Shown: positions 1 to 64,000 of the stretch, piece by piece | How positions within the stretch are numbered: position 1 is the stretch's first letter | Layout of the letters: each line of letters begins with the position of its first letter | IMG/VR virus record: IMGVR_UViG_3300010356_000998 | Coordinates: 1 to 64,000 of that record | Source of the DNA: a virus | Lineage: Duplodnaviria > Caudoviricetes | DNA length: 64,000 bases | Strand: one strand, 5' to 3' | Translations under genes and position numbers: made by a program | Notes under the pieces: model-generated | Database searches by the model: none | The model's input: the letters and a program-made list of their open reading frames with translations, nothing else | What the model was told of the DNA's origin: nothing

Positions 1-1185
1 ACAAAAGGAGAATCCTATGTATTTTCAGATGTTTTAGTAAATCCATTAACAGGTAATCATTTTAATAAAGACGCTGCTAAAATTAATAAAAAGTATTCTA
101 AAGCTGATTCTTATAAAGAAGAACAAAATGCTTTAGAATTTTCTATGAATAGATTATCTATGTTAAATGAGATTGTAAAACCTAAAGAACAATCTACACA
201 ATTATTTAATGGTGGTCCTACTAATAAAAAATATTCTACTATAGATGATCAAACTAATTTTCCTATGGAAGAATTAAGTGTACCATTATCAGATAACTGG
301 TTTTACGATGCTAAGACAGATCAATTATACGATCCTCCTTTGCAACAACCTTCTCCTATAGATACAAGTCTGATTAAAAAACCAATGGCTGATAGAAGTA
401 ATCCTACTTTAAATACTGTAGATGCGCCTATAACCACTGATAGAACTGATTATGTAAGTCCTTTTGATAGAACACCTAAAAATACTGAATTTAATTATAA
501 TACTGTAGCTTTAGGTTTGAAAGGTTTAGGTTTAGCAAAATCTATAGCGGATTCATTAGAACCTGCTGAAATAGAAAAACCTATTTTACCAGATTATAGA
601 CAATCTGATAAACAAATGTATGCTACTAATATTGATTATACCCAAGCTAAACAAGATGCTTTAGCAGCTTCTAATTTAGCTGGTAACATTAATAGAAGTG
701 CTTCTGGTTCTTTAGAGCAATACATGGGTAGACAAGCTGGTAACTATGCTAATTATGCTGACAATATAGGTAGGATATCTATGAAAGAAGCGTTAGATAG
801 AAATCAACAGTATGTACAAAGAGCAGGCTATGAACAAGGTAAAGCATTAGACACATCCAATAGATTGTATCAAAATAGAATCGATAATCAAATGAATAGA
901 GCTAATGCAAACTTAGCCGATCAAAAATTATTCACTGAGTTGACTCAAATAGGTTCTGAATTTAATCAGTATCAAAATTATAAAGAAATGGTACAAAATA
1001 ATAAAGAACTTACACAAGCTTATATAAATGAAGGACTTGCTATTTTAAATTCTAAAAATACTAATTTTGGTTTTTCTGAAGATTTTATTGAAAGAATTAA
1101 ATCAGGAAAAGCTAGTATTGATGATTTAGTTAAATTTGTAGCAACCACTCAATCTACTAAAGCAGAAACTAAAACAACTGACTAA
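1..1185 (+). CDS. crAss-like virion cargo/ejection protein, 5'-truncated by the window
   Basis: Frame 1 is open from base 1 (TKGESYVFSDVL...) into the listed 145..1185 ORF. It is Gln/Ala/Asn-rich and helical, and lies upstream of the giant virion RNAP genes. Confidence 0.55.
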   Translation, partial: TKGESYVFSDVLVNPLTGNHFNKDAAKINKKYSKADSYKEEQNALEFSMNRLSMLNEIVKPKEQSTQLFNGGPTNKKYSTIDDQTNFPMEELSVPLSDNWFYDAKTDQLYDPPLQQPSPIDTSLIKKPMADRSNPTLNTVDAPITTDRTDYVSPFDRTPKNTEFNYNTVALGLKGLGLAKSIADSLEPAEIEKPILPDYRQSDKQMYATNIDYTQAKQDALAASNLAGNINRSASGSLEQYMGRQAGNYANYADNIGRISMKEALDRNQQYVQRAGYEQGKALDTSNRLYQNRIDNQMNRANANLADQKLFTELTQIGSEFNQYQNYKEMVQNNKELTQAYINEGLAILNSKNTNFGFSEDFIERIKSGKASIDDLVKFVATTQSTKAETKTTD

Positions 1186-3872
1186 TGGCTATTACAAGAT
1201 TTGATAAATTTACTCCGAGAGATTATAACATGGAGTGGTATGCTCCTAAAGAATTCATGCCAAATTTTGAAGCATGGTCTGAGTTGTTATCTACTCAACA
1301 ATCTAAATATGATCAAGCTATATTAGCTAGCCAAAAGTTACCTAAACATTTACAGCATAGAACTGATCTTGCTGGAGAATATAAACAAAAGGTTACTTCT
1401 GGAATAGATGATATTAGTAAAACGTATATGGAAAAAGGCTTAACCGAAGGAAATCGTAAAATGCGAGACTTCGGTTTAGCCTATAGCCAAGATTGGCAGC
1501 CTGGTGGATTAGCTTATGAACTTGAACAAGAGTATTCTGATTATGCTACTGCACAAAAACAAATAGATGATTATTATAAAGACAATAAAGCAGAGCATTC
1601 TGTAAATAGAAGGTTTTCATTAGATGCATTAGGTAAAGCTGCTAAACAAGAATTTAAATTTAATCCTGAAACAAATATGTATCAGAGAGCTAATATTTCA
1701 GCAGACTTACGACCTTATGTTGATATTATGGAAGAAGCTCAGAAGGTTGTTAGAGACATTAAAGAAAATGGATATACTGATATTGTATCAATGTCTCCAG
1801 CATGGTTTATGAAAATACAAAAAGAAGAAGTAACTCCTGAAACAATTAAAGAAGTTACGGAAGCTTTAATGCAACAACCTAAATACGCAGAGCAAAGACA
1901 ATTAGAATTGTGGGGAGAAAAACAAAAATATACTCCAGAACAATTGGTTGAGTTAGAAAATAAAGCTAAAGAGAATTTAAAAACTAATTTAGATAGTGTT
2001 ATATCTGAAGCTGAAAAATTAAAGAGTACTAAAAAAGGAAAAGAAGCTTTGCAAACAATGTTACAAAAACAAGGTTATTACACTGGAAAAATTGATGGTG
2101 ATTTTGGTAAAGAATCTCAAGAAGCTTATGAAAAATTTATTCAAGATTCTCAAGCAAAAGTAAATAAAAAAATAGAAAATGTTACTGCAGATTCTATTTT
2201 AAATGATAGAATTTTAAATAATTATACTGAACCTTTGGTAAGAGCTTATGCTAGACAAAAAGTAGAAAAAGACTTAGTATTTAATAAAGAGTGGGAAGTT
2301 AAAATAAATTTACAAGCTCAAAGGGAAAATACAGGAGCTTTAGTTACAGCAATTCAATCTTTAAACAGTCCTGCTCAAAGTGAAGTATTAGTAAGTCCTG
2401 GTTTAAGCAGACCTATGGAAACTATTGATGATTTAAGAAAAACTTACAGTAATACGTATGATCAATCTAAGAAAGCATTTAATGATATAGCTAATATATC
2501 TGGTCTCACTGGATTACTTGGAACATCTGCACCTAATACAATTCATACAGTAACTGAAATAAGAGAACGATCTGCCACACCAGAAGAATTTAAAAAGAAT
2601 TTAATGACTGTTGGTATAGTAGCTGATTCTGATAAATTATGGGATTATTACAATTCTCCTTCTTCAGAAGGTTTAAAGAATTCTTATTTATCAATGCAAC
2701 AAGCTAAACATGATTTAAATGAAGCTAAAAATGCAACAATTGGTTTGTTTGGTAATTATTTTAATACACCAGAAGGAAAAAAAGAAATGGCTTTTATCAA
2801 GAGAGAGTATGGATTAACTAATAAAAAAGATGATGAAGTAATTAAAATGATACTTGAAGATGATCCTAAATTTAGCACTAAACCAAAACAAGCATCTTGG
2901 AGAAGTGTAACAACAGGTATGGAAAACCCTTCTCCTGCAACTTATGTTAATGAACTTGATAGATTAAAACAAAAAATTAATGAAGCAGCAAGAACTAATC
3001 CTGGACTATTTCCAATATCATTAAGAGGTTATGCTTTAACAGCTAAAGAAGGACCATTGGCAGATTTAAATGGATTAATTGTAGAAGATTTAAAAACTGG
3101 ATACACTTTAGGTTATACAAGTGATAGTGGAGATGGTATGAGATTTGCTGAAGCTACGCCTACTGGAATAGGTGGTTCAGTAGATTTCGAAGATGTAAAT
3201 CTTGAAAATATGGATGTTAGATTTAATGTAGATCCTAAGGGTGTTACTTATTATATAACGTCTAAAGAAAAAGGAGAAAAAGGTAGAAATGTAGTTAGTG
3301 TAGTAAGACCACCTGAATCACACAAACCTAAATTAATTCAATCAGCGTTGGAATTAAAAAAACAAGCTGAAGAAACAAAAGATGTTGTTTTAAGAGATCA
3401 GGCGGAATTAATGTATGCAGTTTTAACAAAAGGTGAACAATATAGACAAGCAGTTCAAGATCATATAGAACTTACTCCATTTAATACAACTAAATTATCA
3501 AGTGTAATTGATCCTAATTCAAGTACTGCTTCTCGTACAAGAACCTTTAAAGAAAATAAATATCTTAGTGGAATACCTGTAGGAAATGAGATTGAATCAG
3601 AAAATATGCTTTATCAAAAATTTAAAGTTTTAGATCAAGCTACCGGAGAACAAAGTTATATGATGACTGTACGTACAGATAAAGGATATTTACCAATTAA
3701 AAATGAAAATGGAGGATTATATTATAATTCTTCACAGGCAGCTGAACATCCAATTATACATGAAGAAATGATGTCAAGAATACCTGTAAATGTAAAACAA
3801 CAGAATGTGAAACAAACAAATGTTTCAGAAGAAGATGCGGCAAAGTTAATGTTACTTTTAAACAATAAATAA
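1185..3872 (+). CDS. Large virion/ejection protein with a peptidoglycan-binding (PG_binding_1-like) motif
   Basis: 895 aa with LQTMLQKQGYYTGKIDGDFGKESQEA, a PGBD-type motif. Position in the virion RNAP operon. Confidence 0.6.
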   Translation: MAITRFDKFTPRDYNMEWYAPKEFMPNFEAWSELLSTQQSKYDQAILASQKLPKHLQHRTDLAGEYKQKVTSGIDDISKTYMEKGLTEGNRKMRDFGLAYSQDWQPGGLAYELEQEYSDYATAQKQIDDYYKDNKAEHSVNRRFSLDALGKAAKQEFKFNPETNMYQRANISADLRPYVDIMEEAQKVVRDIKENGYTDIVSMSPAWFMKIQKEEVTPETIKEVTEALMQQPKYAEQRQLELWGEKQKYTPEQLVELENKAKENLKTNLDSVISEAEKLKSTKKGKEALQTMLQKQGYYTGKIDGDFGKESQEAYEKFIQDSQAKVNKKIENVTADSILNDRILNNYTEPLVRAYARQKVEKDLVFNKEWEVKINLQAQRENTGALVTAIQSLNSPAQSEVLVSPGLSRPMETIDDLRKTYSNTYDQSKKAFNDIANISGLTGLLGTSAPNTIHTVTEIRERSATPEEFKKNLMTVGIVADSDKLWDYYNSPSSEGLKNSYLSMQQAKHDLNEAKNATIGLFGNYFNTPEGKKEMAFIKREYGLTNKKDDEVIKMILEDDPKFSTKPKQASWRSVTTGMENPSPATYVNELDRLKQKINEAARTNPGLFPISLRGYALTAKEGPLADLNGLIVEDLKTGYTLGYTSDSGDGMRFAEATPTGIGGSVDFEDVNLENMDVRFNVDPKGVTYYITSKEKGEKGRNVVSVVRPPESHKPKLIQSALELKKQAEETKDVVLRDQAELMYAVLTKGEQYRQAVQDHIELTPFNTTKLSSVIDPNSSTASRTRTFKENKYLSGIPVGNEIESENMLYQKFKVLDQATGEQSYMMTVRTDKGYLPIKNENGGLYYNSSQAAEHPIIHEEMMSRIPVNVKQQNVKQTNVSEEDAAKLMLLLNNK

Positions 3873-3873
3873 A

Positions 3874-6800
3874 ATGCCTGAAATTACAATACCAAGTACA
3901 AACACTAAGTTTGATCCTAAAGTTAGTTTGTTTGAAGAAGCTAATAAACTAGGAGTTAAACCGTTAGTGTTAGCTGATAAAAAATTTAGTGTAGATTCTC
4001 AATCGAACACTTTAAATAGTTTTAGTAATATAGATGCTTCTGAATATGGAAAAAACACTTCGCTGTTTGGTTCTGATTCAGAAGCATCAGCTATTTTAAA
4101 TGAGCAGCGAGCTCAAAATCAAGGAGCTGGTGAACAATTATTAAAAGGATTAGGTCATCTAACTTCTACAGTAGGAACTGAAATATTAAAAGTACCTGGT
4201 TATATAGGAGGATTAGTTGCAGCACCAGCTATGGAAGGTTCACTTATAGAAAATATAGTAGATAATGCTTGGGTTAATGCTTTTGAAGAATTAGATGAAG
4301 GTATTAAAAATCAAATGCCTGTATATTTAACCAAGGAAGTTCAAGAAGGTGGTATTGGTAGAAAATTAGCTTCGTCAGCATGGTGGGCTACTACTGGTGC
4401 TGAAGGTATCGGATTTATGTTATCAATGTTTGCACCTGGTCAAGCTTTAAAAGCTTTAGGTGTTGGTGCTAAACTAGGAAAAGGAATTCAAGCTATAGCA
4501 AAAGAATCTAAATTAGCAAAAATAATTACATCAGAGAAGTTTTTAAAACCTACATTGAATGGTTTAGAGATGACAAGTGATGGCGTTTCTAAAATAGAAT
4601 CTACTGCTGCCATAGCTTTAAATACTTATATAGAAGCTGCTGCTGAAGGAGCTAATACATTTGATAATGTAAGAAAACAGTACTTACAAGATAACCCAGA
4701 TGCTTCCGATGAAGAGGCTAGAAAAGTTGCTAGTGAAGCTGCGGCTAATGTAGTAAAAGCTAATATAGGTGTACTACTTCTGTCTAATGGATTGGATGAA
4801 TTATTTTTATTTAAAGGTTTTGCCGGAGGAGCTGAGAAAATGGCTGAAAAAAGTGTTTTAGGTAAAATTATGAAAAATGGTATTATAGATGTAGACGAAG
4901 CCGGTAAATTAAAAAGAGCTGGTTTAAAAGAATTTGTTAAAGCAGCTCCTTTAAAAATAGCATCTAATTTTGCAAAAGAAGGTTTATTTGAAGAAGGTCT
5001 TCAAACTAAAATTCAACAACATTATGAAGATGTTGCTAGTGGTAAAACTAAAGCTTCTTTTACTGAAGATGTTTTAGGTAATTATTTTGAATCATTGTTT
5101 AACGATCCTGCGATGCAAGAAGCTGTTGTATTAGGTGGTATACTTGGTTCAGGTGCTTCAATGTTTAGTTTAGCTTCTGATATTAAACAAAAGAATGAAA
5201 TGTTATATGGTAGAGAAGCATATACTCCTTCAGCGATTGGTAGATTTTTTGGTAAAAAACAAAAAGAAGCTACTAAAGGATTAGTTAATATAATGAATGA
5301 AAACTTTATTAATTCTACAAGAAGTATTTTCGATATTGCTGAAAAAGATGCTGATGGTAATGTGATTAGAGAAAATGGTAAACTTAAAATTAATGAAACT
5401 AAATTAAAAGATTTAGTTGAACAAAAAGAAGGATTACTATTATTAAATCAATTACATAATTTAGCTGTACTTGAAGGTAATAAAGTGGAAGAAGAAATGT
5501 TAGGCGATTTATTATCTTTTAATTACTTTATGCCATTCTTACAACAAGATGGTGGTTTTGAATTATTAAACCAACATATTTCAAATCAGCTTGTTGACTT
5601 AATGGCAAAGAAAACAGAAGATGCTGGTGGAGGTGTACCTACAGAACAAGATAAAGAAAAGTTAAAAACTAAGCTTTTAAGTAAAGCTAAAGAATATAAA
5701 GATATATATGACACTGTCCATAAAACTACAAATACTGAATTTTATATTCCTGTAGATAATCCTCAAGAATACAGTGGTTGGAAAGAGACAGTTAAGAATA
5801 GAAAGATACAAGCTCTAGTTACTCATAATTCTGCTCAAAAAAGTTTAAATGAATTAAATGAAAAATATCCAGAAGGTATTGATGAAAATACATTACCTCC
5901 TGATAAATTTATCGAATATAAACTTACATCTAAACTTAAAGAAGAGTATCAAAAAAGAGTAAATGATGCTAAAGAAACTTATACAAAACTTTCTTCAGAA
6001 AAAGGTCTTAAAGAAGATTATGAAAAATTCAATAAACAAATACAAGAAGATCTTAAAAAAACTGAAGAGATTGTAAAAGAGGAGGCAGAAAAAGATGAAA
6101 AGATAAAAAATAAACTATCATCTGTTAATTCTTTAAAAGCAAAAGCATCAAGTGTTGGATATGAGGAAAATGAAATGGTTTTATTAGAAGATGATTACGG
6201 AGATCGATTTAAATTTAATCCTTCTACTGGAGAAGTTACTAATGCGTTTGGAAAAACTATTGAAGATTTTGAAGATATGTATGTTGTTCCAAAAAATCTT
6301 GTTTCAAAAGAACAACAAGATTTAGAACAACTAAAAACTTCAATGGAAGTAGCTGAACAGTATAAAGAAGTTTTAAATACTCGTCAAAATTATAAAGAAG
6401 ATTTTGATGTAGAATCTGTAAATAATTCTATTAAAGATTTAATAAATGCTGTAAAAACTTTATATGCAGATAGGCTTAATGGTAAACAAGGTAAAACTAA
6501 AAAATTATTTAGATTACCTAAGTTAGATAAAGGTATATCTGAATTAAATAAAGCTATCGATACTTTAAATAAAAGACTTGAGTATCTAGAATCTTTACCT
6601 TTAAATGATCAAACAGTTAAAGATAAGACAATAGAGTTACTTACAAAATTAGTTAATTTAAGAAATACCTTAACTAACATATCTAAATTAAGCGATATAT
6701 CATTTGGTATAGCAGTTAAAGATACATCTTTATTAAATAAATTACATCAAACTTTTCCAAATGCGCCTTATCTATTTAATAAAATAATGGATAAGAAAGA

Positions 6801-9800
6801 TGCTAATAAGGTTTTAGGTTCTAAAAATACTACTTTAAAAAATAATGTAGTAACTAATTTTAAAGATAATTTAGAAGATTTAGATAAAGCTTTAGAAATT
6901 GTAAATAGCGTTAAAGATTATAGTAAATCAGGAGAAGTGTTTATGTCTACACCTGAAGGCATGGATTCTAAAAATTATACTTATGTAACTAATTTAGAAT
7001 CTGATACATTATACGAAAAGCTTAAAGATTTTGATTTAAGTAATGACTACTTTAATGATTTTCATACAGCTTTAGATGAAGTAATTTCTAAAAATTATCA
7101 TGAAGTATCTGAAAAAGTTCTTGAAAAAACAGTACACTCTTCTCAAAAACAAGATGTAGATACAGCAGAAATTACAGAAGAACCAGCCGATTTAGATAAA
7201 ATTTTTGCACAAAAAGCTTTGCCTAAAACTCCTTTTGTTACTACAGGGGTGTCAGTAAAATATGATCAGCAAGGAAAAGATGTAATTAATAATGAAGGCT
7301 ATCCTGAATTAACACCTTTTGAAACACAAAAGAGATGGTTTAATACTATAGATAAGTATGCTGATACTTTACAAGATTATCAATTAGTACCAGTTACAGG
7401 AGCTACAAAAAATCCTGAATTATTAGCTGCAATACAATCTGGGTTTACAAATCCATCATTACTTAATGATACAGATGTATTTGTATTTTTAGTTGATAAA
7501 GATGGTAACTTTGTAAAAGAAAATGGTAAACATGTATTTACTTCTTTACGAAAACCATCTACAATGTTTCCAGAAAACGGAATGGCTAAAGTAGCACCAG
7601 ATTATACTATTAATTTATATTTACAATCATTAGGTGTTCCTGCAGTAGATTCATTTGAAAAAATTAAAAATCAAAAGATAGGTAACTTTGTACTTGGTAA
7701 AAAAGCTCGTGCTAAATTAAAAGATTTAATTGATTCTGATGCAACTGGTCAAACATTATTAGTATTAGCTAATGAGTATGCTAAAGAACAGTATGAAGCG
7801 TTTATTAATGAAATATTAAATAATACTGATTCTAATGTATCTTTGAAAATAGAAGGTGTTACTAAGGGGTATCAATTATATAGAGTTGATAAAAATGGTA
7901 AAAGAATTAAAAATAAAATTCAAGATGTATTTAATAATATTAGTTTTACAAACTTACCCGGTACTAATCAATTAAAAGGTGGTAAAATAGGAGTAGTTGT
8001 AAATGCAGATGTTAAAGTAGGTAATGAATTTTTGAATCTCCCTAAAGGTACTGTTTATTTTCAATTTGATAATAATGAAGTAATTACTTTAGATTCTAGA
8101 ACATTAAATGATAAAGAAGTTTTAACAGTTATTTATTTACTTTCTTTAGCTGATAATAATAAAGATTTAAATACTATTACAATACCTAGTAAAAATGGAT
8201 ATACTTTTAATGGAAAATCTATTGGTAAAAATATTCCAGTATTCTTTAAAAAATCTAAAACTAATGAACAAGCGTTTTCTTTATTAGAAACACTTATTAA
8301 TTATGGTTTAAGAAAAGATACTAAAAATAAAAAAGGAGAAATCTATATTCAATCTGGTAAAGTAGTGTTTACTGATTTTAATGGTAACTTAAATGAAATA
8401 CCTTTAAGTAAGTTAACAGAAGCTATTAAGAATAAGAATAGTTCTGAAATAAAACCTTTAGTTGACTTTTTAAAACAAAAAAGATTTAATGTACATAATC
8501 TGTTAATAAATAATAATCCAACTTTTATTTATCCCATTTATGAAAATGGTAAATTAACAGTTAATGAAAATAGATCTTATTTTGAATTTATGTTTAATGA
8601 AGTGTTGACTACAACAGCTATGAGTAAAGATGGTTATCCTAGAAGATTACAGCGTAATGTAATGTTTGATTCTAAGTTAACTAAAATGTCTAAAAAAGCT
8701 CCTGTTAAACATGCAGAGAATAAACCGGTTGCGTTAGAGACATCGGAAAAAGTAACTGAAGAATCTATAATAAATAGACAAATTTTAGGTTGGAAAACAC
8801 AAATAGAAAAATTATCTCCAAAAGAAATAAAAGATATTTTAAATCATCAATTAAACAATCTTACTGGGTTTGCTGAATTATTGATTAAAATAGGTATTCA
8901 ACCAACAGAAGAACACGTCAATACTATTTTTAATGCTGTTTATGATATTAAACCTAAAGTACCAGTTTTAGAAAATAAAACTAAATCAATAGATGATCAA
9001 ATAGCCGATCAAAAAGCTGATATAGAAAGAAGAAGAAAAGAATCTTTTGAACAAATAACTTCTCCAGAAGATTTCAAAAAATTAGGATTAGAACAAAATA
9101 AAGATGAACCACCTTATTCTACAACTTTAGATGCTGGAGATGAAAATTTAGAAGAAACTTTATTTGCAGATAGTAAAGAAAAACTTATTGATAAAATTAA
9201 TGCTAAATACGATGCTGAAATAGCTGCTTTACAAAATAAAACAGAAGAAATTTTAAAATATAAAAATATTGAGGTTATAGATACTGAAAATATTGTAAAC
9301 GCAGAAGGTAAAAAAGGGGCTGCTCAATTAGATAGAGATAATAATGTTATTAGAATTAATAGAAAAATTCTTAAAGTAAAGTTTGAAGAAAAAGCATGGA
9401 CTAAACCAAGAGACTTAATTGAAGTTATCCACGGTGAAAAAGTTACAAGTGCTGCTCAAGCTTTACCAGAAAATCAGTTTTCTAATTATCAAGAATTTGA
9501 AAATTTTGTTATGGAACATGAATATCAACACTCTATTTATACTAGAGAAGATTTTGATAAAGAGTTTCCTAATAAAACAAAAGGTGACTATGAATCTGAA
9601 ATTAACAATAGAGCTTTAAAAGAGTTGGGTTTATCTGAAAAAATAACTGAACAAGCTTCTTTAGAAAAACCTAAAAAATTATCAGCTAAAGAAAAACTAG
9701 ATAAGTTAAAAGGTGAAAAAAAATCTATTACTTTAAGTAAAACTCCAACAGCTGATAAAAGAATAGATAATGAATCGTTACTTGATTATTACATCAAAAA

Positions 9801-9828
9801 TAACATTGTACAAAAAAATTGTAAATGA
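3874..9828 (+). CDS. Giant virion/ejection protein (RNAP-associated) with a C-terminal zincin-like HExxH motif
   Basis: 1984 aa. The N-terminal part has Gly/Ala hydrophobic helices. The C-terminal part has MEHEYQH...YESEINNRA. Overlaps the RNAP start (ATGA). Confidence 0.65.
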   Translation: MPEITIPSTNTKFDPKVSLFEEANKLGVKPLVLADKKFSVDSQSNTLNSFSNIDASEYGKNTSLFGSDSEASAILNEQRAQNQGAGEQLLKGLGHLTSTVGTEILKVPGYIGGLVAAPAMEGSLIENIVDNAWVNAFEELDEGIKNQMPVYLTKEVQEGGIGRKLASSAWWATTGAEGIGFMLSMFAPGQALKALGVGAKLGKGIQAIAKESKLAKIITSEKFLKPTLNGLEMTSDGVSKIESTAAIALNTYIEAAAEGANTFDNVRKQYLQDNPDASDEEARKVASEAAANVVKANIGVLLLSNGLDELFLFKGFAGGAEKMAEKSVLGKIMKNGIIDVDEAGKLKRAGLKEFVKAAPLKIASNFAKEGLFEEGLQTKIQQHYEDVASGKTKASFTEDVLGNYFESLFNDPAMQEAVVLGGILGSGASMFSLASDIKQKNEMLYGREAYTPSAIGRFFGKKQKEATKGLVNIMNENFINSTRSIFDIAEKDADGNVIRENGKLKINETKLKDLVEQKEGLLLLNQLHNLAVLEGNKVEEEMLGDLLSFNYFMPFLQQDGGFELLNQHISNQLVDLMAKKTEDAGGGVPTEQDKEKLKTKLLSKAKEYKDIYDTVHKTTNTEFYIPVDNPQEYSGWKETVKNRKIQALVTHNSAQKSLNELNEKYPEGIDENTLPPDKFIEYKLTSKLKEEYQKRVNDAKETYTKLSSEKGLKEDYEKFNKQIQEDLKKTEEIVKEEAEKDEKIKNKLSSVNSLKAKASSVGYEENEMVLLEDDYGDRFKFNPSTGEVTNAFGKTIEDFEDMYVVPKNLVSKEQQDLEQLKTSMEVAEQYKEVLNTRQNYKEDFDVESVNNSIKDLINAVKTLYADRLNGKQGKTKKLFRLPKLDKGISELNKAIDTLNKRLEYLESLPLNDQTVKDKTIELLTKLVNLRNTLTNISKLSDISFGIAVKDTSLLNKLHQTFPNAPYLFNKIMDKKDANKVLGSKNTTLKNNVVTNFKDNLEDLDKALEIVNSVKDYSKSGEVFMSTPEGMDSKNYTYVTNLESDTLYEKLKDFDLSNDYFNDFHTALDEVISKNYHEVSEKVLEKTVHSSQKQDVDTAEITEEPADLDKIFAQKALPKTPFVTTGVSVKYDQQGKDVINNEGYPELTPFETQKRWFNTIDKYADTLQDYQLVPVTGATKNPELLAAIQSGFTNPSLLNDTDVFVFLVDKDGNFVKENGKHVFTSLRKPSTMFPENGMAKVAPDYTINLYLQSLGVPAVDSFEKIKNQKIGNFVLGKKARAKLKDLIDSDATGQTLLVLANEYAKEQYEAFINEILNNTDSNVSLKIEGVTKGYQLYRVDKNGKRIKNKIQDVFNNISFTNLPGTNQLKGGKIGVVVNADVKVGNEFLNLPKGTVYFQFDNNEVITLDSRTLNDKEVLTVIYLLSLADNNKDLNTITIPSKNGYTFNGKSIGKNIPVFFKKSKTNEQAFSLLETLINYGLRKDTKNKKGEIYIQSGKVVFTDFNGNLNEIPLSKLTEAIKNKNSSEIKPLVDFLKQKRFNVHNLLINNNPTFIYPIYENGKLTVNENRSYFEFMFNEVLTTTAMSKDGYPRRLQRNVMFDSKLTKMSKKAPVKHAENKPVALETSEKVTEESIINRQILGWKTQIEKLSPKEIKDILNHQLNNLTGFAELLIKIGIQPTEEHVNTIFNAVYDIKPKVPVLENKTKSIDDQIADQKADIERRRKESFEQITSPEDFKKLGLEQNKDEPPYSTTLDAGDENLEETLFADSKEKLIDKINAKYDAEIAALQNKTEEILKYKNIEVIDTENIVNAEGKKGAAQLDRDNNVIRINRKILKVKFEEKAWTKPRDLIEVIHGEKVTSAAQALPENQFSNYQEFENFVMEHEYQHSIYTREDFDKEFPNKTKGDYESEINNRALKELGLSEKITEQASLEKPKKLSAKEKLDKLKGEKKSITLSKTPTADKRIDNESLLDYYIKNNIVQKNCK

Positions 9829-19713: not shown

Positions 19714-22700
19714 AACATTGTAAAGCAGAAAACTTAGAACAATTAAATAATATTGTTCAAAATGGTGGAGTAATTTATACCATAACAGCTAATCAAACTC
19801 AAGACACAACTGTATCTTTTTTAAAACACACTGCTGAAAACTTCTCTAAAAAAGATGGTAAGTATGCTACGAAAGATGGGAAAACTTCATTAAGTACGAC
19901 AGTAACTACTGAAATATCTAAAGTTTTTGAGAAAAAATATGGTAAATTTGTTTATAAAAATTTAGATGTATTAGCTGATTTAGGAACATTTACTCACGCA
20001 TTAAATGAAGGTGTTTTTAATTACTTTAATAGTATTACCGAGAATTTAAATACTAACGATACTATTAAAACTATTGAAGAACTTTCTTGGGAAAACATTA
20101 AAAAAGAACTTACAGATGTTTTACTACCTATATATAAAAATTCTGATGTAAAAGTGTTAGCTGGTAAAGGTAGTATGCATAACTTGGAAGCTTTATTAGA
20201 AGGTGCTAAAGAAGTGTTTTTAGGTATTCATAAACATCAAGCAATATTAAATAAAAGACTTGGTATAAATGGAAAGGCCTATATATCAATGGAACAATTA
20301 TTAATAGATCCTAAAGAAGATATAGGAGGGACAGCTGATTTAATAGCTATATATTCAGATAATACTGCTGCTATTTTTGACTTTAAGACAAAAGTACCGT
20401 CTAAGAAATACGTTAATGATAAAGGTGAATTAATTAGTTATGATTACATATCTAAATCAGCTAAAGAAAAATATAAATTACAGTTAGCTTCTTTACAAAG
20501 AATTCTTACAAAAAAATATGGTGTAAAGCAAGTTATTAAATCTAGAATTGTACCTATTCAATTATCCGCACCTTTAGATGAAGAAGGTAATTTAGGTAGA
20601 ACAATTACTAAAATTACTTACGGAGCTAAGCAAAATATATTTTTATCTGAGCTAGCTCCTCTTCCTGAATCAACTGGATATAAAGAATTAGATAATTATT
20701 TAGCTTCAATTGAATCTAAAATAAAAGATCTTAATAAAAAAGGATCTAGTCCAGAAATAAAAAATAAAATAGAAGAATTAGAATTTGTTAAACATACAAT
20801 ACTTGTAAAGAAAAGTTTTAAAGATTTACAAACATACGCTGAGAAAATATTTGAAAATATTGGTGATATTTCTAATTTAAGTTTAGAACAACTTAGAGAA
20901 CTTCGAGATGAATTAAGAGCTTTAACATTACTAAGTAAAGCTACGTATGAATATAAACAATCTATTGAAAATCAAGAAGAAAAAGATGAATTAGATGCAG
21001 CTGTAAGAAGTATATCTACAGTAGCAACCGATATATTATATAATGTTGAGAATGAACTTTATAATAAAAGATTAGCTAACTATGTACATGAATCTACCGG
21101 GTATTCTATTGTAGATCAATCTGGACAATTTATAACATTTACTGAAGAAGGTTTTTTAAATAAGTATTTTAATCAATTAAGTCAGTATGACAATCCTGTA
21201 TTTAAATCACTCAGAGCTACTTTAGATAGTGCTCAATACGATATTAGAGAAAAGGTTAAAAAACTTATTGATGATGTTGTATCCACTGATTCTAAATTAA
21301 GAAAGTGGATGAAAGATAATGGTAAGGATGAAGCTTGGTTAATTAAATCATTAATTAATACAGAGCCTGGAAGTAAAGATGTTGAAAATCTTCATGGTAA
21401 ATTCTCTAAAGAATTTAGAGAAATTTTAAAAAATCTAAAAAGTAAAGAAGATGTTAAAGCTATAAGAAAATATTTTGAACCTAGTAAATACTATTTAGAT
21501 AACATTGATAGATTAAAAGCTGAAAAAAAATTACATTTTGAAAAAACTTTACCTAGTAAAAAAGCAGCTGAATTTGCATATCAGAGATGGCAAGAAAAGA
21601 ACGATTTATCTTTAGATGAAGCTGGAGATCCTATATTTCCTAAAGCTTGGGTTAATCAAATGAAATATAATAAGTTGAGTCTTAAAGATGGTGTAGTTGA
21701 ACAAAACTTATCAGAAGAATATAAATATATTAAATCAATACCACCATTATTAGCTTATTATGAAATGTTTGAAAAATATAATAAAGAATTTAGAGATGTA
21801 TTAGGTGTAGAATATTATACATTACCTAATAATTTTCTACCAAATATTCGTAAAAGTAATATTGATAGATTATTAGATAATGGTCTGATATCAGGATCTA
21901 AAGAAATATTTAATAACTTTATACAAGATCTTGATATTAGAGAAGACGATATGTTATACGGAGAAGTAGATCCTGATACCGGAGAATTGAAAAAAACAAT
22001 TCCTAAGTTTTTTTTAAACCCGTTTAAAAATGAAGATGGTACTATTAAAATAGGTGAGAAAAGTTATGACTTAACTAAATCTTTAATTATATTTAGTAAG
22101 ATGGCTTATAACTATGAATATATGAATAAGATAGAAGCTGTCACACTAACTATGAGAGATTTCTTATCTGAAAAAGGTGAGCAAGTTATTAAACGAGGAA
22201 ATAATATATTAAAAGATAGGGTAGGTAATGAGTTAACATCTAAAATTCAAGGTAAACAAATAGAAGAAATATTTCAATCTTTTGTAGATTTGTATTTATA
22301 TGGTGTGAATGTTAACCCTATTAGCCAAGATTCTTCAGGTAAATATGAAAAACTGATTTTAGAAGCTAAACAGTATTTCACATTAAAAGCTTTAGGTTTC
22401 GGTTTTATTCCAGCTATAGGTTCTTTTTTAGCAGCTAAAACTCAAGCAGCTGTAGAAGGTTTTAAAGGTCAGGCTTATACATCAGAACAGTATAAAAAAA
22501 GTATGAAATATTCTTATTCCGAAAGAGAAAAGTTTCTAGCTTTATCTGGATTCTTTGATCCTATGAATACTAAGTATGACTTTTTTAATGTATCTGACGA
22601 TAAGACTAAAGTAGGTGATCCAAGAGAACGGAATAAAGTAAAAAGATATGTCAATAGTAGAATGTTAATGAGAACTTTTAGTGCAGGTGATGAATATTTA

Positions 22701-23738
22701 GATGAAATTATTTTAGCTTCACTAGCTCAAAACTTTTATATAGATGAGAATTATAAACTTAGAAGAATGATAGATGAAGAAGATAGAAAGAATAAAAAAT
22801 CTATATGGGATATATTTTCATATTCAGATGGTGAAGCTAAGTTAAACGTACCGGAAGATAAACTTAAAGATATTGTAATAGCATTTAGAAGAGCTGCTCA
22901 GTCTACTCAATCAAAAATTAAAGGTGTTATTCCAGAAGAGGATAAAGCATATTGGCAGACTCAAATTATAGGTCAGGTTATAATGCATTTTAAATCTTGG
23001 ATGCCTGGTGTAATGAGAGAGAGATTTGGTAAAACGAGATACAATGATGCTTTACAATTAGTTGAAATGGGTAGATTTACTGCATTTGGACAAGAGCTTT
23101 ATAATCATGAACAATTATCTATACCAATGTTTGCTAAAGAAATAGTTATTCCAAAATTGTTAGAATTAGGTAAACATTTAATGTGGTATAGACCAGGAAC
23201 AGGTTCTGATACTAGATTAGAATTAGCTTATGAAAATTGGCTAAATAATAATCCTCAATACAAAGGCGTAGTTTCTTTTAAAGAATTTAAGTCAGCACAA
23301 CAAGCTCAAATGAAAGCTTTAATCATAGAGCTTAGAATCATATTAACATTTGCTATGTTAGTTGCTTTATTGACAGCAGATTTTGATGATGATGGTAAAA
23401 AGTTTTATCAAGAAATGTGGATTACTAGAAAACTTGTAGCAGTTTTAGCAAAAACAAATCAAGAAATAAGTTTTACTTATAATCCTGCTGAATTTGCTAA
23501 AATGATTAAAAACCCAATACCCATGGCCGGAATATTAACTGATGCTGTAAATGTATTAGCTAATACTTATGATGAAAGTATTGATACAGTATTTGGTGAA
23601 AAATTTCCATTACCGTTTCATAAACCACAAACGCACGATAAAACACAACCGTTATATTATACTGGTAAACTTATTCCGGGTGTTTCACAGCTTGAGAAGT
23701 TCTTAGAAATATTTAATAAAGATAATAGTTTAAAATAA
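19710..23738 (+). CDS. Giant virion protein with an N-terminal PD-(D/E)xK nuclease domain
   Basis: 1342 aa with GGTADLIAIYSDNTAAIFDFKT...YKLQLASLQRIL. Typical last gene of the crAss-like RNAP/ejection operon. Confidence 0.7.
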   Translation: MKHCKAENLEQLNNIVQNGGVIYTITANQTQDTTVSFLKHTAENFSKKDGKYATKDGKTSLSTTVTTEISKVFEKKYGKFVYKNLDVLADLGTFTHALNEGVFNYFNSITENLNTNDTIKTIEELSWENIKKELTDVLLPIYKNSDVKVLAGKGSMHNLEALLEGAKEVFLGIHKHQAILNKRLGINGKAYISMEQLLIDPKEDIGGTADLIAIYSDNTAAIFDFKTKVPSKKYVNDKGELISYDYISKSAKEKYKLQLASLQRILTKKYGVKQVIKSRIVPIQLSAPLDEEGNLGRTITKITYGAKQNIFLSELAPLPESTGYKELDNYLASIESKIKDLNKKGSSPEIKNKIEELEFVKHTILVKKSFKDLQTYAEKIFENIGDISNLSLEQLRELRDELRALTLLSKATYEYKQSIENQEEKDELDAAVRSISTVATDILYNVENELYNKRLANYVHESTGYSIVDQSGQFITFTEEGFLNKYFNQLSQYDNPVFKSLRATLDSAQYDIREKVKKLIDDVVSTDSKLRKWMKDNGKDEAWLIKSLINTEPGSKDVENLHGKFSKEFREILKNLKSKEDVKAIRKYFEPSKYYLDNIDRLKAEKKLHFEKTLPSKKAAEFAYQRWQEKNDLSLDEAGDPIFPKAWVNQMKYNKLSLKDGVVEQNLSEEYKYIKSIPPLLAYYEMFEKYNKEFRDVLGVEYYTLPNNFLPNIRKSNIDRLLDNGLISGSKEIFNNFIQDLDIREDDMLYGEVDPDTGELKKTIPKFFLNPFKNEDGTIKIGEKSYDLTKSLIIFSKMAYNYEYMNKIEAVTLTMRDFLSEKGEQVIKRGNNILKDRVGNELTSKIQGKQIEEIFQSFVDLYLYGVNVNPISQDSSGKYEKLILEAKQYFTLKALGFGFIPAIGSFLAAKTQAAVEGFKGQAYTSEQYKKSMKYSYSEREKFLALSGFFDPMNTKYDFFNVSDDKTKVGDPRERNKVKRYVNSRMLMRTFSAGDEYLDEIILASLAQNFYIDENYKLRRMIDEEDRKNKKSIWDIFSYSDGEAKLNVPEDKLKDIVIAFRRAAQSTQSKIKGVIPEEDKAYWQTQIIGQVIMHFKSWMPGVMRERFGKTRYNDALQLVEMGRFTAFGQELYNHEQLSIPMFAKEIVIPKLLELGKHLMWYRPGTGSDTRLELAYENWLNNNPQYKGVVSFKEFKSAQQAQMKALIIELRIILTFAMLVALLTADFDDDGKKFYQEMWITRKLVAVLAKTNQEISFTYNPAEFAKMIKNPIPMAGILTDAVNVLANTYDESIDTVFGEKFPLPFHKPQTHDKTQPLYYTGKLIPGVSQLEKFLEIFNKDNSLK

Positions 23739-23770
23739 TAATACCTAATATTACACAATAAAAGGTAAAG

Positions 23771-23810
23771 AAAAAAGGCGAGGCCCATTAATTTGGACTT
23801 CGCCTTTTTT
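23771..23810. terminator. Bidirectional intrinsic terminator at the convergence of the + and - transcription units
   Basis: AAAAAAGGCGAGG...CTTCGCCTTTTTT hairpin with A and T tracts on both sides. Confidence 0.85.
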
Positions 23811-23814
23811 GTTT

Positions 23815-24009
23815 TTAATCATACTCTCCATTACCAGCTCTTGCAAATTGAATTAATATAGTAACAATTACGATTATGAAAGCCATCAAACCTCTTTCAG
23901 AATAAGTCCAAGAAGTACAATCCATTGTACCTATAACAAAAGAAAATATTAAATATGCTAGTAGAATTACAATAATAGCATCGTTTACCCAGATTGGTGT
24001 TTTACGCAT
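23815..24009 (-). CDS. Small two-TM membrane protein (paralog A)
   Basis: Two hydrophobic helices; aligns with its neighbour. Confidence 0.7.
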   Translation of the reverse strand: MRKTPIWVNDAIIVILLAYLIFSFVIGTMDCTSWTYSERGLMAFIIVIVTILIQFARAGNGEYD

Positions 24010-24010
24010 G

Positions 24011-24196
24011 TTAACTTTTTTCTAATCTATTTACTTCAAACATTGTTGTTAATACTATAATAATAAACATCATAATACCTCGTTGACAAATAGTCCATTC
24101 ATTACAATCTAACGTGCCGTATATAAAACTAAAAATAATATAAACCAATATGCTAATTAAAATCGTATCTTTTATCCAAGCAGGTGTTTTATTCAT
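24011..24196 (-). CDS. Small two-TM membrane protein (paralog B)
   Basis: MNKTPAWIKD...GTLDCNEW aligns with MRKTPIWVND...GTMDCTSW. Start moved to 24196 on that basis. Confidence 0.7.
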   Translation of the reverse strand: MNKTPAWIKDTILISILVYIIFSFIYGTLDCNEWTICQRGIMMFIIIVLTTMFEVNRLEKS

Positions 24197-25898
24197 GTAA
24201 TAATTTTTTACGTACATCTTCTAATGTACATTGGTTATAGAATTTACCATCTTCATAAATTACTTGAAGTTTATCATATATATCTTCTTCTGGTCCAAAA
24301 GGCATCCTACCATTATCTACATGTTTAGGGTCACATTCTTGATATACAACGTAATCCATTTCTTTAGTTTTCCAATTAACAAATTCATGAGATACCATAC
24401 ACATTCCTTTCAAAGACTTTTTAGTACCATCATCTGTTACTGGATCTTTATAGATGTTGTATGTAGTTTTAATTTTTACTTTCTTAGGTATTTCATTTTT
24501 CAATCCTCCTAATCCAGAATTTGATTGCCTTACTTCTTCTTCAACTTCAAACCAGGCACCTTTAGCTGCAAATCCTAATGTATCTCTTGTATTATATTGA
24601 TAAGTAAAACTACCTATACCTAATACAATATTAGTAGCTGCAAAGCCTTTAGCTGCTAATCTTTCATAGATTTGTTTTTGTCTTTCTGGAGTAATGCTAT
24701 CACCATAAATAGCACCAATATGAGGATCTAATACTTTATAACCTTGTTCATTAATAGTTCCACCAAAAATATCCCAAAGAAGTTCTATTACGCCTTTTTG
24801 TTTTGGATGTTCAACTGGCATATCTTTTACATCATTATAAGGTAATTTAGATTTTGTATAATCTTCAGTACCACAAATAATATCAACAGGATCACCACTA
24901 TCAGGTCTGATTACCAATTTACCCTCTCTAGCCATAATAGCTTCTTTATTAGCAGGTAAGTATTCTGTAATTAATTTCCACAAGTCAAATGTATCTGCTA
25001 CGATTGATAGAATACCTTTAGGAAATATTTGCAACCAATCTGCAATCATTTGTTGTTCACCTACTGTAAAGATTTTAGTAGTGCTAACAGAATGTTCTGA
25101 AGCATTAACTGAACCAATAGGCATTTCATCATCTTTAACGCCATAGAAATATCTAGAAGCTGGTATTACAGAAAGAGTATCACTACCTTTAAATGATGTA
25201 GCATGACCTAAACCGATAAGATATTGACTCATAGGATCTAATCCTCTTGCAGAAAAATCATGACACATCCAGTCTACTAACCACAAGTTAGAGGGATCGG
25301 TTTTAGTTACCCATTCTTCAGCTTGCCTTCTATATAATTTAGCAATGGTCGCTGCTGTAGATGGTTTCCAAGCTAATGATGATACTACTGTTTCAAGATA
25401 AAGAGTAAGCCAAGCAAATCCATCAACTGTATTAATAAATGTCATGTGAGGGATATTAGGATTGGTTTCAATACCTTCAGGTAAAGCTTTTACTTTAATA
25501 GGTAAATAACCTAAATCCCACAACTCTTCAAAATGTTTACCGTCATATTCCATACCTAAATATGAAGACATGTCTTTTACAAATTGAAGTGCTTTTTCTT
25601 TGTAGATAGATTTTATAGTATTTTTGGTAGAAGGATCTACACCTTGAAAACCTCCCAATCTTTCTATTTCATTTGTTATTTGTTTAGTAGCAAAGAAATT
25701 CTCCTCAAACTCATCATGTAACCACTTCCACACTAATTGTTGACCAAATGATACTATTTTAGTAATACCTTTAGGTGCGTGTTTAGTTGAACGAGGAATC
25801 CAAGTACCGTACAATTTAGTAGTACCTGGAGCTAACATTGCTTTATGACCTACTTTATATCCGTCTGTTAAATACAGACTATTTATTTTGAATGACAT
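24189..25898 (-). CDS. nadV: Nicotinamide phosphoribosyltransferase-like enzyme (NAMPT/Namat)
   Basis: TDGYKVGH, HDFSARG, GSDT, ASEHS, SIVADTFD, VIRPDSGDP, IYGDSI and KDPVTD.GTKKS.KG. Confidence 0.92.
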   Translation of the reverse strand: MSFKINSLYLTDGYKVGHKAMLAPGTTKLYGTWIPRSTKHAPKGITKIVSFGQQLVWKWLHDEFEENFFATKQITNEIERLGGFQGVDPSTKNTIKSIYKEKALQFVKDMSSYLGMEYDGKHFEELWDLGYLPIKVKALPEGIETNPNIPHMTFINTVDGFAWLTLYLETVVSSLAWKPSTAATIAKLYRRQAEEWVTKTDPSNLWLVDWMCHDFSARGLDPMSQYLIGLGHATSFKGSDTLSVIPASRYFYGVKDDEMPIGSVNASEHSVSTTKIFTVGEQQMIADWLQIFPKGILSIVADTFDLWKLITEYLPANKEAIMAREGKLVIRPDSGDPVDIICGTEDYTKSKLPYNDVKDMPVEHPKQKGVIELLWDIFGGTINEQGYKVLDPHIGAIYGDSITPERQKQIYERLAAKGFAATNIVLGIGSFTYQYNTRDTLGFAAKGAWFEVEEEVRQSNSGLGGLKNEIPKKVKIKTTYNIYKDPVTDDGTKKSLKGMCMVSHEFVNWKTKEMDYVVYQECDPKHVDNGRMPFGPEEDIYDKLQVIYEDGKFYNQCTLEDVRKKLLHE

Positions 25899-25899
25899 A

Positions 25900-26382
25900 C
25901 TAATTGGGTTTATAAATTACAATTGTTACATCACAATCTCGTAATTCTTGTTGAATAATTTGTTTGACTTTATTCCAATCACCACCTGCTAAACCACATC
26001 CTATTTGTGGAAGACCTATATGCTTTCCTTTAAAGCGTTTATTAATTTTTCTTAAACATAAAGTTAACGCTTCATAATCTAAAGGATTTTCAACACCGTC
26101 AGAATGATTTTTACCGTAATGATATTGAGTATACGCATTTACAACAAATAATCTTTTATCATTTTTTAAAAAACCACTCTGAAAATCTATTCTTCCTAAT
26201 TTATCAATGTCTCCTTTATAAATAGGTTTCTCTAAATTGAATGTGTTACAATTAAAAGTTTCAGCCATTGGTTTAGCAATACCTGATGCCATTGTACAGA
26301 AGCAATTACACCCGTGTACAATCACATCAAATTCCCCTTGTAAAGCTAAGTGAATTAAATCACCTTGTATTTCTTTATACAT
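25900..26382 (-). CDS. Macrodomain (Appr-1''-p processing/ADP-ribose hydrolase)
   Basis: GDLI, IVHGCNCFCTMASGIA, VNAYTQ, PQIGCGLAGGDW. Confidence 0.9.
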   Translation of the reverse strand: MYKEIQGDLIHLALQGEFDVIVHGCNCFCTMASGIAKPMAETFNCNTFNLEKPIYKGDIDKLGRIDFQSGFLKNDKRLFVVNAYTQYHYGKNHSDGVENPLDYEALTLCLRKINKRFKGKHIGLPQIGCGLAGGDWNKVKQIIQQELRDCDVTIVIYKPN

Positions 26383-26385
26383 AAT

Positions 26386-27219
26386 TTAAAAAATTGGAAA
26401 GTAATATCTTTTAATATTATTTAAATTAATATCACTAGCATTTTTAAATTTACTGTTTGTAGTGTAAATAGTATCGTATATATTTTCAAGATCTGGATTA
26501 GGATTATTTACTGTTATATGACTAACTGCAAACATTAACTTTTTTACAGTATTATTTGCTTTTAATATATTTCCTATTTTAACAGCCGTTCCTCCATATA
26601 CACAGATATCGTCAATAACTAAAACATCTTTCCCATTAAAATTAGTTCGATCTACAGAAAGATTTATTTCAGATCTAAAATTAACAAATTTTCTAGATTT
26701 CATTGCTGAAGCTGTATCACCGATCCAGTTTAGTTCATCACACAATTTCATTAATGCTTTGTAACCACCTTGATCGGTAGACATTAATATACATTGCTTA
26801 GCGGCTTCGTAAATATCACCATATCGAGATTGTAAGATGTAATTTATAAAACCACGGTTGCTAATAACTTCACAATTATTAATTAAAGCTGGTGCTACAT
26901 CAGAATGTGGGTGAAATAGTTTTACCTTTTTAAAGTTACAAGAATTAATAAAATCACAAATTAATCTTAGTTCAAAACTTTCATTGTTATTAAATCTTCG
27001 ATCATGTTGTTGTTGAAACAAACAAGGGATAAATACTGTTTCTAATTTTGGGTGCGCATCTTTTATAGACTTCAACATAAATAAATCTTTATAAGTATTA
27101 ATCCTATAAGAGATTTCTGTAACATTTGTGTCTAACATTCTTACATAACTACCGCCATCAGGATAGTCAATTATTTGATAATCAGCTATTGGTTCGCTGG
27201 TTTCATAATTTTCTTCCAT
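26386..27219 (-). CDS. prs: Ribose-phosphate pyrophosphokinase-like enzyme (PRS/Adps-like)
   Basis: YPDG, PCLFQQQHDRRF, FHPHS, and the PRPP-binding loop VLVIDDICVYGGT. Confidence 0.85.
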   Translation of the reverse strand: MEENYETSEPIADYQIIDYPDGGSYVRMLDTNVTEISYRINTYKDLFMLKSIKDAHPKLETVFIPCLFQQQHDRRFNNNESFELRLICDFINSCNFKKVKLFHPHSDVAPALINNCEVISNRGFINYILQSRYGDIYEAAKQCILMSTDQGGYKALMKLCDELNWIGDTASAMKSRKFVNFRSEINLSVDRTNFNGKDVLVIDDICVYGGTAVKIGNILKANNTVKKLMFAVSHITVNNPNPDLENIYDTIYTTNSKFKNASDINLNNIKRYYFPIF

Positions 27220-27739
27220 ATAGTTCTTCTAATGTTTTAGGTAAAAAATTAATTAACTTTGCATCTACATTTCTGTATTTATGTAAAGTTGGTTGAATAA
27301 TAGAATCTTTATCTTGATATTTGTCTGAAGCTAAATGCTCTGTTAATTTATTTTCATGATGAATATGTGCATGTATATTACCTCTATAAAATCCCATTTC
27401 ATCTGGATGTATTGGTGCATGAGTTAAACAAAAACCTTTATAGTCAACCATACCTGCTACATTTTCAACATAATTTAATAATTCTCTAACATCTTGATGT
27501 AAATCATGATTTCCTAACACTACTATCTTTCGACCATTTAAACGATCTAATTGATAGTAGTGTTTAGAAGTTTCCATTGTTACATCACCTAATATATAAG
27601 TGAGATCTTTTTTATTTATAATTTTATTCCATGCAGATATTAAATATTCATCATGATGATAACTATCCAAAAATCCCCTATAATTAGCTGCCCACTCATG
27701 ACCTAAATGCAAACAACCAATAAATCTAACATTACTCAT
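27203..27739 (-). CDS. Calcineurin-like metallophosphoesterase
   Basis: GCLHLGH, LGDV, GNHD, THAP, HAHIH. Start reassigned to MSNVRF at 27739. Confidence 0.85.
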   Translation of the reverse strand: MSNVRFIGCLHLGHEWAANYRGFLDSYHHDEYLISAWNKIINKKDLTYILGDVTMETSKHYYQLDRLNGRKIVVLGNHDLHQDVRELLNYVENVAGMVDYKGFCLTHAPIHPDEMGFYRGNIHAHIHHENKLTEHLASDKYQDKDSIIQPTLHKYRNVDAKLINFLPKTLEELYGRKL

Positions 27740-27840
27740 GAACAAATATGAACAGATCCTGGAGGACCGAGTTGTTGACCGCATCTAGGGCATCTTTTAT
27801 GACTTTTAAAATAATTAATCAATTGATGTAGATATTTCAT
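27736..27840 (-). CDS. 34-aa zinc-finger-like microprotein (not in ORF track)
   Basis: MKYLHQLINYFKSHKRCPRCGQQLGPPGSVHICS*; ATGA overlap with the phosphoesterase start. Confidence 0.55.
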   Translation of the reverse strand: MKYLHQLINYFKSHKRCPRCGQQLGPPGSVHICS

Positions 27841-28033
27841 ATTGTTTTAATTTTAAATTGTATAATGAATCTTTTAATACATTATGTTTTTCAAATAATG
27901 TGTCATTGTATAATACTTGTTCTTGATATCTGGCTTTCCAATAAGATCTATTAGTTTGAAGTATAATATATTGACACACTATAACTATTAATAAAATAAT
28001 TATTACTGCTGGTTTATAACATATCATTTTCAT
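27815..28033 (-). CDS. Small membrane-anchored coiled-coil protein
   Basis: N-terminal hydrophobic helix; sits in the operon. Confidence 0.5.
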   Translation of the reverse strand: MKMICYKPAVIIILLIVIVCQYIILQTNRSYWKARYQEQVLYNDTLFEKHNVLKDSLYNLKLKQYEISTSID

Positions 28034-28406
28034 ATCTATATTTTAATTCATATATAAAAATTAAATGAATAGCTTTCCACTGTTTCGTTATAACAGATGT
28101 TTCTTCAATTTGCTTAGTAAAAAAAGCAAGTATATTTAATATATGTGGTGTGGAAAGATCTTTTAATAAGCCTGTTTTCGGTTTCTTAAATCTAGTACCG
28201 TCTTCTTTAAAAACAGCGGTCCATGTAAATTTTTCTCTAATATCTTTAATTAAATTATAAATATCATCAGATTTAATTGAAGTGTTTGATCTTGTATAAT
28301 CAAAACCTCCGTCTATAAATTTATTATCTGATGATTTTTTATAATCATGTCTATGAAACGAGAATAATTTACCATCTGCAGTGTCTATATAGTTAATTTT
28401 TTCCAT
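28014..28406 (-). CDS. Hypothetical phage protein
   Basis: SFHRHDY...FIDGGFDYTR motif; in operon. Confidence 0.6.
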   Translation of the reverse strand: MEKINYIDTADGKLFSFHRHDYKKSSDNKFIDGGFDYTRSNTSIKSDDIYNLIKDIREKFTWTAVFKEDGTRFKKPKTGLLKDLSTPHILNILAFFTKQIEETSVITKQWKAIHLIFIYELKYRYENDML

Positions 28407-28522
28407 TTGATAATTTACTTTTAGAATCTGTTTCTTTTTTAACTTCTTCTTTTACAATATGTAAAATATTTTCCTTAGTTATTTTTATTTTTTCTAGATC
28501 TTTTAAATCTTTTATAATAATT

Positions 28523-28915
28523 TTACTTTTCATATCGTAAATTATTTAAATTAATATCGTCTCCATCTTCAAAAATGTTTTGTATATCATTAATTTGAAA
28601 TGCTATCATTAAATGTACTTGAGTTTTAAACATTTTAGAGTCTGAAATTTCAGTATTTAAATGTTTAAAATTAGAAGCTACTGTATATTTTACATCGTCA
28701 TTACTTATAAAATAAACATCTTCGTGAGTAAATTCAGAATTTTGTCTATCTTCATCGTATGACGTATAATGTTTAGCAGCGCACCATAATAGTACATTAC
28801 TTAATTCAATATTATTATGTACAGTTAATATAAAAGTATCTTTAAAATAAAAATCTAAATAATAACTATTAGGTCTAATTTCTTGTATAGTTGGTAATCT
28901 TGTTACATCAATCAT
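28523..28915 (-). CDS. Hypothetical protein
   Basis: 130-aa ORF coupled to the IMPDH/GMPR gene. Confidence 0.5.
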   Translation of the reverse strand: MIDVTRLPTIQEIRPNSYYLDFYFKDTFILTVHNNIELSNVLLWCAAKHYTSYDEDRQNSEFTHEDVYFISNDDVKYTVASNFKHLNTEISDSKMFKTQVHLMIAFQINDIQNIFEDGDDINLNNLRYEK

Positions 28916-30129
28916 AATTTTGTTTTACCTGTGTATGACATTGCTGATTTAATACTATTAATCCAACCCATTAGATACGGTGCCTCGTCTTGTTTATTAG
29001 AACCATTTAACCACTCATTTAAAGTCCATCTAACAGGAATCCATTGAACAGATCCTTCTGACGGTTTAATGTCTTTATAAGGTTCTCCTTGTTTTTCTAC
29101 TTCATAAGTAAATGTATCACTTTCTATTTGAGGTCCAGATAAAATTTTAAGATCTTGAACAGCAGGTTTATATTTGCGCTGCTCCTCTTGTGTACTCATT
29201 CCTGAGTATTTTACCATTAAATAGCTAGAGTATCTTTTTGATGAATTAGTAAAATATTTCAATGGTGTAGATAAATCTGGAAGATTAATTTGAATATAAG
29301 AATCTCTCTTTTTTTGCCATTGTTCAAAAGGAATTACACCTTCTACTTGGTCAATACCTTTTTCACCAGCACTTTCAACACACTGAGCAAACAATTTTCC
29401 AACCATAACTAAATCAGCACCAGCAAACAAAAGTTTATTAATAGCAGCATATCCGTTATCATTAAAACCGTATTTAGTTTCACATTGTTTAATATAAGAT
29501 GAAATACCGTCTGCTATTATTTTAACATTATTAATATTGAATATTTGTTTTTTATCAATTAGTTCATGGCCTCTAAGAAAGGTAGGGTAATTGGTTTTAT
29601 AATTATAACAATCTTTAATCAATTCTCCTAAATCTTCTTGACCCACACCGGTATTAGAAGTAGTATTACAACCACCCCCTCCTCCAATTCCTACACGAAT
29701 ATAATCTACACCAGTTTTAGCTAATTCAACAAAAGCTTCTACAGATGATACATTACCAGCCATGATAATAAGATTACCACCATGTATTTCTTTAGCTTTT
29801 CTAATAGCATCATGTAATGCAGGAATATTTCCATTTGCTGTATCTATACAAACTTTTTTTATTTCTCCTAAAGAACGTTGTCTATTATTAATAAACTCAT
29901 CTTGAAATTCTTGCAAAGAATATGCAATAAAAAATGCATTATTAGATTGTAAATTATAATCTACATTTCTAGGTAAACATACTTGAATCTTATTATCAAG
30001 AAATGTTTGATAATTAGTTTCGTTTACTACACTATACATCGGTGCAGTAATAAGTGGTAAGAAGCCATCCTCGTTGTAAGGATTGGCTTCAGACCTACTA
30101 TTTAAACCTTTATTAGTTTGTTGTATCAT
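28912..30129 (-). CDS. IMP dehydrogenase / GMP reductase family protein
   Basis: ITAPM, IDTANG, AGNV, RVGIGGGGGCNT, IIADG, GADLVMVG, YSGMST, SEG, SAMSYTG. No CBS domains. Confidence 0.85.
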   Translation of the reverse strand: MIQQTNKGLNSRSEANPYNEDGFLPLITAPMYSVVNETNYQTFLDNKIQVCLPRNVDYNLQSNNAFFIAYSLQEFQDEFINNRQRSLGEIKKVCIDTANGNIPALHDAIRKAKEIHGGNLIIMAGNVSSVEAFVELAKTGVDYIRVGIGGGGGCNTTSNTGVGQEDLGELIKDCYNYKTNYPTFLRGHELIDKKQIFNINNVKIIADGISSYIKQCETKYGFNDNGYAAINKLLFAGADLVMVGKLFAQCVESAGEKGIDQVEGVIPFEQWQKKRDSYIQINLPDLSTPLKYFTNSSKRYSSYLMVKYSGMSTQEEQRKYKPAVQDLKILSGPQIESDTFTYEVEKQGEPYKDIKPSEGSVQWIPVRWTLNEWLNGSNKQDEAPYLMGWINSIKSAMSYTGKTKL

Positions 30130-30132
30130 ATT

Positions 30133-30411
30133 TTAAATGTCTGATTTAATAATTATTTCTGCTTTTTGAATACATTTTCCTATTAAAAATCCTATAATGA
30201 ACGCGATTTGTTTAGGATCATTTAATACCGAACTATTTTCTAAATCAATACCTAACTGATTTAAAACTTTATCTATTTCATTATGCCAATATATTAAATT
30301 ATCATGATCCAAATAAGGTGGTGATATTTCAGAATTATCACACAAAATTTTGATAATTTTAATTAAATTATTGTCTGTAGAAATTTCATTATTTAAAAAT
30401 TTTTCAATCAT
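30133..30411 (-). CDS. Hypothetical protein
   Basis: ORF in operon orientation. Confidence 0.5.
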   Translation of the reverse strand: MIEKFLNNEISTDNNLIKIIKILCDNSEISPPYLDHDNLIYWHNEIDKVLNQLGIDLENSSVLNDPKQIAFIIGFLIGKCIQKAEIIIKSDI

Positions 30412-30525
30412 ATTGTATTCATTTATACATTAATTTTATAGCTTCACGTTCTTTTTTTTGTAACACCTATGTTTATTATCCTCCCCATGAATCGTTATCA
30501 AAATCCCAATCTTCGTTCATAAGTA

Positions 30526-30717
30526 TTATTTTTTAGGGTTAAATGATTTCTCCCATTCTAAATTAGAAAGAGGTTTTTGTTCTTTATCGGATTTAGATTT
30601 TCCTTCGTTAACTTTAATTTCTTCATTTCTAGAAAAGTATTGACGACACTGGTCTGTACAATAATCATCGATTTTATCTAAATCTGGACATTTACATAAC
30701 TTACATATAAATTTCAT
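30526..30717 (-). CDS. Small Cys-rich protein
   Basis: CKLCKC...YCTDQC. Confidence 0.5.
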   Translation of the reverse strand: MKFICKLCKCPDLDKIDDYCTDQCRQYFSRNEEIKVNEGKSKSDKEQKPLSNLEWEKSFNPKK

Positions 30718-30807
30718 TAGTTACATTTATTAATAGTTAGTAAAATTAGAATTACTATCGCAAAATAAAAAGTTTGCTTGCAAAGTAAACCAACATCAAT
30801 GGAATCA

Positions 30808-31011
30808 TTAGTTTTCATTATTAAATAATTTATAAAGTAATACTACAAAAAAAAGAGGATTTAATAATTCTACAGCGTCTAGTTTTAACTGATTTTTAGT
30901 ATCGATGTTTGTTTCCGATTTATATAACGTTGCTATAATTAATACGCCAATCATTTGAATGGTGTAAAGTACTATAAACAATGTTAAAAAAAGTGTTGTT
31001 AAAAAGTTCAT
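30808..31011 (-). CDS. Small membrane protein
   Basis: Hydrophobic helices; ATGA coupling to the upstream gene. Confidence 0.5.
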   Translation of the reverse strand: MNFLTTLFLTLFIVLYTIQMIGVLIIATLYKSETNIDTKNQLKLDAVELLNPLFFVVLLYKLFNNEN

Positions 31012-31823
31012 ATAAACCAGGGTAAATTTTTAAGTGAATTAATACGCTTGTGTCCAACATTATAGCGAATATTATGTGGAGCACTTAATAGAAATGTACA
31101 AATACCTGCATTATTCAGTTCAACAAAGTTTTCAAATTTATCATCAACAAATATTTCACATCCACTTTCTTTAGCTACATCTACTTTACTAGCTCCAAAA
31201 GGAACTGAATAAACAGGTCGAGTTGGAAATCCATGCATTTGAATCCATTGTTTAGTTAATTCAACAGGAACACTTCTACTTGTAATGTAGCAATGCGGTT
31301 CAAATGGAATATCGGATGGCTTAATTAAAGCAGGGATATTTAGATAAAAATCATTCAATTCCTCTTCTGTAAATGATTCAAAATGATCTTTATTATTATA
31401 GCTAAAATGCCAATTTTCAGGTATAGAATACCCAAACCTTTCTGTCCATGCTTTAGTCCATGCACATATTACTTCATCAATATCTAATCCAATTTTAGGA
31501 TGATTTAAATAGAAATGAGGTCTATCGTCACCTTCAGGATAGATTGAATAGTAGGCCGATAAAAAATGAGCATTGGCCTGTAAATGATCTGCGTGAAGCA
31601 ATCCGGTTTCTGGGTCATAATCTTCTCCTTTTTCAATTGCTTGTAGATGACGTTTAAGAGAAGCTATTACTTTACTCCATTTCATACCTTTTTCCCAATT
31701 TCTAGGTGCGTATTTTTCAGCACCAACTGTTAATACTTTAGCTAACCCTTCTTGAGCTTTTGGATGAAATAAATCAAATCTTAACTTTCCTTCATTTTTT
31801 CTTTCTCCAGTTCCTTTAGTCAT
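31008..31823 (-). CDS. dATP/dGTP diphosphohydrolase (DUF5664) fused to a HAD 5'-nucleotidase-like domain
   Basis: N-terminal GKLRFDL...GAEKYAPRNWEKG...RHL...DPETGLLHADH. C-terminal GLDIDEV, ITSR, FVDD. Confidence 0.85.
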   Translation of the reverse strand: MTKGTGERKNEGKLRFDLFHPKAQEGLAKVLTVGAEKYAPRNWEKGMKWSKVIASLKRHLQAIEKGEDYDPETGLLHADHLQANAHFLSAYYSIYPEGDDRPHFYLNHPKIGLDIDEVICAWTKAWTERFGYSIPENWHFSYNNKDHFESFTEEELNDFYLNIPALIKPSDIPFEPHCYITSRSVPVELTKQWIQMHGFPTRPVYSVPFGASKVDVAKESGCEIFVDDKFENFVELNNAGICTFLLSAPHNIRYNVGHKRINSLKNLPWFI

Positions 31824-32511
31824 ACGATGTTTTTATATGTGTAATTATTAACTCTGTTCTAGGTTCGTAACCGAATCTACGAGTAACTCTATCATATTTT
31901 AGACTACTGGAATATACTGTAGAAAACTTTCTAACACGATATGTTTTTTTATTTGATTCTAGTATTTTTATAAAATTCTCAACATTGTAATTACCGTGAT
32001 CAATTATATCATAATCAAAGTTAACTAAATATTTTTTTTCAACAGGTTTAACTTTCTTTTTAATTACTTTATAATTTTTACCAAAATTAAATTTAACATA
32101 AGGTTTGTACAGCTTTATAATATCGTTTTCAATATAATATCTTTCCCAAAATCTCGCTGTACTTCTTACAGTATCTAATAGTATTTGAGGTTCTCCAAAA
32201 CGATTTACAAATTGACCATTTCTATTTTTATACCAAACGGCATTATAAATTTTATAATGATATTCTTGAGGAATTTTATTACATAATTTTTTACAAACGT
32301 CATTCCAGCTTTTACCAACATTATATTTTAACATTTTATGAATAGTTTTATAAAATAAATCTTTTCCATAATTTTTATCAATAATATAACGTTTAAATTT
32401 TTTATATTGATTAGATTCTTTTTTTAATATATTTTCTTGTAATAATTCGGATTCCACCAAAGGATTTGATATGTTTAATTTCTTTTTCATGTCTTTTATT
32501 TTTACAATCAT
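31816..32511 (-). CDS. Hypothetical basic protein
   Basis: 231-aa ORF in operon. Confidence 0.5.
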   Translation of the reverse strand: MIVKIKDMKKKLNISNPLVESELLQENILKKESNQYKKFKRYIIDKNYGKDLFYKTIHKMLKYNVGKSWNDVCKKLCNKIPQEYHYKIYNAVWYKNRNGQFVNRFGEPQILLDTVRSTARFWERYYIENDIIKLYKPYVKFNFGKNYKVIKKKVKPVEKKYLVNFDYDIIDHGNYNVENFIKILESNKKTYRVRKFSTVYSSSLKYDRVTRRFGYEPRTELIITHIKTSYD

Positions 32512-32582
32512 TAGAACATATTATTTCTTGTCCGTTTGGTCCACCTACATAGAAGCATTTATTACACATAATTATTTAAATT

Positions 32583-32616
32583 AAAAAAAGACAGGAGCTT
32601 TTACACTCCTGTCTTT
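32583..32616 (-). terminator. Intrinsic terminator
   Basis: AAAGACAGGAG-loop-CTCCTGTCTTT, with a T tract on the - strand just after the MazG-like gene. Confidence 0.75.
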
Positions 32617-32623
32617 GTTAGTT

Positions 32624-33163
32624 TTATTGATCTTCTTTGCGATTATTAGCCGCTGCGTCAGAATAAGTTTCTGGAAATCTTTTTGCTAGTTTATCAATAT
32701 TTTCTGTAAATATTTTTTCAATTTTAAACGGGAATTCAATTTCAACCCACATAATAATATTGTAAATAGCTTCTTGAAGTTGTTGCCAAGGAGTGTATCC
32801 TGTTTTATCAGGTTGATCAACTGGACGATTATACACCCAAGTAGATTTAGCGATAGACAATACTCTTTCGACTGCATATTTAATACTAGTTTTTCTAAAA
32901 TTATCACCTCTTGAAAAGTCAAGACCTGTAAAGTGAGCTAAACCAGCAGTATACCAAAGAATATCTCCAAGTTCATGCATTAATTCTTCAGTTTTAGCAA
33001 TTTGTTCTTCTACCGAACTTGCTAATTTTGATTTTTCCAAAGCTTGAAGAATTTCAAAATATTCACTAGAAATACCTAGTGCCATGTGTACAATATTTTC
33101 ATTTTCATTGTTAAGAGATTTACACGTCCTCAACGCAAGTAGTTGATAATCATTAAATGTCAT
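32624..33163 (-). CDS. MazG-like NTP pyrophosphohydrolase
   Basis: MTFNDYQ..A.RT, LGISSEYFE, ELGDILWY, ENIDKLAKRFP. Confidence 0.85.
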   Translation of the reverse strand: MTFNDYQLLALRTCKSLNNENENIVHMALGISSEYFEILQALEKSKLASSVEEQIAKTEELMHELGDILWYTAGLAHFTGLDFSRGDNFRKTSIKYAVERVLSIAKSTWVYNRPVDQPDKTGYTPWQQLQEAIYNIIMWVEIEFPFKIEKIFTENIDKLAKRFPETYSDAAANNRKEDQ

Positions 33164-33785
33164 ATCGTAAGATTTCGTTTTTTAAATTTGGAGGAAAATC
33201 CAATTCTGCATCAATTAAATCATCGTTTGTAATTTTCAATTTCCCAAATTCATTTTCTAACTTTTTTATAAAGATTGGAATATGTTCTTTATCTTTTGTT
33301 AAAACCATCCATTGTTCTGTTTTATTTTTTCTTATTGTTTTAGGAAACCATTTCTTTAATTCTTCTTCTGAATACATTTTAGAATATTGGCCTTCTAAAA
33401 AGTATTTTAATTTTTCTGGAAACGGTAGTTTAAAAACTATAACATGAAGGTGTCCAGTTTTGTTACTATCATAACAATAATCTGTAACATAAGAATAATG
33501 ATTTTGAAAAAAAGAAAGAGATTTCTGAAATTGTTTTCTTGATTCTAATTGATCTACATAAATATTATATCGTTTTTCACCGTTAACATCAATCAGAGCA
33601 TAAATGTGCGGCTCAATCTTTTTTGAACCTGTTTTATAATCTTGAACAGCATATACTAAAACTTGGTTATTTTTTATATGGTGCATAAATTCTTCACCGT
33701 AATGTTGAACTTGCTGCACTAAATACTTTCTTGTTTGATTTATATGAACTGTATCAAGACTAATAGATTGATTAGAATAGTACAT
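33153..33785 (-). CDS. Conserved crAss-like hypothetical protein
   Basis: F.EGQYSKMYS motif; in the replication operon. Confidence 0.55.
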   Translation of the reverse strand: MYYSNQSISLDTVHINQTRKYLVQQVQHYGEEFMHHIKNNQVLVYAVQDYKTGSKKIEPHIYALIDVNGEKRYNIYVDQLESRKQFQKSLSFFQNHYSYVTDYCYDSNKTGHLHVIVFKLPFPEKLKYFLEGQYSKMYSEEELKKWFPKTIRKNKTEQWMVLTKDKEHIPIFIKKLENEFGKLKITNDDLIDAELDFPPNLKNEILRYDI

Positions 33786-33790
33786 TGTAC

Positions 33791-34189
33791 TTAGAGTATT
33801 TCTATAACAGGGGGTAACTCGCCCCTTCTAAATCGAAAATAATCTTCTAGTGTTAAAGTAACTGTAGTATGTTGATTTCCTCTTTTAGAACCTCTACCAA
33901 CATCAATATTATGAATTAATAATATTGGATAATCATGAAGACGACTAGATTCTCCGTAATATTTGTTAATATTTGATTTAATATTTTCATATATTTCTTC
34001 AAATCTAGGTCGTCTTGTTTCATATCCAGCTTTACATTGAACTAACGCATCTGTACCTACAATGTCAATACCACAATCGTCTAATTTTTTTGAAGAAGCT
34101 CTTGTAGTTTTAACATCGTGATTTAATCGTTCTTTAAATTGTTTTACAACAATTCTTTCAAAATTATGACCTTTTCTTCTTTGATTCAT
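33791..34189 (-). CDS. Holliday junction resolvase-like PD-(D/E)xK nuclease
   Basis: RRKGHNFER, DDCGIDI, VQCK. Confidence 0.75.
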   Translation of the reverse strand: MNQRRKGHNFERIVVKQFKERLNHDVKTTRASSKKLDDCGIDIVGTDALVQCKAGYETRRPRFEEIYENIKSNINKYYGESSRLHDYPILLIHNIDVGRGSKRGNQHTTVTLTLEDYFRFRRGELPPVIEIL

Positions 34190-35696
34190 ACTCTTCGTAA
34201 TTCAATATAGATATATTATTGATCGCGAAATTAAAAGTATGATCATTTTTAAACATTTTAAATAAATCTGTTCCTGGATGAATTACATCACTAATGTTTT
34301 GTGATTTCATGTGATTGATATAATCAATTATGTATTCATATAAAAACATACCTTCTTTAGTATTATCTGCATAACATTCTTTAAGAATATCGTCTAATGT
34401 AATTTTATCGTAACCAGTTAATATTTTAATAATATTTTTTTCAGTATATTTAATAATAGCTGTACAAATAAAAATCCAAATCAAAGCTTTAATTGGATTA
34501 ACTGTTCCTTGATGTAATCTGAACTCGATTCGTGAAGATTCTTTTGGTCCAAAATATAAAGGAATAAAATTAAGACTAAAATATCGATTTTTCCATTCCC
34601 ATTTAGGAGAACCTTCCTTTATATGTTTTCTTGTTTCTAAATTACAATTATTATCATAAACCCCTTCATTTAACATTGTAAAAATTAATTTATCTGATTC
34701 TTTAATAGCTTGTGTTACAATATCTGGACTTATTCCAGTATATCGTTTAACAATTCCCAATGCTTCTAATGGTTTACAATGATCTTTAGCCCCACCAAGT
34801 TTACTTAAAAAGTAATTTAGATCTCTTTTATACAGAGGTATAAACTGTAACAATTCTTGTTGAATACGATAATAAATATTATACAACGCTACTCTAAAAT
34901 TAGCATTATTATCAAAACCTGAAATATTTAAATGCAGAGAATTATTAGCCGTACATCTTGTATATTTAGAAAGTGTTGTATAAAGATTTTTCCAAAAATT
35001 AAAAGATGGTTTTTGAACAAGTGTTGTAATTTCAATACCTCTAATACTCCCATCTTTTAAAGGCAGACATCCATACTTATAATAATATTTTTCAGGCAAC
35101 CATCCACCATCAGTTTCTATTTCTTGACCAATATTATAATTAAAGAAATATTTGTCAAAGACAGATTTTGGAGTATTTTCCAATGTTTTTAACATTTCTT
35201 CTTTTATAATATTTTTTATTTCTTCAGGATAATCGCAAGAATTATATATATCTGTTTTAAGAGTATTGTATGTTGGTTTAATTCTACCTTCTAAAGAAGG
35301 TTCTAAATAGTTTACATATTTCCTTTCTGTGTAAATACCTTTAGCAAAATCATAATATAACCCATGTATTTTAATAGCTTTTTCATTTTGAACAACAAAT
35401 TCATCTTTTCCTAAAAAATTATCATAAGCGTCAGGTTTAAAATAACCTATTTTTCCGTTATCCATGTATCCATAAACAAGATTCTTTTTTAAATCATAAC
35501 AGTTATCGTAATCATTCCATTCAATTCTTCCAGTGGTACTTCTGTAATAAGTACCATCAATATCATAACAATGTCCACTATTTTTAACATTACGATCACC
35601 TATTAAATAATAATTGTTATCGATTTTTTTTGTTTTATTACGAGGATGTTCTTCCCCATTGTAACATATAACTGTGGTAGTGGTATTTTTTGTCAT
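34164..35696 (-). CDS. Putative amidoligase (COOH-NH2 ligase, Amidoligase_2-like)
   Basis: GQEIET, DGSI.GIEIT, SLHLNIS, RYFSLNF, IEFRLHQGT. Confidence 0.75.
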   Translation of the reverse strand: MTKNTTTTVICYNGEEHPRNKTKKIDNNYYLIGDRNVKNSGHCYDIDGTYYRSTTGRIEWNDYDNCYDLKKNLVYGYMDNGKIGYFKPDAYDNFLGKDEFVVQNEKAIKIHGLYYDFAKGIYTERKYVNYLEPSLEGRIKPTYNTLKTDIYNSCDYPEEIKNIIKEEMLKTLENTPKSVFDKYFFNYNIGQEIETDGGWLPEKYYYKYGCLPLKDGSIRGIEITTLVQKPSFNFWKNLYTTLSKYTRCTANNSLHLNISGFDNNANFRVALYNIYYRIQQELLQFIPLYKRDLNYFLSKLGGAKDHCKPLEALGIVKRYTGISPDIVTQAIKESDKLIFTMLNEGVYDNNCNLETRKHIKEGSPKWEWKNRYFSLNFIPLYFGPKESSRIEFRLHQGTVNPIKALIWIFICTAIIKYTEKNIIKILTGYDKITLDDILKECYADNTKEGMFLYEYIIDYINHMKSQNISDVIHPGTDLFKMFKNDHTFNFAINNISILNYEEYESKKKRS

Positions 35697-35911
35697 ATAC
35701 TTAAAATAAATCTTAAATGTGCTAATTCAGATTTTTCTTCTAACTTTAATACTTTTTCTATTATTTGAAATTTTAAATAATTTACATTTAGAGTATTGTA
35801 AAAACCTGAAAACTCTGCTAAAATATTATTAACTTCTTTTTCTATCAGCCCTTTTTCAATCTCTAAATCCCGATTCATTAAGTCGTGTTCCAAAGTTAAT
35901 TCAGAGGTCAT
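35693..35911 (-). CDS. Hypothetical protein
   Basis: Small ORF inside the amidoligase cluster. Confidence 0.5.
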   Translation of the reverse strand: MTSELTLEHDLMNRDLEIEKGLIEKEVNNILAEFSGFYNTLNVNYLKFQIIEKVLKLEEKSELAHLRFILSI

Positions 35912-35913
35912 AT

Positions 35914-37266
35914 TTACTGAAAAAGGGCTGTTTGAAAAGAATCTAACCGAATGTCATCTTCGTTAGAATATGCGTTAATCAATTTAATGTTATCAGCAGC
36001 TGTTATATCAGCTATTTCTTCATATTCAATACCTTTATAAGACAGTTTATACTTAAAGCAAGACCATTTAGGTTGAACCCATGTAGTATAAGGTACTGAT
36101 ACACCATCTTTATAAAGTGCTGCTGAAGTCCCAGAAGAATATAATCGCATATATATTGATTCTCGATGTATCATTTGAGCAAAATCATAAATTGTATAAT
36201 CATAATGACTTTTATTTGCCTTTAAAAGGTCTTGATAAATAGAATAATTTTTTATCAAAAATCCTTTGTAAAAGAAATATATATCATCTCTGTTTAAATT
36301 AGTTACAACATAATTATTGTAAGTTTTTTCAGAAATCCAGTTTGAATCTCCTTTTTCATCCACAGAATATATACCGTTTATCAAGTGCCCATTTTTATAA
36401 TAAGAACCTCTCCAATAGTAAATTAAATTACCATATTTATTTTGAGGAGATGGTTCCATTGATAAAACTACCTTATTATAATTGTTGTTATTATAATTTG
36501 GATAACTTGACCAATCATTATTAGTATAAGATGAGTATGAGTATGTGATATGAGATCTGTCAATATCTATCCTACTAACTTCTTCAGCATTATTATTAAA
36601 TCCAATTAATACATTAGCAGGAAATTCTTCAACACCGTCTTGAGTATTTAAAGCAGTTACTAAACCTTCAGCTGTAGAATTAAAATATAATAAACCAGGT
36701 TTCTTGTAAATATGCAAAGGACGTTCATCCTTTGTAACTTTATCAGCTTCGCATTGCGAAGAACCTTTAAATAAATAAAGGATACCTTTTTTAACATCGT
36801 AGGCAGCGACTGCTGCAAAACCCTCATACTCACTTAAAATCTTAGAACCTTGTTCGTATAATAATTTACCAAAAAAGTAACTATCTGTTTTTGAAGAAGA
36901 ATGTTCAATATTATATTTTTTACATAATTCGGCAATATTTTTAATAGTACCATTATGCATAAAAATAAGATGACGATCTTTAATATAATCATATTCATAA
37001 GGATGTGCATTATCTACATTTACAACACCTATGGTTTTAGACCGATTATGTGTTATAAATACGTTTTCATTATTTTTTTTAGAATGATGAATACACACTC
37101 CGTTTAATATTTCTAAGCTATCACCTGGAGATGCGAATTTGTAAACTTTATTGTTAAAGTAAAAACCAGTAGAGTCAGTACCTCGCAATCTACCAATAAT
37201 TGCTAACATTTTCAAAATAGTAATGTTTCCTTTTTTTTTACCTATATATCCAGATATATTACACAT
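35914..37266 (-). CDS. Class II (Ntn) glutamine amidotransferase domain protein
   Basis: N-terminal M-C nucleophile (MCNISG), RGTDSTG, HNR..T.G, NAHPY, HNGTI, TDS. Confidence 0.85.
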   Translation of the reverse strand: MCNISGYIGKKKGNITILKMLAIIGRLRGTDSTGFYFNNKVYKFASPGDSLEILNGVCIHHSKKNNENVFITHNRSKTIGVVNVDNAHPYEYDYIKDRHLIFMHNGTIKNIAELCKKYNIEHSSSKTDSYFFGKLLYEQGSKILSEYEGFAAVAAYDVKKGILYLFKGSSQCEADKVTKDERPLHIYKKPGLLYFNSTAEGLVTALNTQDGVEEFPANVLIGFNNNAEEVSRIDIDRSHITYSYSSYTNNDWSSYPNYNNNNYNKVVLSMEPSPQNKYGNLIYYWRGSYYKNGHLINGIYSVDEKGDSNWISEKTYNNYVVTNLNRDDIYFFYKGFLIKNYSIYQDLLKANKSHYDYTIYDFAQMIHRESIYMRLYSSGTSAALYKDGVSVPYTTWVQPKWSCFKYKLSYKGIEYEEIADITAADNIKLINAYSNEDDIRLDSFQTALFQ

Positions 37267-38029
37267 TTGCAATTAATTTAGTTAAAACTTCTTTATATTT
37301 TACTGCGGTGGTTTCTCCAAATGAAGGAGCTGAATTTATTTCACAAATAATAAAATCTGGATCACTACCATCTTCTTTTGAACTTTGAACTCTTACATCA
37401 CAAGCTCCTAAATCTAAACCTACTGAGTTCAGAGCTTTTACACATTCTGTTTCAATAGTTTTCCAATTAACAGGTTTATCAAATAATGGATTTTCTTCTT
37501 TTATCCATACACAATTACTATCATTTCTATACCATCTATGTTCAGCATTTTGTTTTAACATTTTTCTACAAGTATAAAAACAACCATCTTTACTTACATG
37601 TAGTCTATATTCACGATTGTAATTATAATATTTTTCTACAATGTAAGCACCATAACCTTTTTCTCTAAAGAATTGCTTTACTTCTTCAAGATTATTTTTT
37701 AAATATAAACCACGACCACGAGATCCACGATATGATTTAATAATCATTTTTTTATCTTGAAGTCTATTTTCTACAGCCCATATATTCAATTCTTCTTCAT
37801 TTAAAGGATTACAGTATATAGCTGTTTTAACATTATTTTCAATAAATAATTCTTTCATTACTTTTTTATTAGCTGAGTTCATACAAGCATCTACTGTATT
37901 TATTTCTTTAAATTCAGGAGGCATTATTGTAAAAGAACCTAGTCTAAATACTACTTTTTTTGTAGTAGGGATTGCTTTTCTTAAAACATCATGCGATGGA
38001 TGTCTAGATCTTATTTTCAAAAATCTCAT
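37259..38029 (-). CDS. ATP-grasp ligase (RimK-like)
   Basis: GSRGRG, EKY...REYRLHV, GLDLGACDV, EINSAPS. Confidence 0.85.
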   Translation of the reverse strand: MRFLKIRSRHPSHDVLRKAIPTTKKVVFRLGSFTIMPPEFKEINTVDACMNSANKKVMKELFIENNVKTAIYCNPLNEEELNIWAVENRLQDKKMIIKSYRGSRGRGLYLKNNLEEVKQFFREKGYGAYIVEKYYNYNREYRLHVSKDGCFYTCRKMLKQNAEHRWYRNDSNCVWIKEENPLFDKPVNWKTIETECVKALNSVGLDLGACDVRVQSSKEDGSDPDFIICEINSAPSFGETTAVKYKEVLTKLIANV

Positions 38030-38858
38030 AATTTACAATGTTAGGTAAAGAAATATTTAATTGTTTAGTAAATTCAACAGCGGCATTATAATCTCCAGAA
38101 TTTATAATATTTTGAGCTTTTTCAGCTAATTCTTCAAATACATCTGTCCAATTATTCGCTGCATTAATAGCATCCATAACTCTGTCATAGCACCAGCCTA
38201 CAGTTTCTTCGTTTTTTGACATCGCTCCTCCCAATGTTCTATATTCTACAATGGTAATTTGATTGTTCAGGCGTCTAAATCTAAAATCACCGGCGTTTCC
38301 ATAAATATTTCTACGATCACTATCAGTATCTATAATAATACTACCTACACCACAATAAATATCCATAGCTTTAATAATTTTTTCAAAAGCGTGTACATGA
38401 TTGGTATCGCATTCAAATCCAATATGAATATGAAAACCAAACGATCTAAGATTACCTACTTCAGCAGGGGTAGGTCTTGGAGAAACTCCGCCAGTATATA
38501 CACAGAATGAAGGATCACAACCAAATTGTTTAGCTGTACGTGATGCTAATTCAGATCTATCAAATCTTGCACTACTTACAGAACGAATATGCCAATTAGG
38601 CTGAGTCTCTTGTAATTTAGCATTAACTAGTTTTTTAATATTCATTATACTGTTAACAAAATCTTCTTTAGTTTTAGTGGGTGGTACACAACCTTCTACA
38701 CCAACATTATCTATCTGAATAGAATACTCTCCATTTTCTGTAAGTGGGTAAGGATCGTTCTTTGTACCTGGAATAAAACCAACAGCACTACGAGGAATAC
38801 CGTTTTCATCAAATGCTCCAAATTCAGGATCGCTACCTAATGTGATATTTTTAATCAT
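38004..38858 (-). CDS. phiEco32-like COOH-NH2 ligase type 2
   Basis: LGSDPEF, DNVGVE, FGCDP, LRSFGFHIHIG, YGNAGDFR, VEYRTL. Confidence 0.88.
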   Translation of the reverse strand: MIKNITLGSDPEFGAFDENGIPRSAVGFIPGTKNDPYPLTENGEYSIQIDNVGVEGCVPPTKTKEDFVNSIMNIKKLVNAKLQETQPNWHIRSVSSARFDRSELASRTAKQFGCDPSFCVYTGGVSPRPTPAEVGNLRSFGFHIHIGFECDTNHVHAFEKIIKAMDIYCGVGSIIIDTDSDRRNIYGNAGDFRFRRLNNQITIVEYRTLGGAMSKNEETVGWCYDRVMDAINAANNWTDVFEELAEKAQNIINSGDYNAAVEFTKQLNISLPNIVNYEIFENKI

Positions 38859-38863
38859 TGTTT

Positions 38864-39568
38864 TTATTTTGAATTAATTAAATGGTTGATAAGTGCTTTG
38901 CTAAACAAACAATCTGATAGTTCTTCAGGATGCCATTGAACACCTGCTACAAGATCAGTAGTTGAGATAAACGCTTCAATATTTTCATATCGAGTATTTA
39001 TCAGTAAAGGAGTTATATTTTTACCTTTTTGTTCATAATAAAATCCCTGATGATGTAAAGAGTTAACTTTGTATTGTTTATTAACATCTTTAAATCCCAT
39101 TTTAATAATTAAATCTTTTATTTGATTACTGTTATTAAAAACAGAAAGAAAATCTACTTCTTCATCTCTACTTTTTGAACTATACGCTTGACTAATATGT
39201 TGAGATAAAGACCCTCCATAATGAACATTAAGAGTTTGAAAACCTCTACAAATACCAAATATAGGAATTCTATTTTCAATATATGTTGGTAATACAAATC
39301 TATCCCAGTATTCATAGTGAATATTAGGATTCTGAGTATAATAGTATGGTTTTTGGTTATATCTTAAAGGATCTACATCAGCACCACCAGGAAGTATTAA
39401 AAGATCTAAATCCGTGTATATATTATCGTCATATACAAAAATAGGACGAATGTTTGCATTTAATCCATTAATAAATTCAGCGTAAGCTTTAGGAATACTA
39501 ATACTCCCATCTATGCTTCTCGATACTAGTATACCTATTTGTTTCTGTTTCTGTTTCTGATTTGTCAT
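38864..39568 (-). CDS. Class I glutamine amidotransferase / peptidase C26
   Basis: PGGADV, GICRGFQ, VNSLHHQ, GVQWHPE. Confidence 0.88.
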   Translation of the reverse strand: MTNQKQKQKQIGILVSRSIDGSISIPKAYAEFINGLNANIRPIFVYDDNIYTDLDLLILPGGADVDPLRYNQKPYYYTQNPNIHYEYWDRFVLPTYIENRIPIFGICRGFQTLNVHYGGSLSQHISQAYSSKSRDEEVDFLSVFNNSNQIKDLIIKMGFKDVNKQYKVNSLHHQGFYYEQKGKNITPLLINTRYENIEAFISTTDLVAGVQWHPEELSDCLFSKALINHLINSK

Positions 39569-40424
39569 TGTTAGATGTGTTGGTAAATATATTAAAATCA
39601 AAGTTTTTCATATTTTTAATATCAGCTACTCTTTTTAAAATAACTTCATCAACCCTATTACGTATTGGATCTTTTAATAATTCACTCGCTATGGAAGATA
39701 ATCTTTCAGCAGTATGAGGACTTTGTTTATAAGCAGCCCTGTCTTTAAAACTTTTAGCTTTAAATTCATTATAACCAATAATTAATTCACATATAATATA
39801 GTTAATAGTTTCTGTAGGCATGCTTGCAAATTCAGGATGTCCTTGAACAGCAAGTCCATGAACATCTGTAAATTTTACAATTTCAGGTTCTGCATTTAAA
39901 GCATCTCTATACTGCACACCTTCTTCATTACATATTTCTTCATCATTTCCGTTTAAATAAGTAAATGATCTCGGTTTTGAATATGCAAGTAGTTTCCAAT
40001 TCTGTTTAGGTATTGAATTTAAATCTAACATTTGATGGTGTAAACTGTTAGTTTTTAATTTTCTACCATTTATAGTAATAATTTCATGTAGTTCGCTTAT
40101 AGCATGATTAGTTACATGTTGAATTAAAGAACCCCCGTTCATAATACACAATCCTTGAGCACCTCTACAAATACCTAAAATATATTTTCCTGAAAGAAGG
40201 GCTTTCATAAAAAATATCATTTCAGTATAATCTGTATGATCATGAAAATATGTTTTTCTACCTGTTTTTTGATTATAAAATTTAGGATTCCAGTCAGAAC
40301 CTCCGGGCATTATAATAACATCTGCGTTTGCAAAATTAGAAACTTTTTGAAACATGTCAGGACTGTTTTCAACTAAAAAGTTACAATCACTTGAAGATAC
40401 ACCAAATACTTTTATTTTTTCCAT
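39498..40424 (-). CDS. Second class I glutamine amidotransferase / peptidase C26
   Basis: PGGSDW, GICRGAQ, NSLHHQM, VQGHPE. Confidence 0.88.
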   Translation of the reverse strand: MEKIKVFGVSSSDCNFLVENSPDMFQKVSNFANADVIIMPGGSDWNPKFYNQKTGRKTYFHDHTDYTEMIFFMKALLSGKYILGICRGAQGLCIMNGGSLIQHVTNHAISELHEIITINGRKLKTNSLHHQMLDLNSIPKQNWKLLAYSKPRSFTYLNGNDEEICNEEGVQYRDALNAEPEIVKFTDVHGLAVQGHPEFASMPTETINYIICELIIGYNEFKAKSFKDRAAYKQSPHTAERLSSIASELLKDPIRNRVDEVILKRVADIKNMKNFDFNIFTNTSNNDKSETETETNRYTSIEKHRWEY

Positions 40425-41140
40425 TATTTTTCGTTTACTAAAAACTTTATTGGATTTTTATCCAGTTTTTTTAATTGTTCATTTATTTCTTTAAATATAC
40501 CACTTCCTTGAAATTTATTAACACCTGTTCTGTAATCAGCAACTGGATGAATTACGTTTATTACAGGACAATTTGTAATAAATTTACTATAATATTGAGC
40601 TTTTTTACCCATAAATACAAATACGGTTTTTTCTCTTAATGCCTCATTTAAATTAATAAATAAGTTTTCCATTAATACTTTTTTCCAATAATAACTGTGA
40701 GAACCTACTGTATTTAACATATTTTCACCTTCTGGACAATATTCTTTACAAGTTAAAGCTGCATTCATTAGTAAAACTCCTTGTTTTTTCCAATGTTGTA
40801 AAGTTTTATCAAAATACATTTTAGTATCAGAAGGATCAGTACCTAAAGTAATATCTTCGCTATAATTAAAAATTAGCTCATTATAAATAATTTCCAAAGA
40901 AGGTTGTAACCTTTCATTTGGTTCTACTCCAAAAGCTAATCCAGTTGCGATTCCTGGTATTGGATATGGATCTTGGCCTACTATTACAACATTAACATCG
41001 TCTATTAACAAATCTCTAAAACATTCATATACTTGTTTAGGATTTGAAGGACAACTTTTCCAGTTATTCAAATCCATTTCTTCAGGGGGATTTACTTCAT
41101 CAGATGAAATAGTAAGTTTTACTAAATCTATTAATTTCAT
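40424..41140 (-). CDS. ung: Uracil-DNA glycosylase (family 1)
   Basis: VGQDPYP, ATGLAF, PSL, W..QGVLLMN..LT, HP. Confidence 0.9.
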   Translation of the reverse strand: MKLIDLVKLTISSDEVNPPEEMDLNNWKSCPSNPKQVYECFRDLLIDDVNVVIVGQDPYPIPGIATGLAFGVEPNERLQPSLEIIYNELIFNYSEDITLGTDPSDTKMYFDKTLQHWKKQGVLLMNAALTCKEYCPEGENMLNTVGSHSYYWKKVLMENLFINLNEALREKTVFVFMGKKAQYYSKFITNCPVINVIHPVADYRTGVNKFQGSGIFKEINEQLKKLDKNPIKFLVNEK

Positions 41141-41188
41141 TAATTAATATTTTTAAAAGTTAATAACTTCTTCAATATTTATAGACAA

Positions 41189-41803
41189 TTAAATAGGTGT
41201 GTCTGTTTTTATTGAAGCCATGGTAGAAAAATCTACAATGTGCACTGAATTAGATGATAATGCAGTCATACTGTATTGTTTATCTAAAACTTTTTTAAAT
41301 TCACTATTAATATCAGATTCTTTTGTTTCTGTTTCTATTTCAGAAGAATCAGAAGAGTTTGGGTCTTGCATAAACTCTAAAATAGACTTTAAATGTTGAA
41401 TAAGTAATTGACTTCTGATATAAGTTTTTCTTATTTTATTAATTAATTCAACTGTAACTTCTCCATCAAATTCATTCAAATCAACATTTTCGTTTTCAAC
41501 GTTACTTATCATATTTAACAATTCTTCTTTACTTGGGATACCTTTTTCTTTAATCATATCGTCTATTGATAATACAGAATTCAATTCTTTAATTTCATAA
41601 ACATTTTCCCAAAAAAAAGAATCTTCTGGATTAATAGTAAATCCTCCAAAATCCGCAACAGATAATGTCCAGTAATTATTCTGAACATTTGGTTTTCTTT
41701 TTTGAAGTAATCCCCATGCTTCTTTAAGAGGAGCCCATTTTAAATTACTTAGGTTTAATTTTATTGCGTAAACATTTTTGTTGTTTAATTCAAACTTTTG
41801 CAT
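41189..41803 (-). CDS. Hypothetical protein
   Basis: 204-aa ORF in operon. Confidence 0.5.
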   Translation of the reverse strand: MQKFELNNKNVYAIKLNLSNLKWAPLKEAWGLLQKRKPNVQNNYWTLSVADFGGFTINPEDSFFWENVYEIKELNSVLSIDDMIKEKGIPSKEELLNMISNVENENVDLNEFDGEVTVELINKIRKTYIRSQLLIQHLKSILEFMQDPNSSDSSEIETETKESDINSEFKKVLDKQYSMTALSSNSVHIVDFSTMASIKTDTPI

Positions 41804-42738
41804 AAATTATTATATTTTATATGAGCTTCATAAGAGTCTTTTGCAACTTCTATATTGACCCATGGAATATCATACTGGTTTGAAAATATACCAGCTTGAG
41901 TTTGACCTGTTAAATCATTGTCAAAAAGAATAATTTGTTTTTTAAATTGTTTAATTTTATCTATAACCTTATCAAAATTAATTTTTTCATTTTGCATAGA
42001 TATAGCATTATATCCGTAAACATAATCTAAAATCAATCTATCTTTTTGACTTTTTGTAATAATAATAAGTCTGTCATCTTTTTCTAAATAATAATCTAAT
42101 TTAGATTCTCCAAAAACATCATTTTGATCACAGTTAGTGTACCATTTTATTGAATGTTCATTCGGAAAATACAATTTAACATGATTTGTATCTGGAAAAT
42201 AATAAGCTATTGTTAATGTTTTTTTAGGATTATGTAAATGATTCCATTCATAATCAGAATCTTGTTTAATCCAATAATCATCTACTAAATACACATTTTC
42301 ATTATAAAGATGATAAGGATCTATTCTAAAATAATTATCTTTAGGCCATTCTTTATATTTGAAACGTATATCTAATTTTGATTTTTTATCAGTTTTCGTA
42401 TAATCAGTAATAAAATTTAAATCTATATTTTCATTTTTAATAATTAAATTTATAGATTCTTTTATACTAATACCTTTTAAATAACTGATAACATCTGCAA
42501 TGTTAAAGCTAATTTTTCCATTTATCCCAACATTATCAATAAAATACAATATACCATCATGATATTTAAATCTGCAACCCGGAGTTTTGTCCGGCCTGAG
42601 TAAAGATTTATAACGTTTCTTTAAATCAGGCCAGACTCCGGTATATTTAGCAAATAGATCTTCTTGATTAAGTGATGGTAGTGTTTTTCTTATATCAATA
42701 TACTCTAAAGTATTTATTCTATTTGCCGAATTAAACAT
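41785..42738 (-). CDS. DNA primase (TOPRIM), crAss-like
   Basis: SLLRPDKTPGC, IITKSQKD, ILFDND.TG. Confidence 0.8.
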   Translation of the reverse strand: MFNSANRINTLEYIDIRKTLPSLNQEDLFAKYTGVWPDLKKRYKSLLRPDKTPGCRFKYHDGILYFIDNVGINGKISFNIADVISYLKGISIKESINLIIKNENIDLNFITDYTKTDKKSKLDIRFKYKEWPKDNYFRIDPYHLYNENVYLVDDYWIKQDSDYEWNHLHNPKKTLTIAYYFPDTNHVKLYFPNEHSIKWYTNCDQNDVFGESKLDYYLEKDDRLIIITKSQKDRLILDYVYGYNAISMQNEKINFDKVIDKIKQFKKQIILFDNDLTGQTQAGIFSNQYDIPWVNIEVAKDSYEAHIKYNNLCKSLN

Positions 42739-42741
42739 TAA

Positions 42742-43596
42742 TTAAAACAAATCTTTGTGATCAAAATTAGCAGTAGTTGTAGTTGTAGGTACTGCATTAA
42801 TACATTCTTCTTTAACAAATGGCTGAAACAACGTGGTAAATAAATATTTAGATATTTTATCACCTTTTGCTAAAGCGTCTGTTAATACTTGAACACTTTT
42901 AGAACTAACTTCTGAGTTAGACGTCATGAAGAAAGCATTAGGATTTGTTACAATTGTTTGATTGTAATATACCTTTTCCTCTCCATCTACAATTTTAGAA
43001 GTAGTTCTTACAGCAGCTATCAAAACAATACTGTTATTGTTTTCGTTACACCACGTAAAGAAATTTCTTAAACCTGTTAAATTATTATTATAAATAGCAT
43101 CTATAGTAATACCGTTTTTATCAGCTTCTTCCATAAATTTAGCGTCATCTGGATAACTATTATAACGCATTAATTTTTGCATGAAAGTAAATAATTCATT
43201 TTCTCCAATTTTAGCCAATCTGTATGGATGTTTTGTAAACCAAGTCATTTTTTCATTAGAATCTAAAGACTCTTTGCTTTTAGATACTGTAAATACACCT
43301 TTACTGTTAACAAAACGCATTGTTCCACTTGGAGAAACATCATCTTCATTTGAAATTAAAAATCTCATGGGAACAGGGTCTATGTTTTTACCTACATCTT
43401 GCAACCATATTTCAATTGGTCTAAAACTTCTACCGTTAAGTTGTACTATAGAATAATCTACATTTAATTTGTACTCTTTATTTAACATTTTTTCAATTTC
43501 TGTTTTGTCTGGATTTACTGCTAACACTTTGAAAGCAGATAAACCTGTGAAAAGTTTAGAAGCGTTGCCGCCAGTGGTGTTGGAATTATTAAACAT
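42742..43596 (-). CDS. Putative single-stranded DNA-binding protein
   Basis: LFTGL..FKVLAVNP motif and an acidic-aromatic C-terminus (KDLF). Lies between the AAA ATPase and primase. Confidence 0.5.
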   Translation of the reverse strand: MFNNSNTTGGNASKLFTGLSAFKVLAVNPDKTEIEKMLNKEYKLNVDYSIVQLNGRSFRPIEIWLQDVGKNIDPVPMRFLISNEDDVSPSGTMRFVNSKGVFTVSKSKESLDSNEKMTWFTKHPYRLAKIGENELFTFMQKLMRYNSYPDDAKFMEEADKNGITIDAIYNNNLTGLRNFFTWCNENNNSIVLIAAVRTTSKIVDGEEKVYYNQTIVTNPNAFFMTSNSEVSSKSVQVLTDALAKGDKISKYLFTTLFQPFVKEECINAVPTTTTTANFDHKDLF

Positions 43597-43622
43597 AAGG
43601 ATTAAAATTTTTAAAAGGATTA

Positions 43623-44429
43623 TTATTTATTAGATAAGAATATCTTATCCCAGTTAAAAATAAATTTACGTGAACCTTTTGGTTCTTCCTGAACCAAGAT
43701 AAATTCTTGATTATTCAAATGCTCTGGTCTAGCACCTGTTGCTAAATCTCTTTCATCATTTTTAAAAGATACTATAGTATTCACTCCATCTTTACGGAAT
43801 AAATAACCAACCGCATCTGCATTTTGACAAAGAATATGTTTTAATTTACCAGGTAGTTGAAGATCTCTTGCTGAAACATCTCCTCCAATTTTCATAATAG
43901 AAGCATCTTTAACGTGACCTATTTCAATAGCGCATTCTTTAGCATGTGGTTCTATTGAGCTTAAAATACGTTCATACGCTTGGCGTAACCATTCGTAACC
44001 CGCTCCGTTAGCTAAATCTTTAACTACATCATGTCCTGTATAATTTTTACCCATAGGGCTAGCTTTATACATTAGTGATGCTAGATAAGTAGCAATTTTA
44101 ACTAATGCAGTTACGGTATCTATAACAATGTAATCAAAAGAAGACTTTTTTAATTCTTCTACTAATTCTTTTAAAACATTTAAACATTCTTGCAAACCTT
44201 CCGGATGATTTAACACCTCTTTAGGTTCTAATTTAGTACGTTCTCCAGCTATTGCTAAAATATTTACAATAGCATCTGCTTTAATAAAAGAACTCCCATC
44301 TTCTAAATCAATAATCAATGCATTTTTCAATCCTGATATAGCTGTAGTTTTACCAGCTTTAGGATGTGAAAATAATAACATTTTTTTAGGATTAATTCTT
44401 GTGGTTTCTTGTTTTTTAATTAAGGACAT
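43623..44429 (-). CDS. AAA_24/Sak4-like ATPase
   Basis: SHPKAGKTT Walker A, IIDLEDG, IVIDT, IGH, ADAVGYL. Confidence 0.8.
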   Translation of the reverse strand: MSLIKKQETTRINPKKMLLFSHPKAGKTTAISGLKNALIIDLEDGSSFIKADAIVNILAIAGERTKLEPKEVLNHPEGLQECLNVLKELVEELKKSSFDYIVIDTVTALVKIATYLASLMYKASPMGKNYTGHDVVKDLANGAGYEWLRQAYERILSSIEPHAKECAIEIGHVKDASIMKIGGDVSARDLQLPGKLKHILCQNADAVGYLFRKDGVNTIVSFKNDERDLATGARPEHLNNQEFILVQEEPKGSRKFIFNWDKIFLSNK

Positions 44430-44435
44430 GTTTGT

Positions 44436-45143
44436 TTATTCATATAAAAGCGTATCGAAAATTGTTTTTATATAATTTTGTAAATTCTTAAAACATTTTT
44501 TTGATGATTCTGAAAAATAAACTGTATTGATATTTTCAATAATATTACGAGCGTTATTTCTTTCTTTAATATGTTCAGATACATATAACCAGTCAAGAAC
44601 ATCTAAAGAACATATATCATACACATTCAACGCAATATCTTGAATAGTTCGACCAGTGTTAAAATTTTTATAATTCATTTCATCATATGAAAATACTTTT
44701 TTCAAATCATTACTAATCTTATTAGCTCCATCAAAATCTTCTTTTGGAATAGTGTAATTAACAACACCTGTAGAATTCTCTGTAACATATAAGATAATAC
44801 CTGTTAGTATACCAATCGTTGTTAAGTTTTTACTTTTTTTAAATTTTTTATTGCTTTTATTTAAAAATACACTTAAATTTCCTAAGTGTTTTTTACCGCA
44901 ACAAGTATAATCAGGATACATATCATAAGATATTGCTAGTTCTTCATCTTTTCTGAATACAAATCGTTTTAAATCAGCTGGTAAACGAATATTGTTACTA
45001 TACCATATTTCAAATTCTTCAAAAGGTTGAGTTAATTCATTATTAATCAAATAATCTTGTATAAGATTAAATACTACACTATTTTTAGTTAAATAGTTAA
45101 TATCTTTATTTAAAATAAATAATGAATCTTTTATTAAAGCCAT
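44436..45143 (-). CDS. Hypothetical protein
   Basis: 235-aa ORF in operon. Confidence 0.5.
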   Translation of the reverse strand: MALIKDSLFILNKDINYLTKNSVVFNLIQDYLINNELTQPFEEFEIWYSNNIRLPADLKRFVFRKDEELAISYDMYPDYTCCGKKHLGNLSVFLNKSNKKFKKSKNLTTIGILTGIILYVTENSTGVVNYTIPKEDFDGANKISNDLKKVFSYDEMNYKNFNTGRTIQDIALNVYDICSLDVLDWLYVSEHIKERNNARNIIENINTVYFSESSKKCFKNLQNYIKTIFDTLLYE

Positions 45144-45145
45144 TT

Positions 45146-46102
45146 TTACAATTCTTTAAAAAATGAGACAGCTCCGTCAAAATATACAGCTAATTCTTTT
45201 TGTCCAGTAGATTCTCTACCACCCATTATATTAAGAATTCGTAAATTATTTTTATAATTATTTACATTAATCCCTTCATAAGTAGATAGTTTTGCCATTT
45301 CTGGACTAAATATACCAAAGCCAATATCAATATCTCTTTGAGTATCTTTTGAATCTGCTAAACCATTAAAAGATGGTAATAAATCATTCATTTTTCTAGC
45401 TTCAAAAGATTCTTTTTCATTAGCTTGTTGCTGTACTATGACGGGATTGATTTTATATAAATTTCTTGCTTTAACAAATGTAGAAGCAGATGTTTCATCA
45501 ATAGCTTGTTTTAATGTTTGTCCTCTTCTTGGAATAATTAATGATGCGTGATCTAAAATCAACATCGTTATTTTTTCAGAATTAGGATTTACTTTTTTAC
45601 TTAATTCTACCGTAAAATTAGCTATTTCATCTACACTTCTAAATCTGTCATAATAGTTTACTCTTTCTAAATATTTTTCAAAAAATGGTTCATATTTTAC
45701 AATAGCTTCGTATACTTCGGGTTCTAAAGATTTTTTAGTTGATCTAATATCTTCAGGAGATACTCTAATCATACCTTTAGAATCAATAAATAGGAAGTGA
45801 CACATTGCTTGAATCATTTTTTGCTGACTGGTCATTTCTAAAGATAAATAATGAACTTCAACATCTAAATCTGATTCTGTATCCATACAAAACTTAACAG
45901 GATTGTATACATACATGAAATCAGTAAATTGAGATTTACCTCTTTTTGGAGATGCTGATACCATTTCATATTTACCTTTTTCAATACCTGTGTAATATTG
46001 TTCTAATTTTGGAAAAGGACACGGAATAGCATTAAATTTACCAGACTCTCTTCTAAGTTTTCTTCTTTCAATATTTTTTAATGTTTCTTTAAATAAACTC
46101 AC
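45146..46102 (-). CDS. DnaB-like (SF4) replicative helicase
   Basis: ASPKRGKS, YLSLEM, ILDH, VQQ, LADSKDTQRD.D. Confidence 0.85.
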   Translation of the reverse strand: MSLFKETLKNIERRKLRRESGKFNAIPCPFPKLEQYYTGIEKGKYEMVSASPKRGKSQFTDFMYVYNPVKFCMDTESDLDVEVHYLSLEMTSQQKMIQAMCHFLFIDSKGMIRVSPEDIRSTKKSLEPEVYEAIVKYEPFFEKYLERVNYYDRFRSVDEIANFTVELSKKVNPNSEKITMLILDHASLIIPRRGQTLKQAIDETSASTFVKARNLYKINPVIVQQQANEKESFEARKMNDLLPSFNGLADSKDTQRDIDIGFGIFSPEMAKLSTYEGINVNNYKNNLRILNIMGGRESTGQKELAVYFDGAVSFFKEL

Positions 46103-46662
46103 AACAAATTAGATTCTTGACTTATCAATCGCAATTCTTCTAATATTGTGTAAAGTTTAGATTCTTCTCCGTTATTAGTAGTTCTAAAAATAAAATTTTC
46201 AGCACTGGTAATATATTTCATTTCAGTATGGTTAATATAATAATGAGCAGCTTGTAATATTTCATCAAAAGTATACCCATATTCAAGAATAAATCTTATA
46301 ATATACGCTATACAAGTTTTTCTATTACCCATATTACCTATTCTAAAACCTTTAAATAAAGTTCTATATTCATCTATTCTATTCTTAACAATTTCTTCTA
46401 TAGAATTTAATTCTTCAAAAGTTTTAAATTTACCTGAAACTACTTCACCATTTTCTAAAATAGGAACTTTTAATATAAACTTGTTCTTTATGTAATCTCT
46501 TTCTATAATACAATCTCTTGTTAACTTGGATATTATTGAATCTTCTATAGGAAATTCCCAATCAATATTATTAGCTAATTTTATTAGAAACAATAAAGCA
46601 TGGTTTTTTTCTATATTTGATTCAAAGCAATTATTCAAGTACAACAGCAAACTTTGATTCAT
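46099..46662 (-). CDS. Hypothetical replication-module protein
   Basis: Coupled to the helicase gene; function not recognised. Confidence 0.5.
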   Translation of the reverse strand: MNQSLLLYLNNCFESNIEKNHALLFLIKLANNIDWEFPIEDSIISKLTRDCIIERDYIKNKFILKVPILENGEVVSGKFKTFEELNSIEEIVKNRIDEYRTLFKGFRIGNMGNRKTCIAYIIRFILEYGYTFDEILQAAHYYINHTEMKYITSAENFIFRTTNNGEESKLYTILEELRLISQESNLL

Positions 46663-47323
46663 TTGTTTTTTCTTTTTCTAAAATCGCATTACATATTGTA
46701 ACTTTTACATGAGAATTTCTTTTTTCAGTTTTAAAATAATACCCTAATTCATCAACAGTTGAAGAACAGTAAACATTATAACTAAAATAAACATTTTCAG
46801 TAAACCCATCTTTTTCAACAGGGGTTAATGTATTTCCTACATATTTTAACATCGCTTTAAGCACGTCTAAAATCTTATGATTAGCCAATTCTCTATTAAT
46901 TTTTAGTCTCAATGATGAATCTATGTTATAAACTCTCCTAACTACAGTTGAACACATTAAAGATTTAATTTGAAATCTTGTGAATAATTCTGACATTGCG
47001 TTTATTAGTATATCATAATTAGCAAATTGTTTATTGTAACTATTTGCAAATAAACCAATATCTAATAAACTCCTATTAGTATTAAGTGTAATTCCTGCTC
47101 TACCTGCATTAACAAACCTTTTATATCTAAAAGAATATCTTTTAGTTGTATAGATAGTATTCAATATTAATATTGACATTATAAACATACCTGGATGTTT
47201 TAATTCGTTTAAAAACTTTTCAACATCTTCTGGAAGGTTATCAAAAACAAGTTTAGTTAACGAAAATAGTCTATCATGCTCATCAGGATGAATAGGGTTA
47301 GTATATTTAATTTTTCCGTACAT
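46631..47323 (-). CDS. Hypothetical protein
   Basis: 230-aa ORF in operon. Confidence 0.5.
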   Translation of the reverse strand: MYGKIKYTNPIHPDEHDRLFSLTKLVFDNLPEDVEKFLNELKHPGMFIMSILILNTIYTTKRYSFRYKRFVNAGRAGITLNTNRSLLDIGLFANSYNKQFANYDILINAMSELFTRFQIKSLMCSTVVRRVYNIDSSLRLKINRELANHKILDVLKAMLKYVGNTLTPVEKDGFTENVYFSYNVYCSSTVDELGYYFKTEKRNSHVKVTICNAILEKEKTNESKFAVVLE

Positions 47324-48515
47324 AATTTTTTATAAAATCTTGCATTGTATTATAAGTTTTAAATTTTAAACCAGTGGCTTCTATAATTTTGTTTAACCAA
47401 GTTTCTTCTTGAGTACCTCTTGTACAAAATATAATTACATTACCTTTTTCTGGTCTATTTCTTAATCTACCTACTCTTTGAATAAAATCTTTTTCTACTC
47501 CATAGTAAGAATGAAGTATTACAGTATCTAAATTATCAAGATTAATTCCTTGCTTTAACATTTTAAAAGAACCTATTACGTTAATTTTACCTTCATTAAA
47601 ATCTTTAATGATTTGTAAATTAACATCTTTAATTCTTTTACTAGATACTGTTGGGCATATTTTAACTAATTCTGTAATACTATTAGCAAATACAATAGTT
47701 CTTTTTAAATCTATTGCTTTTAATAGAGATATTACAGATTCTGTTTTAGAAGGTAAATTATATAATATTTCATTACGTTTTCTCATCCAGTATTGTTTTA
47801 AAAAATCTGAATCAGAAAACATACATTTTATAAATCTTTGATGACAATAAGAATAATAATCTTTTTCAGTTTGATAAAAAGTTTTTTTAACACCTGTTGT
47901 TTTATCTTTATAATCAACGGGTATTATTTTCTTTTTATCATCTAGTTCTGTAATTATTACACTTATTTCAAGTTCTCTGGCAGTTTTATCTTCCTGTCCT
48001 TGTTTAATATTGTAAGAAAAACATATAGGCGCTATTTTATTTAATAATGTTATTTTAGTTATTTCTTCACCATCTATTTCAAAAGTACTTTTTTTATCTA
48101 TTGTAGCAGATAAGCCGATCAAATGATTAAATTTGTTATTTTCGTAATATTTGAAATATTGAGGTGTTAATGAATCATGTATTTCATCAGCAACTACCAT
48201 ATCATAAAAAGTACTTATCCATTTATAAGCACTTTGATAACATGCAAACGTTACTGAATGATTTGCTAAAATATCATAATTAAATACTTCTTTAAACTTA
48301 GCTATATCTTTTCTAATATCTAATTCTCTTAAATTAGTTTCAGCTAAAAATAAAATAGATTTTGGCTTTAGTTCTTTTATCATCATTAATGAAATAAAAG
48401 TTTTACCAATACCTGTAATAGCTTCTATAGTACCTCTTACATTACCATTAATTTTACTATTTAACAGTGATTGAACTGCCTTATTTTGTATATCATTTCT
48501 GTCAATACTAATCAA
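47307..48515 (-). CDS. SF2 (DExH) helicase
   Basis: TGIGKT, ADEIH, LSAT, QRVGR. Confidence 0.88.
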   Translation of the reverse strand: MISIDRNDIQNKAVQSLLNSKINGNVRGTIEAITGIGKTFISLMMIKELKPKSILFLAETNLRELDIRKDIAKFKEVFNYDILANHSVTFACYQSAYKWISTFYDMVVADEIHDSLTPQYFKYYENNKFNHLIGLSATIDKKSTFEIDGEEITKITLLNKIAPICFSYNIKQGQEDKTARELEISVIITELDDKKKIIPVDYKDKTTGVKKTFYQTEKDYYSYCHQRFIKCMFSDSDFLKQYWMRKRNEILYNLPSKTESVISLLKAIDLKRTIVFANSITELVKICPTVSSKRIKDVNLQIIKDFNEGKINVIGSFKMLKQGINLDNLDTVILHSYYGVEKDFIQRVGRLRNRPEKGNVIIFCTRGTQEETWLNKIIEATGLKFKTYNTMQDFIKNYVRKN

Positions 48516-48753
48516 TGTTTTTTATTACTCCAATAACGATCGCACGTTTGTGAAGTGGCAACTTAATATGTTGCGTTTCATTATTATCATTAAATCTTTT
48601 TACATTGACTAACGTAACATGATGTTTCATTGCAGGAATTCCTACATTTTCTTCCCAAAATACAAGAGGTAGATCTTTTAAATCTACCCCTTGATTTTTA
48701 ATATCTGTCAGTAATTTAAGTAATTCTTCAGCTGTAACCATAGTTATCCACAT
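48508..48753 (-). CDS. Hypothetical protein
   Basis: Small ORF between nrdJ and the helicase. Confidence 0.45.
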   Translation of the reverse strand: MWITMVTAEELLKLLTDIKNQGVDLKDLPLVFWEENVGIPAMKHHVTLVNVKRFNDNNETQHIKLPLHKRAIVIGVIKNID

Positions 48754-49401
48754 TTAGATGATCCACATTCTTTACATACAGCACACCCTTCTTCAAATAC
48801 AACCGATTTAGATCCACAGTCTAAGCATGATACTGTACTGTTTGTTCCATCAGGAATATATGCTTTAAGTGTTCTTGCTATAGCTTTTGTAAATGAATGT
48901 AACTCACCATCGGTTTTTTGTAATTGCTCAACAATAAAGCGTATTTCTGCGCCATGTCGTAAAGCAGTTGAAATAAGTCTGGTAATAGCTTCTTGTTCAT
49001 CAGTCATCATATAAGCTAATTGATGATATTTACTATTATCAATTATTACGTTATATTTTCCTTTACTTTTTTTAGAAATAATACCTTTACTATAACCTTC
49101 TAATATAAGTTCTGGTACAGCAAATACTTCGTAAGGCTTGTTATCTAATAAACCAACAATAACTGTAAAACCATTACCCTTTACTTTTAAGTGTTTAATA
49201 TCACATTCTAAATCAATAGGTCTTTTAGGTGCGTTTCTTTGTTCAAAAGTATTATTTTTAGTAGTATCTGTTACTAAAACACCTGTCCTACTACCATCTC
49301 TATATACAGTAACTCCTTTAAGATTTGCATCAAAAGCAGTCATATATATAATATCTACTTCTTCAGTAGAAATTTCATTTGGTAGATTAATTGTACTACT
49401 T
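48744..49401 (-). CDS. nrdJ: Class II (B12) ribonucleotide reductase, exon 3
   Basis: SSTINLP...KGVTVYRDGSR, followed by a C-terminal TSCPD-like region and Zn ribbon (CLDC...CKEC..SKC). Confidence 0.9.
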
Positions 49402-49477
49402 CATATTTGTCTCATATTTCTATGAGTATGGACTATATCATATTCCTTAATAAAGGAACTCGGACGCTGATACGGTA

Positions 49478-50308
49478 TTACTCATCACGCTTGATGAACC
49501 CGTTAGTCTCTGCACCTTCACTACAAGATCGTGTAGTGCTTGGCTCAATGTTAGCATGATTATTTGCTATTTCTCTGCATAGTTGTAAAAAGTCACTATT
49601 AGTCATATTGTTTTTCATTGTATTAACTCTTTTTGTGACCCACTGGACATTATCTTTAACATACCCTTTATCGGAATTTATTCTATCTAAAGAACACGTG
49701 TGCTTTACTCTATCTTCTTTATTATTAAATTTTGTATTCATTAATAATTCTCTTTGTGTATAAGCACATTTACCATTTTGATTATTCCACAATTCTTCCA
49801 AATATTCTGGTGTAAGATCAAATTCAAAACCTCTTAATTTAGCGTTTCTCTCAATAACTTTAAAATAAGTTAATGAAAGATTATTAGTTAACATTGTATT
49901 TCTTTTAGGTTTTTTTAAATTAGTATTAAAACAGTTATTACAATAAGAAAGTCCTTCCCCTTTACATTTTCTAGTTAATGTGGTATGACCTGTTCTGTAA
50001 ATATGGCCACAATCACATTGTACTTTATAAATAGTATTTCCTTTTTGAAGACCTTCACATTTCAATACTGTTAAATTTTGTACTTTGAATCCGTCAAAAT
50101 AAGTTTTTTTGTCTTTCCATCGCAATTTTCCAGAACACGAACGACATGATTTTGAAAACCCGTTTCGATTAATATAATGTTTTCCAAAAATATATTCTTT
50201 ATCACAAGTACATTTTAATACAAAATGATCTCTACCATTTTCTTTAAATGGTTCTGATACAACTGTCCAGTTGTTTACTTTACTTCCAATTTCTAAATTT
50301 CTTTGCAT
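49478..50308 (-). CDS. Intron-encoded HNH/His-Me-finger homing endonuclease
   Basis: Repeated CxC/CxxC DNA-binding units, then CAYT...SLDRINSDKGYVKDNVQWVTKRVNTMK. Confidence 0.85.
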   Translation of the reverse strand: MQRNLEIGSKVNNWTVVSEPFKENGRDHFVLKCTCDKEYIFGKHYINRNGFSKSCRSCSGKLRWKDKKTYFDGFKVQNLTVLKCEGLQKGNTIYKVQCDCGHIYRTGHTTLTRKCKGEGLSYCNNCFNTNLKKPKRNTMLTNNLSLTYFKVIERNAKLRGFEFDLTPEYLEELWNNQNGKCAYTQRELLMNTKFNNKEDRVKHTCSLDRINSDKGYVKDNVQWVTKRVNTMKNNMTNSDFLQLCREIANNHANIEPSTTRSCSEGAETNGFIKRDE

Positions 50309-50329
50309 ATTTTATGTATTTTTATTACA

Positions 50330-50358
50330 CAAAGATAATTAAAAATTGATTACTTCAA
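50330..50358 (-). promoter_or_regulatory. Bacteroidota-type sigma70 promoter for the intron endonuclease
   Basis: TTG-N18-TATCTTTG (TAnnTTTG -7 element) about 20 nt upstream of the endonuclease ATG. Confidence 0.55.
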
Positions 50359-50440
50359 CAGATAACTTACATTTAATTTTAGCCTTCTTTGAATTCATCC
50401 GATTTTCGATACACATTACTGTGTAAAGGCACAAGTTTTT

Positions 50441-51407
50441 ATGCTGTGAGTAGTATATTTTTGAATAATAGATTGAATAAATACTCTATTTTGCCAGTTA
50501 ATATCATTAGCTATTGAACCATACCAAGGAGACATTTTAAAACGTGCTTCTAATTCAGACTTTGGCATCATTTCTATAGAATACGATAATGGATCTGGAG
50601 CAGTTTTATTAATTTGAATTTGAAGCCAATCTTTAAATTTAGGATGAAGTACAGGATATTCCATCCAGTTATCTCCATTTTGATCTGTAAAATCTACTCT
50701 AACACCTGTTTCACCCGGATTAACTTTTTTACGACGCATGTAATATGGTGCAAATAAAGGTTCTAATCCAGAAGTTGTTTGTGTTAAAATACTTACAGAA
50801 CCAGTTGGAGCTACTGTAGACCATGATACATTACGACGTCCCCATTTTATCATTTTTAAAACTTTAAAATAAAAGTTTTCTACTAAAAATTGATAAAATT
50901 CATTACGTCCACTAATAATATCACCATCTATTTTAAATTCACTTTCAGCATCCCAATCTTTAAATGAACCCCTTAATATAGATAAATCAATACTACAATC
51001 TAGTTCTCCTGACATTTTAGTTTGCATCACTCTTTCAATAGTTTCCATAGCTTCTTTAGAATCATATTTTAATCCTAAAGCTGCTAACATATCACCTAAA
51101 GCAGTGAAACCACTACCCGTTCTTCTAGAACTTTCAGCAATATATCTTATATTTTGCCAAAGTTCTAATTCAGTACGTTTAACTGAATCATTTTCAGGAT
51201 CTTGATTGATTTTATCGATAATTCTATCAATGTGTTCTAATTCAAGATCAATTAAATTATCAGCTAATCGTTGTTGTTCATACGCCATTTTATAAAGACT
51301 TTCGTAATCTATTTGAGCATCTTTAGTAAATGGGTTCTTTACAAAGGAATAAAAATTAAGTGCTAATAAACGACAAGCATCATAAGCACTCATGAAAATT
51401 TCTCCAC
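50441..51407 (-). CDS. nrdJ: Class II ribonucleotide reductase, exon 2
   Basis: (C)GEIFMSAYDACRL, RRTGSG, RRN...TVAPTGS, TSGLEP. Confidence 0.9.
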
Positions 51408-51415
51408 CTTTTTAT

Positions 51416-52147
51416 CTACACTTTATTAATCATGTTTTTAAATTCATTATAATAATCTTTTTCTGTCCACAATTCATTCTTTTTAATTTTTTTAATGTTA
51501 GTACCATTATAATAAAAAATACCTTCTTGTGCAGGATACGAACAAATACACCTTATTGAAGAATTGTTAATACGACTTTTAAATTCTTCAACTGTAATTA
51601 ATTTAGGAAAGGTATCAATTGCAGTTTTTCCATAGTAATTATTCAAAAAACAATGATTAACATTTACTTTTTCAATATCTAACATTAAATTATGACAAAA
51701 TAAAAATACTTGTAAAGAATCTTCGTTTTTAAATAAATCTTTTTCTATTAATTCTAAAAATAAATTGTATACATCAAAATATGAATCATCAGAGTTATCA
51801 TTAGTATGTTTAGGACTTACAAAATAACCTTCATAAGCAAATCTAATAAACATACCTAATAAAGTTAATTCAATAATTTTTGAATCGTTTTTTACATGTA
51901 CTTCTATTCTTTCACAATCTTTATTATCAATAATTTCAGTTATACAATCTATGAAATTAGATTTAATAATATTTAAATATTTCATAAATTTATCATAATT
52001 TTCTATTTTAACATATTCTATTATAATTGCTACAGGATCTGCAGAAGGAACAGTATAATCATGAGCAAACGAATGAAAACAAGCTTCGTTGGTATGTGTG
52101 TTAATTTCGCCTTTTACTTTTTTAATAAAACTTGAATTGTATGACAT
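51416..52147 (-). CDS. Intron-borne hypothetical protein (~243 aa) with no recognisable endonuclease motif
   Basis: The ORF is looped out after P7/P9; the probable start is MSYNSS at 52147. Confidence 0.6.
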   Translation of the reverse strand: MSYNSSFIKKVKGEINTHTNEACFHSFAHDYTVPSADPVAIIIEYVKIENYDKFMKYLNIIKSNFIDCITEIIDNKDCERIEVHVKNDSKIIELTLLGMFIRFAYEGYFVSPKHTNDNSDDSYFDVYNLFLELIEKDLFKNEDSLQVFLFCHNLMLDIEKVNVNHCFLNNYYGKTAIDTFPKLITVEEFKSRINNSSIRCICSYPAQEGIFYYNGTNIKKIKKNELWTEKDYYNEFKNMINKV

Positions 52148-52184
52148 AATAACATGATTTGAGTTATTTGTAGTTTGGACTGTA

Positions 52185-52553
52185 TCATAAACTTGCATTA
52201 AGTTTTTCCTTGTCAGTCTCTCGCGGCTTATTGATTAAATTGTCTATGATTTCTTTTAAGATAGCTTTTTCGTCAATGTTAAAGCTATTAGTTAATGTAA
52301 GTATTCTATTTAGTTTATTTAACAATTTATATTCAATCTGTCCGACGGGATTGACCTCTCCAGGTGTTTCCCCGTTAGCCTTATTCAGACCCTCAATTTT
52401 TTGAGATTCGGAATTTTTGTTAAATGGATTATCTTGATATACAATATTTTCAAGTTTCGTAAGTCTATCATAAAGTTCTTGTATTTGTTTTTGAAAGAGT
52501 TTTTCATTTCTGTCAATTCTTTCAAATTGTTTAATATTAAATTGTTGACTCAT
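52185..52553 (-). CDS. Intron-borne 122-aa coiled-coil ORF overlapping the ribozyme core
   Basis: Open frame from after P2 through elements P, Q, R and P8. Confidence 0.5.
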   Translation of the reverse strand: MSQQFNIKQFERIDRNEKLFQKQIQELYDRLTKLENIVYQDNPFNKNSESQKIEGLNKANGETPGEVNPVGQIEYKLLNKLNRILTLTNSFNIDEKAILKEIIDNLINKPRETDKEKLNASL

Positions 52554-52606
52554 AATCTATTTAACTTTCCATAAGTATCACTACTTACAGCCGCATGGTA
52601 TGTTTT

Positions 52607-53486
52607 ACGGATTTGTGGTTACCCCTTTGTATTTTGGATAAACTGTATCAGGAGAATAATCCCAGTGTCTATCTACAAATAATATTCCGGGTTCTGCTGT
52701 ACTATGTGCAGCTTCTATCATCTTATCCCAAAGTTCTCGTGCTTTTATTTCTTTAGTAATAGATGGATTATCTGAATCGCAAGGCCATCTCAATGTATAA
52801 TTTGTATTTTGTTTAACAGCTTGCATAAAGTCATCTCTTACCATTACTGAAATATTAGCTCCAGTTACTTTAGTTAGATCTTTTTTAATAGTTATAAAAT
52901 GTTCAACATCAGGATGTCGAACGTCTATGCTTAACATTAAAGCACCTCTACGGCCATTTTGTGCTACTTCTCTTGTACTATTAGAAAATCTCTCCATAAA
53001 ACTAACTGCTCCTGTAGAAGTACCAGCAGCATTAGTTACAGGTGTATTATTTGGTCTCAATGTAGAAATATCAAGACCTACACCACCTCTTCTTTTCATT
53101 AACTGAACTAATTGCTCGTCTTTTTGAAGAATACCTCCATAAGAATCTTCAGGTTGCCCTACCACAAAACAGTTACTTAAAGATCCTATTTTTTTAGAAC
53201 CTAGCATTGACATTATAGATCCTTGTGGTACAACATACTTAAAGTGTTTAAACAAATCATAAATACGTTCTTCTGAAAGATATTCTCTTTCTTGTCCATA
53301 TTTACTTAATTCTGTTCTGTTTTCGGAGTTTTCTTCTTTTTCTTTGTAATTAGATTCAATTCTAGCAAATTCTTTTGCCATTCTTTTGTGCATGTCATCG
53401 GGAGTCGTTTCTCCTTCTTGAGCATACTTTCCTTGCCATACTGACATGGCTAATTCATCTTGATTAAAGTAATTGGATAATGACAT
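52607..53486 (-). CDS. nrdJ: Class II ribonucleotide reductase, exon 1
   Basis: SLSNCFV, RRGGVG, GRRGA, TGANISV, AEPG, TTNP. The three exons total 2505 nt = 834 aa. Confidence 0.92.
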
Positions 53487-53489
53487 ATA

Positions 53490-55337
53490 TTAAAATAAAG
53501 TAGGTTTTTTATCAAATAATGATAATTCTTCTTTTACATTTTTTATATAAAAATTGTAATTAATATCATAATTTAAAGCATTAGTATCTGTGATAGTATT
53601 CAATAGTGTTTGATACCATGCTTTACCTTTGATAGATGGGGCATTTAGATATTCACTTCTACCATCGTTATATAACTTTTTAAATACACTACCTTTATTA
53701 GAGATAATATATCTAATTGTTTTATGTAATGGTTTTTTATTTGCGTTCTTATCATATTCGTATAATTCAGCTCCTTGTCTTACTCTAATACCAAAACAAA
53801 AATCGAATATATTACTATGTTCTTTAATTGTTTTTTCTATTGGAGTGTTATATAAAAACCAGTTATAAACAGCTATTCTTTCAATTAATGATGATTTATT
53901 TTTATGTAAAGGAATATTTTCTATTTCATAAGCACCTTTACATTTAGTTTTACCATTTGTATAAACTGCGATATAGTTATTTACATCTCTAATCATCATT
54001 TTTGAATAGTATGCATATTCTAATTGAAGTTTTGTAATAGATTCCCATTCTTTACAAATATCATAATACATAGATTCATACTCTTTTTTTAATTTAAGAG
54101 TTAAACCATCTGTATTTATTTGAATAAGTGTACTATCTGGAATATTCATTAACTTTTCAGCTAACATTGTAAGCATAAGTTGACCATTTATAGTAGTTGT
54201 ATAAGTATATTTAGGATCATACAACCAACTAGTAGATTCATTACTTTTACCGTACACACTATTAGCAGCTTCTTTTAGTCCAGCAATAATAGCTTTATCC
54301 CCATCTGGTTTAGCTTTTTCAGCTAATCTTACAGCAACAATATCATTATTATAAATAGTAGCAAAATCTTCTCCTAAATGTTCAGGATATAGTTTATTTA
54401 CTACCGCAATACTTGGATATAGACTTGCTACATCAGCATCTATTATAATATAATCATCTTCTGCAGATATAATGATATTTTTTAAACTACCGTGAATACC
54501 ACCCAATCCATAATCAAATTGAAAATGTTTATAAATAGCGGATTTTGAAATAGAACTTTCAGAATTAATATTTAAATTTTTAAAATATTCTAATAATTCA
54601 TTAAATTCTTTTGATTCAAATTTAATGTAATCAAATATAATGTCTGATAATTTAATATTACTTCTATAAGTTCTTAAATCTCTTACATTCCATTTATTTA
54701 ATCCACATTTGTTAGAATATAATTCTAACATTAAATCACTTCCTATTTTTGAATTACTAGCATTTAAAAAATTTAATTTATATTTTTCTGTCAAGTTAAT
54801 TCTTAACTCTATTTCTTTTTTATTTTTATTAAATAAACTTTCAGTAGAATTAACGTCATTAATACAATATTGTATTATTTTATCAGCTTCTTCTCTATTA
54901 CTAATTGGTTTGAAAAAAGGCATGTCTTCTATGTTAGGCCAATCTATCATATACTGACACCATTTTAAACCAACTCTTCTGTTTTTATTATCTAAATGTA
55001 ATATTTTATAAATGTCAAGATTAAAAATATGAAAATCTTTTACTTTATAAGGTTTCCTATCTTGTTCTATTAAATATGTTTGAACAAAATTAAATATTTC
55101 TTCAGCTGATTTTTCAATACTCCAAATGTATTCTATAACTTGAGCATCAAAATCTAAATTATTAAATCCTCGCAATGCTTTTACTTCATTACGTAAAAAT
55201 GCCCATAGAGGCTCATAATCGTCTCTGTAAGGCGATATCTCAAACACTCTGTAATCTTCTTCGTCTTTTGCTTTAAATACAGCACAAAAGAAATTAGGTA
55301 GTGTTTCGAGGTCATACGTCCAAACTTTTTTAATCAT
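53490..55337 (-). CDS. polB: Family B DNA polymerase with 3'-5' exonuclease
   Basis: YDLET, FNNLDFD, YCIND, DVASLYP, KEAANSVYGK, NTDG. Confidence 0.92.
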   Translation of the reverse strand: MIKKVWTYDLETLPNFFCAVFKAKDEEDYRVFEISPYRDDYEPLWAFLRNEVKALRGFNNLDFDAQVIEYIWSIEKSAEEIFNFVQTYLIEQDRKPYKVKDFHIFNLDIYKILHLDNKNRRVGLKWCQYMIDWPNIEDMPFFKPISNREEADKIIQYCINDVNSTESLFNKNKKEIELRINLTEKYKLNFLNASNSKIGSDLMLELYSNKCGLNKWNVRDLRTYRSNIKLSDIIFDYIKFESKEFNELLEYFKNLNINSESSISKSAIYKHFQFDYGLGGIHGSLKNIIISAEDDYIIIDADVASLYPSIAVVNKLYPEHLGEDFATIYNNDIVAVRLAEKAKPDGDKAIIAGLKEAANSVYGKSNESTSWLYDPKYTYTTTINGQLMLTMLAEKLMNIPDSTLIQINTDGLTLKLKKEYESMYYDICKEWESITKLQLEYAYYSKMMIRDVNNYIAVYTNGKTKCKGAYEIENIPLHKNKSSLIERIAVYNWFLYNTPIEKTIKEHSNIFDFCFGIRVRQGAELYEYDKNANKKPLHKTIRYIISNKGSVFKKLYNDGRSEYLNAPSIKGKAWYQTLLNTITDTNALNYDINYNFYIKNVKEELSLFDKKPTLF

Positions 55338-55860
55338 TTAATAATTCAATGACTTTATGTTTGATCGCACAATTTTTCCAAGCTTTATAAGTTAACCAAT
55401 CAGGAGTTTCTAATCTTCTTAAATAAAGTTGAACAGCCAGTCTTAATTCAGCATGTTCAAAGTTATTTAATAAATCAAATTTTTCTTTTAACTTATTAAT
55501 TTTGGTTTGAAGTTTTCGTTCTTCAGATTTTAAATGCCAATTAATAGCATCACGATAATTACTAGTAGTGTATGCTTTTATACCATCAGTATGATAATTA
55601 GGTGGGTCTTCAATAGGTTTTTCTACATAATCTACAGGATCGGTAGATCCAACGACTTGTTCATAAGGAACTCTAAATACACCTCTAATTCTCATACCGT
55701 CTTCTGTCAAACACTCATAAATTTCTCCAGCATATTCTTCTCCATTAACAACTTTTTTTTCTATATGTCCTTTCCAACCTCTTAATCCGAGGTATTTCAT
55801 TTTCTTAACATATTTAGGCTGTCCTTTTTGACTAGCCCATCTAGAATACAGTAAATCCAT
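55330..55860 (-). CDS. Hypothetical protein
   Basis: 176-aa ORF in operon. Confidence 0.5.
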   Translation of the reverse strand: MDLLYSRWASQKGQPKYVKKMKYLGLRGWKGHIEKKVVNGEEYAGEIYECLTEDGMRIRGVFRVPYEQVVGSTDPVDYVEKPIEDPPNYHTDGIKAYTTSNYRDAINWHLKSEERKLQTKINKLKEKFDLLNNFEHAELRLAVQLYLRRLETPDWLTYKAWKNCAIKHKVIELLND

Positions 55861-56459
55861 TAAGTTTTAATCATTTCATATTGATCGATAAAAGTTTGAA
55901 TTTGATTGTTATTTTTAGCTCGTTTAATTTGAAATTTTAATAAATCTTCTTTTGTAATAACATTATCTTTATTCAAATCTAAAGCAGCTAAATATTTATT
56001 AGTTACTCTACTTAAAATAGTTTTATTGTATCTACTTGGTGCAAAATGTAATATATGTAAATCTATACTATTTTTAACAGCTGCTAGATATCTTTTATTA
56101 CAATTTCTTAAATATTTTTCGTAATATAATAGTTGTTCAGATAATGTTAAACTATCTAGTTTAGGAATGTTAAGTGCTTGTCTAGTAGCTTCAGTAAGTT
56201 GAAACACACCTATTTGACTAGATGCTGTATTTATTCCTTTACCATACGCATTCGGTTTTAAATTACTTTCTGCGTAATGTACTATCATACTAGCAATTGC
56301 AAACTCGTAAGGATCTATTGTTAATACATCCTGCATTCTTTTTCCTACTTCTACATAACAATTGAATATACTATTTTCTTCAATTGTAATTTCAGATACT
56401 GTTCCAGTTTCTTTTCTTGGAAGAAAAATCATGATTAGAATTAAAAGTATATGTTTCAT
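55860..56459 (-). CDS. Lysozyme-like / lytic transglycosylase with an N-terminal membrane/signal segment
   Basis: AESNLKPNA...IGVFQL (SLT-like) and an EF-hand-like LDLNKDNVITKED. Confidence 0.65.
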   Translation of the reverse strand: MKHILLILIMIFLPRKETGTVSEITIEENSIFNCYVEVGKRMQDVLTIDPYEFAIASMIVHYAESNLKPNAYGKGINTASSQIGVFQLTEATRQALNIPKLDSLTLSEQLLYYEKYLRNCNKRYLAAVKNSIDLHILHFAPSRYNKTILSRVTNKYLAALDLNKDNVITKEDLLKFQIKRAKNNNQIQTFIDQYEMIKT

Positions 56460-56478
56460 AATAATTATAAATCAATCC

Positions 56479-56530
56479 ATAAAAGGTAAAGAAAAAAGGT
56501 TTAGACGGGGAATAACCCTATCTAAACCTT
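56479..56530 (-). terminator. Intrinsic terminator ending the early-gene transcript
   Basis: AAGGTTTAGA...TCTAAACCTT hairpin followed on the - strand by TTTTCTTTACCTTTTAT. Confidence 0.75.
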
Positions 56531-56535
56531 AATAT

Positions 56536-56997
56536 TTATTTCTTTTTAGACTGTGTTTTATTCATGATCCAATTTGCAATTTCTTGCAAGTTTGGAATCA
56601 ATGATTCATTTTTACCTTGAGTAATTTGCTGATCTCCAATATGCTCACGAAGAGCATTGGCACCAGCAAAGAAACAGGCGAAAGCTGCGTTGATGTTAGC
56701 TCTTGCGAGTCTATTGAGATCAGGTGTGTCTGAAGTAGCTGCCAGTGCTACTTTTCGACCGAAATTAGTCAATCGAAGTGGTTCTCCATTTTTTAGTTCA
56801 AGATAACCGGCTTCTGTCAGATCATTCAAAGCGTTTTCCAACAATTCTGAGTGATCTTTTGCACCTTCTCCAAAAATAATGTCATCGCAAAACTTACTTT
56901 CTGCTACTTCTTTTTCTTTCGGTTCTTGTGAAAGAAAGAAAGAAATGAGTAATGCGGTTGAAAACAGGTTTCTTTTTTTTTTAAATGTTTCTGTCAT
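56536..56997 (-). CDS. Hypothetical protein (possible winged-helix)
   Basis: ALNDLTEAGYL...LRLTNFGR resembles a wHTH wing. Confidence 0.5.
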   Translation of the reverse strand: MTETFKKKRNLFSTALLISFFLSQEPKEKEVAESKFCDDIIFGEGAKDHSELLENALNDLTEAGYLELKNGEPLRLTNFGRKVALAATSDTPDLNRLARANINAAFACFFAGANALREHIGDQQITQGKNESLIPNLQEIANWIMNKTQSKKK

Positions 56998-57081
56998 GTT
57001 AAGAAATTTAAGTAATAAATAAGAAGCTGGGTTTTGTTTTTGTTAGTAGCGATACAAAACCAGCAATGAAAAAACGCTAGG

Positions 57082-57167
57082 TACTCCGAGCGAGACTCGA
57101 ACTCGCAAGAAGCTTACGCCTCCAAGGGATTTTAAGTCCCTCGTGTATACCATTCCACCACCGGAGC
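57082..57167 (-). tRNA. tRNA-Leu(TAA)
   Basis: Cloverleaf GCTCCGG...AGGGA-CTTAAAA-TCCCT with a long variable arm and TTCGAGT loop. Confidence 0.92.
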
Positions 57168-57232
57168 GAAAAATGTCAGATTAAAACCTATAATTAGGAA
57201 ACTTCTTCTGACAAAAGTTTTATTTTTTGTAA

Positions 57233-57757
57233 TTAGTTTACATTAAAAGCATCCGCTTCTTCTTCCACTTTTGCTGGAGTAAACGCATCTGCAGCTACAG
57301 ATCCGTTATGAGTGATAAAAGTGTGCCGTGCTTCAGAAGCAGGCGTCAAAGAAACTTCACGGTAAATTGGAGACCCGTCTTTCAAAAGAACCTCATTAGT
57401 TTGAGGATTGATTTTTGGAGTTGGGTTTTTGCGAGCTGGATTTGGCGTCAAAGATTCGGTAACCTGCAATTGAAACTCAATCCCAGCTTCAGCTTCAATA
57501 TTTTCAATTGTGGGCCATTCAGCTTGCGGTTTGTTGCTATAATCAGCGTCCGTTGTTCCGAAATATTTCATTGCCTGTTCTTCGCTAAAAGAAACTACAG
57601 CGACTGCTTTTGTTTCACCCGTGATGCCTTGCGTAATTGAAAGAAGCGGATTGCTTGAACCTTTGAAAGTTTGTTGCAGCATCACATTTACTTGGTTTTT
57701 GTCAGAATTAGCGTTTGGCCAAATGCGACGTACCTGAACTTTAGAGAATGGTTTCAT
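57233..57757 (-). CDS. Conserved crAss-like hypothetical protein
   Basis: PKINPQTNEVLLKDGSPIYR motif; higher-GC codon usage. Confidence 0.6.
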   Translation of the reverse strand: MKPFSKVQVRRIWPNANSDKNQVNVMLQQTFKGSSNPLLSITQGITGETKAVAVVSFSEEQAMKYFGTTDADYSNKPQAEWPTIENIEAEAGIEFQLQVTESLTPNPARKNPTPKINPQTNEVLLKDGSPIYREVSLTPASEARHTFITHNGSVAADAFTPAKVEEEADAFNVN

Positions 57758-57800
57758 GTGTGAAAAAGTTGAAATTGTTAAGAGTTATATGGACTGTATT

Positions 57801-58178
57801 CTATTCAGAATCTACAAATCCATATTTTTTGAGTTTTTTTGAATTTTCATAGGCGAATTCGACAATAGTTTTATTGTCTTCATAGCCTATTACCCGGAAC
57901 TTTTCTTGTTTCGGTTTAACAGTTATTCGTTTCTCTTTTTTAGAAAGAGATTTAATAAACTCTTTTTGATACTCAGCTTTAACATCTTCAGAAATATTTT
58001 CTTCTGATATTTTACTGATCAGCATTTGCTGTTTCATCAATTGAGCTGAATTTTCTTGATACTGTTGTTTAGCGATAGCATCATCATGGTTGTTTAAAAA
58101 TTTACCATTAAATACTTTCCCAACAGGTTTCAGAAAATTATTTACTATAAATTTATTATCTTTTCTATATATAATCAT
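57801..58178 (-). CDS. Hypothetical protein
   Basis: Start moved to MIIYRK because the longer ORF overlaps tRNA-Tyr. Confidence 0.5.
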   Translation of the reverse strand: MIIYRKDNKFIVNNFLKPVGKVFNGKFLNNHDDAIAKQQYQENSAQLMKQQMLISKISEENISEDVKAEYQKEFIKSLSKKEKRITVKPKQEKFRVIGYEDNKTIVEFAYENSKKLKKYGFVDSE

Positions 58179-58192
58179 AAAATATAATTTAG

Positions 58193-58276
58193 TGCCGGTT
58201 GATGGATTCGAACCACCCGAACGATTAAGTACCTGAGTTACAGTCAGACCCGCGACCATTTACGGAATAAACCGGC
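58193..58276 (-). tRNA. tRNA-Tyr(GTA)
   Basis: GCCGGTT/AACCGGC acceptor, TCTGA-CTGTAAC-TCAGG anticodon arm, long variable arm. Confidence 0.9.
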
Positions 58277-58327
58277 ATTAAAATCTTACAGTTTTTACAA
58301 CTATAAGAATTATTAATTTTGATTAAA

Positions 58328-58897
58328 CTATTTATAAATTCCTTGTGATAGTACAGTAGGGATGTATGTTACGTACATTTTACAAAATTGAGGATATAAT
58401 TCTAATAATCCTTTTAATGCTTTTTCAGCATCATATTTTGTTTCATATACGCCATAATGAGTGATCCAGTTACCATCTTGTAATTGACTTACTAAAAAAT
58501 CTTTTGGTCTATTTTTAGCTGGAGTTTTTAAATATTCAAATCTAACAGTCCAACAATTACCATAAGACATTTTTCTAACTTTAGTACCAGTTTCAATAGT
58601 ATCTACAGATAAAATTTGAATAATGTTGTAACAACCGTCAAGAATTGCATTAATACGCACTTCTTTAGTTTTTTCTACAATATCATCTTGATTTTCATAA
58701 TAATGTAATACACCTGTATATTTAGGGTGTTTTGTACTACAAATATCTGGTTTGTAGTTTTTAGGAGTTGTGATAGATACGGAATACATTGCTGGACTAG
58801 GATTTGAACTAGTTTCAACAATAGGTGGACAATATACTTGACTGTAAATATGTACAGTCTGAAGTATTGAAATAAGAATAAAAATAATCTTTTTCAT
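58328..58897 (-). CDS. Secreted protein with a possible C-terminal SPOR-like domain
   Basis: Signal peptide MKKIIFILIS...; C-terminal YGVYETKYDAEKALKGL. Confidence 0.5.
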   Translation of the reverse strand: MKKIIFILISILQTVHIYSQVYCPPIVETSSNPSPAMYSVSITTPKNYKPDICSTKHPKYTGVLHYYENQDDIVEKTKEVRINAILDGCYNIIQILSVDTIETGTKVRKMSYGNCWTVRFEYLKTPAKNRPKDFLVSQLQDGNWITHYGVYETKYDAEKALKGLLELYPQFCKMYVTYIPTVLSQGIYK

Positions 58898-58911
58898 TGT
58901 TTAATTTTTAG

Positions 58912-58984
58912 TGATCCCGACAGGGGTCGAACCTGTAGCCTACAGATTAGAAATCTGTTGCACTATCCTTTGTGCTACGGGACC
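58912..58984 (-). tRNA. tRNA-Arg(TCT)
   Basis: GGTCCCG/CGGGATC acceptor and ACAGA-TTTCTAA-TCTGT anticodon arm. Confidence 0.92.
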
Positions 58985-58991
58985 AGGTTAT

Positions 58992-59141
58992 TTAATGTTT
59001 ACAACTACCGTCACAATCTGCAACAACTTTACATCGTTTTACACAATGCCAAGTTATTTTTAACAATGGTTTACAAATACATGGAAATTGATGTCCATTA
59101 ATTGTAACCCAACCAGTATCGTCACAAAGTTTACATTTCAT
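58992..59141 (-). CDS. 49-aa Cys-rich microprotein (not in ORF track)
   Basis: MKCKLCDDTGWVTINGHQFPCICKPLLKITWHCVKRCKVVADCDGSCKH* fills the gap between two tRNAs. Confidence 0.6.
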   Translation of the reverse strand: MKCKLCDDTGWVTINGHQFPCICKPLLKITWHCVKRCKVVADCDGSCKH

Positions 59142-59156
59142 ATAAATTTATTTTAG

Positions 59157-59229
59157 TGGGCCCAGCAGGACTTGAACCTACAACCCTCAAATTATGAGTT
59201 TGGCGCTCTACCGATTGAGCTATGGGCCC
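59157..59229 (-). tRNA. tRNA with CAT anticodon, probably Ile2
   Basis: GGGCCCA/TGGGCCC acceptor and CTCATAA loop; the acceptor is Ile2-like. Confidence 0.85.
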
Positions 59230-59272
59230 GGTGTTTTAATACACACTTTTAATTGTAATATAATATTTTTGA

Positions 59273-59370
59273 TGACACTAGCAGGAATTTAACCTACCAC
59301 AACCGCAGAAGAACTAGTATTACGTTGGTTCGCCCACATACAAATGTAGTGTTCAGGAACATGTAGTGTC
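59273..59370 (-). ncRNA. tRNA-like RNA with a non-canonical D/anticodon region
   Basis: Perfect acceptor GACACTA/TAGTGTC plus A, and T arm GTAGG-TTAAATT-CCTGC. The interior is not a standard cloverleaf. Confidence 0.55.
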
Positions 59371-59376
59371 GAGTTT

Positions 59377-59646
59377 TTAATTATAGATAGATTGTAATAA
59401 TCTACCTAAAATGTGTTTGTTTTTTGGATTCCATCCGTTGATTACTCTCATGGTGGAATCAACATATAAATTCGATAATCCACGATGTATTACATGTGGC
59501 TTACTTGAATTCATAATGTTATCTATTTGTTGAGTATTTAATTCAGGTATTTCAAATTGTACATCAGCAAATGATTTATAAGCCTGTGTACAATCTTCAT
59601 AATCTGAAATAAATAATTGCGGATGCTGTTCTGGTGATATTATCAT
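59377..59646 (-). CDS. Hypothetical protein
   Basis: 89-aa ORF. Confidence 0.45.
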   Translation of the reverse strand: MIISPEQHPQLFISDYEDCTQAYKSFADVQFEIPELNTQQIDNIMNSSKPHVIHRGLSNLYVDSTMRVINGWNPKNKHILGRLLQSIYN

Positions 59647-60065
59647 GATGTTACATATTTAACAGCGTTAATGTAATCGTTTTTTAAAGGACTACCTGCA
59701 TAATATTTCTTAATTCTTTTTATTACTTCTGCAGGATATTCTCCATGTATACCACTACCATTACATATCCATACTTTTCCTTTATAACCGTAAATGGTTC
59801 TTTCTTTATAACCCAAATGTCTAGATACTTTAATTTTGGGTACATATACAATTTGGTTATAATTATAAATAATAAGACTAACTAAAACTATAAATACTGG
59901 AAAAGCAATTAATGTTTTGAAAAATTCTACTTCTATTGGATAAGTTTTCTTTTCCGAATTTAATAAAGAAATTGCTGACTCTAAATCTAATGCTAAATTA
60001 TAATTTAAATAATTGTTAATTAAATTTAGCATAATTAAAATCATTAAAAGAATTAAAAGTTCCAT
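59643..60065 (-). CDS. Membrane protein
   Basis: Two hydrophobic helices. Start moved to MELLILL to avoid the upstream tRNA-like gene. Confidence 0.5.
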   Translation of the reverse strand: MELLILLMILIMLNLINNYLNYNLALDLESAISLLNSEKKTYPIEVEFFKTLIAFPVFIVLVSLIIYNYNQIVYVPKIKVSRHLGYKERTIYGYKGKVWICNGSGIHGEYPAEVIKRIKKYYAGSPLKNDYINAVKYVTS

Positions 60066-60120
60066 AATTAAATATTTAAGAATGATAAAAATCAAAGAAG
60101 AAAAATGATAAAACTGTCTT

Positions 60121-60193
60121 TGTTGCATACGGGGCTCGAACCCGTAATTCAAAATCCGAAATTTTTGCGATCAACCAATTGATCTAATGCGAA
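60121..60193 (-). tRNA. Degenerate tRNA, probably Arg(TCG)-like
   Basis: Good D arm (GATC/GATC) and T arm (ACGGG-TTCGAGC-CCCGT). The acceptor has mismatches and the anticodon loop is (A)TTTCGGA. Confidence 0.55.
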
Positions 60194-60219
60194 GTAAGTT
60201 TTATCTAACTATCTTTGAT

Positions 60220-60296
60220 TGGTGGCGGGTACGGGACTTGAACCCGTGATCTCCAGGTTATGAGCCTGGCGAGATACCAACTTCTACCAACCCGCT
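60220..60296 (-). tRNA. tRNA-Met(CAT), initiator-like
   Basis: A1xC72 mismatch, CCAGG-CTCATAA-CCTGG anticodon arm, encoded CCA. Confidence 0.88.
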
Positions 60297-60311
60297 ATTT
60301 GTTTCTTCAAA

Positions 60312-60491
60312 TCACTTAATAAGTATGATTATCGCTAATACCATCAAACTTGATACGACAGCAACCGTTGAAGTTATCCGTTCATATTTAGGGTGTGGTG
60401 TATCTTCAAGATACCTGTAAGTTAGGTTAAGTGCAGTTGCAGTAAAGGCAACTCCGAACAAAAACATCTCTATACAAAGTATCCAATTCAT
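60312..60491 (-). CDS. Small two-TM membrane protein
   Basis: Start MNWILC, downstream of a structured RNA. Confidence 0.45.
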   Translation of the reverse strand: MNWILCIEMFLFGVAFTATALNLTYRYLEDTPHPKYERITSTVAVVSSLMVLAIIILIK

Positions 60492-60501
60492 TTCAAAAAG
60501 G

Positions 60502-60603
60502 GAGTCTTGATCCCTATGCACCCGCATTAGAGGAGTTCACTCGCTGGTTAATTCCAGATGTGCATCTTAACTCCATCTATCAACAGTTTTACGGTCAAGA
60601 CTC
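60502..60603 (-). ncRNA. Candidate stem-closed pseudoknot RNA (element B)
   Basis: GAGTCTTGA/TCAAGACTC closing stem; crossing helices GGAGTT/AACTCC and ATGCAC/GTGCAT. Confidence 0.5.
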
Positions 60604-60611
60604 TTTTTTTA

Positions 60612-60707
60612 CCTGGTCGCCTTTCGACTTAGAGGACTTTGCCCAGAGTTTTATGGTGAGGTGTCTTTCGACAAGGATGCCATCGTTTTAGCAACCCAAC
60701 TCCCAGG
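60612..60707 (-). ncRNA. Candidate structured RNA with two GAAA tetraloops (element A)
   Basis: CCTGG/CCAGG, GAGTT/AACTC, TTGCT/GGCAA, ATGG/CCAT, TGTC-GAAA-GACA and GTC-GAAA-GGC. Confidence 0.5.
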
Positions 60708-60722
60708 GACTATAACCATCGG

Positions 60723-60846
60723 TGGGGGAGGCTAGAATCGAACTAGCGACAGTCAGCTTTGCAGGCTGATACTCTACCGATGAAACTCTTAAATAACTAC
60801 CTTTCGGAGAAAATTTAAAGAGTTGTTGTAACTGAGTTACTCCCCC
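60723..60846 (-). tRNA. tRNA with GCA (Cys) anticodon, A73 and a 51-nt hairpin insertion in the D-loop
   Basis: All four stems pair perfectly: GGGGGAG/CTCCCCC, ACTC/GAGT, TCAGC/GCTGA, GCTAG/CTAGC. The insert spans 60780..60830. Confidence 0.8.
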
Positions 60847-60855
60847 ATTAGTTTT

Positions 60856-60923
60856 AAAACACTATCCCTGCATACGCACATCCGGGATCAGACGTAGACC
60901 AACGCCGTATGTTATAGTGTTTT
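60856..60923 (-). ncRNA. Candidate structured RNA (element C)
   Basis: AAAACACTAT/ATAGTGTTTT, CATACG/CGTATG and GCGT/ACGT. Confidence 0.45.
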
Positions 60924-60928
60924 GTATT

Positions 60929-61282
60929 TTAGGCTACTTGAAAAGTATTTTGTTTCTTAGCACCTCTTGTGCGTCTTCGATAATTGTGATTCATCTTGAG
61001 AATATCACACAATTCTCGACACTTGGTAACAAAGAAATCATTTCGATCTCTTATGGGTAATCCCTCACTGTCAAATTTCCATTGTGGATCAACCATAGCT
61101 TTACCGGCCGCTTTTGTACGACCTGTTTTGCGACAAAATTGATCTGCTCCATGACAATAAGACATACCAATTCGAAGTTCGTCGTTAACGAAGATGCCGG
61201 CAAATGATGCACGGCTTTTGTACAAACGTTTTTTTCCGCGCTGTTCGGGCGGATTAACGTGAAAAAACATTAGCTTTTCCAT
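60929..61282 (-). CDS. Hypothetical phage protein
   Basis: C...DQFCRKTGR motif. Start moved to MEKLMF because the longer ORF overlaps tRNA-Trp. Confidence 0.55.
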   Translation of the reverse strand: MEKLMFFHVNPPEQRGKKRLYKSRASFAGIFVNDELRIGMSYCHGADQFCRKTGRTKAAGKAMVDPQWKFDSEGLPIRDRNDFFVTKCRELCDILKMNHNYRRRTRGAKKQNTFQVA

Positions 61283-61312
61283 AAATTTGTTTTTAAGTGA
61301 AAAAATATTTAG

Positions 61313-61385
61313 CGAATGCGGCAGGATTCGAACCTGCAACCTTTGGTTTTGGAGACCAATACTCTACCAATTGAGCTACGCAAAC
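61313..61385 (-). tRNA. tRNA-Trp(CCA)
   Basis: TTGGT-CTCCAAA-ACCAA anticodon arm, G73, two U.U mismatches in the acceptor stem. Confidence 0.85.
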
Positions 61386-61390
61386 GTTTT

Positions 61391-61471
61391 ATTTAAGATA
61401 GCCGCCCAGGACAAGTAAACTGAATTACGATCGGTGTTCCTGCTTCCTTCAGCTATACGGCTAACTTAAAT
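61391..61471 (-). ncRNA. Candidate stem-closed pseudoknot RNA (element D)
   Basis: ATTTAAG-T-TAGCCGT/GCGGCTA-T-CTTAAAT closing stem; crossing helices GCTGAA/TTCAGT and CAGGA/TCCTG. Confidence 0.5.
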
Positions 61472-61473
61472 TT

Positions 61474-61676
61474 GACCTGCTAGAGAGGGCTTGAACTCCT
61501 CAACTACTTACTTATAAGGCATATACTTTACCAGTTGAACTATATCCGCCAATAGAGGTTTATCATCCTTTGATGACTTAATGGTTGTCACTGCCATTTT
61601 TCAGGTATTCTTAAGTAACCCTGTTCCATTTTCCTCTATTGACGGAACGACTAGACTCGAATTAAATTACGCAAGC
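61474..61676 (-). ncRNA. tRNA-like RNA (TAT anticodon) with a ~126-nt structured D-loop insertion
   Basis: GCTTGCG...GCAGGT acceptor, ATTT/AAGT D stem, CTTATAA anticodon loop, TTCAAG T loop. The insert has a 14-bp stem TCCGTCAATAGAGG/CCTCTATTGGCGGA. Confidence 0.55.
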
Positions 61677-61681
61677 GTTTT

Positions 61682-61870
61682 TTAAGATAATTCTTTATAT
61701 TTTTCAATTATTCTTATATAGAATAGAATACCACATAAAGCATATAAGAATTCTTTTTTTGTTAAATTAGTACCATACTCATCAAGTAAATCATCTATTG
61801 ACATACCTAAATTTACCAACCATTGTGATACATGAATAATTAATAAAAATATTATAAAAAATGTTATCAT
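61682..61870 (-). CDS. Small membrane protein
   Basis: Start MITFFII; hydrophobic. Confidence 0.45.
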   Translation of the reverse strand: MITFFIIFLLIIHVSQWLVNLGMSIDDLLDEYGTNLTKKEFLYALCGILFYIRIIEKYKELS

Positions 61871-61882
61871 AATCGAAAAGTT

Positions 61883-61949
61883 AACGGGTAAATGGGGAGA
61901 GTTATGTTGTGACACCAAAAAGTCGAAGTAACTCTCCCCTAACCACGTT
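61883..61949 (-). ncRNA. Candidate Y RNA (Ro60-binding stem, YrlA-like, lacking the tRNA module)
   Basis: AACGTGGTTAGGGGAGAGTTACTTC...TAACTCTCCCCATTTACCCGTT forms a terminal stem with an 11-bp core, about 165 nt downstream of the TROVE gene. Confidence 0.55.
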
Positions 61950-61962
61950 TATATTTTAAAGA

Positions 61963-62091
61963 ATTTACTGTTTGCTAGGTGATGCTATTGTTAAACCTGT
62001 GCAAAATGATAATAGTAGCATGAAAATATAAAAATATTCATCACTACTACACATTGTAACAATAACACCAATTACTGTAATAACAGTAAAT
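61963..62091 (-). ncRNA. Long imperfect hairpin immediately downstream of TROVE
   Basis: ATTTACTGTT/AACAGTAAAT, TGGTGTTATTGTTA/TAACAATAGCATCA and TAGTAGT..ATGAA/TTCATGCTACTA. Confidence 0.45.
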
Positions 62092-62113
62092 AACAAAGCT
62101 TTTTGTTTATATG

Positions 62114-63757
62114 TCATACAAATTCAATTGATTTAACTGTTTGAATTATTTCATTTGGATTGAATTCCACATGTTTGATTTGTTCAAACACATGATTTCC
62201 ATATCCATAGATATAATGTACTTTTGGCCCAACTAATTGAGTTGTGCCGTAGGCTGCTAAATCAACTGAATACACGTAAGGTCTTCCACACTTTTCTATA
62301 TAATCCTGATATGCTTTGTAAGTATTACCTACATTACATTCATGATCAGAGAAAATGAATACACGATCGTACTTTTTAGTAGAAGCGAGTTTCCAAGCTT
62401 CTGCTAAATTAGTTGAGCCCATTTCAGATTTAAATCCAGAAGCAATTGTAAACACATCATCACTGATTTTATAGTTTACATAATTTGCTTTAGACCCAAA
62501 TCTAATAATATCCGCATTTGTAGCTTTAGCGATAGTAGCTGCTAACAAACACGCTTTATCACCAGCGTATGATTTGTAAGTAACTGCATTATTTCGATTG
62601 CCGTTCTTTACATAACCATTTAGCATCCACATTGAACCAGACTGATCAACAATAACAAGAGTATTACCTGTAAGCAATTCAGCGAAGTTTGGAATACTTT
62701 GCTTATAACCTACTGTTAATTCTTGTACAATTCTTCTTGATTCAGGAGAATTGAATTCATTGTTAATTACTTCAATAGCAATGTCGAAATGATATGGCAT
62801 TATTTTACCTTGTATAACCTTGTTAGGGTCAGATACAAGAGCACATAACATATTTACAGTATCTCTTGTCGGATTTGACAAAAGAATACTACGGATATTG
62901 CGCAGTGCTGCCATAATACCAAGACGACCTTCTGACAGCAACTGATTCCAGTTTTGCTCTTTAGCTTCTTGTAGAAGTTGTTGAGCTTCTTGCTGGTTAA
63001 TATTACCTTCACGTACAGCACGAGCAATTTCTTGCCCAGCTTCACTCTGAGCATTCTCCCATGTATGAGCAGGAATGTTATTTCCTCTCATAATATAGTC
63101 AAGTGCTGCAACACTATGTGCTTTTTCTAATGATATTTCTGGTGTTTTCCAAGGATTAGGATGCACCATATTAGCAACATCACGAATTTGTTTCGTGTAT
63201 TTGCCAAAATTATACAAATCCAATCCTTCAATCGTCATAGCAAATCCTTTCTTCATGGAAGCAGGCAGGGATTTGTTATTATTCAATTTATAATATGCCA
63301 TAATTTCAGACATATCGTCAGTTCTGAAAATAACACCGCCTTTCTTAGTTTTTTTATTCCAAGCAGAATAAAAATACTTTGCCCATGGTTGACCAGAAAT
63401 GTATGGAGCAATTGTTACTGCAGCTACATGAGATACAGAACGTAGACCTTCTCCCAAACAGCGAGAATAAACAATACATTGTGCTGTGAAATATGGATTT
63501 TCTTTAGCACATTCGATAACAACAGCTTTCAAATTACGAATCTGTTGAGATTCTGATTTATAATACTGTTGTTCTAGTTTTAGCGTATTAAGCATAGAAA
63601 GTAGTTTTAACCACTTATCCATATTATACGCTGGTGAGCCACTGATATTAGTAGCTTTTGGTGGTGCTGCTGTTTGTTTCTTTTTATGTGAAACAAATGA
63701 AGCAGTTTGATTCTTACCATCCAACTTTTTTTTGAGTTCGGAGTTAAATTTTGACAT
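62114..63757 (-). CDS. Ro60/TROVE-domain RNA-binding protein with a C-terminal vWA domain
   Basis: GLRSVSH, RTDDMSEI, YNFGKY, HP, HTWE, MAALRNIR, and vWA MIDAS VDQSGSM...TNL...FSD. Confidence 0.88.
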   Translation of the reverse strand: MSKFNSELKKKLDGKNQTASFVSHKKKQTAAPPKATNISGSPAYNMDKWLKLLSMLNTLKLEQQYYKSESQQIRNLKAVVIECAKENPYFTAQCIVYSRCLGEGLRSVSHVAAVTIAPYISGQPWAKYFYSAWNKKTKKGGVIFRTDDMSEIMAYYKLNNNKSLPASMKKGFAMTIEGLDLYNFGKYTKQIRDVANMVHPNPWKTPEISLEKAHSVAALDYIMRGNNIPAHTWENAQSEAGQEIARAVREGNINQQEAQQLLQEAKEQNWNQLLSEGRLGIMAALRNIRSILLSNPTRDTVNMLCALVSDPNKVIQGKIMPYHFDIAIEVINNEFNSPESRRIVQELTVGYKQSIPNFAELLTGNTLVIVDQSGSMWMLNGYVKNGNRNNAVTYKSYAGDKACLLAATIAKATNADIIRFGSKANYVNYKISDDVFTIASGFKSEMGSTNLAEAWKLASTKKYDRVFIFSDHECNVGNTYKAYQDYIEKCGRPYVYSVDLAAYGTTQLVGPKVHYIYGYGNHVFEQIKHVEFNPNEIIQTVKSIEFV

Positions 63758-63761
63758 TTTT

Positions 63762-63959
63762 TTAATTTTCAAGATGAACAATTTTTACTACATCATCTGC
63801 ATAAAAAACTGTTTGATCATCTTCGTTATAAAAATCTGGTTCTATAGGAATAATTAAGTCTATTGCAAAATTTTTATCATCGTAATAAAATTTAATTATT
63901 CCTGTAAACCAATTTTCATTAATAGTTTTAAAAGCAACAATTGATCCTTTTTGCATAAT
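63762..63959 (-). CDS. Small hypothetical protein
   Basis: MQKGSIVAF..., located between a tRNA and TROVE. Confidence 0.4.
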   Translation of the reverse strand: MMQKGSIVAFKTINENWFTGIIKFYYDDKNFAIDLIIPIEPDFYNEDDQTVFYADDVVKIVHLEN

Positions 63960-63971
63960 AATTTGATTTAG

Positions 63972-64000
63972 AGCCACGTAAAGGATTCGAACCTTTGACC
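63972..64000 (-). tRNA. 3' end of a tRNA, truncated by the window (Thr-like acceptor)
   Basis: AAAGG-TTCGAAT-CCTTT-ACGTGGC-T; the anticodon lies outside the window. Confidence 0.6.

Follow-up and report, generated by a model that had tools for sequence, protein, structure and literature searches.

The ejection and core proteins of podoviruses (T7 gp14-16, P22 gp7, gp16 and gp20, N4 gp51, gp52 and the vRNAP) are large, are stored in the capsid and leave through the tail either before the DNA or along with it. The cargo proteins considered here resemble them as large, capsid-stored cargo. To our knowledge no covalent end-to-end links are known for the ejection proteins of T7, P22 or N4. The text of a 2026 N4 paper contains neither the word “cysteine” nor the word “disulfide”. 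An end-to-end cysteine tether has so far been seen only in an unrelated cyanophage. In the pre-ejectosome of cyanopodophage A4 (A-4L) the cryo-EM map contains a disulfide between gp27 Cys1715 and gp26 Cys5 (PNAS 2025, PMC12002296), which holds in place a C-terminal helix lodged in the partner protein (PMC12002296), and the paper leaves this terminal-cysteine feature ungeneralised (PMC12002296). By our count these are the sole cysteines of gp27 (1717 aa) and of gp26 (1114 aa).

Crassviruses are the most abundant human gut viruses. Proteins of their cargo block were found in virions of phi14:2 and crAss001 by mass spectrometry (PMC10172136; 10.1101/2020.03.07.982082; record notes), and the cargo is invisible in the crAss001 maps (PMC10172136). 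The papers on crAss001 (PMC10172136) and on the phi14:2 RNA polymerase (RNAP; preprint 10.1101/2020.03.07.982082) leave the cargo cysteines unmentioned and we found no paper describing a terminal-cysteine pattern in crassviruses. We analysed a 64,000-nucleotide stretch of viral DNA (IMGVR_UViG_3300010356_000998; hereafter the window), where an initial annotation had drawn attention to giant proteins carrying cysteines only near their ends. The features of this region are as follows.

1185..3872, plus strand: 895-aa upstream protein with weak peptidoglycan-binding matches, no cysteine, outside the chain
3874..9828, plus strand: protein A, 1984 aa, homologue of phi14:2 tag gp078; sole cysteine at residue 1983 (codon 9820-9822, ...IVQKNCK)
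9825..14340 (ORF to 14345), plus strand: virion RNAP exon 1; sole cysteine at residue 3 (codon 9831-9833, MSCTYTYRGK)
14341..15296 (borders approximate), plus strand: predicted group I intron carrying a LAGLIDADG homing endonuclease ORF
14564-15268, plus strand: LAGLIDADG homing endonuclease ORF inside the intron; three cysteines, outside the chain
15297..17839, plus strand: virion RNAP exon 2, starting FDIDKLSVYW; sole cysteine codon 17804-17806
17836..18327, plus strand: ferritin-like gene, 163 aa, between RNAP and module; internal Cys 103, off the terminal rule
18324..19271, plus strand: ART-PolyVal module, 315 aa; Cys 3 (codon 18330-18332, MICPNLSN) and Cys 313 (codon 19260-19262, ...GKLQITCTI)
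19279..19713, plus strand: DUF5675 gene, 144 aa, between module and D; two internal cysteines, off the rule
19710..23738, plus strand: protein D, 1342 aa, homologue of crAss001 gp49 and phi14:2 tag gp076; sole cysteine at residue 4 (codon 19719-19721, MKHCK), none at the C-end

Judged by homology, the RNA-polymerase cargo block packed in crassvirus capsids is here made up of A, the virion RNAP, the ART module and D. An RNAP profile matched PDB entry 6VR4 (phi14:2 gp66; E 1.9e-78), a polymerase of the two-barrel type with a DxDxD motif, and BLAST linked A to phi14:2 gp078 (1.7e-41), D to crAss001 gp49 (3.7e-10) and phi14:2 gp076 (8e-8), and the zincin region to crAss001 gp47 (1e-8). Single-sequence phmmer searches of the PDB with RNAP and with D found no match, nor did a profile search of the PDB with D. 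INPHARED phages searched with the 19.9-kb region (megablast) and with RNAP exon 2 (tblastn) likewise gave no match, nor did an IMG/VR scan, and relatives were therefore reached via protein searches. The phi14:2 block (gp078-gp077-gp076) and the crAss001 block (gp47-gp50-gp49) consist of homologous proteins with an identical terminal-cysteine pattern. Compared with these two the window adds an ART module with both connectors and interleaved ferritin-like and DUF5675 genes, its break point leaves the zincin with the RNAP, and an intron interrupts the catalytic motif. The zincin domain spans RNAP residues 44-192 with its HEAFH motif at residue 81, the predicted ART-PolyVal domain spans module residues 152-242 (PF18760, 48.8 bits; cut-off 31.2) and the ferritin-like protein matches PF00210 at 94.9 bits (curated cut-off 24.5).

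On its sequence the RNAP is a single gene interrupted by an intron. Exon 1 terminates in ...KVGAD within the DxDxD motif, leaving the catalytic motif split as G-A-D / F-D-I-D, and the intron ORF matches LAGLIDADG_2 at 78.8 bits. The RNAP of one relative (L001) runs uninterrupted through the intron site, and in 29 homologues the cut falls at this same G-[AS]-D position. The group I assignment has two partial matches to Rfam RF00028 (28.2 and 19.5 bits), both below the gathering score of 50, and the inferred 3' border lacks a terminal G, its borders being approximate. RNA runs potentially informative on splicing contained only 5-6% of the words. Read from its ATG (15461-17839, 792 aa), the exon 2 ORF contains a single cysteine, residue 782, located 11 residues before the end (...EQECKGSNKRNIIK); upstream of that ATG exon 2 has 55 further codons, none of them for cysteine. 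The joined RNAP of about 2352 aa thus has cysteines at 3 and about 2342 only, both the length and the second position depending on the D/F join, which adds one residue (2351 and 2341 otherwise).

Six cysteines are found in the roughly 5990 aa of A (1984 aa), spliced RNAP (about 2352 aa), ART module (315 aa) and D (1342 aa), where about 86 would be expected from the mean 1.46% cysteine of the 47 minus-strand genes of the window (Poisson P about 2e-29). Every one of them sits 2-11 residues away from a neighbour-facing end, and neither outer end has any. With six zones of 11 residues facing the junctions, the probability of one cysteine falling in each is about 3e-14, and chance is thereby ruled out. 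The count given by the initial annotation therefore stands, as do all the termini it quoted and its statement that A lacks an N-terminal cysteine, D a C-terminal one and the 895-aa upstream protein any; a 346-aa upstream protein also has zero. Our recount found no internal cysteine in the four cargo proteins and turned up three ORFs of the interval that had been overlooked and that do contain internal cysteines (LAGLIDADG endonuclease, three; ferritin-like, Cys 103; DUF5675, two), so that the cysteine-bearing cargo genes are not strictly adjacent. Counts of TGT/TGC in the cargo genes are 79 and 283 out of frame against 6 in frame, and the depletion thus acts at the protein level. A DNA-level origin of the pattern, in the ATGA overlap or a TGTAAA-like junction motif, was considered and ruled out: TGY is common out of frame and the pattern is kept without overlap and across strands.

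The terminal cysteines are conserved among homologues down to 23% identity. In all 31 full-length RNAP homologues (23-83% identity) cysteines occur at residues 3-7 and within the last 14, with only 3 internal cysteines in 74,850 residues, and both terminal positions are among only 35 invariant alignment columns. A homologues have the C-terminal cysteine in 11/11 cases, an N-terminal one in 0/11 and no internal cysteine in 19,979 residues, and A C1983 is invariant in an alignment of 14 sequences. For D the N-terminal cysteine is present in 31/31 homologues and a C-terminal one in 0/31. Among 87 stand-alone D-family representatives of less than 50% mutual identity a cysteine falls in the first 8 residues in 80 and at the C-end in none, with 16 internal cysteines in 118,349 residues; the three exceptions that we examined were assembly or gene-call artefacts, one due to a gap in the scaffold, one to the end of a contig and one to a frameshift in a fusion without cysteine on either side. 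Artefacts of these kinds, or misassigned start codons, explain the apparent exceptions crAss002 gp33, L004 D, P0199, P0190 and P0189.

The rule is also followed by phi14:2, crAss001, p-crAssphage, Suoliviridae and Flavobacterium phages. In phi14:2, a cultured phage with virion proteomics, gp078 has Cys 1797 of 1797, gp077 Cys 3 and Cys 2179 of 2180, and gp076 Cys 3. The crAss001 counterparts are gp47 Cys2339, gp50 Cys5 and Cys2404, and gp49 Cys5. The residues sit in recurrent junction motifs, A ...QNCK followed by RNAP MSCTYxYxGK, RNAP ...ECKG.. followed by module M.ICPNLS, and module ...GKLQITCTI followed by D M.CK..N.EEL. Some cargo junctions have no ATGA overlap, and crAss001 gp47 is encoded on the strand opposite to gp50 and gp49. 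The cysteine rule as read from these sequences tracks protein families and not gene layout, which qualifies the idea of a chain in gene order: the crAss001 partners lie on opposite strands, and in the window the ferritin-like and DUF5675 genes lie between partners. The proposal that the short ART gene is a plug-in with both connectors held up well. The module is swappable, with a conserved M.ICPNLS N-end, a variable middle (ART in the window; in relatives, cpYpsA or a zincin with HELVH) and, at the C-end, a conserved domain of some 55 aa ending GKLQI.C.I. It resembles the ART-PolyVal polyvalent proteins of phages and conjugative elements (PF18760) in placing a variable effector domain on an injected giant protein, but there the domain is part of one polypeptide and here it is a separate small gene between two cysteine connectors.

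Natural fusions and splits show how the residues behave when the gene boundaries change. The cysteine pair is absent at every natural fusion, for all three junction types, and covariation with gene architecture is thereby borne out. Seven RNAP+module fusions (P0043, P0049, P0059, P0060, P0062, P0066 and P0068) have the two outer cysteines only, the A+RNAP fusion Fpv1 gp33 (4401 aa) has only Cys 4400, A+RNAP fusions in Suoliviridae have lost the pair in the same way, and in the module+D fusion cr1_1 gp077 (2007 aa) residues 5 and 1884 are the sole cysteines. Among whole polyproteins, those of 4293 and 2917 aa are free of cysteine and those of 5320 and 5894 aa contain a single one. In the window RNAP the zincin domain is N-terminal, in crAss001 gp47 and p-crAssphage gp45 it is C-terminal, and with this shifted break point the cysteines lie at the actual protein ends in each case. 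Pattern, conservation and the behaviour at fusions, splits and moved break points are direct observations.

How could such a rule arise? On the sequence evidence we lean towards an end-to-end cysteine-cysteine tether joining the cargo into one thread. Each cargo protein would dock via a short conserved end motif onto the next, and the lone C-terminal cysteine of one would bond the lone N-terminal cysteine of its successor, a disulfide being the likeliest form. The outcome would be an unbranched thread of about 6000 residues, A-S-S-RNAP-S-S-module-S-S-D, in which the cysteine link may replace the peptide bond joining the same parts in phages with fused genes. The remaining cysteines would have been purged to keep mistaken links, loops and branches from forming in proteins that have to cross the tail partly unfolded. 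We infer the bond and its chemistry, co-packaging in a fixed ratio, an ordered ejection in which one protein pulls the next, and release by host thiol reductants. The likeness to A4 is close, with a sole cysteine two residues from the C-end of a giant protein followed by an ejection protein with a sole Cys 5. The A4 bond was seen in the particle whereas the crassvirus link is a prediction from sequence, and A4 joins just two proteins, in a T7-like core without RNAP, where the window would have three links in series. Here, unlike in A4, modules can be swapped and the rule follows the fission and fusion of genes throughout a phage order. BLAST of the crAss cargo proteins against A4 gp26 and gp27 gave no match better than E 0.3, and the likeness, as far as the sequences tell, is one of a way of working and not of descent.

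Complex prediction for A residues 1780-1984 with RNAP residues 1-260 gave a score of 0.53 (best control 0.00), a weak pass of a mark that was reached by 58 of the 80 complexes of solved structure and by 2 of the 110 pairs of mismatched proteins, scores up to 0.60 covering only 7 of the 80 solved complexes and both passing mismatches. The runs agreed in at least 69% of contacts, with partner pLDDT of at least 72. Several observations weaken the tether. Cysteine counts alone leave the pairing ambiguous, as they would be no different if RNAP N-ends paired with RNAP C-ends and A with D. The ferritin-like and DUF5675 genes, with their internal cysteines, sit between partner genes. The C-terminal cysteine of p-crAssphage gp47 (856/857) has no obvious N-terminal partner, and some recoded Suoliviridae proteins have many internal cysteines. 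The bridged chain of the initial annotation is partly borne out, by conservation, bare outer ends, loss at fusions, the shift with the break point and the A4 precedent. We regard the chemistry as probably that of a disulfide. The cytoplasm where virions assemble is reducing and most hosts are anaerobes of the gut, both of which weaken the disulfide. A search of this genome for thioredoxin or glutaredoxin found none, and an Erv1 search matched no control genome.

A metal ion (Zn, Fe or Cu) held between the facing cysteines would keep the logic of the chain and change its chemistry alone. It would work in a reducing, anaerobic setting, as expected from anaerobic hosts and cytoplasmic assembly, and a ferritin-like gene lies at the RNAP/module junction in the window and in three relatives (L001, L002 and L022); the ferritin-like protein and the DUF5856 protein of L005 have no mutual similarity. 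Each junction, however, offers two thiols with no conserved His, Asp or extra cysteine alongside, their variable position (3-7 from the N-end, 1-12 from the C-end) suits a flexible tether better than a fixed site, and most lineages that keep the cysteine rule lack the ferritin-like gene. With the only solved case, A4, being a disulfide (PMC12002296), we hold a metal bridge to be unlikely. It is rather unlikely that the cysteines instead bind other partners such as the portal, the capsid inner face, another cargo protein or their own copies. Intermolecular disulfides do form in crAss001 virions, at the tail and portal vertex (PMC10172136), among several cysteine-bearing structural proteins, and the unpaired cysteine of p-crAssphage gp47 would fit. 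Binding elsewhere nevertheless leaves unexplained the bare outer ends of A (0/11) and D (0/87), the joint loss of both cysteines at fusions and the new pair at moved break points, and whole polyproteins without cysteine need packing too.

A zincin protease domain at the A/RNAP border, and the suggestion in the phi14:2 RNAP preprint that fused polyproteins are cleaved (10.1101/2020.03.07.982082), could point to the cysteines as modification or processing signals (for lipidation, for thioester chemistry, or for a protease that recognises the former cleavage sites of a polyprotein, for example). The internal junctions of the fused forms, where cleavage would fall, are however devoid of cysteine, the asymmetry of N- and C-termini along the block suits pairing and not a tag on each protein, and there is no signal peptide or lipobox context, making a signal improbable. 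Least credible is an absence of function, with cysteines purged from the cargo generally and left only in harmless disordered tails. The other virion proteins of the genome are likewise cysteine-poor, as such purging would have it, yet retention is near 100% at 23% identity in invariant columns, the equally free outer tails never carry a cysteine, and both cysteines are lost together at fusions. The conservation data already contradict it.

The proposed tether bears on how a crassvirus cargo of about 700 kDa, RNAP included, is stored and injected, a cargo unseen in the crAss001 atlas and for which the 2026 N4 paper still asks for structures. A strict sequence rule that names the touching ends is concrete and cheap to test and constrains models of cargo order and topology, and it accounts for the extreme cysteine depletion of the giant proteins. 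As an annotation aid it allows several published start codons to be corrected. More broadly, and at somewhat less than even confidence, we suggest that crassviruses and their Flavobacterium-phage relatives may inject a covalently concatenated protein thread. Cysteine-cysteine clasps with cognate docking motifs would replace peptide bonds where an ancestral polyprotein gene was split, effector modules (ART, zincin, cpYpsA) could be inserted, swapped or removed as separate genes with stoichiometry and ejection order fixed, and reduction in the host cytoplasm would free the active RNAP. The cysteine link would then be one way in which the fission of a polyprotein gene can be tolerated.

A late operon of this crAss-like phage occupies positions 1-23738 on the plus strand; the source virus record has 108,742 bases and is 99% complete, and the window covers its bases 1-64000. 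Four proteins form the cargo block, namely A, the virion RNA polymerase (RNAP), a 315-aa ART-PolyVal protein (the module) and D, and we call the facing ends of two successive ones a junction.

Genes of the late operon (ORF calling, translation and family matches)
plus strand: two proteins without Cys, 346 aa and 895 aa
3874-9828, plus strand: A, 1984 aa
9825-14345 and 15461-17839, plus strand: RNAP, gene in two pieces
17836-18327, plus strand: ferritin-like gene, 163 aa (family match)
18324-19271, plus strand: module, ART-PolyVal gene, 315 aa (family match)
19279-19713, plus strand: DUF5675 gene, 144 aa (family match)
19710-23738, plus strand: D, 1342 aa

At about 24 kb both the coding strand and the GC skew switch. 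Seven tRNA genes (ARAGORN; Leu, Tyr, two Arg, two Met and Trp) cluster on the minus strand at 57080-61385; Rfam agrees on six of them and has one further, weak match at 60729-60789.

With the RNAP joined across its insertion, the four cargo proteins amount to about 5990 aa and contain six Cys in total: A at 1983 of 1984, RNAP at 3 and about 2342 of about 2352, the module at 3 and 313 of 315, and D at 4 of 1342. Our recount agrees with the initial annotation, which had placed six Cys near the ends of these proteins and quoted all termini correctly; it had overlooked three genes lying between the Cys-bearing ones (endonuclease, ferritin-like and DUF5675), all of which have internal Cys. From 47 opposite-strand genes (mean 1.46% Cys) about 86 Cys would be expected (Poisson P for six or fewer about 2e-29), and a placement of one Cys in each of the six 11-residue zones that face a junction has a chance of about 3e-14. 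Reading the same genes out of frame gives 79 TGT/TGC triplets in one of the alternative frames and 283 in the other, versus 6 in frame; being frequent out of frame and rare in frame, these triplets indicate that selection acts on the protein.

Profile comparison identifies the split gene as the virion RNAP, a profile of 25 full-length homologues matching that of phi14:2 (PDB 6VR4) with an E value of 1.9e-78. The gap at 14341-15296 contains a LAGLIDADG endonuclease ORF (14564-15268) and two partial matches to group I introns that score below the Rfam gathering score, its 3' border is without the usual terminal G, and its sequence would fit a group I-like intron. By comparison with an uninterrupted homologue the insertion lies within the catalytic DxDxD motif (GAD / FDID), exon 1 ending ...KVGAD and exon 2 starting FDIDKLSVYW. 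The same G-[AS]-D site is interrupted in 29 of the RNAP homologues found, and also in cr108_1 (gp054 ends ...AKAGSD, gp053 starts LYDIDK).

The terminal Cys proved to be conserved across homologous operons in the A, RNAP and D families. All 11 A orthologues terminate in ..[NKH]CK or GCK and have no further Cys. Full-length RNAP homologues (23-62% identity) carry Cys at residues 3-7 and within the last 14 residues in 31/31 cases; internal positions contribute 3 Cys over 74,850 residues, and both terminal Cys are among only 35 invariant alignment columns. In D homologues (37-80% identity) Cys is found at residues 3-5 in 31/31 and at the C-end in 0/31, and their 41,887 residues include 4 internal Cys. 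Searching exhaustively with a profile of D residues 1-600 gave 150 representatives of <50% mutual identity; the 87 stand-alone forms have Cys in the first 8 residues in 80 cases, at the C-end in none, and internally 16 times in 118,349 residues. For three of the seven exceptions the DNA was checked. The start of P0199 (locus L020, ~8066) follows a run of N at a scaffold gap, the true gene start being MSCQVK, directly after an upstream protein ending ...DNCNN; a second gene is truncated by the contig end, and the third represents the downstream half of a module-D fusion broken by a frameshift, with no Cys on either side of the break. Wrong start codons account for two additional apparent exceptions, D in L004 (17860; real start MTCKTIED, 8 codons upstream) and crAss002 gp33 (NC_055828; probable start MSCTPS, 32 codons downstream). 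At locus L022 a 419-aa module ORF (7770-9029) overlaps the D ORF (9001-13278) by 29 bases in a different frame, which looks like a frameshift, error or programmed, within a module-D fusion gene; a junction Cys is absent from both ORFs.

The arrangement of Cys at ends facing a neighbour recurs in named phages, some of which also have internal Cys.

Cysteines in the cargo proteins of named phages (phi14:2 gp numbers are GenBank tags)
phi14:2: gp078 Cys 1797/1797; gp077 (RNAP) Cys 3, 2179/2180; gp076 Cys 3; none other
crAss001: gp47 Cys 2339/2341; gp50 Cys 5, 1334, 2404/2412; gp49 Cys 5
cr111_1 (Steigviridae): gp032 Cys 1636/1638; gp033 Cys 5, 2281/2283 and 3 internal; gp034 Cys 3
cr108_1 (Steigviridae): gp054, A+RNAP fusion interrupted at the same intron position, 2 internal Cys; gp053 (exon-2 piece) Cys 580, 797/798; gp052 Cys 5 and 4 internal
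p-crAssphage, crAss002 (Intestiviridae): rule obeyed at existing junctions
cr50_1, cr1_1, cr52_1, cr7_1, cr109_1 (Suoliviridae): rule obeyed at existing junctions
Flavobacterium phage Fpv1: rule obeyed at existing junctions

phi14:2 has a marine, aerobic host; according to its record, its virion proteins were identified by MS. The late genes of cr52_1, cr7_1 and cr109_1 are recoded, with many table-11 stops read through, and have more internal Cys than other phages while keeping the terminal pair.

The strongest evidence is the covariation of Cys with gene architecture. The initial annotation had proposed to test terminal Cys for covariation with gene splits and fusions, and the pair is indeed lost in RNAP+module, A+RNAP and module+D fusions. 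RNAP+module fusions have the two outer Cys only, the 4401-aa A+RNAP fusion of Fpv1 (gp33) has its sole Cys at 4400, followed by a protein with Cys 3, and cr1_1 gp077, which starts MSIICPNLKN and joins an ART-PolyVal domain to a D-like C-terminal half, has Cys 5 and 1884 only. In the RNAP+D fusions of p-crAssphage and crAss002 the N-terminal Cys is retained and a C-terminal one is absent; no Cys occurs in the complete polyproteins of 4293 and 2917 aa, and those of 5320 and 5894 aa contain one each. The side of the A/RNAP break on which a zincin (HEAFH) domain lies differs between crassvirus families: in the window it is at the RNAP N-end (residues 44-192), in crAss001 gp47 (2116-2305 of 2341) and p-crAssphage gp45 (1669-1847 of 1957) at the C-end of the A homologue. 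Wherever it lies, the Cys occupy the real protein ends and not the flanks of the domain. Since the pair is lost at fusions and relocated with the break point, it is a property of the break, wherever placed. Gene order or DNA context as the cause is ruled out by crAss001, where gp47 lies on the strand opposite gp50 and gp49.

The end motifs fall into recurring classes among relatives: A ...QNCK then RNAP MSCTYxYxGK, RNAP ...ECKG.. then M.ICPNLS, and module ...GKLQI.C.I then D M.CK..N.EEL. Within the module, the N-terminal part and a ~55-aa C-terminal domain (..YFPDY..N..QR..VA.LVE.GKLQI.C.I) are conserved around a variable middle, which is ART in the window, missing in 181-184-aa forms and a HELVH zincin in L005, P0059, P0060 and P0066; in P0049, where the Pfam match was on the whole protein, it is probably cpYpsA. 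This is consistent with the earlier idea of a plug-in cargo having both connectors; the swappable middle with a conserved C-terminal domain resembles the cassettes of polymorphic effectors. In four lineages the ferritin-like gene lies precisely between RNAP and module (window, 17836-18327; L001, 16612-17103; L002, 18070-18561; L022, 7276-7770), its products having 163-164 aa and Cys 103 in all, and a link to metal handling or clasp oxidation is possible; in L005 an unrelated DUF5856 gene occupies this spot. In this clade, DUF5675 genes with internal Cys lie between module and D (window, 19279-19713; L001, 17650-18099; L002, 19120-19560; L003, 16740-17186) and fall outside the rule.

An end-to-end Cys-Cys tether linking the cargo into a single unbranched thread is the best reading, and we hold it to be moderately probable. 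Facing terminal Cys would join the proteins end to end, and other Cys would have been removed to avoid wrong links. The initial annotation had proposed a disulfide or metal-bridged chain; we infer the bond, its disulfide or metal nature, a constant ratio of the proteins, an ejection in which one protein pulls the next, and release by reduction. A precedent is cyanopodophage A4, whose gp27 (1717 aa, Cys 1715 only) and gp26 (1114 aa, Cys 5 only; counted on the record) have the same Cys signature, and in whose cryo-EM map a disulfide between these two Cys is seen to stabilise a docked C-terminal helix (PMC12002296). No sequence similarity was found between A4 gp26/gp27 and the crAss proteins, and the two cargoes are alike in mechanism, not in family. 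Intermolecular disulfides are present in crAss001 virions, both in the tail and at the portal vertex, and gp47, gp49 and gp50 are stored in a capsid cargo zone, not resolved in maps, and need partial unfolding for exit (PMC10172136). The adjacent-end prediction weakly supports docking of the A C-terminus on the RNAP N-terminus, with contact agreement of at least 69% and partner pLDDT of at least 72. Its score was 0.53 against 0.00 for the best control, the mark being reached by 58/80 solved complexes and 2/110 mismatches, and at scores of 0.60 or less by only 7 of the 80 solved complexes plus both passing mismatches. Against the tether, the phages assemble in the cytoplasm of hosts that are mostly gut anaerobes, no phage-encoded thiol enzyme (thioredoxin, glutaredoxin) was found in this genome, the C-terminal Cys of p-crAssphage gp47 is without a partner, and some recoded Suoliviridae are less strictly depleted of Cys.

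In full-text literature searches no paper found mentioned the cysteines of crassvirus cargo. The words 'cysteine' and 'disulfide' are both absent from the phi14:2 RNAP preprint (10.1101/2020.03.07.982082), the crAss001 atlas has no 'cysteine' and its mentions of disulfides are confined to proteins of the tail and portal vertex (PMC10172136), and the A4 paper describes one such bond with no generalisation (PMC12002296). Beyond the tether, the terminal-Cys rule brings to light miscalled gene starts and broken assemblies among public records.

Follow-up and report, generated by a model that had tools for sequence, protein, structure and literature searches.

We find that a predicted self-splicing group I intron (intron 1; minus strand, 52606 to 51408, 1199 nt) interrupts nrdJ, which encodes the class II ribonucleotide reductase in a crAss-like phage, within the triplet for the catalytic cysteine; two open reading frames, ORF1 and ORF2, together take up 92% of the intron [(369 + 732)/1199]. 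The whole stretch analyzed here, referred to as the window, comprises 64,000 nucleotides of viral DNA, and the features of the locus are collected in Table 1. Exon 1 ends with ...AAU CCG U (last nucleotide 52607) and exon 2 resumes at 51407 with GU GGA GAA, dividing the Cys codon of the NPCGE motif as U|GU. The last nucleotide of the intron, G51408, is the omega-G, and an in-frame UAA (U52607, A52606, A52605) lies across the 5' splice site. Joining 53486-52607, 51407-50441, and 49401-48744 yields 2505 nt encoding 834 amino acids with zero internal stops, reading TTNPCGEIF over the first junction and HSI|SSTINLP over that of a second intron (intron 2). This product shares 62% identity across residues 1 to 834 with the uninterrupted nrdJ of two related loci (L003 and L004), and the majority of 67 related loci examined by tblastn are uninterrupted at the intron 1 junction. 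We also considered a split-subunit reductase or an intein but rejected both on three grounds: the Cys codon is split between the exons, CGEIF lacks its own start, and an in-frame stop stands at the beginning of the insert.

Table 1. Predicted features of the interrupted nrdJ locus (window coordinates; all features on the minus strand)
Feature	Coordinates	Basis
nrdJ exon 1; 293 codons + T of Cys codon, ends ...TTNP + U	52607..53486	Pfam Ribonuc_red_lgC, E 1.6e-37; tblastn, 67 related loci
Group I intron 1, 1199 nt	51408..52606	Splicing restores NPCGE and 834-aa frame; R1 match
Internal guide: P1, GCGG 52594-52591 with exon CCGU 52610-52607; P10, CCAU 52598-52595 with exon 2 GUGG 51407-51404	52591..52598	Pairing; guide-exon covariation
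P2 hairpin, GUGA (GNRA) loop	52571..52588	Fold; same design in L066, L067, intron 2
ORF1, 122 aa	52185..52553	P0004/P0005 relatives; in-phase frames in long-P6 introns; codon score
P3 5' strand UUCC, partner GGAA 52209-52206	52410..52413	Covaries in relatives
Extra hairpin within J3/4	52389..52406	Absent from compact relatives; present in L066, L067, L058
P4-P5-P4' (ACGGG ... ACCU-GGAG-AGGU ... CCCGU)	52345..52375	R1 alignment; P4, P5 covariation
P6 (CGG/CCG) and 115-nt extended arm	52224..52344	Fold z = -2.67; P6 covariation
P7 5' GACUG 52218-52214, J7/3, P3' GGAA, P8 AAACUU/AAGUUU 52205-52189, J8/7, P7 3' CAGUC 52182-52178 (R, S elements)	52178..52218	R1; covariation
P9 5' strand CUACA 52173-52169; P9a 5' strand AAUCAUGUU 52159-52151	52151..52173	Pairing
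ORF2, 243 aa, P9 terminal loop; UAG stop inside P9 3' strand	51416..52147	Family alignment/tblastn start; codon score; AF2
P9a 3' strand AACAUGAUU 51436-51428; P9 3' strand UGUAG 51420-51416; then AUAAAAAG and 3' splice site	51416..51436	Pairing
nrdJ exon 2, begins GU GGA GAA = (C)GE	50441..51407	Pfam; tblastn; joined frame
Group I intron 2, 1039 nt; HNH-type endonuclease ORF 50308-49478	49402..50440	PHROG endonuclease/HNH matches; R1 match
nrdJ exon 3	48744..49401	Pfam; tblastn; joined frame

The ribozyme was searched for with R1, a covariance model built from five compact relatives only, with the window excluded. R1 matched the window at 52390-52170 with 40.6 bits (E = 3.8e-10), and intron 2, whose HNH-type ORF runs with its 3' end into the ribozyme core, at 49575-49408 (E = 0.013). 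Across 25 family matches, 28 of 29 ribozyme pairs vary on both sides, and 86.7% of the cells are paired, compared with 23 to 44% when the partners are slid; RNAalifold applied to 5 relatives recovers P4 to P9. Family-wide covariation supports the predicted P3-P9 core. Among the relatives, the outer pair of P3 changes to CUCC or CUCU with GGAG, P6 to CACGU/ACGUG or GCCGU/ACGGU, and the guide-exon pairing to CCCU/GGGG in L070 and GCGU/GCGC in L066.

A first-pass annotation of this DNA had already read the interruption of the radical-Cys codon as a complete group I intron, and the restored NPCGE and the R1 match bear this out with exact coordinates. P1 (with U52607.G52594 at the splice site), P10, P2, P4, P7 (GACUG/CAGUC), P8, and the omega-G, all listed there as present, were each located. 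It had also proposed that CTACA and TGTAG pair to loop out a 243-aa ORF; this P9 helix was recovered, together with a further 9-bp helix, P9a, that is new relative to the annotation. The combined duplex of P9 (5 bp) and P9a (9 bp) has an energy of -15.4 kcal/mol, which is matched by 1.3% of shuffles. P3, which had been left unplaced, could be assigned to UUCC/GGAA. The group I covariance-model check that the annotation had suggested succeeded with the relative-built R1 and failed with Rfam RF00028, which gave no match at its gathering score or at E ≤ 10 to the whole window, to 48500-53600, or to 52120-52640. The Rfam group I model likewise gave no match at gathering score to 21 related loci. 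However, RF00028 did align the compact L087 relative over its full length when this was searched alone (26.2 bits, E = 7.7e-5; gathering score, 50), and we therefore read the miss as low sensitivity of the model where the core contains inserts of at least 115 nt.

ORF2 lies in the terminal loop of P9, its AUG following the end of P9a after a gap of 3 nt. The version starting at the first ATG would have 260 aa (52198-51416), but the relatives align from the ATG at 52147. Its codon score of 0.499 (null, 0.048 ± 0.059) falls within the range of the phage's own genes, and its seven distant relatives (128 to 244 aa, 31 to 43% identity) share with it invariant R, D, N, and H residues and one near-invariant acidic residue. 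The AF2 model has a pLDDT of 73.6 and a pTM of 0.79. By codon score and family alignment, ORF2 represents a genuine gene, and its family is very small and unannotated.

There is no credible family or fold match for ORF2. A profile search found no further relatives; neither ORF1 nor ORF2 matched a homing-endonuclease family among Pfam, PHROGs, NCBIfam, PADLOC, and PDB profiles at the thresholds used, and none of the eight ORF2 family members matched a nuclease profile. Foldseek gave a best E value of 0.1 and many weak LAGLIDADG rows (TM, 0.16 to 0.2; rmsd, about 15 Å). In VIA-align, tandem KH domains scored best (Z, 6.0 to 6.2) and the GyrA tower reached a Z of about 5, with no nuclease among the 50 matches listed and the C-terminal half barely covered; all of these matches lie within the noise range stated by the tool (Z under 8). 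A protein atlas returned unnamed clusters only (about 0.9), with recognition below a useful level. Alignment by hhalign to the ORFs of sister introns (222 and 235 aa in L066; 191 and 202 aa in L075) gave probabilities of ≤0.5%. Pattern scans of viral and metagenome contigs and blastn/tblastn searches of the phage collection returned no match for the DNA context of the ORF2 relatives. A LAGLIDADG assignment was considered because of the weak Foldseek rows and the motif LLGMxIRFAYEG; it was rejected as unsupported, since there is no profile match, the helix lacks the beta-hairpins that come after it in that fold, and the VIA-align lists contain no LAGLIDADG chain.

ORF1 runs through P2.1, P3, the J3/4 hairpin, P4, P5, P6 and its arm, P7, P3', and P8, ending at a UGA within J8/7, and in the 115-nt P6 arm structure and coding occupy the same stretch. 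Its codon score of 0.265 exceeds that of open-frame controls (0.016 ± 0.088; P of about 0.002) and is about 3 standard deviations below the phage's own genes; the part in the P6 arm is indistinguishable from an open random frame (P = 0.28). The chances that its two variable segments would remain open are 0.008 and 0.017. Two protein relatives (P0004 and P0005) are 90% identical to ORF1, which is 33 to 34 residues shorter, and P0005 lies together with a further protein, P0012, on one contig of 94,352 nt; protein and DNA-pattern scans of viral and metagenome contigs and blastn/tblastn searches of the phage collection returned no match for their DNA. The predicted model (pLDDT 49) is helical, basic in places, and largely disordered.

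The behavior of this frame in the ribozyme family follows the length of P6. All four long-P6 introns carry an in-phase, stop-free frame (ORFs of 122 to 212 aa, with 42 to 67 further codons in the arm), compared with none of the 14 short-P6 introns. The only residues conserved among the threaded ORFs are those dictated by the RNA, and their sequences are otherwise unrelated, which makes a shared protein function across introns unlikely. Probably the ORF1 peptide itself is not a conserved enzyme and the open frame is what is kept; a toggle role is just one possible explanation for it. As regards the first-pass annotation, both frames were found where it had drawn them, the 122-aa one through P, Q, R, and P8 (52553-52185, from P2.1 to P8) and the 243-aa one in the looped-out P9 arm (52147-51416), closed by the 5-bp and 9-bp helices, and its estimate that nearly all of the 1199 nt are coding was accurate. 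Its failure to see LAGLIDADG, HNH, GIY-YIG, or PD-(D/E)xK motifs in either ORF agrees with the lack of profile matches and the noise-level fold matches of ORF2. For ORF1, its suggestion of a new nuclease or maturase family is unlikely, given the RNA-dictated conservation and the pLDDT of 49.

This ribozyme family recurs at the same codon in further class II reductases of phages, and at different sites as well. The same U|GU is interrupted by introns in L066 (8566-10706), L087, and L081, and the L070 intron lies 1 nt upstream, with its guide changed to match. At this one Cys codon the same ribozyme has a wholly different set of ORFs in L066 and lacks ORFs in L087, L081, and L070. Elsewhere in the family there are a GIY-YIG gene (L089) and an HNH gene (L074), such genes lying in peripheral loops and some overlapping the core, and a second homologous intron of L066 (6463-8214) houses a Peptidase_C26/GATase (glutamine-amidotransferase-like) gene. 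In these predicted introns the ribozyme is thus constant and the ORFs (none, GIY-YIG, HNH, unknown proteins, or GATase-like) are interchangeable. The GATase-like gene makes it plausible that intron 1, too, would act as a harbor for cargo genes. Five further loci (L005, L014, L027, L039, and L065) have inteins at the radical-Cys site, NP|C.

Taken as a whole, these observations are probably best explained by an intron with interchangeable ORFs, in which translation of ORF1 and folding of the ribozyme exclude each other and ORF2 is a passenger or a nuclease. For each transcript, we infer, folding of the ribozyme would preclude translation starting at the ORF1 AUG, and vice versa: folded RNA would be spliced and give reductase, and unfolded RNA would serve as message for ORF1 and, after opening of P7-P9, also for ORF2. 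ORF2 may be a passenger gene or an unrecognized homing nuclease; if it is no nuclease, the intron would most likely spread by co-conversion with the HNH-bearing intron located 967 nt downstream. Such a putative translate-or-splice switch fits both the anatomy of intron 1 and the observation that long P6 arms are always in phase. As a tentative and rather doubtful generalization, there could be a class of phage introns, common in crAss-like phages, that keeps the core frame open for competition between ribosome and ribozyme, dividing transcripts between host-gene repair and intron genes, and also uses peripheral loops (J3/4, P5, P6, P8, and P9) as exchangeable slots for non-nuclease passengers such as ORF2 and the amidotransferase-like gene of L066.

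Alternatively, intron 1 might be an ordinary mobile intron, with ORF2 a homing endonuclease from a family not yet described, cleaving intronless nrdJ at NPCGE, and ORF1 a functionless by-product of extreme "core creep." The nuclease genes in the peripheral loops of its ribozyme relatives point in this direction, as do the invariant residues of the ORF2 family, the weak likeness of its N-terminal alpha/beta domain to the nucleic-acid-contacting KH and GyrA tower domains, and the fact that core creep has already been published (PMC3073962). We nevertheless hold this account to be somewhat unlikely: the eight ORF2 family members match no nuclease profile, every fold match of ORF2 is in the noise range, and core creep alone leaves the in-phase, stop-free long P6 arms unexplained.

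The gene-like codon score of ORF2, the 31 to 43% identity of its family over the full length, and the frame kept in four independent long-P6 introns make it improbable that both ORFs are decaying remnants in a fixed, immobile intron, with frames open only through recent decay, even though the codon score of ORF1 is lower than that of real genes, its predicted structure is mostly disordered, and it is shorter than its two close relatives. Some organellar group I introns encode maturases, and ORF1 is helical and in places basic, as might suit a protein that acts as maturase or RNA chaperone by binding the intron encoding it and aiding its folding. ORF1 has, however, no match to LAGLIDADG or another family, the threaded frames in related introns have no sequence in common beyond RNA-imposed residues, and the compact versions of this ribozyme lack a frame of this kind, so that we regard this role as highly improbable.

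Phage group I introns are usually viewed as combining a ribozyme with a homing endonuclease, the two overlapping over a short stretch at most. The introns described here depart from that view in the frame across the whole core, in the in-phase rule for long P6 arms, and in loop genes that are not recognizable nucleases, one of them being amidotransferase-like. If ORF1 is translated, intron 1 would be a natural RNA choosing between ribozyme and message within the active-site codon of an essential enzyme, and the long-discussed conflict between translation and splicing would thus become directly testable. Surveys relying on endonuclease domains or on the Rfam model will overlook such introns.

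Among known systems, the sunY intron of T4 nrdD carries I-TevII, a GIY-YIG-type nuclease. Introns of this type resemble intron 1 in their compact 5' core, the ORF in the loop of the P9 region, and the long-range helix that returns the 3' splice site, but ORF2, in contrast to their ORFs, belongs to no known family. A precedent for a non-endonuclease gene is rps3 in a group I intron of fungal mitochondrial rnl; there the gene is one of the organellar host rather than a phage accessory gene, and no ORF crosses the core. Inteins at the radical Cys of ribonucleotide reductases share the insertion point of intron 1 exactly, but they are translated in frame and removed by protein splicing, whereas the stops and ribozyme of intron 1 point to RNA splicing.

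The closest parallel in layout is T4 td with I-TevI, for which it is established that the ORF overlaps the core ("core creep") and that translation conflicts with splicing (Edgell, Chalamcharla and Belfort 2011; PMC3073962, which cites Gibb and Edgell 2010 on the td/I-TevI system). The last 20 nt of its P6-loop GIY-YIG gene overlap P6a, P6.0, and P7, and splicing is known to suffer when ribosomes translate into the core (PMC3073962). Like intron 1, the td intron lies in a phage gene of nucleotide metabolism; in both, a stop codon stands in frame at the 5' splice site, ORF and core have nucleotides in common, and RNA structure masks an ORF start. Unlike td, the 369-nt ORF1 spans P2.1 through P8, that is, essentially the whole core, with no recognizable endonuclease. 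Other listed overlaps measure 56 nt in Bacillus thuringiensis nrdF and 81 nt, over P6/P7/P3/P8/P9, in the large-subunit (LSU) intron of Synechococcus lividus (PMC3073962, Table 1). These ORFs also reach into P6, P7, P3, and P8, but the overlaps are the ends of known nuclease genes, that of intron 1 is several times longer, and it follows the rule that each long-P6 member of its family is in phase. The crAss-like phage introns of Yutin et al. (2021; PMC7886860) come from the same phage group. According to the intron and intein passages of that paper, which mention neither threaded ORFs nor non-nuclease cargo, the group I introns were identified via endonuclease domains, so that a domain-less intron would have been missed. 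Overlap of ORF and core and the translation-splicing conflict were thus already known from td/I-TevI, and what differs here is the predicted core-spanning frame together with the loop genes that are not recognizable nucleases.

The source IMG/VR virus record is 108,742 nt long, with a completeness rating of 99%, and the DNA of the window shows distant similarity to Bacteroides crAss-like phages. On its minus strand, the gene for a class II (B12-dependent) ribonucleotide reductase, nrdJ, lies in three pieces (53486-52605, 51393-50416 and 49343-48744), which match the Pfam families Ribonuc_red_lgC and TSCPD. The first gap holds intron 1 (52606-51408), which the first-pass annotation had described as a group I intron splitting a Cys codon. 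In RNA, exon 1 ends in AAU CCG U, with the U at 52607, and exon 2 begins with GU GGA GAA; joining them yields N-P-C-G-E. The intron RNA itself begins with AAAACAUACCAUGCGG and ends with AUAAAAAG, the last G being at 51408. We observed that nrdJ is uninterrupted at this site in most of the 67 related loci retrieved using the exon 1 protein, with one codon exactly between the two query segments. Removal of both inserts (intron 1 and 50440-49402) by script left 2505 nt encoding 834 aa with zero stops, and this product aligned over residues 1-834, at 62% identity, with the uninterrupted genes of two related loci (L003 and L004). The codon-splitting intron was thus borne out, and, judged by its anatomy and by comparison, intron 1 is spliced. 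A UAA lies in frame across its 5' splice site, which is the usual way exon ribosomes are kept out of group I introns (PMC3984707, PMC3073962).

The Rfam group I intron model RF00028 gave no match in the window at any threshold tried, and relatives of the intron were therefore sought in IMG/VR by a pattern from the R and S elements, GACTRACAAGGA...GAKAYAGTC. This returned 20 stretches, several of which are compact introns without an ORF. With one such intron (L087) presented alone, the whole RF00028 model aligned (26.2 bits, E 7.7e-5), and RNAalifold recovered P4, P5, P6, P7, P8 and P9 from five compact relatives. R1, a covariance model trained on only these five, matched the window at 52390-52170 (40.6 bits, E 3.8e-10) and the core of a second intron at 49575-49408 (E 0.013). 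All of the elements named initially (P1, P10, P2, P4, P7, P8 and the terminal G) were located in intron 1, and P3, which had been left unplaced, covaries in the relatives, where CUCC or CUCU stands with GGAG. Over 25 family matches, pairing cells amounted to 86.7%, versus 23-44% with slid partners, and 28 of 29 pairs showed both-sided changes, in an alignment that leans to structure because it was fitted to the model. The pairing of CUACA with UGUAG, proposed to loop out the 243-aa ORF, proved real and is reinforced by a perfect 9-bp helix beside it, AAUCAUGUU (52159-52151) with AACAUGAUU (51436-51428); the two together reach -15.4 kcal/mol, equalled in 1.3% of shuffles. The 243-aa ORF (ORF2) thus forms the terminal loop of an arm of the P9 type, which returns the 3' splice site to the core.

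Helices of intron 1, compact relatives and members of a small protein family found in related introns
Feature	Locus	Coordinates	Pairing or remark
P1	window	52610-52607 / 52594-52591	CCGU / GCGG
P10	window	52598-52595 / 51407-51404	CCAU / GUGG
P2	window	52588-52571	GUGA loop
P2.1	window		GUCAA / UUGAC
P3	window	52413-52410 / 52209-52206	UUCC / GGAA
J3/4	window	52406-52389	additional hairpin
P4	window		ACGGG / CCCGU
P5	window		ACCU / AGGU
P6	window		CGG / CCG; 115-nt arm, fold z -2.67
P7	window		GACUG / CAGUC
P8	window		AAACUU / AAGUUU
Compact ORF-less intron	L087	10198-10440	minus strand
Compact ORF-less intron	L081	8626-8910	minus strand
Compact ORF-less intron	L070	10793-11070	minus strand
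Small IVSP/SIVP protein	L066	6591-6887
Small IVSP/SIVP protein	L075	9021-9320
Small IVSP/SIVP protein	L067	7170-7574, 7562-7930
Small IVSP/SIVP protein	L058	6116-6517

The compact introns of L087, L081 and L070 (217-285 nt) belong to the same ribozyme family as intron 1 and are inserted, in the gene of a monomeric class II reductase, at the Cys codon that intron 1 splits (YNPCAEQ); that of L070 lies 1 nt upstream of the common site, and its guide has changed from GCGG to GGGG, matching the exon. At the NP|C junction, five loci (L005, L014, L027, L039 and L065) carry inteins (C...HN|C, about 430-1130 nt), not an intron; one active-site Cys position is common to RNA-splicing and protein-splicing elements in related phages. 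Further nrdJ interruptions were seen in L014-L017, L019-L020, L056-L058, L063, L065-L067 and L069, the last with up to four inserts in one gene, and further insert positions are exon-1 residue 180/181, exon-2 residue about 203 and about 156-168 (here with an HNH gene). The second group I intron in the nrdJ of the window (intron 2; 49402-50440, minus strand, 1039 nt) has GCAU/GUGC as P1, ACACA-GUAA-UGUGU as P2 and GAUAUAGUCC as S element, and its removal restores the junction HSI|SSTINLP. It contains a 276-aa ORF for an HNH-type endonuclease (50308-49478), the final ~100 nt of which overlap the ribozyme core matched by R1.

The ORF running through the core of intron 1 (ORF1, 52553-52185) has 122 codons, starts 10 nt past P2 and ends at a UGA in J8/7. 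Its two variable segments stay open in 0.8% and 1.7% of dinucleotide shuffles, and its codon score of 0.265 lies above the open-frame null (0.016 +/- 0.088; p about 0.002) and ∼3 sd under real genes; the P6-arm segment, scored separately, is indistinguishable from the null (p 0.28). Family members were sorted by P4'-P7 spacing, with one row (L088, 260 nt) excluded because neither P4 nor P4' is present in it and it seems to be a false positive of the pattern. All four true members with a long P6 arm, namely, the window (128 nt), L067 (137), L066 (200) and L058 (203), are in phase and stop-free, and their ATG-initiated ORFs (122, 172, 138 and 212 aa, respectively) read the core in one common frame (..NPV..; ..ETDKE..). 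Among 14 members with short spacing (28-43 nt), two are in phase and none has the ORF. The threaded proteins have in common only the residues set by conserved RNA (ANG..NPVGQ, NKPR.TDKE), with no relationship in the segments between them, and AlphaFold modelled ORF1 poorly (pLDDT 49), with the lowest confidence in the RNA-dictated parts. Thus, there are signs of selection for the open frame but not for a conserved protein, and the ORF1 peptide is probably incidental. Two ORF1 relatives (P0004 and P0005, ∼90-91% identical) reach 155-156 aa, the window ORF1 being the shortest form; their extra 33-34 C-terminal residues are probably encoded by additional sequence in the P8 loop, where L067 too has an insert.

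ORF2 is a real gene, with a codon score of 0.499 compared with 0.593 +/- 0.112 for the phage's own genes and 0.048 +/- 0.059 for open random frames. The alignment of its relatives begins at the ATG at 52147, in agreement with the length of 243 aa given previously. Exhaustive phmmer searching of 1.84 billion representatives yielded only seven relatives (128-244 aa, 31-43% identity), all unannotated, whose longest contigs, where listed, range from <2 kb to 94 kb. Sequence searches against Pfam, PHROGs, NCBIfam, PADLOC and the PDB returned zero matches, in line with the earlier statement that no homing-endonuclease motif could be recognised in ORF2. Its AlphaFold model is usable (pLDDT 73.6, pTM 0.79); the best Foldseek E value was 0.1 and the best VIA-align Z scores were 6.0-6.2 (tandem KH domains) and ∼5 (GyrA tower domain), all inside the range stated to be common for models that have no match. 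ORF2 is probably either a passenger gene or a nuclease of unrecognised type. The longest contig listed is 94,352 nt both for an ORF2 relative with 39% identity (P0012) and for P0005 (91% identity to ORF1); if the two share one intron, its ribozyme would be nearly identical and its P9 gene swapped or fast-diverged.

In L066, the same Cys codon is occupied by a homologous intron (8566-10706) that holds three ORFs, different ones from those of intron 1 and located in J3/4, P5 and P9.2. A second homologous group I intron of that gene (6463-8214), at another nrdJ site (EVAQEGR|RGALML), holds a 98-aa ORF, a core-threaded 138-aa ORF and, in its 3' arm, a 254-aa ORF (7433-8197) that stops 17 nt short of the 3' splice site. 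With its matches to Peptidase_C26 (2e-20) and PHROG 7218 'glutamine amidotransferase' (2e-41), this last ORF is clearly a non-nuclease gene (class I glutamine-amidotransferase-like) within a phage group I intron. Other family introns carry a GIY-YIG + NUMOD3 gene (L089) or an HNH gene (L074), and the ORFs of L076 and L082 at the same place as that of L089 begin, by motif only, with the same GIY...YIG. Since the ORFs differ among family introns, the ribozyme is a chassis that stays constant while its ORFs are exchanged, and at least one of these ORFs is clearly not a nuclease. The initial idea of a gene cassette is thereby supported for the family, through its exchangeable ORFs and the amidotransferase-like gene, but not as to the identity of ORF2.

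A family of small unannotated proteins (98-134 aa, C terminus ...IVSP or ...SIVP...) also recurs in these introns, sometimes as tandem copies; it had zero matches in Pfam and PHROGs and, for two members, in NCBIfam and PADLOC. The L066 crAss-like phage contig further has a tmRNA gene (420-754; Rfam RF00023, 68.8 bits) about 5 kb upstream of nrdJ.

By analogy with td/I-TevI (PMC3073962), splicing and intron-gene expression may be alternative fates of each transcript: ribosomes that start at the AUG of ORF1 would open the helices from P2.1 to P8, and ribozyme folding would bury the ORF2 start beside P9a. Should ORF2 prove not to be a nuclease, intron 1 could be carried along by co-conversion with the HNH intron that lies 967 nt from it.

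Phage reductase genes that contain group I introns, active-site codons common to introns and inteins, ORF-core overlap and intron-rich crAss-like phages are already known (PMC7886860, PMC3073962, PMC3984707). A limited search of the full-text literature found no description of a threaded frame, a nuclease-less intron or non-nuclease cargo of the present kind. The system differs from those known in how far and how regularly a frame is threaded through the core, in an intron 1 without any recognisable nuclease and in the non-nuclease cargo of a sister intron.

What the first reader, a model, noticed from the sequence alone, without database searches (positions are those of the whole stretch)
59273..63757. 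Ro60/TROVE gene heading an array of tRNAs and at least nine unexplained structured RNAs
Seen: downstream of Ro60 on the same strand, nearly every intergenic space holds a GC-richer, base-paired element. These are a long hairpin, a Y-like stem, a D-loop-expanded tRNA-like RNA, element D, element C, a D-loop-expanded tRNA(GCA), elements A and B, and a tRNA mimic, interleaved with normal tRNAs that could act as processing punctuation. Established: bacterial Ro60 binds Y RNAs, many of which mimic tRNA, and is linked to RNA damage and repair. Inference: a phage-encoded RNP system in which Ro60 uses a panel of RNA adaptors or decoys, plausibly against tRNA-targeting defences. This is my best candidate for an undescribed system in the window.
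Basis: partly seen in the sequence, partly recalled or inferred. Interest (0 to 1): 0.85.

Follow-up and report, generated by a model that had tools for sequence, protein, structure and literature searches.

The report
Phage Ro60 with handle-tagged Y RNAs
A 109-kb uncultured phage encodes the ring-shaped RNA-binding protein Ro60 inside its tRNA operon, with at least three small RNAs that share one conserved "handle"; one handle is grafted into the D-loop of an otherwise perfect tRNA, while the other six claimed RNAs remain unproven.

Summary
The gene at 62114-63757 (-) is a Ro60: profile and fold matches are to Ro60 structures only.

Downstream, nearly every gap is a GC-rich island (39-51% against 30% for the genome).

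Three elements share a two-helix "handle". Its conserved loops are GUAGYAA / UUUCUC and UUACUUCG / ACAAC.
- Bare hairpin: 61880-61952.
- Handle around a sealed tRNA look-alike: 60092-60218.
- Circularly permuted, GAAA-capped copy: a 51-nt insert in the D-loop of a tRNA(GCA), 60721-60846.

A covariance model built only from related phages finds exactly the two non-permuted copies in the window. It also gives 131 hits in 41 of 49 Ro60 loci, all on the Ro60 strand. It gives none in 445 kb of control DNA. Helices covary strongly.

This is a diverged, expanded form of the known Ro60-Y RNA partnership. Rfam YrlA does not reach threshold, and YrlA's GNCGAA motif is absent from the handle.

The other elements (tl2, A, B, C, D, the 59273-59370 mimic) have no detectable homologues. 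Their proposed pseudoknots do not exceed shuffles.

The anti-defence reading is untested.

The scan has already reported this RNA family on other phage DNA. The D-loop graft was found nowhere else.

The parts
62114..63757 (-). Ro60 (TROVE HEAT-repeat ring plus vWA domain with DxSGS MIDAS motif), 547 aa from the ATG at 63757
   Evidence: PHROG 850 'RNA-binding protein', E 5.7e-35. Pfam TROVE 22.9-23.6 bits against a cut-off of 23. More than 2000 homologues, many with PF05731 and PF25045. Profile hits PDB 9KOP and 1YVP. The AF2 model's top 13 PDB matches are all Ro60.
61965..62117 (-). 50-aa hydrophobic small ORF overlapping the Ro60 stop codon (context; function unknown)
   Evidence: ORF list; no Pfam hit.
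61880..61952 (-). Y RNA copy 1: bare handle hairpin (closing helix, conserved internal loop, 11-bp helix, about 24-nt apical loop)
   Evidence: R2 model built without window sequences: 35.8 bits, E 3e-5. MFE z -3.9. Repeat family D2.
61474..61676 (-). tl2: weak tRNA-shaped RNA (6-bp acceptor with 2 G-U, poor D and anticodon stems, T arm). It carries a roughly 126-nt insert at the same D-loop site; the insert is a 13-bp stem topped by three hairpins. Unverified.
   Evidence: The stem domain has z -4.3. Only 1 of 4225 excisions passes the ARAGORN default. No handle, no homologues.
61399..61467 (-). Element D: GC-rich (48%) segment with a roughly 9-bp closing stem. Unverified.
   Evidence: z -1.15. 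Crossing helices reached by 20 of 300 shuffles. No homologues.
61312..61385 (-). tRNA-Trp(CCA)
   Evidence: ARAGORN and Rfam, 65 bits.
60856..60925 (-). Element C: 10-bp closing stem around a 48-nt GC-rich interior. Unverified.
   Evidence: z -2.2. Pseudoknot not above shuffles, 123 of 300. No homologues.
60721..60846 (-). tRNA(GCA)-handle chimera. It is a perfect tRNA body with an open acceptor end (A73, then CC). A 51-nt circularly permuted, GAAA-capped handle (60779-60829) sits between D-loop positions 17 and 18.
   Evidence: Excision gives a flawless ARAGORN tRNA-Cys(GCA). The handle loops and helix are retained. A73 contrasts with U73 in 18 of 18 canonical tRNA-Cys of related phages. The junction is absent from IMG/VR and JGI metagenomes.
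60612..60720 (-). Element A: 51% GC segment with two GUCGAAAG hairpins. No significant fold. Unverified.
   Evidence: z +0.6. 201 of 300 shuffles match its crossing helices. No homologues.
60495..60610 (-). Element B: 16-bp (bulged) closing stem flanked by an A-run and a T-run, around an 84-nt interior. It is a structured RNA or a processing or termination element. Unverified.
   Evidence: z -3.9. Inverted repeat I24. Pseudoknot not above shuffles, 54 of 300.
60220..60296 (-). tRNA-Met(CAT) with encoded CCA, directly abutting Y RNA copy 3
   Evidence: ARAGORN and Rfam, 51 bits.
60092..60218 (-). Y RNA copy 3: handle enclosing a sealed tRNA look-alike in native D, anticodon-like, T order. ARAGORN calls the core tRNA-Arg(TCG).
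   Evidence: R2: 42 bits, E 1.5e-6, not in the seed. R1: full length, 78.6 bits, in the seed. Aligns with 17 relatives, whose helices covary.
59273..59370 (-). tRNA mimic or decayed tRNA: perfect 7-bp acceptor and a T arm with loop TTAAATT, around an irregular 65-nt body
   Evidence: Fold. z -0.6. ARAGORN passes only at ps90 after a roughly 22-nt excision.
57080..59229 (-). Rest of the tRNA operon: tRNA-Met 59156-59229, tRNA-Arg(TCT) 58911-58984, tRNA-Tyr 58192-58276, tRNA-Leu(TAA) 57080-57167, with small ORFs of unknown function between them
   Evidence: ARAGORN and Rfam. No Pfam or PHROG hits for the ORFs.

Best explanation
This is a phage-encoded Ro60-Y RNA ribonucleoprotein module embedded in the phage's tRNA operon.

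Shown:
- The protein is a Ro60 (HEAT-repeat ring plus vWA/MIDAS).
- Three RNAs on the same strand, within 2 kb downstream, carry one conserved handle. The handle has a closing helix ending in two G-C pairs and an asymmetric internal loop (5' GUAGYAA, 3' A/U-UUUCUC). Then come an 8-11 bp helix of free sequence and a junction (5' UUACUUCG, 3' ACAAC).
- The handle family is specific to phage Ro60 loci and its helices covary.

Inferred:
- The RNAs are made from the same precursor as the tRNAs and released by the tRNA-processing enzymes. Several begin within a few nucleotides of a tRNA 3' end.
- The handle docks on Ro60 as the conserved stem of Y RNAs does.
- The variable head decides what the particle engages. 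The head is absent in copy 1, a sealed tRNA look-alike in copy 3, and a whole tRNA body with an open acceptor end in the D-loop graft.
- By analogy with Deinococcus, Salmonella and Thermus phage phiLo, the likeliest partners are host PNPase or other tRNA-binding factors. That would re-target RNA surveillance or decay, or manage the tRNA pool, during infection.

The remaining GC-rich elements are probably a mixture of decayed tRNA or Y RNA genes, processing hairpins and perhaps lineage-specific RNAs. They cannot be assigned to Ro60.
For: Ro60 identity.

Handle copies in the window: repeat family D2 and descriptor scans.

Family structure:
- 18 tRNA-like members: 90.9% of cells paired against 42-50% when slid, 26 of 37 pairs with compensatory changes, 0 of 500 shuffles as high.
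- 13 hairpin-type members: 88.9% paired against 45-55%, 13 of 16 pairs compensatory.

Independent detection: model R2, built without window sequences, hits the 64-kb window only at 60092-60218 (E 1.5e-6) and 61880-61952 (E 3e-5), both on the Ro60 strand.

Association: 131 hits at E<=0.01 in 41 of 49 Ro60 loci, all on the Ro60 strand. There were 0 hits in 445 kb of unrelated viral DNA.

Links to the known kind:
- Relatives show heads in canonical YrlA order (T, closed acceptor, D) inside the same handle.
- Phage Ro60 binding phage Y RNA-like RNAs and host PNPase has been shown biochemically for phiLo (PMC12135203).

Graft: perfect tRNA after excision. The conserved G-C pairs and both loop motifs are kept while the variable closing helix is replaced by GAAA.
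Against: - No expression, processing or binding data exist for this phage. Ro60 binding to the handle rests on gene neighbourhood and analogy.
- The handle lacks the GNCGAAN0-1G / CGAA motif proposed as the Ro60 contact in YrlA and the phiLo Yrls.
- One 94%-complete phage record carries a handle-like RNA but no detectable TROVE protein.
- Six listed elements have no handle, no homologues and mostly no significant fold.
- The closest relatives (Ro60 60-63% identical, Logan/ENA contigs) could not be fetched, so the graft and elements A-D lack comparative support.
Confidence: 0.8

Rival explanations
1. Most of the listed elements are ordinary debris and punctuation of a fast-evolving phage tRNA operon. 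They would be decayed tRNA or Y RNA genes (tl2, mimic, A, D) and RNase III/E processing or termination hairpins (B, C), with no dedicated link to Ro60. This rival applies only to the six elements without a handle.
For: - tl2 and the mimic keep tRNA parts with mismatched stems and a mutated T loop.
- A, D and the mimic do not fold better than shuffles.
- Proposed pseudoknots are at chance level.
- There are no homologues in 49 related loci.
- B is a long stem flanked by A- and T-runs.
Against: - GC of 41-51% in a 30% GC genome is retained over about 100-nt blocks.
- Two tRNA-shaped genes carry inserts at the same D-loop site, which looks designed.
- B, C and the tl2 stem are more stable than shuffles.
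- No consensus terminators are called there.
Confidence: 0.45
2. One reading: the tRNA look-alikes are decoys or adaptors that protect the phage from tRNA-cleaving host defences (PrrC, RloC, PARIS-type, VapC-like). Ro60 would either shield them or recruit nucleases or repair factors to damaged tRNAs.
For: - The system sits in a tRNA operon, which is itself a known counter to tRNA depletion (established knowledge).
- Heads mimic tRNA. GCA and CAU anticodon-type loops recur in several heads of relatives.
- In bacteria, Ro60 and YrlA are linked to the rtcBA RNA repair operon (PMC7790460).
Against: - Anticodon-like loops of the commonest head type vary freely, and their stems are A-U rich.
- The genome has no RtcB or RNA ligase.
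- No defence or anti-defence gene was identified nearby.
- There is no experimental link.
Confidence: 0.15
3. The handle is the docking site of a different protein, phage or host, and its neighbourhood with Ro60 reflects shared residence in tRNA operons rather than a physical complex.
For: - A near-complete 147-kb phage has a handle-like RNA but no TROVE hit.
- The handle lacks the published Ro60-contact motif.
Against: - 131 of 131 hits are co-oriented with Ro60, and many lie within 100-400 nt of its stop codon.
- The two-helix, internal-loop architecture equals that of the Rfam YrlA consensus.
- Relatives put canonical YrlA-order heads on this handle.
Confidence: 0.1

Closest known systems
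Bacterial and mycobacteriophage Rsr(Ro60)-YrlA/YrlB Y RNAs (Rfam RF02553; Chen et al. 2014, PMC4201824; Wang et al. 2018, 10.1101/312249)
   Same: - The RNA genes lie within 2-4 kb of Ro60 on the same strand.
- The 5' and 3' ends form a two-helix stem with an internal loop.
- The other end is a tRNA mimic with conserved D and T arms and no free CCA (copy 3).
- There is more than one Y RNA per genome, and some lack the tRNA domain (YrlB resembles copy 1).
- Some relatives use the canonical T, closed acceptor, D order.
   Different: - The handle loop motifs are GUAGYAA / UUUCUC and UUACUUCG / ACAAC instead of GNCGAAN0-1G.
- Rfam YrlA scores at most 27 bits against a gathering score of 69.
- The window's tRNA-like head is in native D, anticodon, T order.
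- There are up to 7 copies per locus.
- The genes are embedded in large tRNA arrays.
- One copy is a permuted handle grafted into a tRNA D-loop with an open acceptor end.
Thermus phage phiLo Ro60 with Yrl1/Yrl2 and host PNPase (NAR 2025, PMC12135203; PDB 9KOP, 9L5Y)
   Same: It is a phage-encoded Ro60 with adjacent phage-encoded Y RNA-like genes, and it is the best structural match of the model. It gives the only biochemical precedent that a phage Ro60 binds its own Y RNAs and a host exonuclease.
   Different: - Protein identity is about 17%.
- The phiLo RNAs lie upstream, are two in number, carry a CGAA bulge and are not described as tRNA mimics.
- No tRNA array context is reported.
Deinococcus radiodurans Rsr-Yrn1 (RYPER complex with PNPase)
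   Same: The tRNA-like features in Yrn1 follow the native order, with the Ro60-binding stem at the acceptor position, as in copy 3 (PMC4201824).
   Different: - Yrn1 has no full D arm.
- Its Ro60-binding helix resembles the metazoan one.
- It is a single-locus bacterial gene, not a multi-copy phage family.
Stable small RNAs in phage tRNA clusters (T4 species 1 and 2 RNAs, rnaC/rnaD; own knowledge, not checked here)
   Same: They are non-tRNA stable RNAs co-transcribed and co-processed with phage tRNAs.
   Different: No shared handle, no Ro60 partner and no tRNA mimicry has been described.

Membership tests
Ro60 / TROVE protein family | TROVE (HEAT-repeat ring) domain detectable by profile | tested here: met
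   Pfam PF05731 scores 22.9 bits on the ORF and 23.6 bits, over the cut-off, in the genome search. PHROG 850 gives E 5.7e-35. Homologues at 50-63% identity carry PF05731.
Ro60 / TROVE protein family | Overall fold is a Ro60 ring plus a C-terminal vWA domain | tested here: met
   The AF2 model (pLDDT 73.7) has its top 13 Foldseek PDB hits all in Ro60 (9KOP E 6e-14, 1YVR, 2NVO, 9NEN) over 528-564 columns, followed by vWA domains. TM is only 0.4-0.58.
Ro60 / TROVE protein family | MIDAS motif DxSGS in the vWA domain | tested here: met
   D379, S381, G382 and S383 are invariant in alignment A1 and align to the DvSGS of 9KOP.
Ro60 / TROVE protein family | Binds Y RNA on the outer surface and misfolded RNA ends in the central hole | not testable with these tools
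   Needs EMSA, RIP or a structure.
YrlA (Rfam RF02553) | Reaches the Rfam gathering score (69 bits) | tested here: not met
   There is no YrlA hit on copies 1-3 even at E<=10. The only window hit, 59171-59327 at 26.5 bits, is a T-arm/D-arm tandem artefact. The best relative scores 27.2 bits.
YrlA (Rfam RF02553) | GNCGAAN0-1G motif in the 5' strand of the Ro60-binding stem | tested here: not met
   The handle's 5' strand reads GGUAGYAA...UUACUUCG. The only exact motif matches are two hairpin loops in element A, outside any handle (sequence).
YrlA (Rfam RF02553) | tRNA-like domain in permuted order: T arm, closed acceptor stem-loop, D arm | tested here: not met
   Copy 3 is D, anticodon-like, T. 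Copy 1 has no head. The graft is a normal tRNA. Relatives L037, L006 and L015 do have the permuted order on the same handle.
YrlA (Rfam RF02553) | Encoded within 4 kb of Ro60 on the same strand | tested here: met
   All three copies lie 160-2020 nt downstream of the Ro60 stop on the minus strand. In relatives, 131 of 131 hits are co-oriented.
Y RNA in the broad sense | Ends pair into a long stem with a conserved internal loop or bulge; variable distal module | tested here: met
   Covariation supports both helices flanking invariant loop nucleotides. Heads vary among none, tRNA-like, permuted tRNA and long inserts.
Canonical tRNA-Cys | Cloverleaf with GCA anticodon and U73 discriminator | tested here: not met
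   The cloverleaf and GCA are perfect after excision. However, the D-loop carries a 51-nt insert and the discriminator is A73. All 18 canonical tRNA-Cys genes of related phages have U73.

The most novel reading that the evidence does not exclude
The tRNA(GCA)-handle chimera is a working hybrid. It would be a tRNA body with an open, CCA-competent acceptor end that carries Ro60 on its elbow. That would let the phage deliver Ro60 to, or withdraw it from, tRNA-handling machinery such as synthetase, EF-Tu, the ribosome or a nuclease. The neighbouring tl2 would use the same D-loop site to display a different, still unknown protein-binding domain. Together with elements B and C, these would be new RNA classes rather than debris.
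Probability: 0.15. Interest if true: 0.8.

Novelty: new variant of a known kind. Interest (0 to 1): 0.6.

Why it matters
What the tRNA-like domain of bacterial Y RNAs is for remains an open question. This phage lineage offers natural variants of one handle joined to no head, a sealed tRNA mimic, permuted tRNAs (in relatives) and a full tRNA with a free acceptor end. That makes the roles of handle and head separable by experiment.

It also shows that current Y RNA models (Rfam YrlA) miss a large, phage-specific branch. This branch has 2-7 RNAs per genome inside tRNA operons. Ro60 particles may therefore be a common, overlooked part of how large phages manage host or phage RNA.

Tried and rejected
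- **Rfam.** I ran it at gathering and at E<=10 over the region. No ribozyme, riboswitch, tmRNA or Y RNA family explains any element. The single YrlA hit is a tandem T-arm/D-arm artefact.
- **Close relatives for covariation.**
  - Ro60 and DNA polymerase searches of IMG/VR gave nothing above 54% and 42% identity.
  - GTDB genomes gave one MAG contig.
  - Relatives cannot be drawn for a virus record.
- **Homologues of A-D, tl2 and the mimic.** blastn-short against 49 related loci found none.
- **The permuted handle.** It was sought by pattern in IMG/VR (58 hits) and JGI metagenomes (12 hits). None has the flanking helix or a tRNA context.
- **'Closing stem around a pseudoknot' as a shared topology of A-D.** Crossing helices are no better than shuffles, and no shared motif was found.
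- **Elements as terminators or promoters.** Consensus scans are at shuffle level.
- **Divergent or split tmRNA in the window.** ARAGORN and Rfam find none, although relatives have one.
- **RNA repair partner genes in the genome.** RtcB and RNA ligase are absent.
- **Single-sequence PDB search.** phmmer gave nothing. The profile and fold searches were needed.

Full report
**Where the window lies.** The window is the first 64 kb of a 108,742-bp IMG/VR virus record estimated 99% complete. Its G+C content is 29.9%. On the minus strand there is an ORF at 62114-63781. The likely start is the ATG at 63757, which gives the 547 aa of the identical database protein P0001.

**The protein is a Ro60.**
- Pfam TROVE alone is borderline: 22.9 bits on the ORF and 23.6 in the genome search, against a cut-off of 23.
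- PHROG 850 'RNA-binding protein' matches at E 5.7e-35.
- More than 2000 homologues exist, many carrying PF05731 and PF25045.
- A profile of the 12 closest sequences hits the Thermus phage phiLo Ro60 (9KOP, E 2e-6) and Xenopus Ro60 (1YVP). The MIDAS DxSGS motif is aligned.
- The AlphaFold model (pLDDT 73.7) has its 13 best PDB matches exclusively in Ro60 structures over the full length, followed by vWA domains.
- This Ro60 clade is essentially phage-specific. A scan of 185,579 species genomes returned one 17-kb MAG contig.

**The surroundings.** ARAGORN and Rfam find seven canonical tRNAs on the same strand in the window (Leu, Tyr, Arg, Met, Met, Trp, and the core of an 'Arg(TCG)'). tRNA-Thr lies just upstream of Ro60. 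The gaps between the small, unannotatable ORFs are GC-rich islands of 39-51%. The small ORFs themselves are 23-29%.

**The shared handle.** A repeat search showed three copies of a 27-nt motif (family D2). Read on the RNA strand, they define a module with these parts:
- a closing helix;
- a 5' loop (G)GUAGUUA opposite a 3' loop AUUU/UUUCUCC;
- a 9-11 bp helix;
- then 5' UUACUUCG opposite 3' ACAAC(A).

The three copies are:
- **Copy 1** (61880-61952), a bare hairpin.
- **Copy 3** (60092-60218), which encloses a tRNA look-alike and starts one or two nucleotides after the CCA of tRNA-Met.
- **Copy 2**, which is circularly permuted. Its distal end is closed by GAAA and its proximal end opens into the D-loop of a tRNA(GCA), as a 51-nt insert at 60779-60829.

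**Relatives.** Forty-seven IMG/VR loci encode Ro60 proteins 43-54% identical. In nearly all of them Ro60 sits inside a large tRNA array. The odd 72-75 nt 'tRNAs' that ARAGORN reports 100-400 nt downstream of Ro60, with anticodons such as UAA, UUA, UCA or GCA, turned out to be tRNA-like heads enclosed by the same handle. A simple 5'-half pattern gave about 80 matches on the Ro60 strand and one on the other. The heads fall into four types:
- native-order tRNA mimics with an extra GNRA hairpin (about 128 nt);
- permuted T, closed-acceptor, D, anticodon-arm forms, which is the canonical YrlA order (about 140 nt);
- a second permuted form (about 157 nt);
- bare hairpins (about 77 nt), plus a few long inserts.

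**Covariation.**
- An alignment of 18 native-order members (17 relatives plus copy 3) has 90.9% of cells paired, against 42-50% for slid partners. 26 of 37 pairs show compensatory changes, and no shuffle of 500 reaches the observed values.
- Thirteen hairpin-type members from relatives give 88.9% paired against 45-55%, with 13 of 16 pairs compensatory.
- The loop nucleotides are invariant or nearly so.

**Independent test on the window.** Covariance model R2 was built only from those 13 relatives. It hits the 64-kb window, both strands, at exactly two places below E 1: copy 3 (42 bits, E 1.5e-6) and copy 1 (35.8 bits, E 3e-5). E-values from this short calibration are rough. The same model gives 131 hits at E<=0.01 in 41 of 49 Ro60 loci, every one on the Ro60 strand. 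This includes the 635-kb megaphage LR745206.1. It gives none in 445 kb of unrelated viral DNA. Association with Ro60 is strong but not absolute: a 147-kb record estimated 94% complete has a handle-like RNA and no detectable TROVE protein.

**The D-loop graft.**
- Removing the 51 nt gives a 75-nt tRNA-Cys(GCA) with all stems perfect and the canonical D-loop AGUUGGUA.
- The insert keeps both loop motifs, the helix (10 bp with one bulge) and the two conserved G-C pairs of the closing helix. Only the variable part of that helix is replaced by a GAAA tetraloop. That pattern argues for selection rather than accident.
- The discriminator is A73, followed by CC. All 18 canonical tRNA-Cys genes in the related phages have U73. 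U73 is the universal cysteine identity element (established knowledge). The RNA is therefore unlikely to be an ordinary cysteine tRNA.
- The junction was not found elsewhere in IMG/VR or JGI metagenomes.

**The other elements.**
- *tl2 (61474-61676).* It has a very stable 13-bp stem domain (z -4.3), inserted at the same D-loop site of a weak tRNA-shaped frame. Only 1 of 4225 excision variants passes the ARAGORN default.
- *The 59273-59370 element.* It has a perfect 7-bp acceptor and a T arm with a mutated loop, around an irregular body.
- *B and C.* They have long closing stems and fold better than shuffles (z -3.9 and -2.2).
- *A, D and the mimic.* They do not fold better than shuffles.
- *All six.* None has the handle, a homologue in relatives, an Rfam match or crossing helices above chance.

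I regard them as unresolved. Decayed tRNA or Y RNA genes and processing hairpins are a serious alternative.

**Comparison with what is known.**
- Ro60 with tRNA-mimicking Y RNAs encoded nearby was reported in 254 bacteria and 22 phages (PMC4201824).
- A phage Ro60 was shown to bind two phage Y RNA-like RNAs and host PNPase (PMC12135203).
- Jumbo-phage TROVE proteins have been noted (PMC7824862).
- The architecture here (two helices, an internal loop, then a tRNA-like module) equals that of the Rfam YrlA consensus.
- The differences are these. The published GNCGAAN0-1G motif is absent from the handle. Rfam YrlA scores at most 27 bits. The head order differs in the window. The copy number and the tRNA-array setting are not described in the papers I could search.

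I therefore call it a new variant of a known kind, not a member of RF02553.

**Earlier notes of this scan.** They describe the same or similar handle-tagged arrays beside Ro60 on other phage DNA, so the family itself is not new to the scan. The D-loop graft is specific to this genome as far as I could search.

**Function.** This remains inference. Co-orientation and direct abutment to tRNAs suggest co-transcription and release by tRNA-processing enzymes. By analogy, the handle is the Ro60 dock and the head selects partners. The anti-defence decoy idea is possible but unsupported. Anticodon-like loops of the commonest head vary freely, and the genome has no RtcB or RNA ligase.

**Limits.**
- Model E-values are rough.
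- No experimental data exist.

Noticed in passing
L035:10830-11208, L036:10633-10999, L049:10866-11236: Three related AT-rich phages of about 100 kb carry a full tmRNA gene about 1 kb downstream of Ro60, at the head of the tRNA array (Rfam 57-68 bits). The window's phage has none.
   Followed up: partly
L025:2065-2153, L022:874-960, L042:7791-7872, L027:300-386, L034:12002-12088: Several otherwise normal type-I tRNAs (Lys, Met, Trp, Val, Asn) in Ro60-bearing phages are 82-89 nt long. Their variable arm is expanded into a small hairpin, often with a CGAAAG loop.
   Followed up: partly
L006:9986-10128, L013:11391-11533, L015:10038-10176, L037:3729-3872 and others: The permuted (YrlA-order) heads mostly keep an anticodon-type loop CUCAUAA (CAU) in 8 of 13 inspected. 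GCA-type loops (CUGCAAA) recur in heads of L004, L008 and L015, and in the window's chimera.
   Followed up: no
L183 (record of 146,941 bases, 94% complete): It has a handle-like RNA with a permuted tRNA head, but no TROVE protein was detectable in the record, either with the clade profile or with Pfam TROVE.
   Followed up: partly
L001:7549-7622 (LR745206.1, 634,780-bp uncultured phage): The handle model hits about 380 nt upstream of this megaphage's Ro60 gene (29.9% identical to the window's). ARAGORN found no tRNA in the 17-kb stretch.
   Followed up: no
window 61965-62117, 61682-61870, 60312-60527 (minus strand): Small hydrophobic ORFs (50, 62 and 71 aa) alternate with the RNA genes. The first overlaps the Ro60 stop codon (ATGA). 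None has a Pfam or PHROG match.
   Followed up: partly
window 64049-64119 in genome coordinates (L109:350-420, minus strand), just beyond the window end: Another GC-richer hairpin segment lies directly upstream of tRNA-Thr and contains AGUUACUCUUC. It is not significant by MFE (z -0.65) and is not hit by the handle model.
   Followed up: partly
window 60612-60720 (minus strand): Element A holds the only two exact matches to the published YrlA motif GNCGAAN0-1G (GUCGAAAG, twice) in the region. Both are in predicted GAAA or AAAGG hairpin loops, not in a stem strand.
   Followed up: partly

What the first reader, a model, noticed from the sequence alone, without database searches (positions are those of the whole stretch)
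60723..60846. Otherwise perfect tRNA with a 51-nt hairpin in the D-loop and mismatched identity
Seen: all stems are Watson-Crick perfect, arguing against decay. The D-loop is AGT-[51 nt]-CGGTA, and the insert folds as AACTCT-TTAAAT...CC-GAAA-GG...ATTTA-AGAGTT. The anticodon is GCA (Cys) but the discriminator is A; CysRS normally needs U73. The insert is far too short for a self-splicing group I or II intron. Inference: a protein-spliced, archaeal-style D-loop intron in a phage, or a retained docking arm that makes this a specialised or mis-acylated tRNA.
Basis: partly seen in the sequence, partly recalled or inferred. Interest (0 to 1): 0.75.

Follow-up and report, generated by a model that had tools for sequence, protein, structure and literature searches.

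The report
tRNA carrying a Y-RNA docking arm
This phage gene is a complete tRNA shape whose D-loop carries a conserved hairpin, the same stem that forms the base of the phage's Y-RNA-like RNAs beside its Ro60 gene, so it is most likely a retained protein-docking arm on a tRNA mimic and not an intron.

Summary
On the minus strand at 60846-60723 lies a 124-nt cloverleaf with all-Watson-Crick stems, anticodon GCA, discriminator A and a 51-nt hairpin between U16 and C17.

The hairpin is not a one-off. It is a circularly permuted, GNRA-capped copy of a stem-bulge-stem module. The module has strong covariation. A covariance model built from it finds 104 further copies in Ro60/TROVE-encoding phages. 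All are on the TROVE strand and close to that gene. None were found in 79 loci on contigs in which no TROVE gene was detected.

The same module forms the basal stem of RNAs whose core matches Rfam YrlA. Nine other tRNA-shaped RNAs in eight other phage contigs carry the capped module in the D-arm. In several of them, removing it would not leave a tRNA.

Strain variants keep the hairpin, with GAAA changed to GGAA. No insert-less form was seen. The phage has no RtcB, splicing endonuclease or RNA ligase.

My reading is a retained Y-RNA-type docking arm, probably for the phage Ro60, on a tRNA mimic with a free acceptor end. The intron reading is not supported. Ro60 binding and charging are untested.

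The scan's earlier AI notes describe similar RNAs in other phage genomes.

The parts
60723..60846 (-). Whole 124-nt tRNA-shaped RNA (anticodon GCA, discriminator A at 60723, followed by CC at 60722-60721)
   Evidence: Sequence; cloverleaf fold; partial Rfam tRNA hit.
60840..60846 (-). Acceptor stem 5' strand GGGGGAG (pairs with 60724-60730). Identical to that of the homologous RNAs in L130 and L132.
60831..60837 (-). D-stem 5' strand ACUC plus D-loop A14 G15 U16
   Evidence: The same D-arm without an insert (AACUCAGUCGGUAGAGU) occurs in a normal tRNA of another TROVE phage contig.
60780..60830 (-). 51-nt insert: linker UACAACA, the module hairpin, and linker UCAU
60813..60824 (-). Inner helix, 'return strand' (AACUCUUUAAAU). 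It is preceded by the ACAACA linker, as in standard module copies.
60808..60812 (-). Conserved 3'-type flank (A)UUUUCU. C60809 and U60808 pair with G60797 and A60798.
   Evidence: covariation of this pair (AU 7, GC 6, none unpaired).
60800..60807 (-). Cap CC-GAAA-GG (a GNRA tetraloop). It takes the place of the open outer helix of standard module copies.
   Evidence: The variant GGAA occurs in a strain (position 60804). L112 and L113 have GCAA. L130, L132, L179 and L180 have GUAA.
60794..60799 (-). Conserved 5'-type flank U-A-G-U-U-A (bulged U60799, then the AG pair, then UUA)
60784..60794 (-). Inner helix, 5'-type strand (AUUUAAGAGUU), followed by the junction UCAUCG, which runs into G18 G19
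60758..60764 (-). Anticodon loop CUGCAAA (GCA)
60731..60747 (-). T arm GCUAG-UUCGAUU-CUAGC
61881..61951 (-). Minimal standard copy of the same module, 163 nt after the TROVE stop codon
   Evidence: Covariance model R1, 79.1 bits; fold.
60094..60217 (-). Standard module copy enclosing a tRNA-like payload, directly after tRNA-Met
   Evidence: Covariance model R1, 34 bits; fold.
62114..63781 (-). Ro60/TROVE-like gene, the presumed protein partner of the module
   Evidence: Pfam TROVE; PHROG 850 at 5.7e-35. A family profile matches PDB 9KOP/9L5Y (Thermus phage Ro60) and 1YVP (Xenopus Ro60).

Best explanation
The gene encodes a chimeric tRNA/Y-RNA. The body is a complete, foldable tRNA with a free acceptor end. 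A retained extra arm projects from the D-loop between positions 16 and 17. That arm is the capped, circularly permuted form of a lineage-specific stem-bulge-stem module. The module reads: outer helix, bulged U, an R-G/C-Y pair step, a UUA/AUUUU internal loop, a 9-11 bp inner helix, then the junction strands YUCG and ACAAC.

In the same phages the module forms the basal stem of the Y-RNA-like RNAs clustered next to the Ro60/TROVE gene.

The following is shown:
- The arm is homologous to the module, and the module's helices covary.
- The module is tightly linked to TROVE genes.
- The module sits at the base of RNAs with a YrlA-type core.
- The D-arm wiring is conserved in other phages.
- Strain variants preserve the hairpin.

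The following is inferred:
- The arm stays in the mature RNA.
- The arm is the docking site of the phage Ro60.
- The tRNA body acts as the effector or mimic part, engaging enzymes that recognise tRNA. This follows what has been proposed for YrlA.

With A73 instead of U73 the RNA is unlikely to be a working tRNA-Cys.
For: (1) A side-by-side table of 22 standard and 2 permuted copies shows the same flanks, helices and junction strings in the D-loop hairpin.
(2) Covariation on 13 minimal copies: 98.5% of cells are paired, 11 of 15 pairs have compensatory changes, and the score is 0.81 against 0.24 shuffled and 0.13-0.24 for slid partners.
(3) Covariance model R1 finds 39 copies at E below 0.01 in close relatives. 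It finds 65 in 49 IMG/VR loci chosen only for a TROVE gene, all on the TROVE strand.
(4) In 80 unrelated viral loci the only 4 hits fall in L027, which is the same TROVE-bearing contig as L161.
(5) Whole-genome scans of this phage and five others give no confident hit far from TROVE; the six confident hits in four of them lie within about 5 kb of it, one weak hit (E 0.005) lies about 10 kb away, and one genome has none.
(6) L118:12551-12680 has the module as its basal stem and a core that matches Rfam YrlA (37.6 bits, E 3e-7, model 23-85). L124:6100-6163 matches YrlA at 30 bits.
(7) Nine further tRNA-shaped RNAs carry the capped module in the D-arm: L112, L113, L130, L132, L179, L180 and two in L171. 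All have a 7-bp acceptor stem that covaries and discriminator A. Seven of the nine caps, and this one, are GNRA tetraloops.
(8) Strain variants change GAAA to GGAA, U16 to C, and add one linker base, but leave the helix intact. No joint that skips the insert was seen.
(9) A contig from an RNA library is 100% identical over 60724-60827 and includes the hairpin (record 2). This is a weak hint only.
(10) The phage has no splicing endonuclease, RtcB or RNA ligase domain.
(11) Published Ro60 sites are stem-bulge-stem elements with a CGAA-type motif on the 5' strand (PMC4201824, PMC12135203). The module junction reads CUUCGA(A) or CAUCG.
Against: There is no direct evidence that Ro60 binds the module.

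The module lacks the exact published motif GNCGAAN0-1G. In this copy the junction reads CAUCGG.

Rfam YrlA does not match this RNA at all.

The link between TROVE and the module could reflect shared descent of one gene cassette and not a physical interaction.

The RNA-library contig also carries a 48-nt 3' trailer. It could therefore be a precursor or contaminating DNA, so it does not prove that the arm is retained in the mature RNA.

This copy, unlike several relatives, would yield a flawless 73-nt tRNA if the arm were removed. That keeps a processing scenario alive.
Confidence: 0.6

Rival explanations
1. The hairpin is a small intron. A host or phage endonuclease and ligase remove it, giving a 73-nt tRNA(GCA) that decodes UGU/UGC.
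For: Removing exactly 51 nt leaves a textbook cloverleaf. Its D-arm (AACUC-AGUCGGUA-GAGU) is identical to that of an ordinary tRNA in another TROVE phage. The phage's other tRNAs read A/U-rich codons, so a Cys tRNA would fit the set.
Against: There is no bulge-helix-bulge. The phage has no endonuclease, RtcB or RNA ligase, and bacteria are not known to have a tRNA splicing endonuclease. The same module closes complete RNAs where excision is meaningless. Homologous RNAs in L112, L113 and L130 have no D-stem once it is removed. No insert-less joint was seen in any run. The discriminator is A, or G in a variant, and not the U73 that CysRS needs.
Confidence: 0.08
2. The module is a processing or stability signal for the long RNA-cluster transcript. 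It could be an RNase III-type site or the site of some other phage protein, and would have nothing to do with Ro60. In the D-loop it would lead to cleavage into two tRNA halves or would gate maturation.
For: Standard copies bracket payloads much as rRNA and T7 processing stems do. One copy encloses a complete tRNA(UCA) (L112:12827-12952). The first copy sits at the 3' end of the TROVE mRNA. A Hatchet ribozyme in L118 shows that these clusters use RNA processing elements.
Against: The loop and bulge sequences are strictly conserved. The module is restricted to TROVE-carrying phages. It occupies the position of the Ro-binding stem in RNAs with a YrlA-type core. These points fit a specific protein partner encoded next door. 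A cleavage site inside an otherwise perfect tRNA has no obvious benefit.
Confidence: 0.17
3. It is a working, aminoacylated decoder tRNA that merely tolerates, or uses, an extra elbow arm.
For: All tertiary-contact nucleotides are intact. The 3' end reads ACC, like the phage's genuine tRNAs, which end N73-C(C). A strain variant encodes G-CCA. D-loop positions 16/17 face the solvent in tRNA structures (textbook knowledge).
Against: A73 or G73 with a GCA anticodon matches no known identity set. There is no G3:U70 and no long variable arm. The family's other members have degenerate D-stems and varied anticodon-like loops (GAU, UAU, CAU, CCU), which points to mimicry rather than decoding.
Confidence: 0.12
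4. It is a decaying tRNA gene hit by a chance insertion or a small mobile hairpin.
For: ARAGORN and Rfam fail to call it as a full tRNA.
Against: All stems are perfect. The architecture is conserved in eight other phage contigs. Strain variation preserves the structure, including the GNRA loop.
Confidence: 0.03

Closest known systems
YrlA (Rfam RF02553; Chen et al. 2014, PMC4201824), the bacterial and phage Y RNA with a tRNA-like domain bound by Rsr/Ro60
   Same: It is encoded next to a Ro60/TROVE gene. It combines a stem-bulge-stem element with a tRNA-like body that keeps the D-loop/T-loop elbow nucleotides. Sister RNAs in related phages (L118, L124) have a core that matches the YrlA model and use the same module as their basal stem.
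   Different: The wiring differs. In YrlA the RNA ends form the Ro-binding stem at the anticodon-stem position and the acceptor stem is closed by a loop. Here the ends form a normal open acceptor stem with A73-CC, the anticodon arm is complete, and the capped stem comes out of the D-loop. Rfam YrlA gives no hit on this RNA. The stem sequence is different: UAGUUA / AUUUUCU, with no GNCGAAN0-1G.
Deinococcus radiodurans Yrn1 and Thermus phage phiLo Yrl1/Yrl2 (PMC4201824, PMC12135203)
   Same: These are Ro60 partners defined by a 5'-3' stem flanking a bulge with a CGAA-type motif. In the phage case they are encoded beside a phage Ro60. In Yrn1 the stem sits at the acceptor position, as in the standard module copies here.
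   Different: Those RNAs are not complete cloverleaves and have no free acceptor end. Their binding to Ro60 has been shown experimentally, whereas here it is inferred.
Archaeal non-canonical tRNA introns, including D-loop introns (e.g. Aeropyrum pernix, PMC3241643)
   Same: A short insert interrupts the D-loop of an otherwise normal tRNA gene.
   Different: Archaeal introns need a bulge-helix-bulge and an EndA-type endonuclease. Neither is present here, and the surrounding genes are those of a bacterial-type tailed phage.
Group I introns of bacterial and phage tRNA genes
   Same: An interrupted tRNA gene in a phage or bacterial setting.
   Different: Group I introns are over 200 nt, lie in the anticodon loop and match Rfam Intron_gpI. 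This insert is 51 nt, lies in the D-loop and has no Rfam match.

Membership tests
Canonical tRNA (RF00005) | Four-arm cloverleaf with a 7/4/5/5 bp stem pattern and conserved tertiary nucleotides | tested here: met
   fold. U8, A14, G15:C48, G18 G19, U54 U55 C56 and A58 were read.
Canonical tRNA (RF00005) | Full-length match to the tRNA covariance model and detection by a tRNA finder | tested here: not met
   Rfam matches only model positions 6-65 at 33.4 bits. ARAGORN does not call it.
tRNA-Cys | GCA anticodon | tested here: met
   Loop CUGCAAA at 60764-60758.
tRNA-Cys | U73 discriminator (the major CysRS determinant; textbook knowledge) | tested here: not met
   A at 60723. It is G in a strain variant (loose end at 60724).
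Archaeal-type spliced tRNA intron | Bulge-helix-bulge at the exon-intron junctions | tested here: not met
   The junctions lie in 7-nt and 4-nt linkers flanking an 11-bp helix.
Archaeal-type spliced tRNA intron | Splicing endonuclease and ligase available | tested here: not met
   PF01974, PF01139 and PF09414 are absent from the 99%-complete phage genome. The PF09511 search had no positive control. The host is unknown.
Group I / group II intron | Ribozyme core of at least about 200 nt that matches an intron model | tested here: not met
   The insert is 51 nt and there is no Rfam hit at E up to 10.
YrlA (RF02553) | Match to the YrlA covariance model | tested here: not met
   No YrlA hit on 60600-60950 at E up to 10. 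Sister RNAs L118:12585-12652 and L124:6100-6163 match only the core, below the gathering score.
YrlA (RF02553) | Permuted topology, with the ends forming the Ro-binding stem and the acceptor stem closed by a loop | tested here: not met
   The acceptor stem is open and the module stem is capped.
Y RNA in the broad sense (Ro60 partner) | Encoded adjacent to a Ro60/TROVE gene | tested here: met
   The TROVE gene at 62114-63781 is on the same strand, 1.3 kb upstream. The module-TROVE linkage is shown.
Y RNA in the broad sense (Ro60 partner) | Stem-bulge-stem element with a conserved 5'-strand motif | tested here: inconclusive
   The stem-bulge-stem is strongly supported by covariation. The motif is CUUCGA or CAUCG rather than GNCGAAN0-1G (PMC4201824).
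Y RNA in the broad sense (Ro60 partner) | Physical binding to Ro60 | not testable with these tools
   This needs a gel-shift assay, co-immunoprecipitation or a structure.

The most novel reading that the evidence does not exclude
The RNA receives a CCA end and is aminoacylated while carrying Ro60 on its elbow. It would then be a chargeable tRNA physically tethered to an RNA-surveillance ring. The phage could use it to bring Ro60 to synthetases, EF-Tu or the ribosome. Alternatively, Ro60 binding could gate whether the tRNA can be used.
Probability: 0.1. Interest if true: 0.85.

Novelty: new variant of a known kind. Interest (0 to 1): 0.65.

Why it matters
Y RNAs are known to tether Ro60 to other factors. 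The bacterial YrlA class mimics tRNA, but what its tRNA-like part engages is still unknown.

Here the same idea appears in a different wiring. The Ro-type stem is grafted onto the elbow of an otherwise complete tRNA. Both functional ends of the tRNA, the acceptor end and the anticodon loop, stay free.

This gives experimenters a compact natural construct, and a family of more than 100 module copies in three wirings. With it they can ask which tRNA-binding machinery Ro60 particles are directed to during phage infection.

It also has a practical side. tRNA finders and Rfam miss these genes, so phage tRNA and Y-RNA inventories are incomplete.

Tried and rejected
1. An exact-pattern scan of IMG/VR for ACTCAGT-N30-60-CGGTAGAGT gave 110 loci. 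None became a tRNA after removing the gap. One hit (L027) was simply two adjacent tRNAs.

2. Scans of IMG/VR and JGI metagenome contigs for the cap string TTTTCTCCGNRAGGTAGTTA gave only chance hits in coding DNA.

3. A single-protein search for related loci with the TROVE protein found nothing. The same search with the DNA polymerase found one distant phage without tRNAs. Relatives came only through the protein database and an alignment query.

4. Megablast of the RNA cluster against isolate phages gave no match.

5. A purely structural descriptor for capped module hairpins was not specific: 37 hits in TROVE loci against 46 in controls. Only hits that also carry the conserved flanks were kept.

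6. A looser sequence pattern for permuted copies is expected about 0.5 times by chance in the DNA searched. So the pattern alone is not the evidence. The shared flanks, junction strings, cap type and tRNA context are.

7. The CGAA inside the cap CC-GAAA-GG looked like the published Ro motif. I rejected this because relatives have GCAA, GGAA or GUAA there.

8. The MAFFT alignment of the six D-arm RNAs mis-set the 5' ends. I did not use it for pair counts.

10. The RNA-library run held only a small share of the stretch. Its single contig cannot show a transcript end, strand or level.

Full report
**Observation**

The feature lies on the minus strand at 60846-60723. It reads GGGGGAG-UA-ACUC-AGU-[51 nt]-CGGUA-GAGU-A-UCAGC-CUGCAAA-GCUGA-CUGUC-GCUAG-UUCGAUU-CUAGC-CUCCCCC-A, followed by CC-G.

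Every stem is Watson-Crick, and the nucleotides that make tRNA tertiary contacts are all present. The 124-nt RNA folds as a cloverleaf with an extra hairpin in the D-loop. The energy is -37.8 kcal/mol with z = -3.5.

ARAGORN does not call the gene. Rfam tRNA matches only the part 3' of the insert, at 33.4 bits over model positions 6-65.

The record is an IMG/VR phage genome of 108,742 nt with 30% G+C, estimated to be 99% complete. The gene sits in a tRNA cluster 1.3 kb downstream of a Ro60/TROVE gene on the same strand. A profile of that protein family matches solved Ro60 structures: 9KOP, 9L5Y and 1YVP.

**The hairpin is a copy of a recurrent module**

A protein search with the TROVE gene gave relatives at 43-63% identity. 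I fetched their contigs.

In all of them the RNA cluster by TROVE contains a conserved element. It consists of:
- an outer helix;
- a bulged U;
- a two-pair step, R-G paired with C-Y;
- an internal loop, UUA opposite AUUU(U/A);
- an inner helix of 9-11 bp;
- junction strands UUACUUCG or UUUCAUCG on the 5' side and ACAAC-type on the 3' side.

A payload follows. The payload may be a tiny hairpin, a tRNA-like body, a complete tRNA(UCA), or a permuted tRNA-like core.

The D-loop insert of the flagged gene has the same strings in rotated order: ACAACA, return strand, AUUUUCU, CC-GAAA-GG, UAGUUA, forward strand, UCAUCG. So the outer helix is closed by a tetraloop and the inner helix opens into the tRNA.

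**Support for the module**

On 13 minimal copies:
- 98.5% of cells are paired;
- 11 of 15 pairs show compensatory changes;
- the covariation score is 0.81, against 0.24 for shuffles and 0.13-0.24 for slid partners.

Covariance model R1 gave these counts:
- 39 copies at E below 0.01 in the close relatives, L122 and L124;
- 65 copies in 49 IMG/VR loci retrieved only by their TROVE gene, all on the TROVE strand;
- in 80 unrelated viral loci, 4 hits, all in L027, which is the same TROVE-bearing contig as L161.

In whole-genome scans of this phage and five other TROVE phages, every confident hit lies within about 5 kb of TROVE. One weak hit (E 0.005) lies about 10 kb from it, and one genome gave no hit.

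**Link to Y RNAs**

L118:12551-12680 has the module as its basal stem. Its core matches Rfam YrlA at 37.6 bits (E 3e-7, model positions 23-85), with the T arm, closed acceptor stem and D arm in YrlA order. L124:6100-6163 does the same at 30 bits.

In these RNAs the module occupies the place of YrlA's Ro-binding stem.

Published Ro60 sites are stem-bulge-stem elements with a CGAA-type motif on the 5' strand (PMC4201824; PMC12135203). The module resembles this (CUUCGA) but does not reproduce the motif.

**The D-arm wiring is a conserved class**

Nine other tRNA-shaped RNAs carry the capped module at the D-arm:
- L112:12153-12270
- L113:12803-12916
- L130:6524-6641
- L132:10517-10636
- L179:10898-11021
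- L180:7870-8001
- L171:746-882
- L171:7686-7821

All have a 7-bp acceptor stem that covaries (GGGGGAG, GGGGAGG, GGGGAAG, GGCGAGC and others). All have discriminator A, a T arm and an anticodon-like arm. The anticodon-like loops vary: GAU, UAU, CAU, CCU.

L180 and both L171 copies keep a D-stem, as this gene does. L112, L113 and L130 do not, so excising the arm there would not give a tRNA.

The gene in this window is the most tRNA-like member. Its D-arm without the insert is identical to that of an ordinary tRNA in another TROVE phage.

**Natural variation and expression**

Public runs place the phage in activated sludge, wastewater and freshwater biofilm.

Contigs from three other studies contain the insert. 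A strain variant changes GAAA to GGAA (60804), U16 to C (60831), G1 to A (60846), and adds one base in the linker. The helix is untouched. No joint skipping the insert was seen.

One 157-nt contig from an RNA library is identical over 60724-60827, hairpin included. It then continues G-CCA-UUCUAG... instead of A-CC-GAUGG. This is only a weak hint of an unspliced RNA, because it could be a precursor or DNA.

The break falls exactly at the tRNA 3' end, and a second contig breaks at the same place. This shows mosaic exchange at gene boundaries.

**Against splicing**

There is no bulge-helix-bulge. The phage has no tRNA_int_endo, RtcB or RNA_ligase domain. The T4 Rnl1 search had no positive control.

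**Identity**

The anticodon is GCA, but the discriminator is A (G in a variant). There is no G3:U70 and no long variable arm. By textbook identity rules the RNA should not be charged by CysRS. I could not test this.

The phage's ordinary tRNAs end N73-C(C), as this one does, so CCA completion is plausible.

**Verdict**

The intron reading is not supported. The docking-arm reading is supported and made more specific: the arm is a Y-RNA-type stem, probably for the phage Ro60, grafted onto the elbow of a tRNA mimic.

The arm's homology to the module, its covariation, its linkage to TROVE and the conservation of the wiring are shown. Retention in the mature RNA, Ro60 binding and function are inferred.

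It is a new wiring variant of the known Ro60/Y-RNA tRNA-mimic system. I found no description of it in the papers I could search. Earlier AI notes of this scan report similar RNAs in other phage genomes. I used them as leads only.

Noticed in passing
L112:9655-9776: A tRNA-Asn(GUU)-like gene carries an insert of about 50 nt in the anticodon loop, bounded by an 8-nt direct repeat (TGTTAACA). It lies right beside a normal tRNA-Asn at 9803-9874. Rfam tRNA scores it 54.7 bits over the full model.
   Followed up: partly
L112:12827-12952: A standard module copy encloses a complete 73-nt tRNA with anticodon UCA, which reads UGA. At the corresponding place this window has tRNA-Trp(CCA) at 61312-61385. 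This may point to UGA recoding in that relative.
   Followed up: no
L118:5949-6089: A Hatchet self-cleaving ribozyme scores above the Rfam gathering score (57.7 bits) in the RNA-rich region upstream of the TROVE gene of a related phage. A DUF805b RNA hit lies at 5246-5280.
   Followed up: no
L118:9902-9975: ARAGORN calls a tRNA with a four-base anticodon (gtca) just upstream of TROVE. It could be a frameshift-suppressor-type tRNA, or another mimic.
   Followed up: no
L124:1609-2177 and 5733-5836: Four tRNA-like genes of 104-122 nt share nearly identical ends (AGTCAGGTGG...CCTGTCCTGACTA) but have different long internal segments. They lie in a more distant TROVE phage.
   Followed up: no
window 61474-61676 (-): This is a second tRNA-like gene, with a weak acceptor stem, loop CUUAUAA and a T arm. 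It has an insert of about 126 nt at the D-loop made of a 14-bp stem topped by three hairpins. Neither my pattern searches nor model R1 find the canonical module in it. By gene order it sits where relatives have their D-arm module RNA.
   Followed up: partly
window 60629-60723 (-): The structured element just downstream of the tRNA recurs in other contigs with about 15% divergence. Those contigs diverge exactly at 60723/60724, the tRNA 3' end (records 1 and 2). This suggests cassette-like shuffling of RNA genes.
   Followed up: partly
window 61312-61385 (-): As printed, the acceptor stem of tRNA-Trp(CCA) has two U-U mismatches (positions 2:71 and 3:70), even though Rfam scores it 65 bits.
   Followed up: no
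window 60856-60923 (-): A long hairpin closed by a 10-bp stem (AAAACACUAU / AUAGUGUUUU) lies directly upstream of the flagged gene. It is another structured RNA of unknown role.
   Followed up: no
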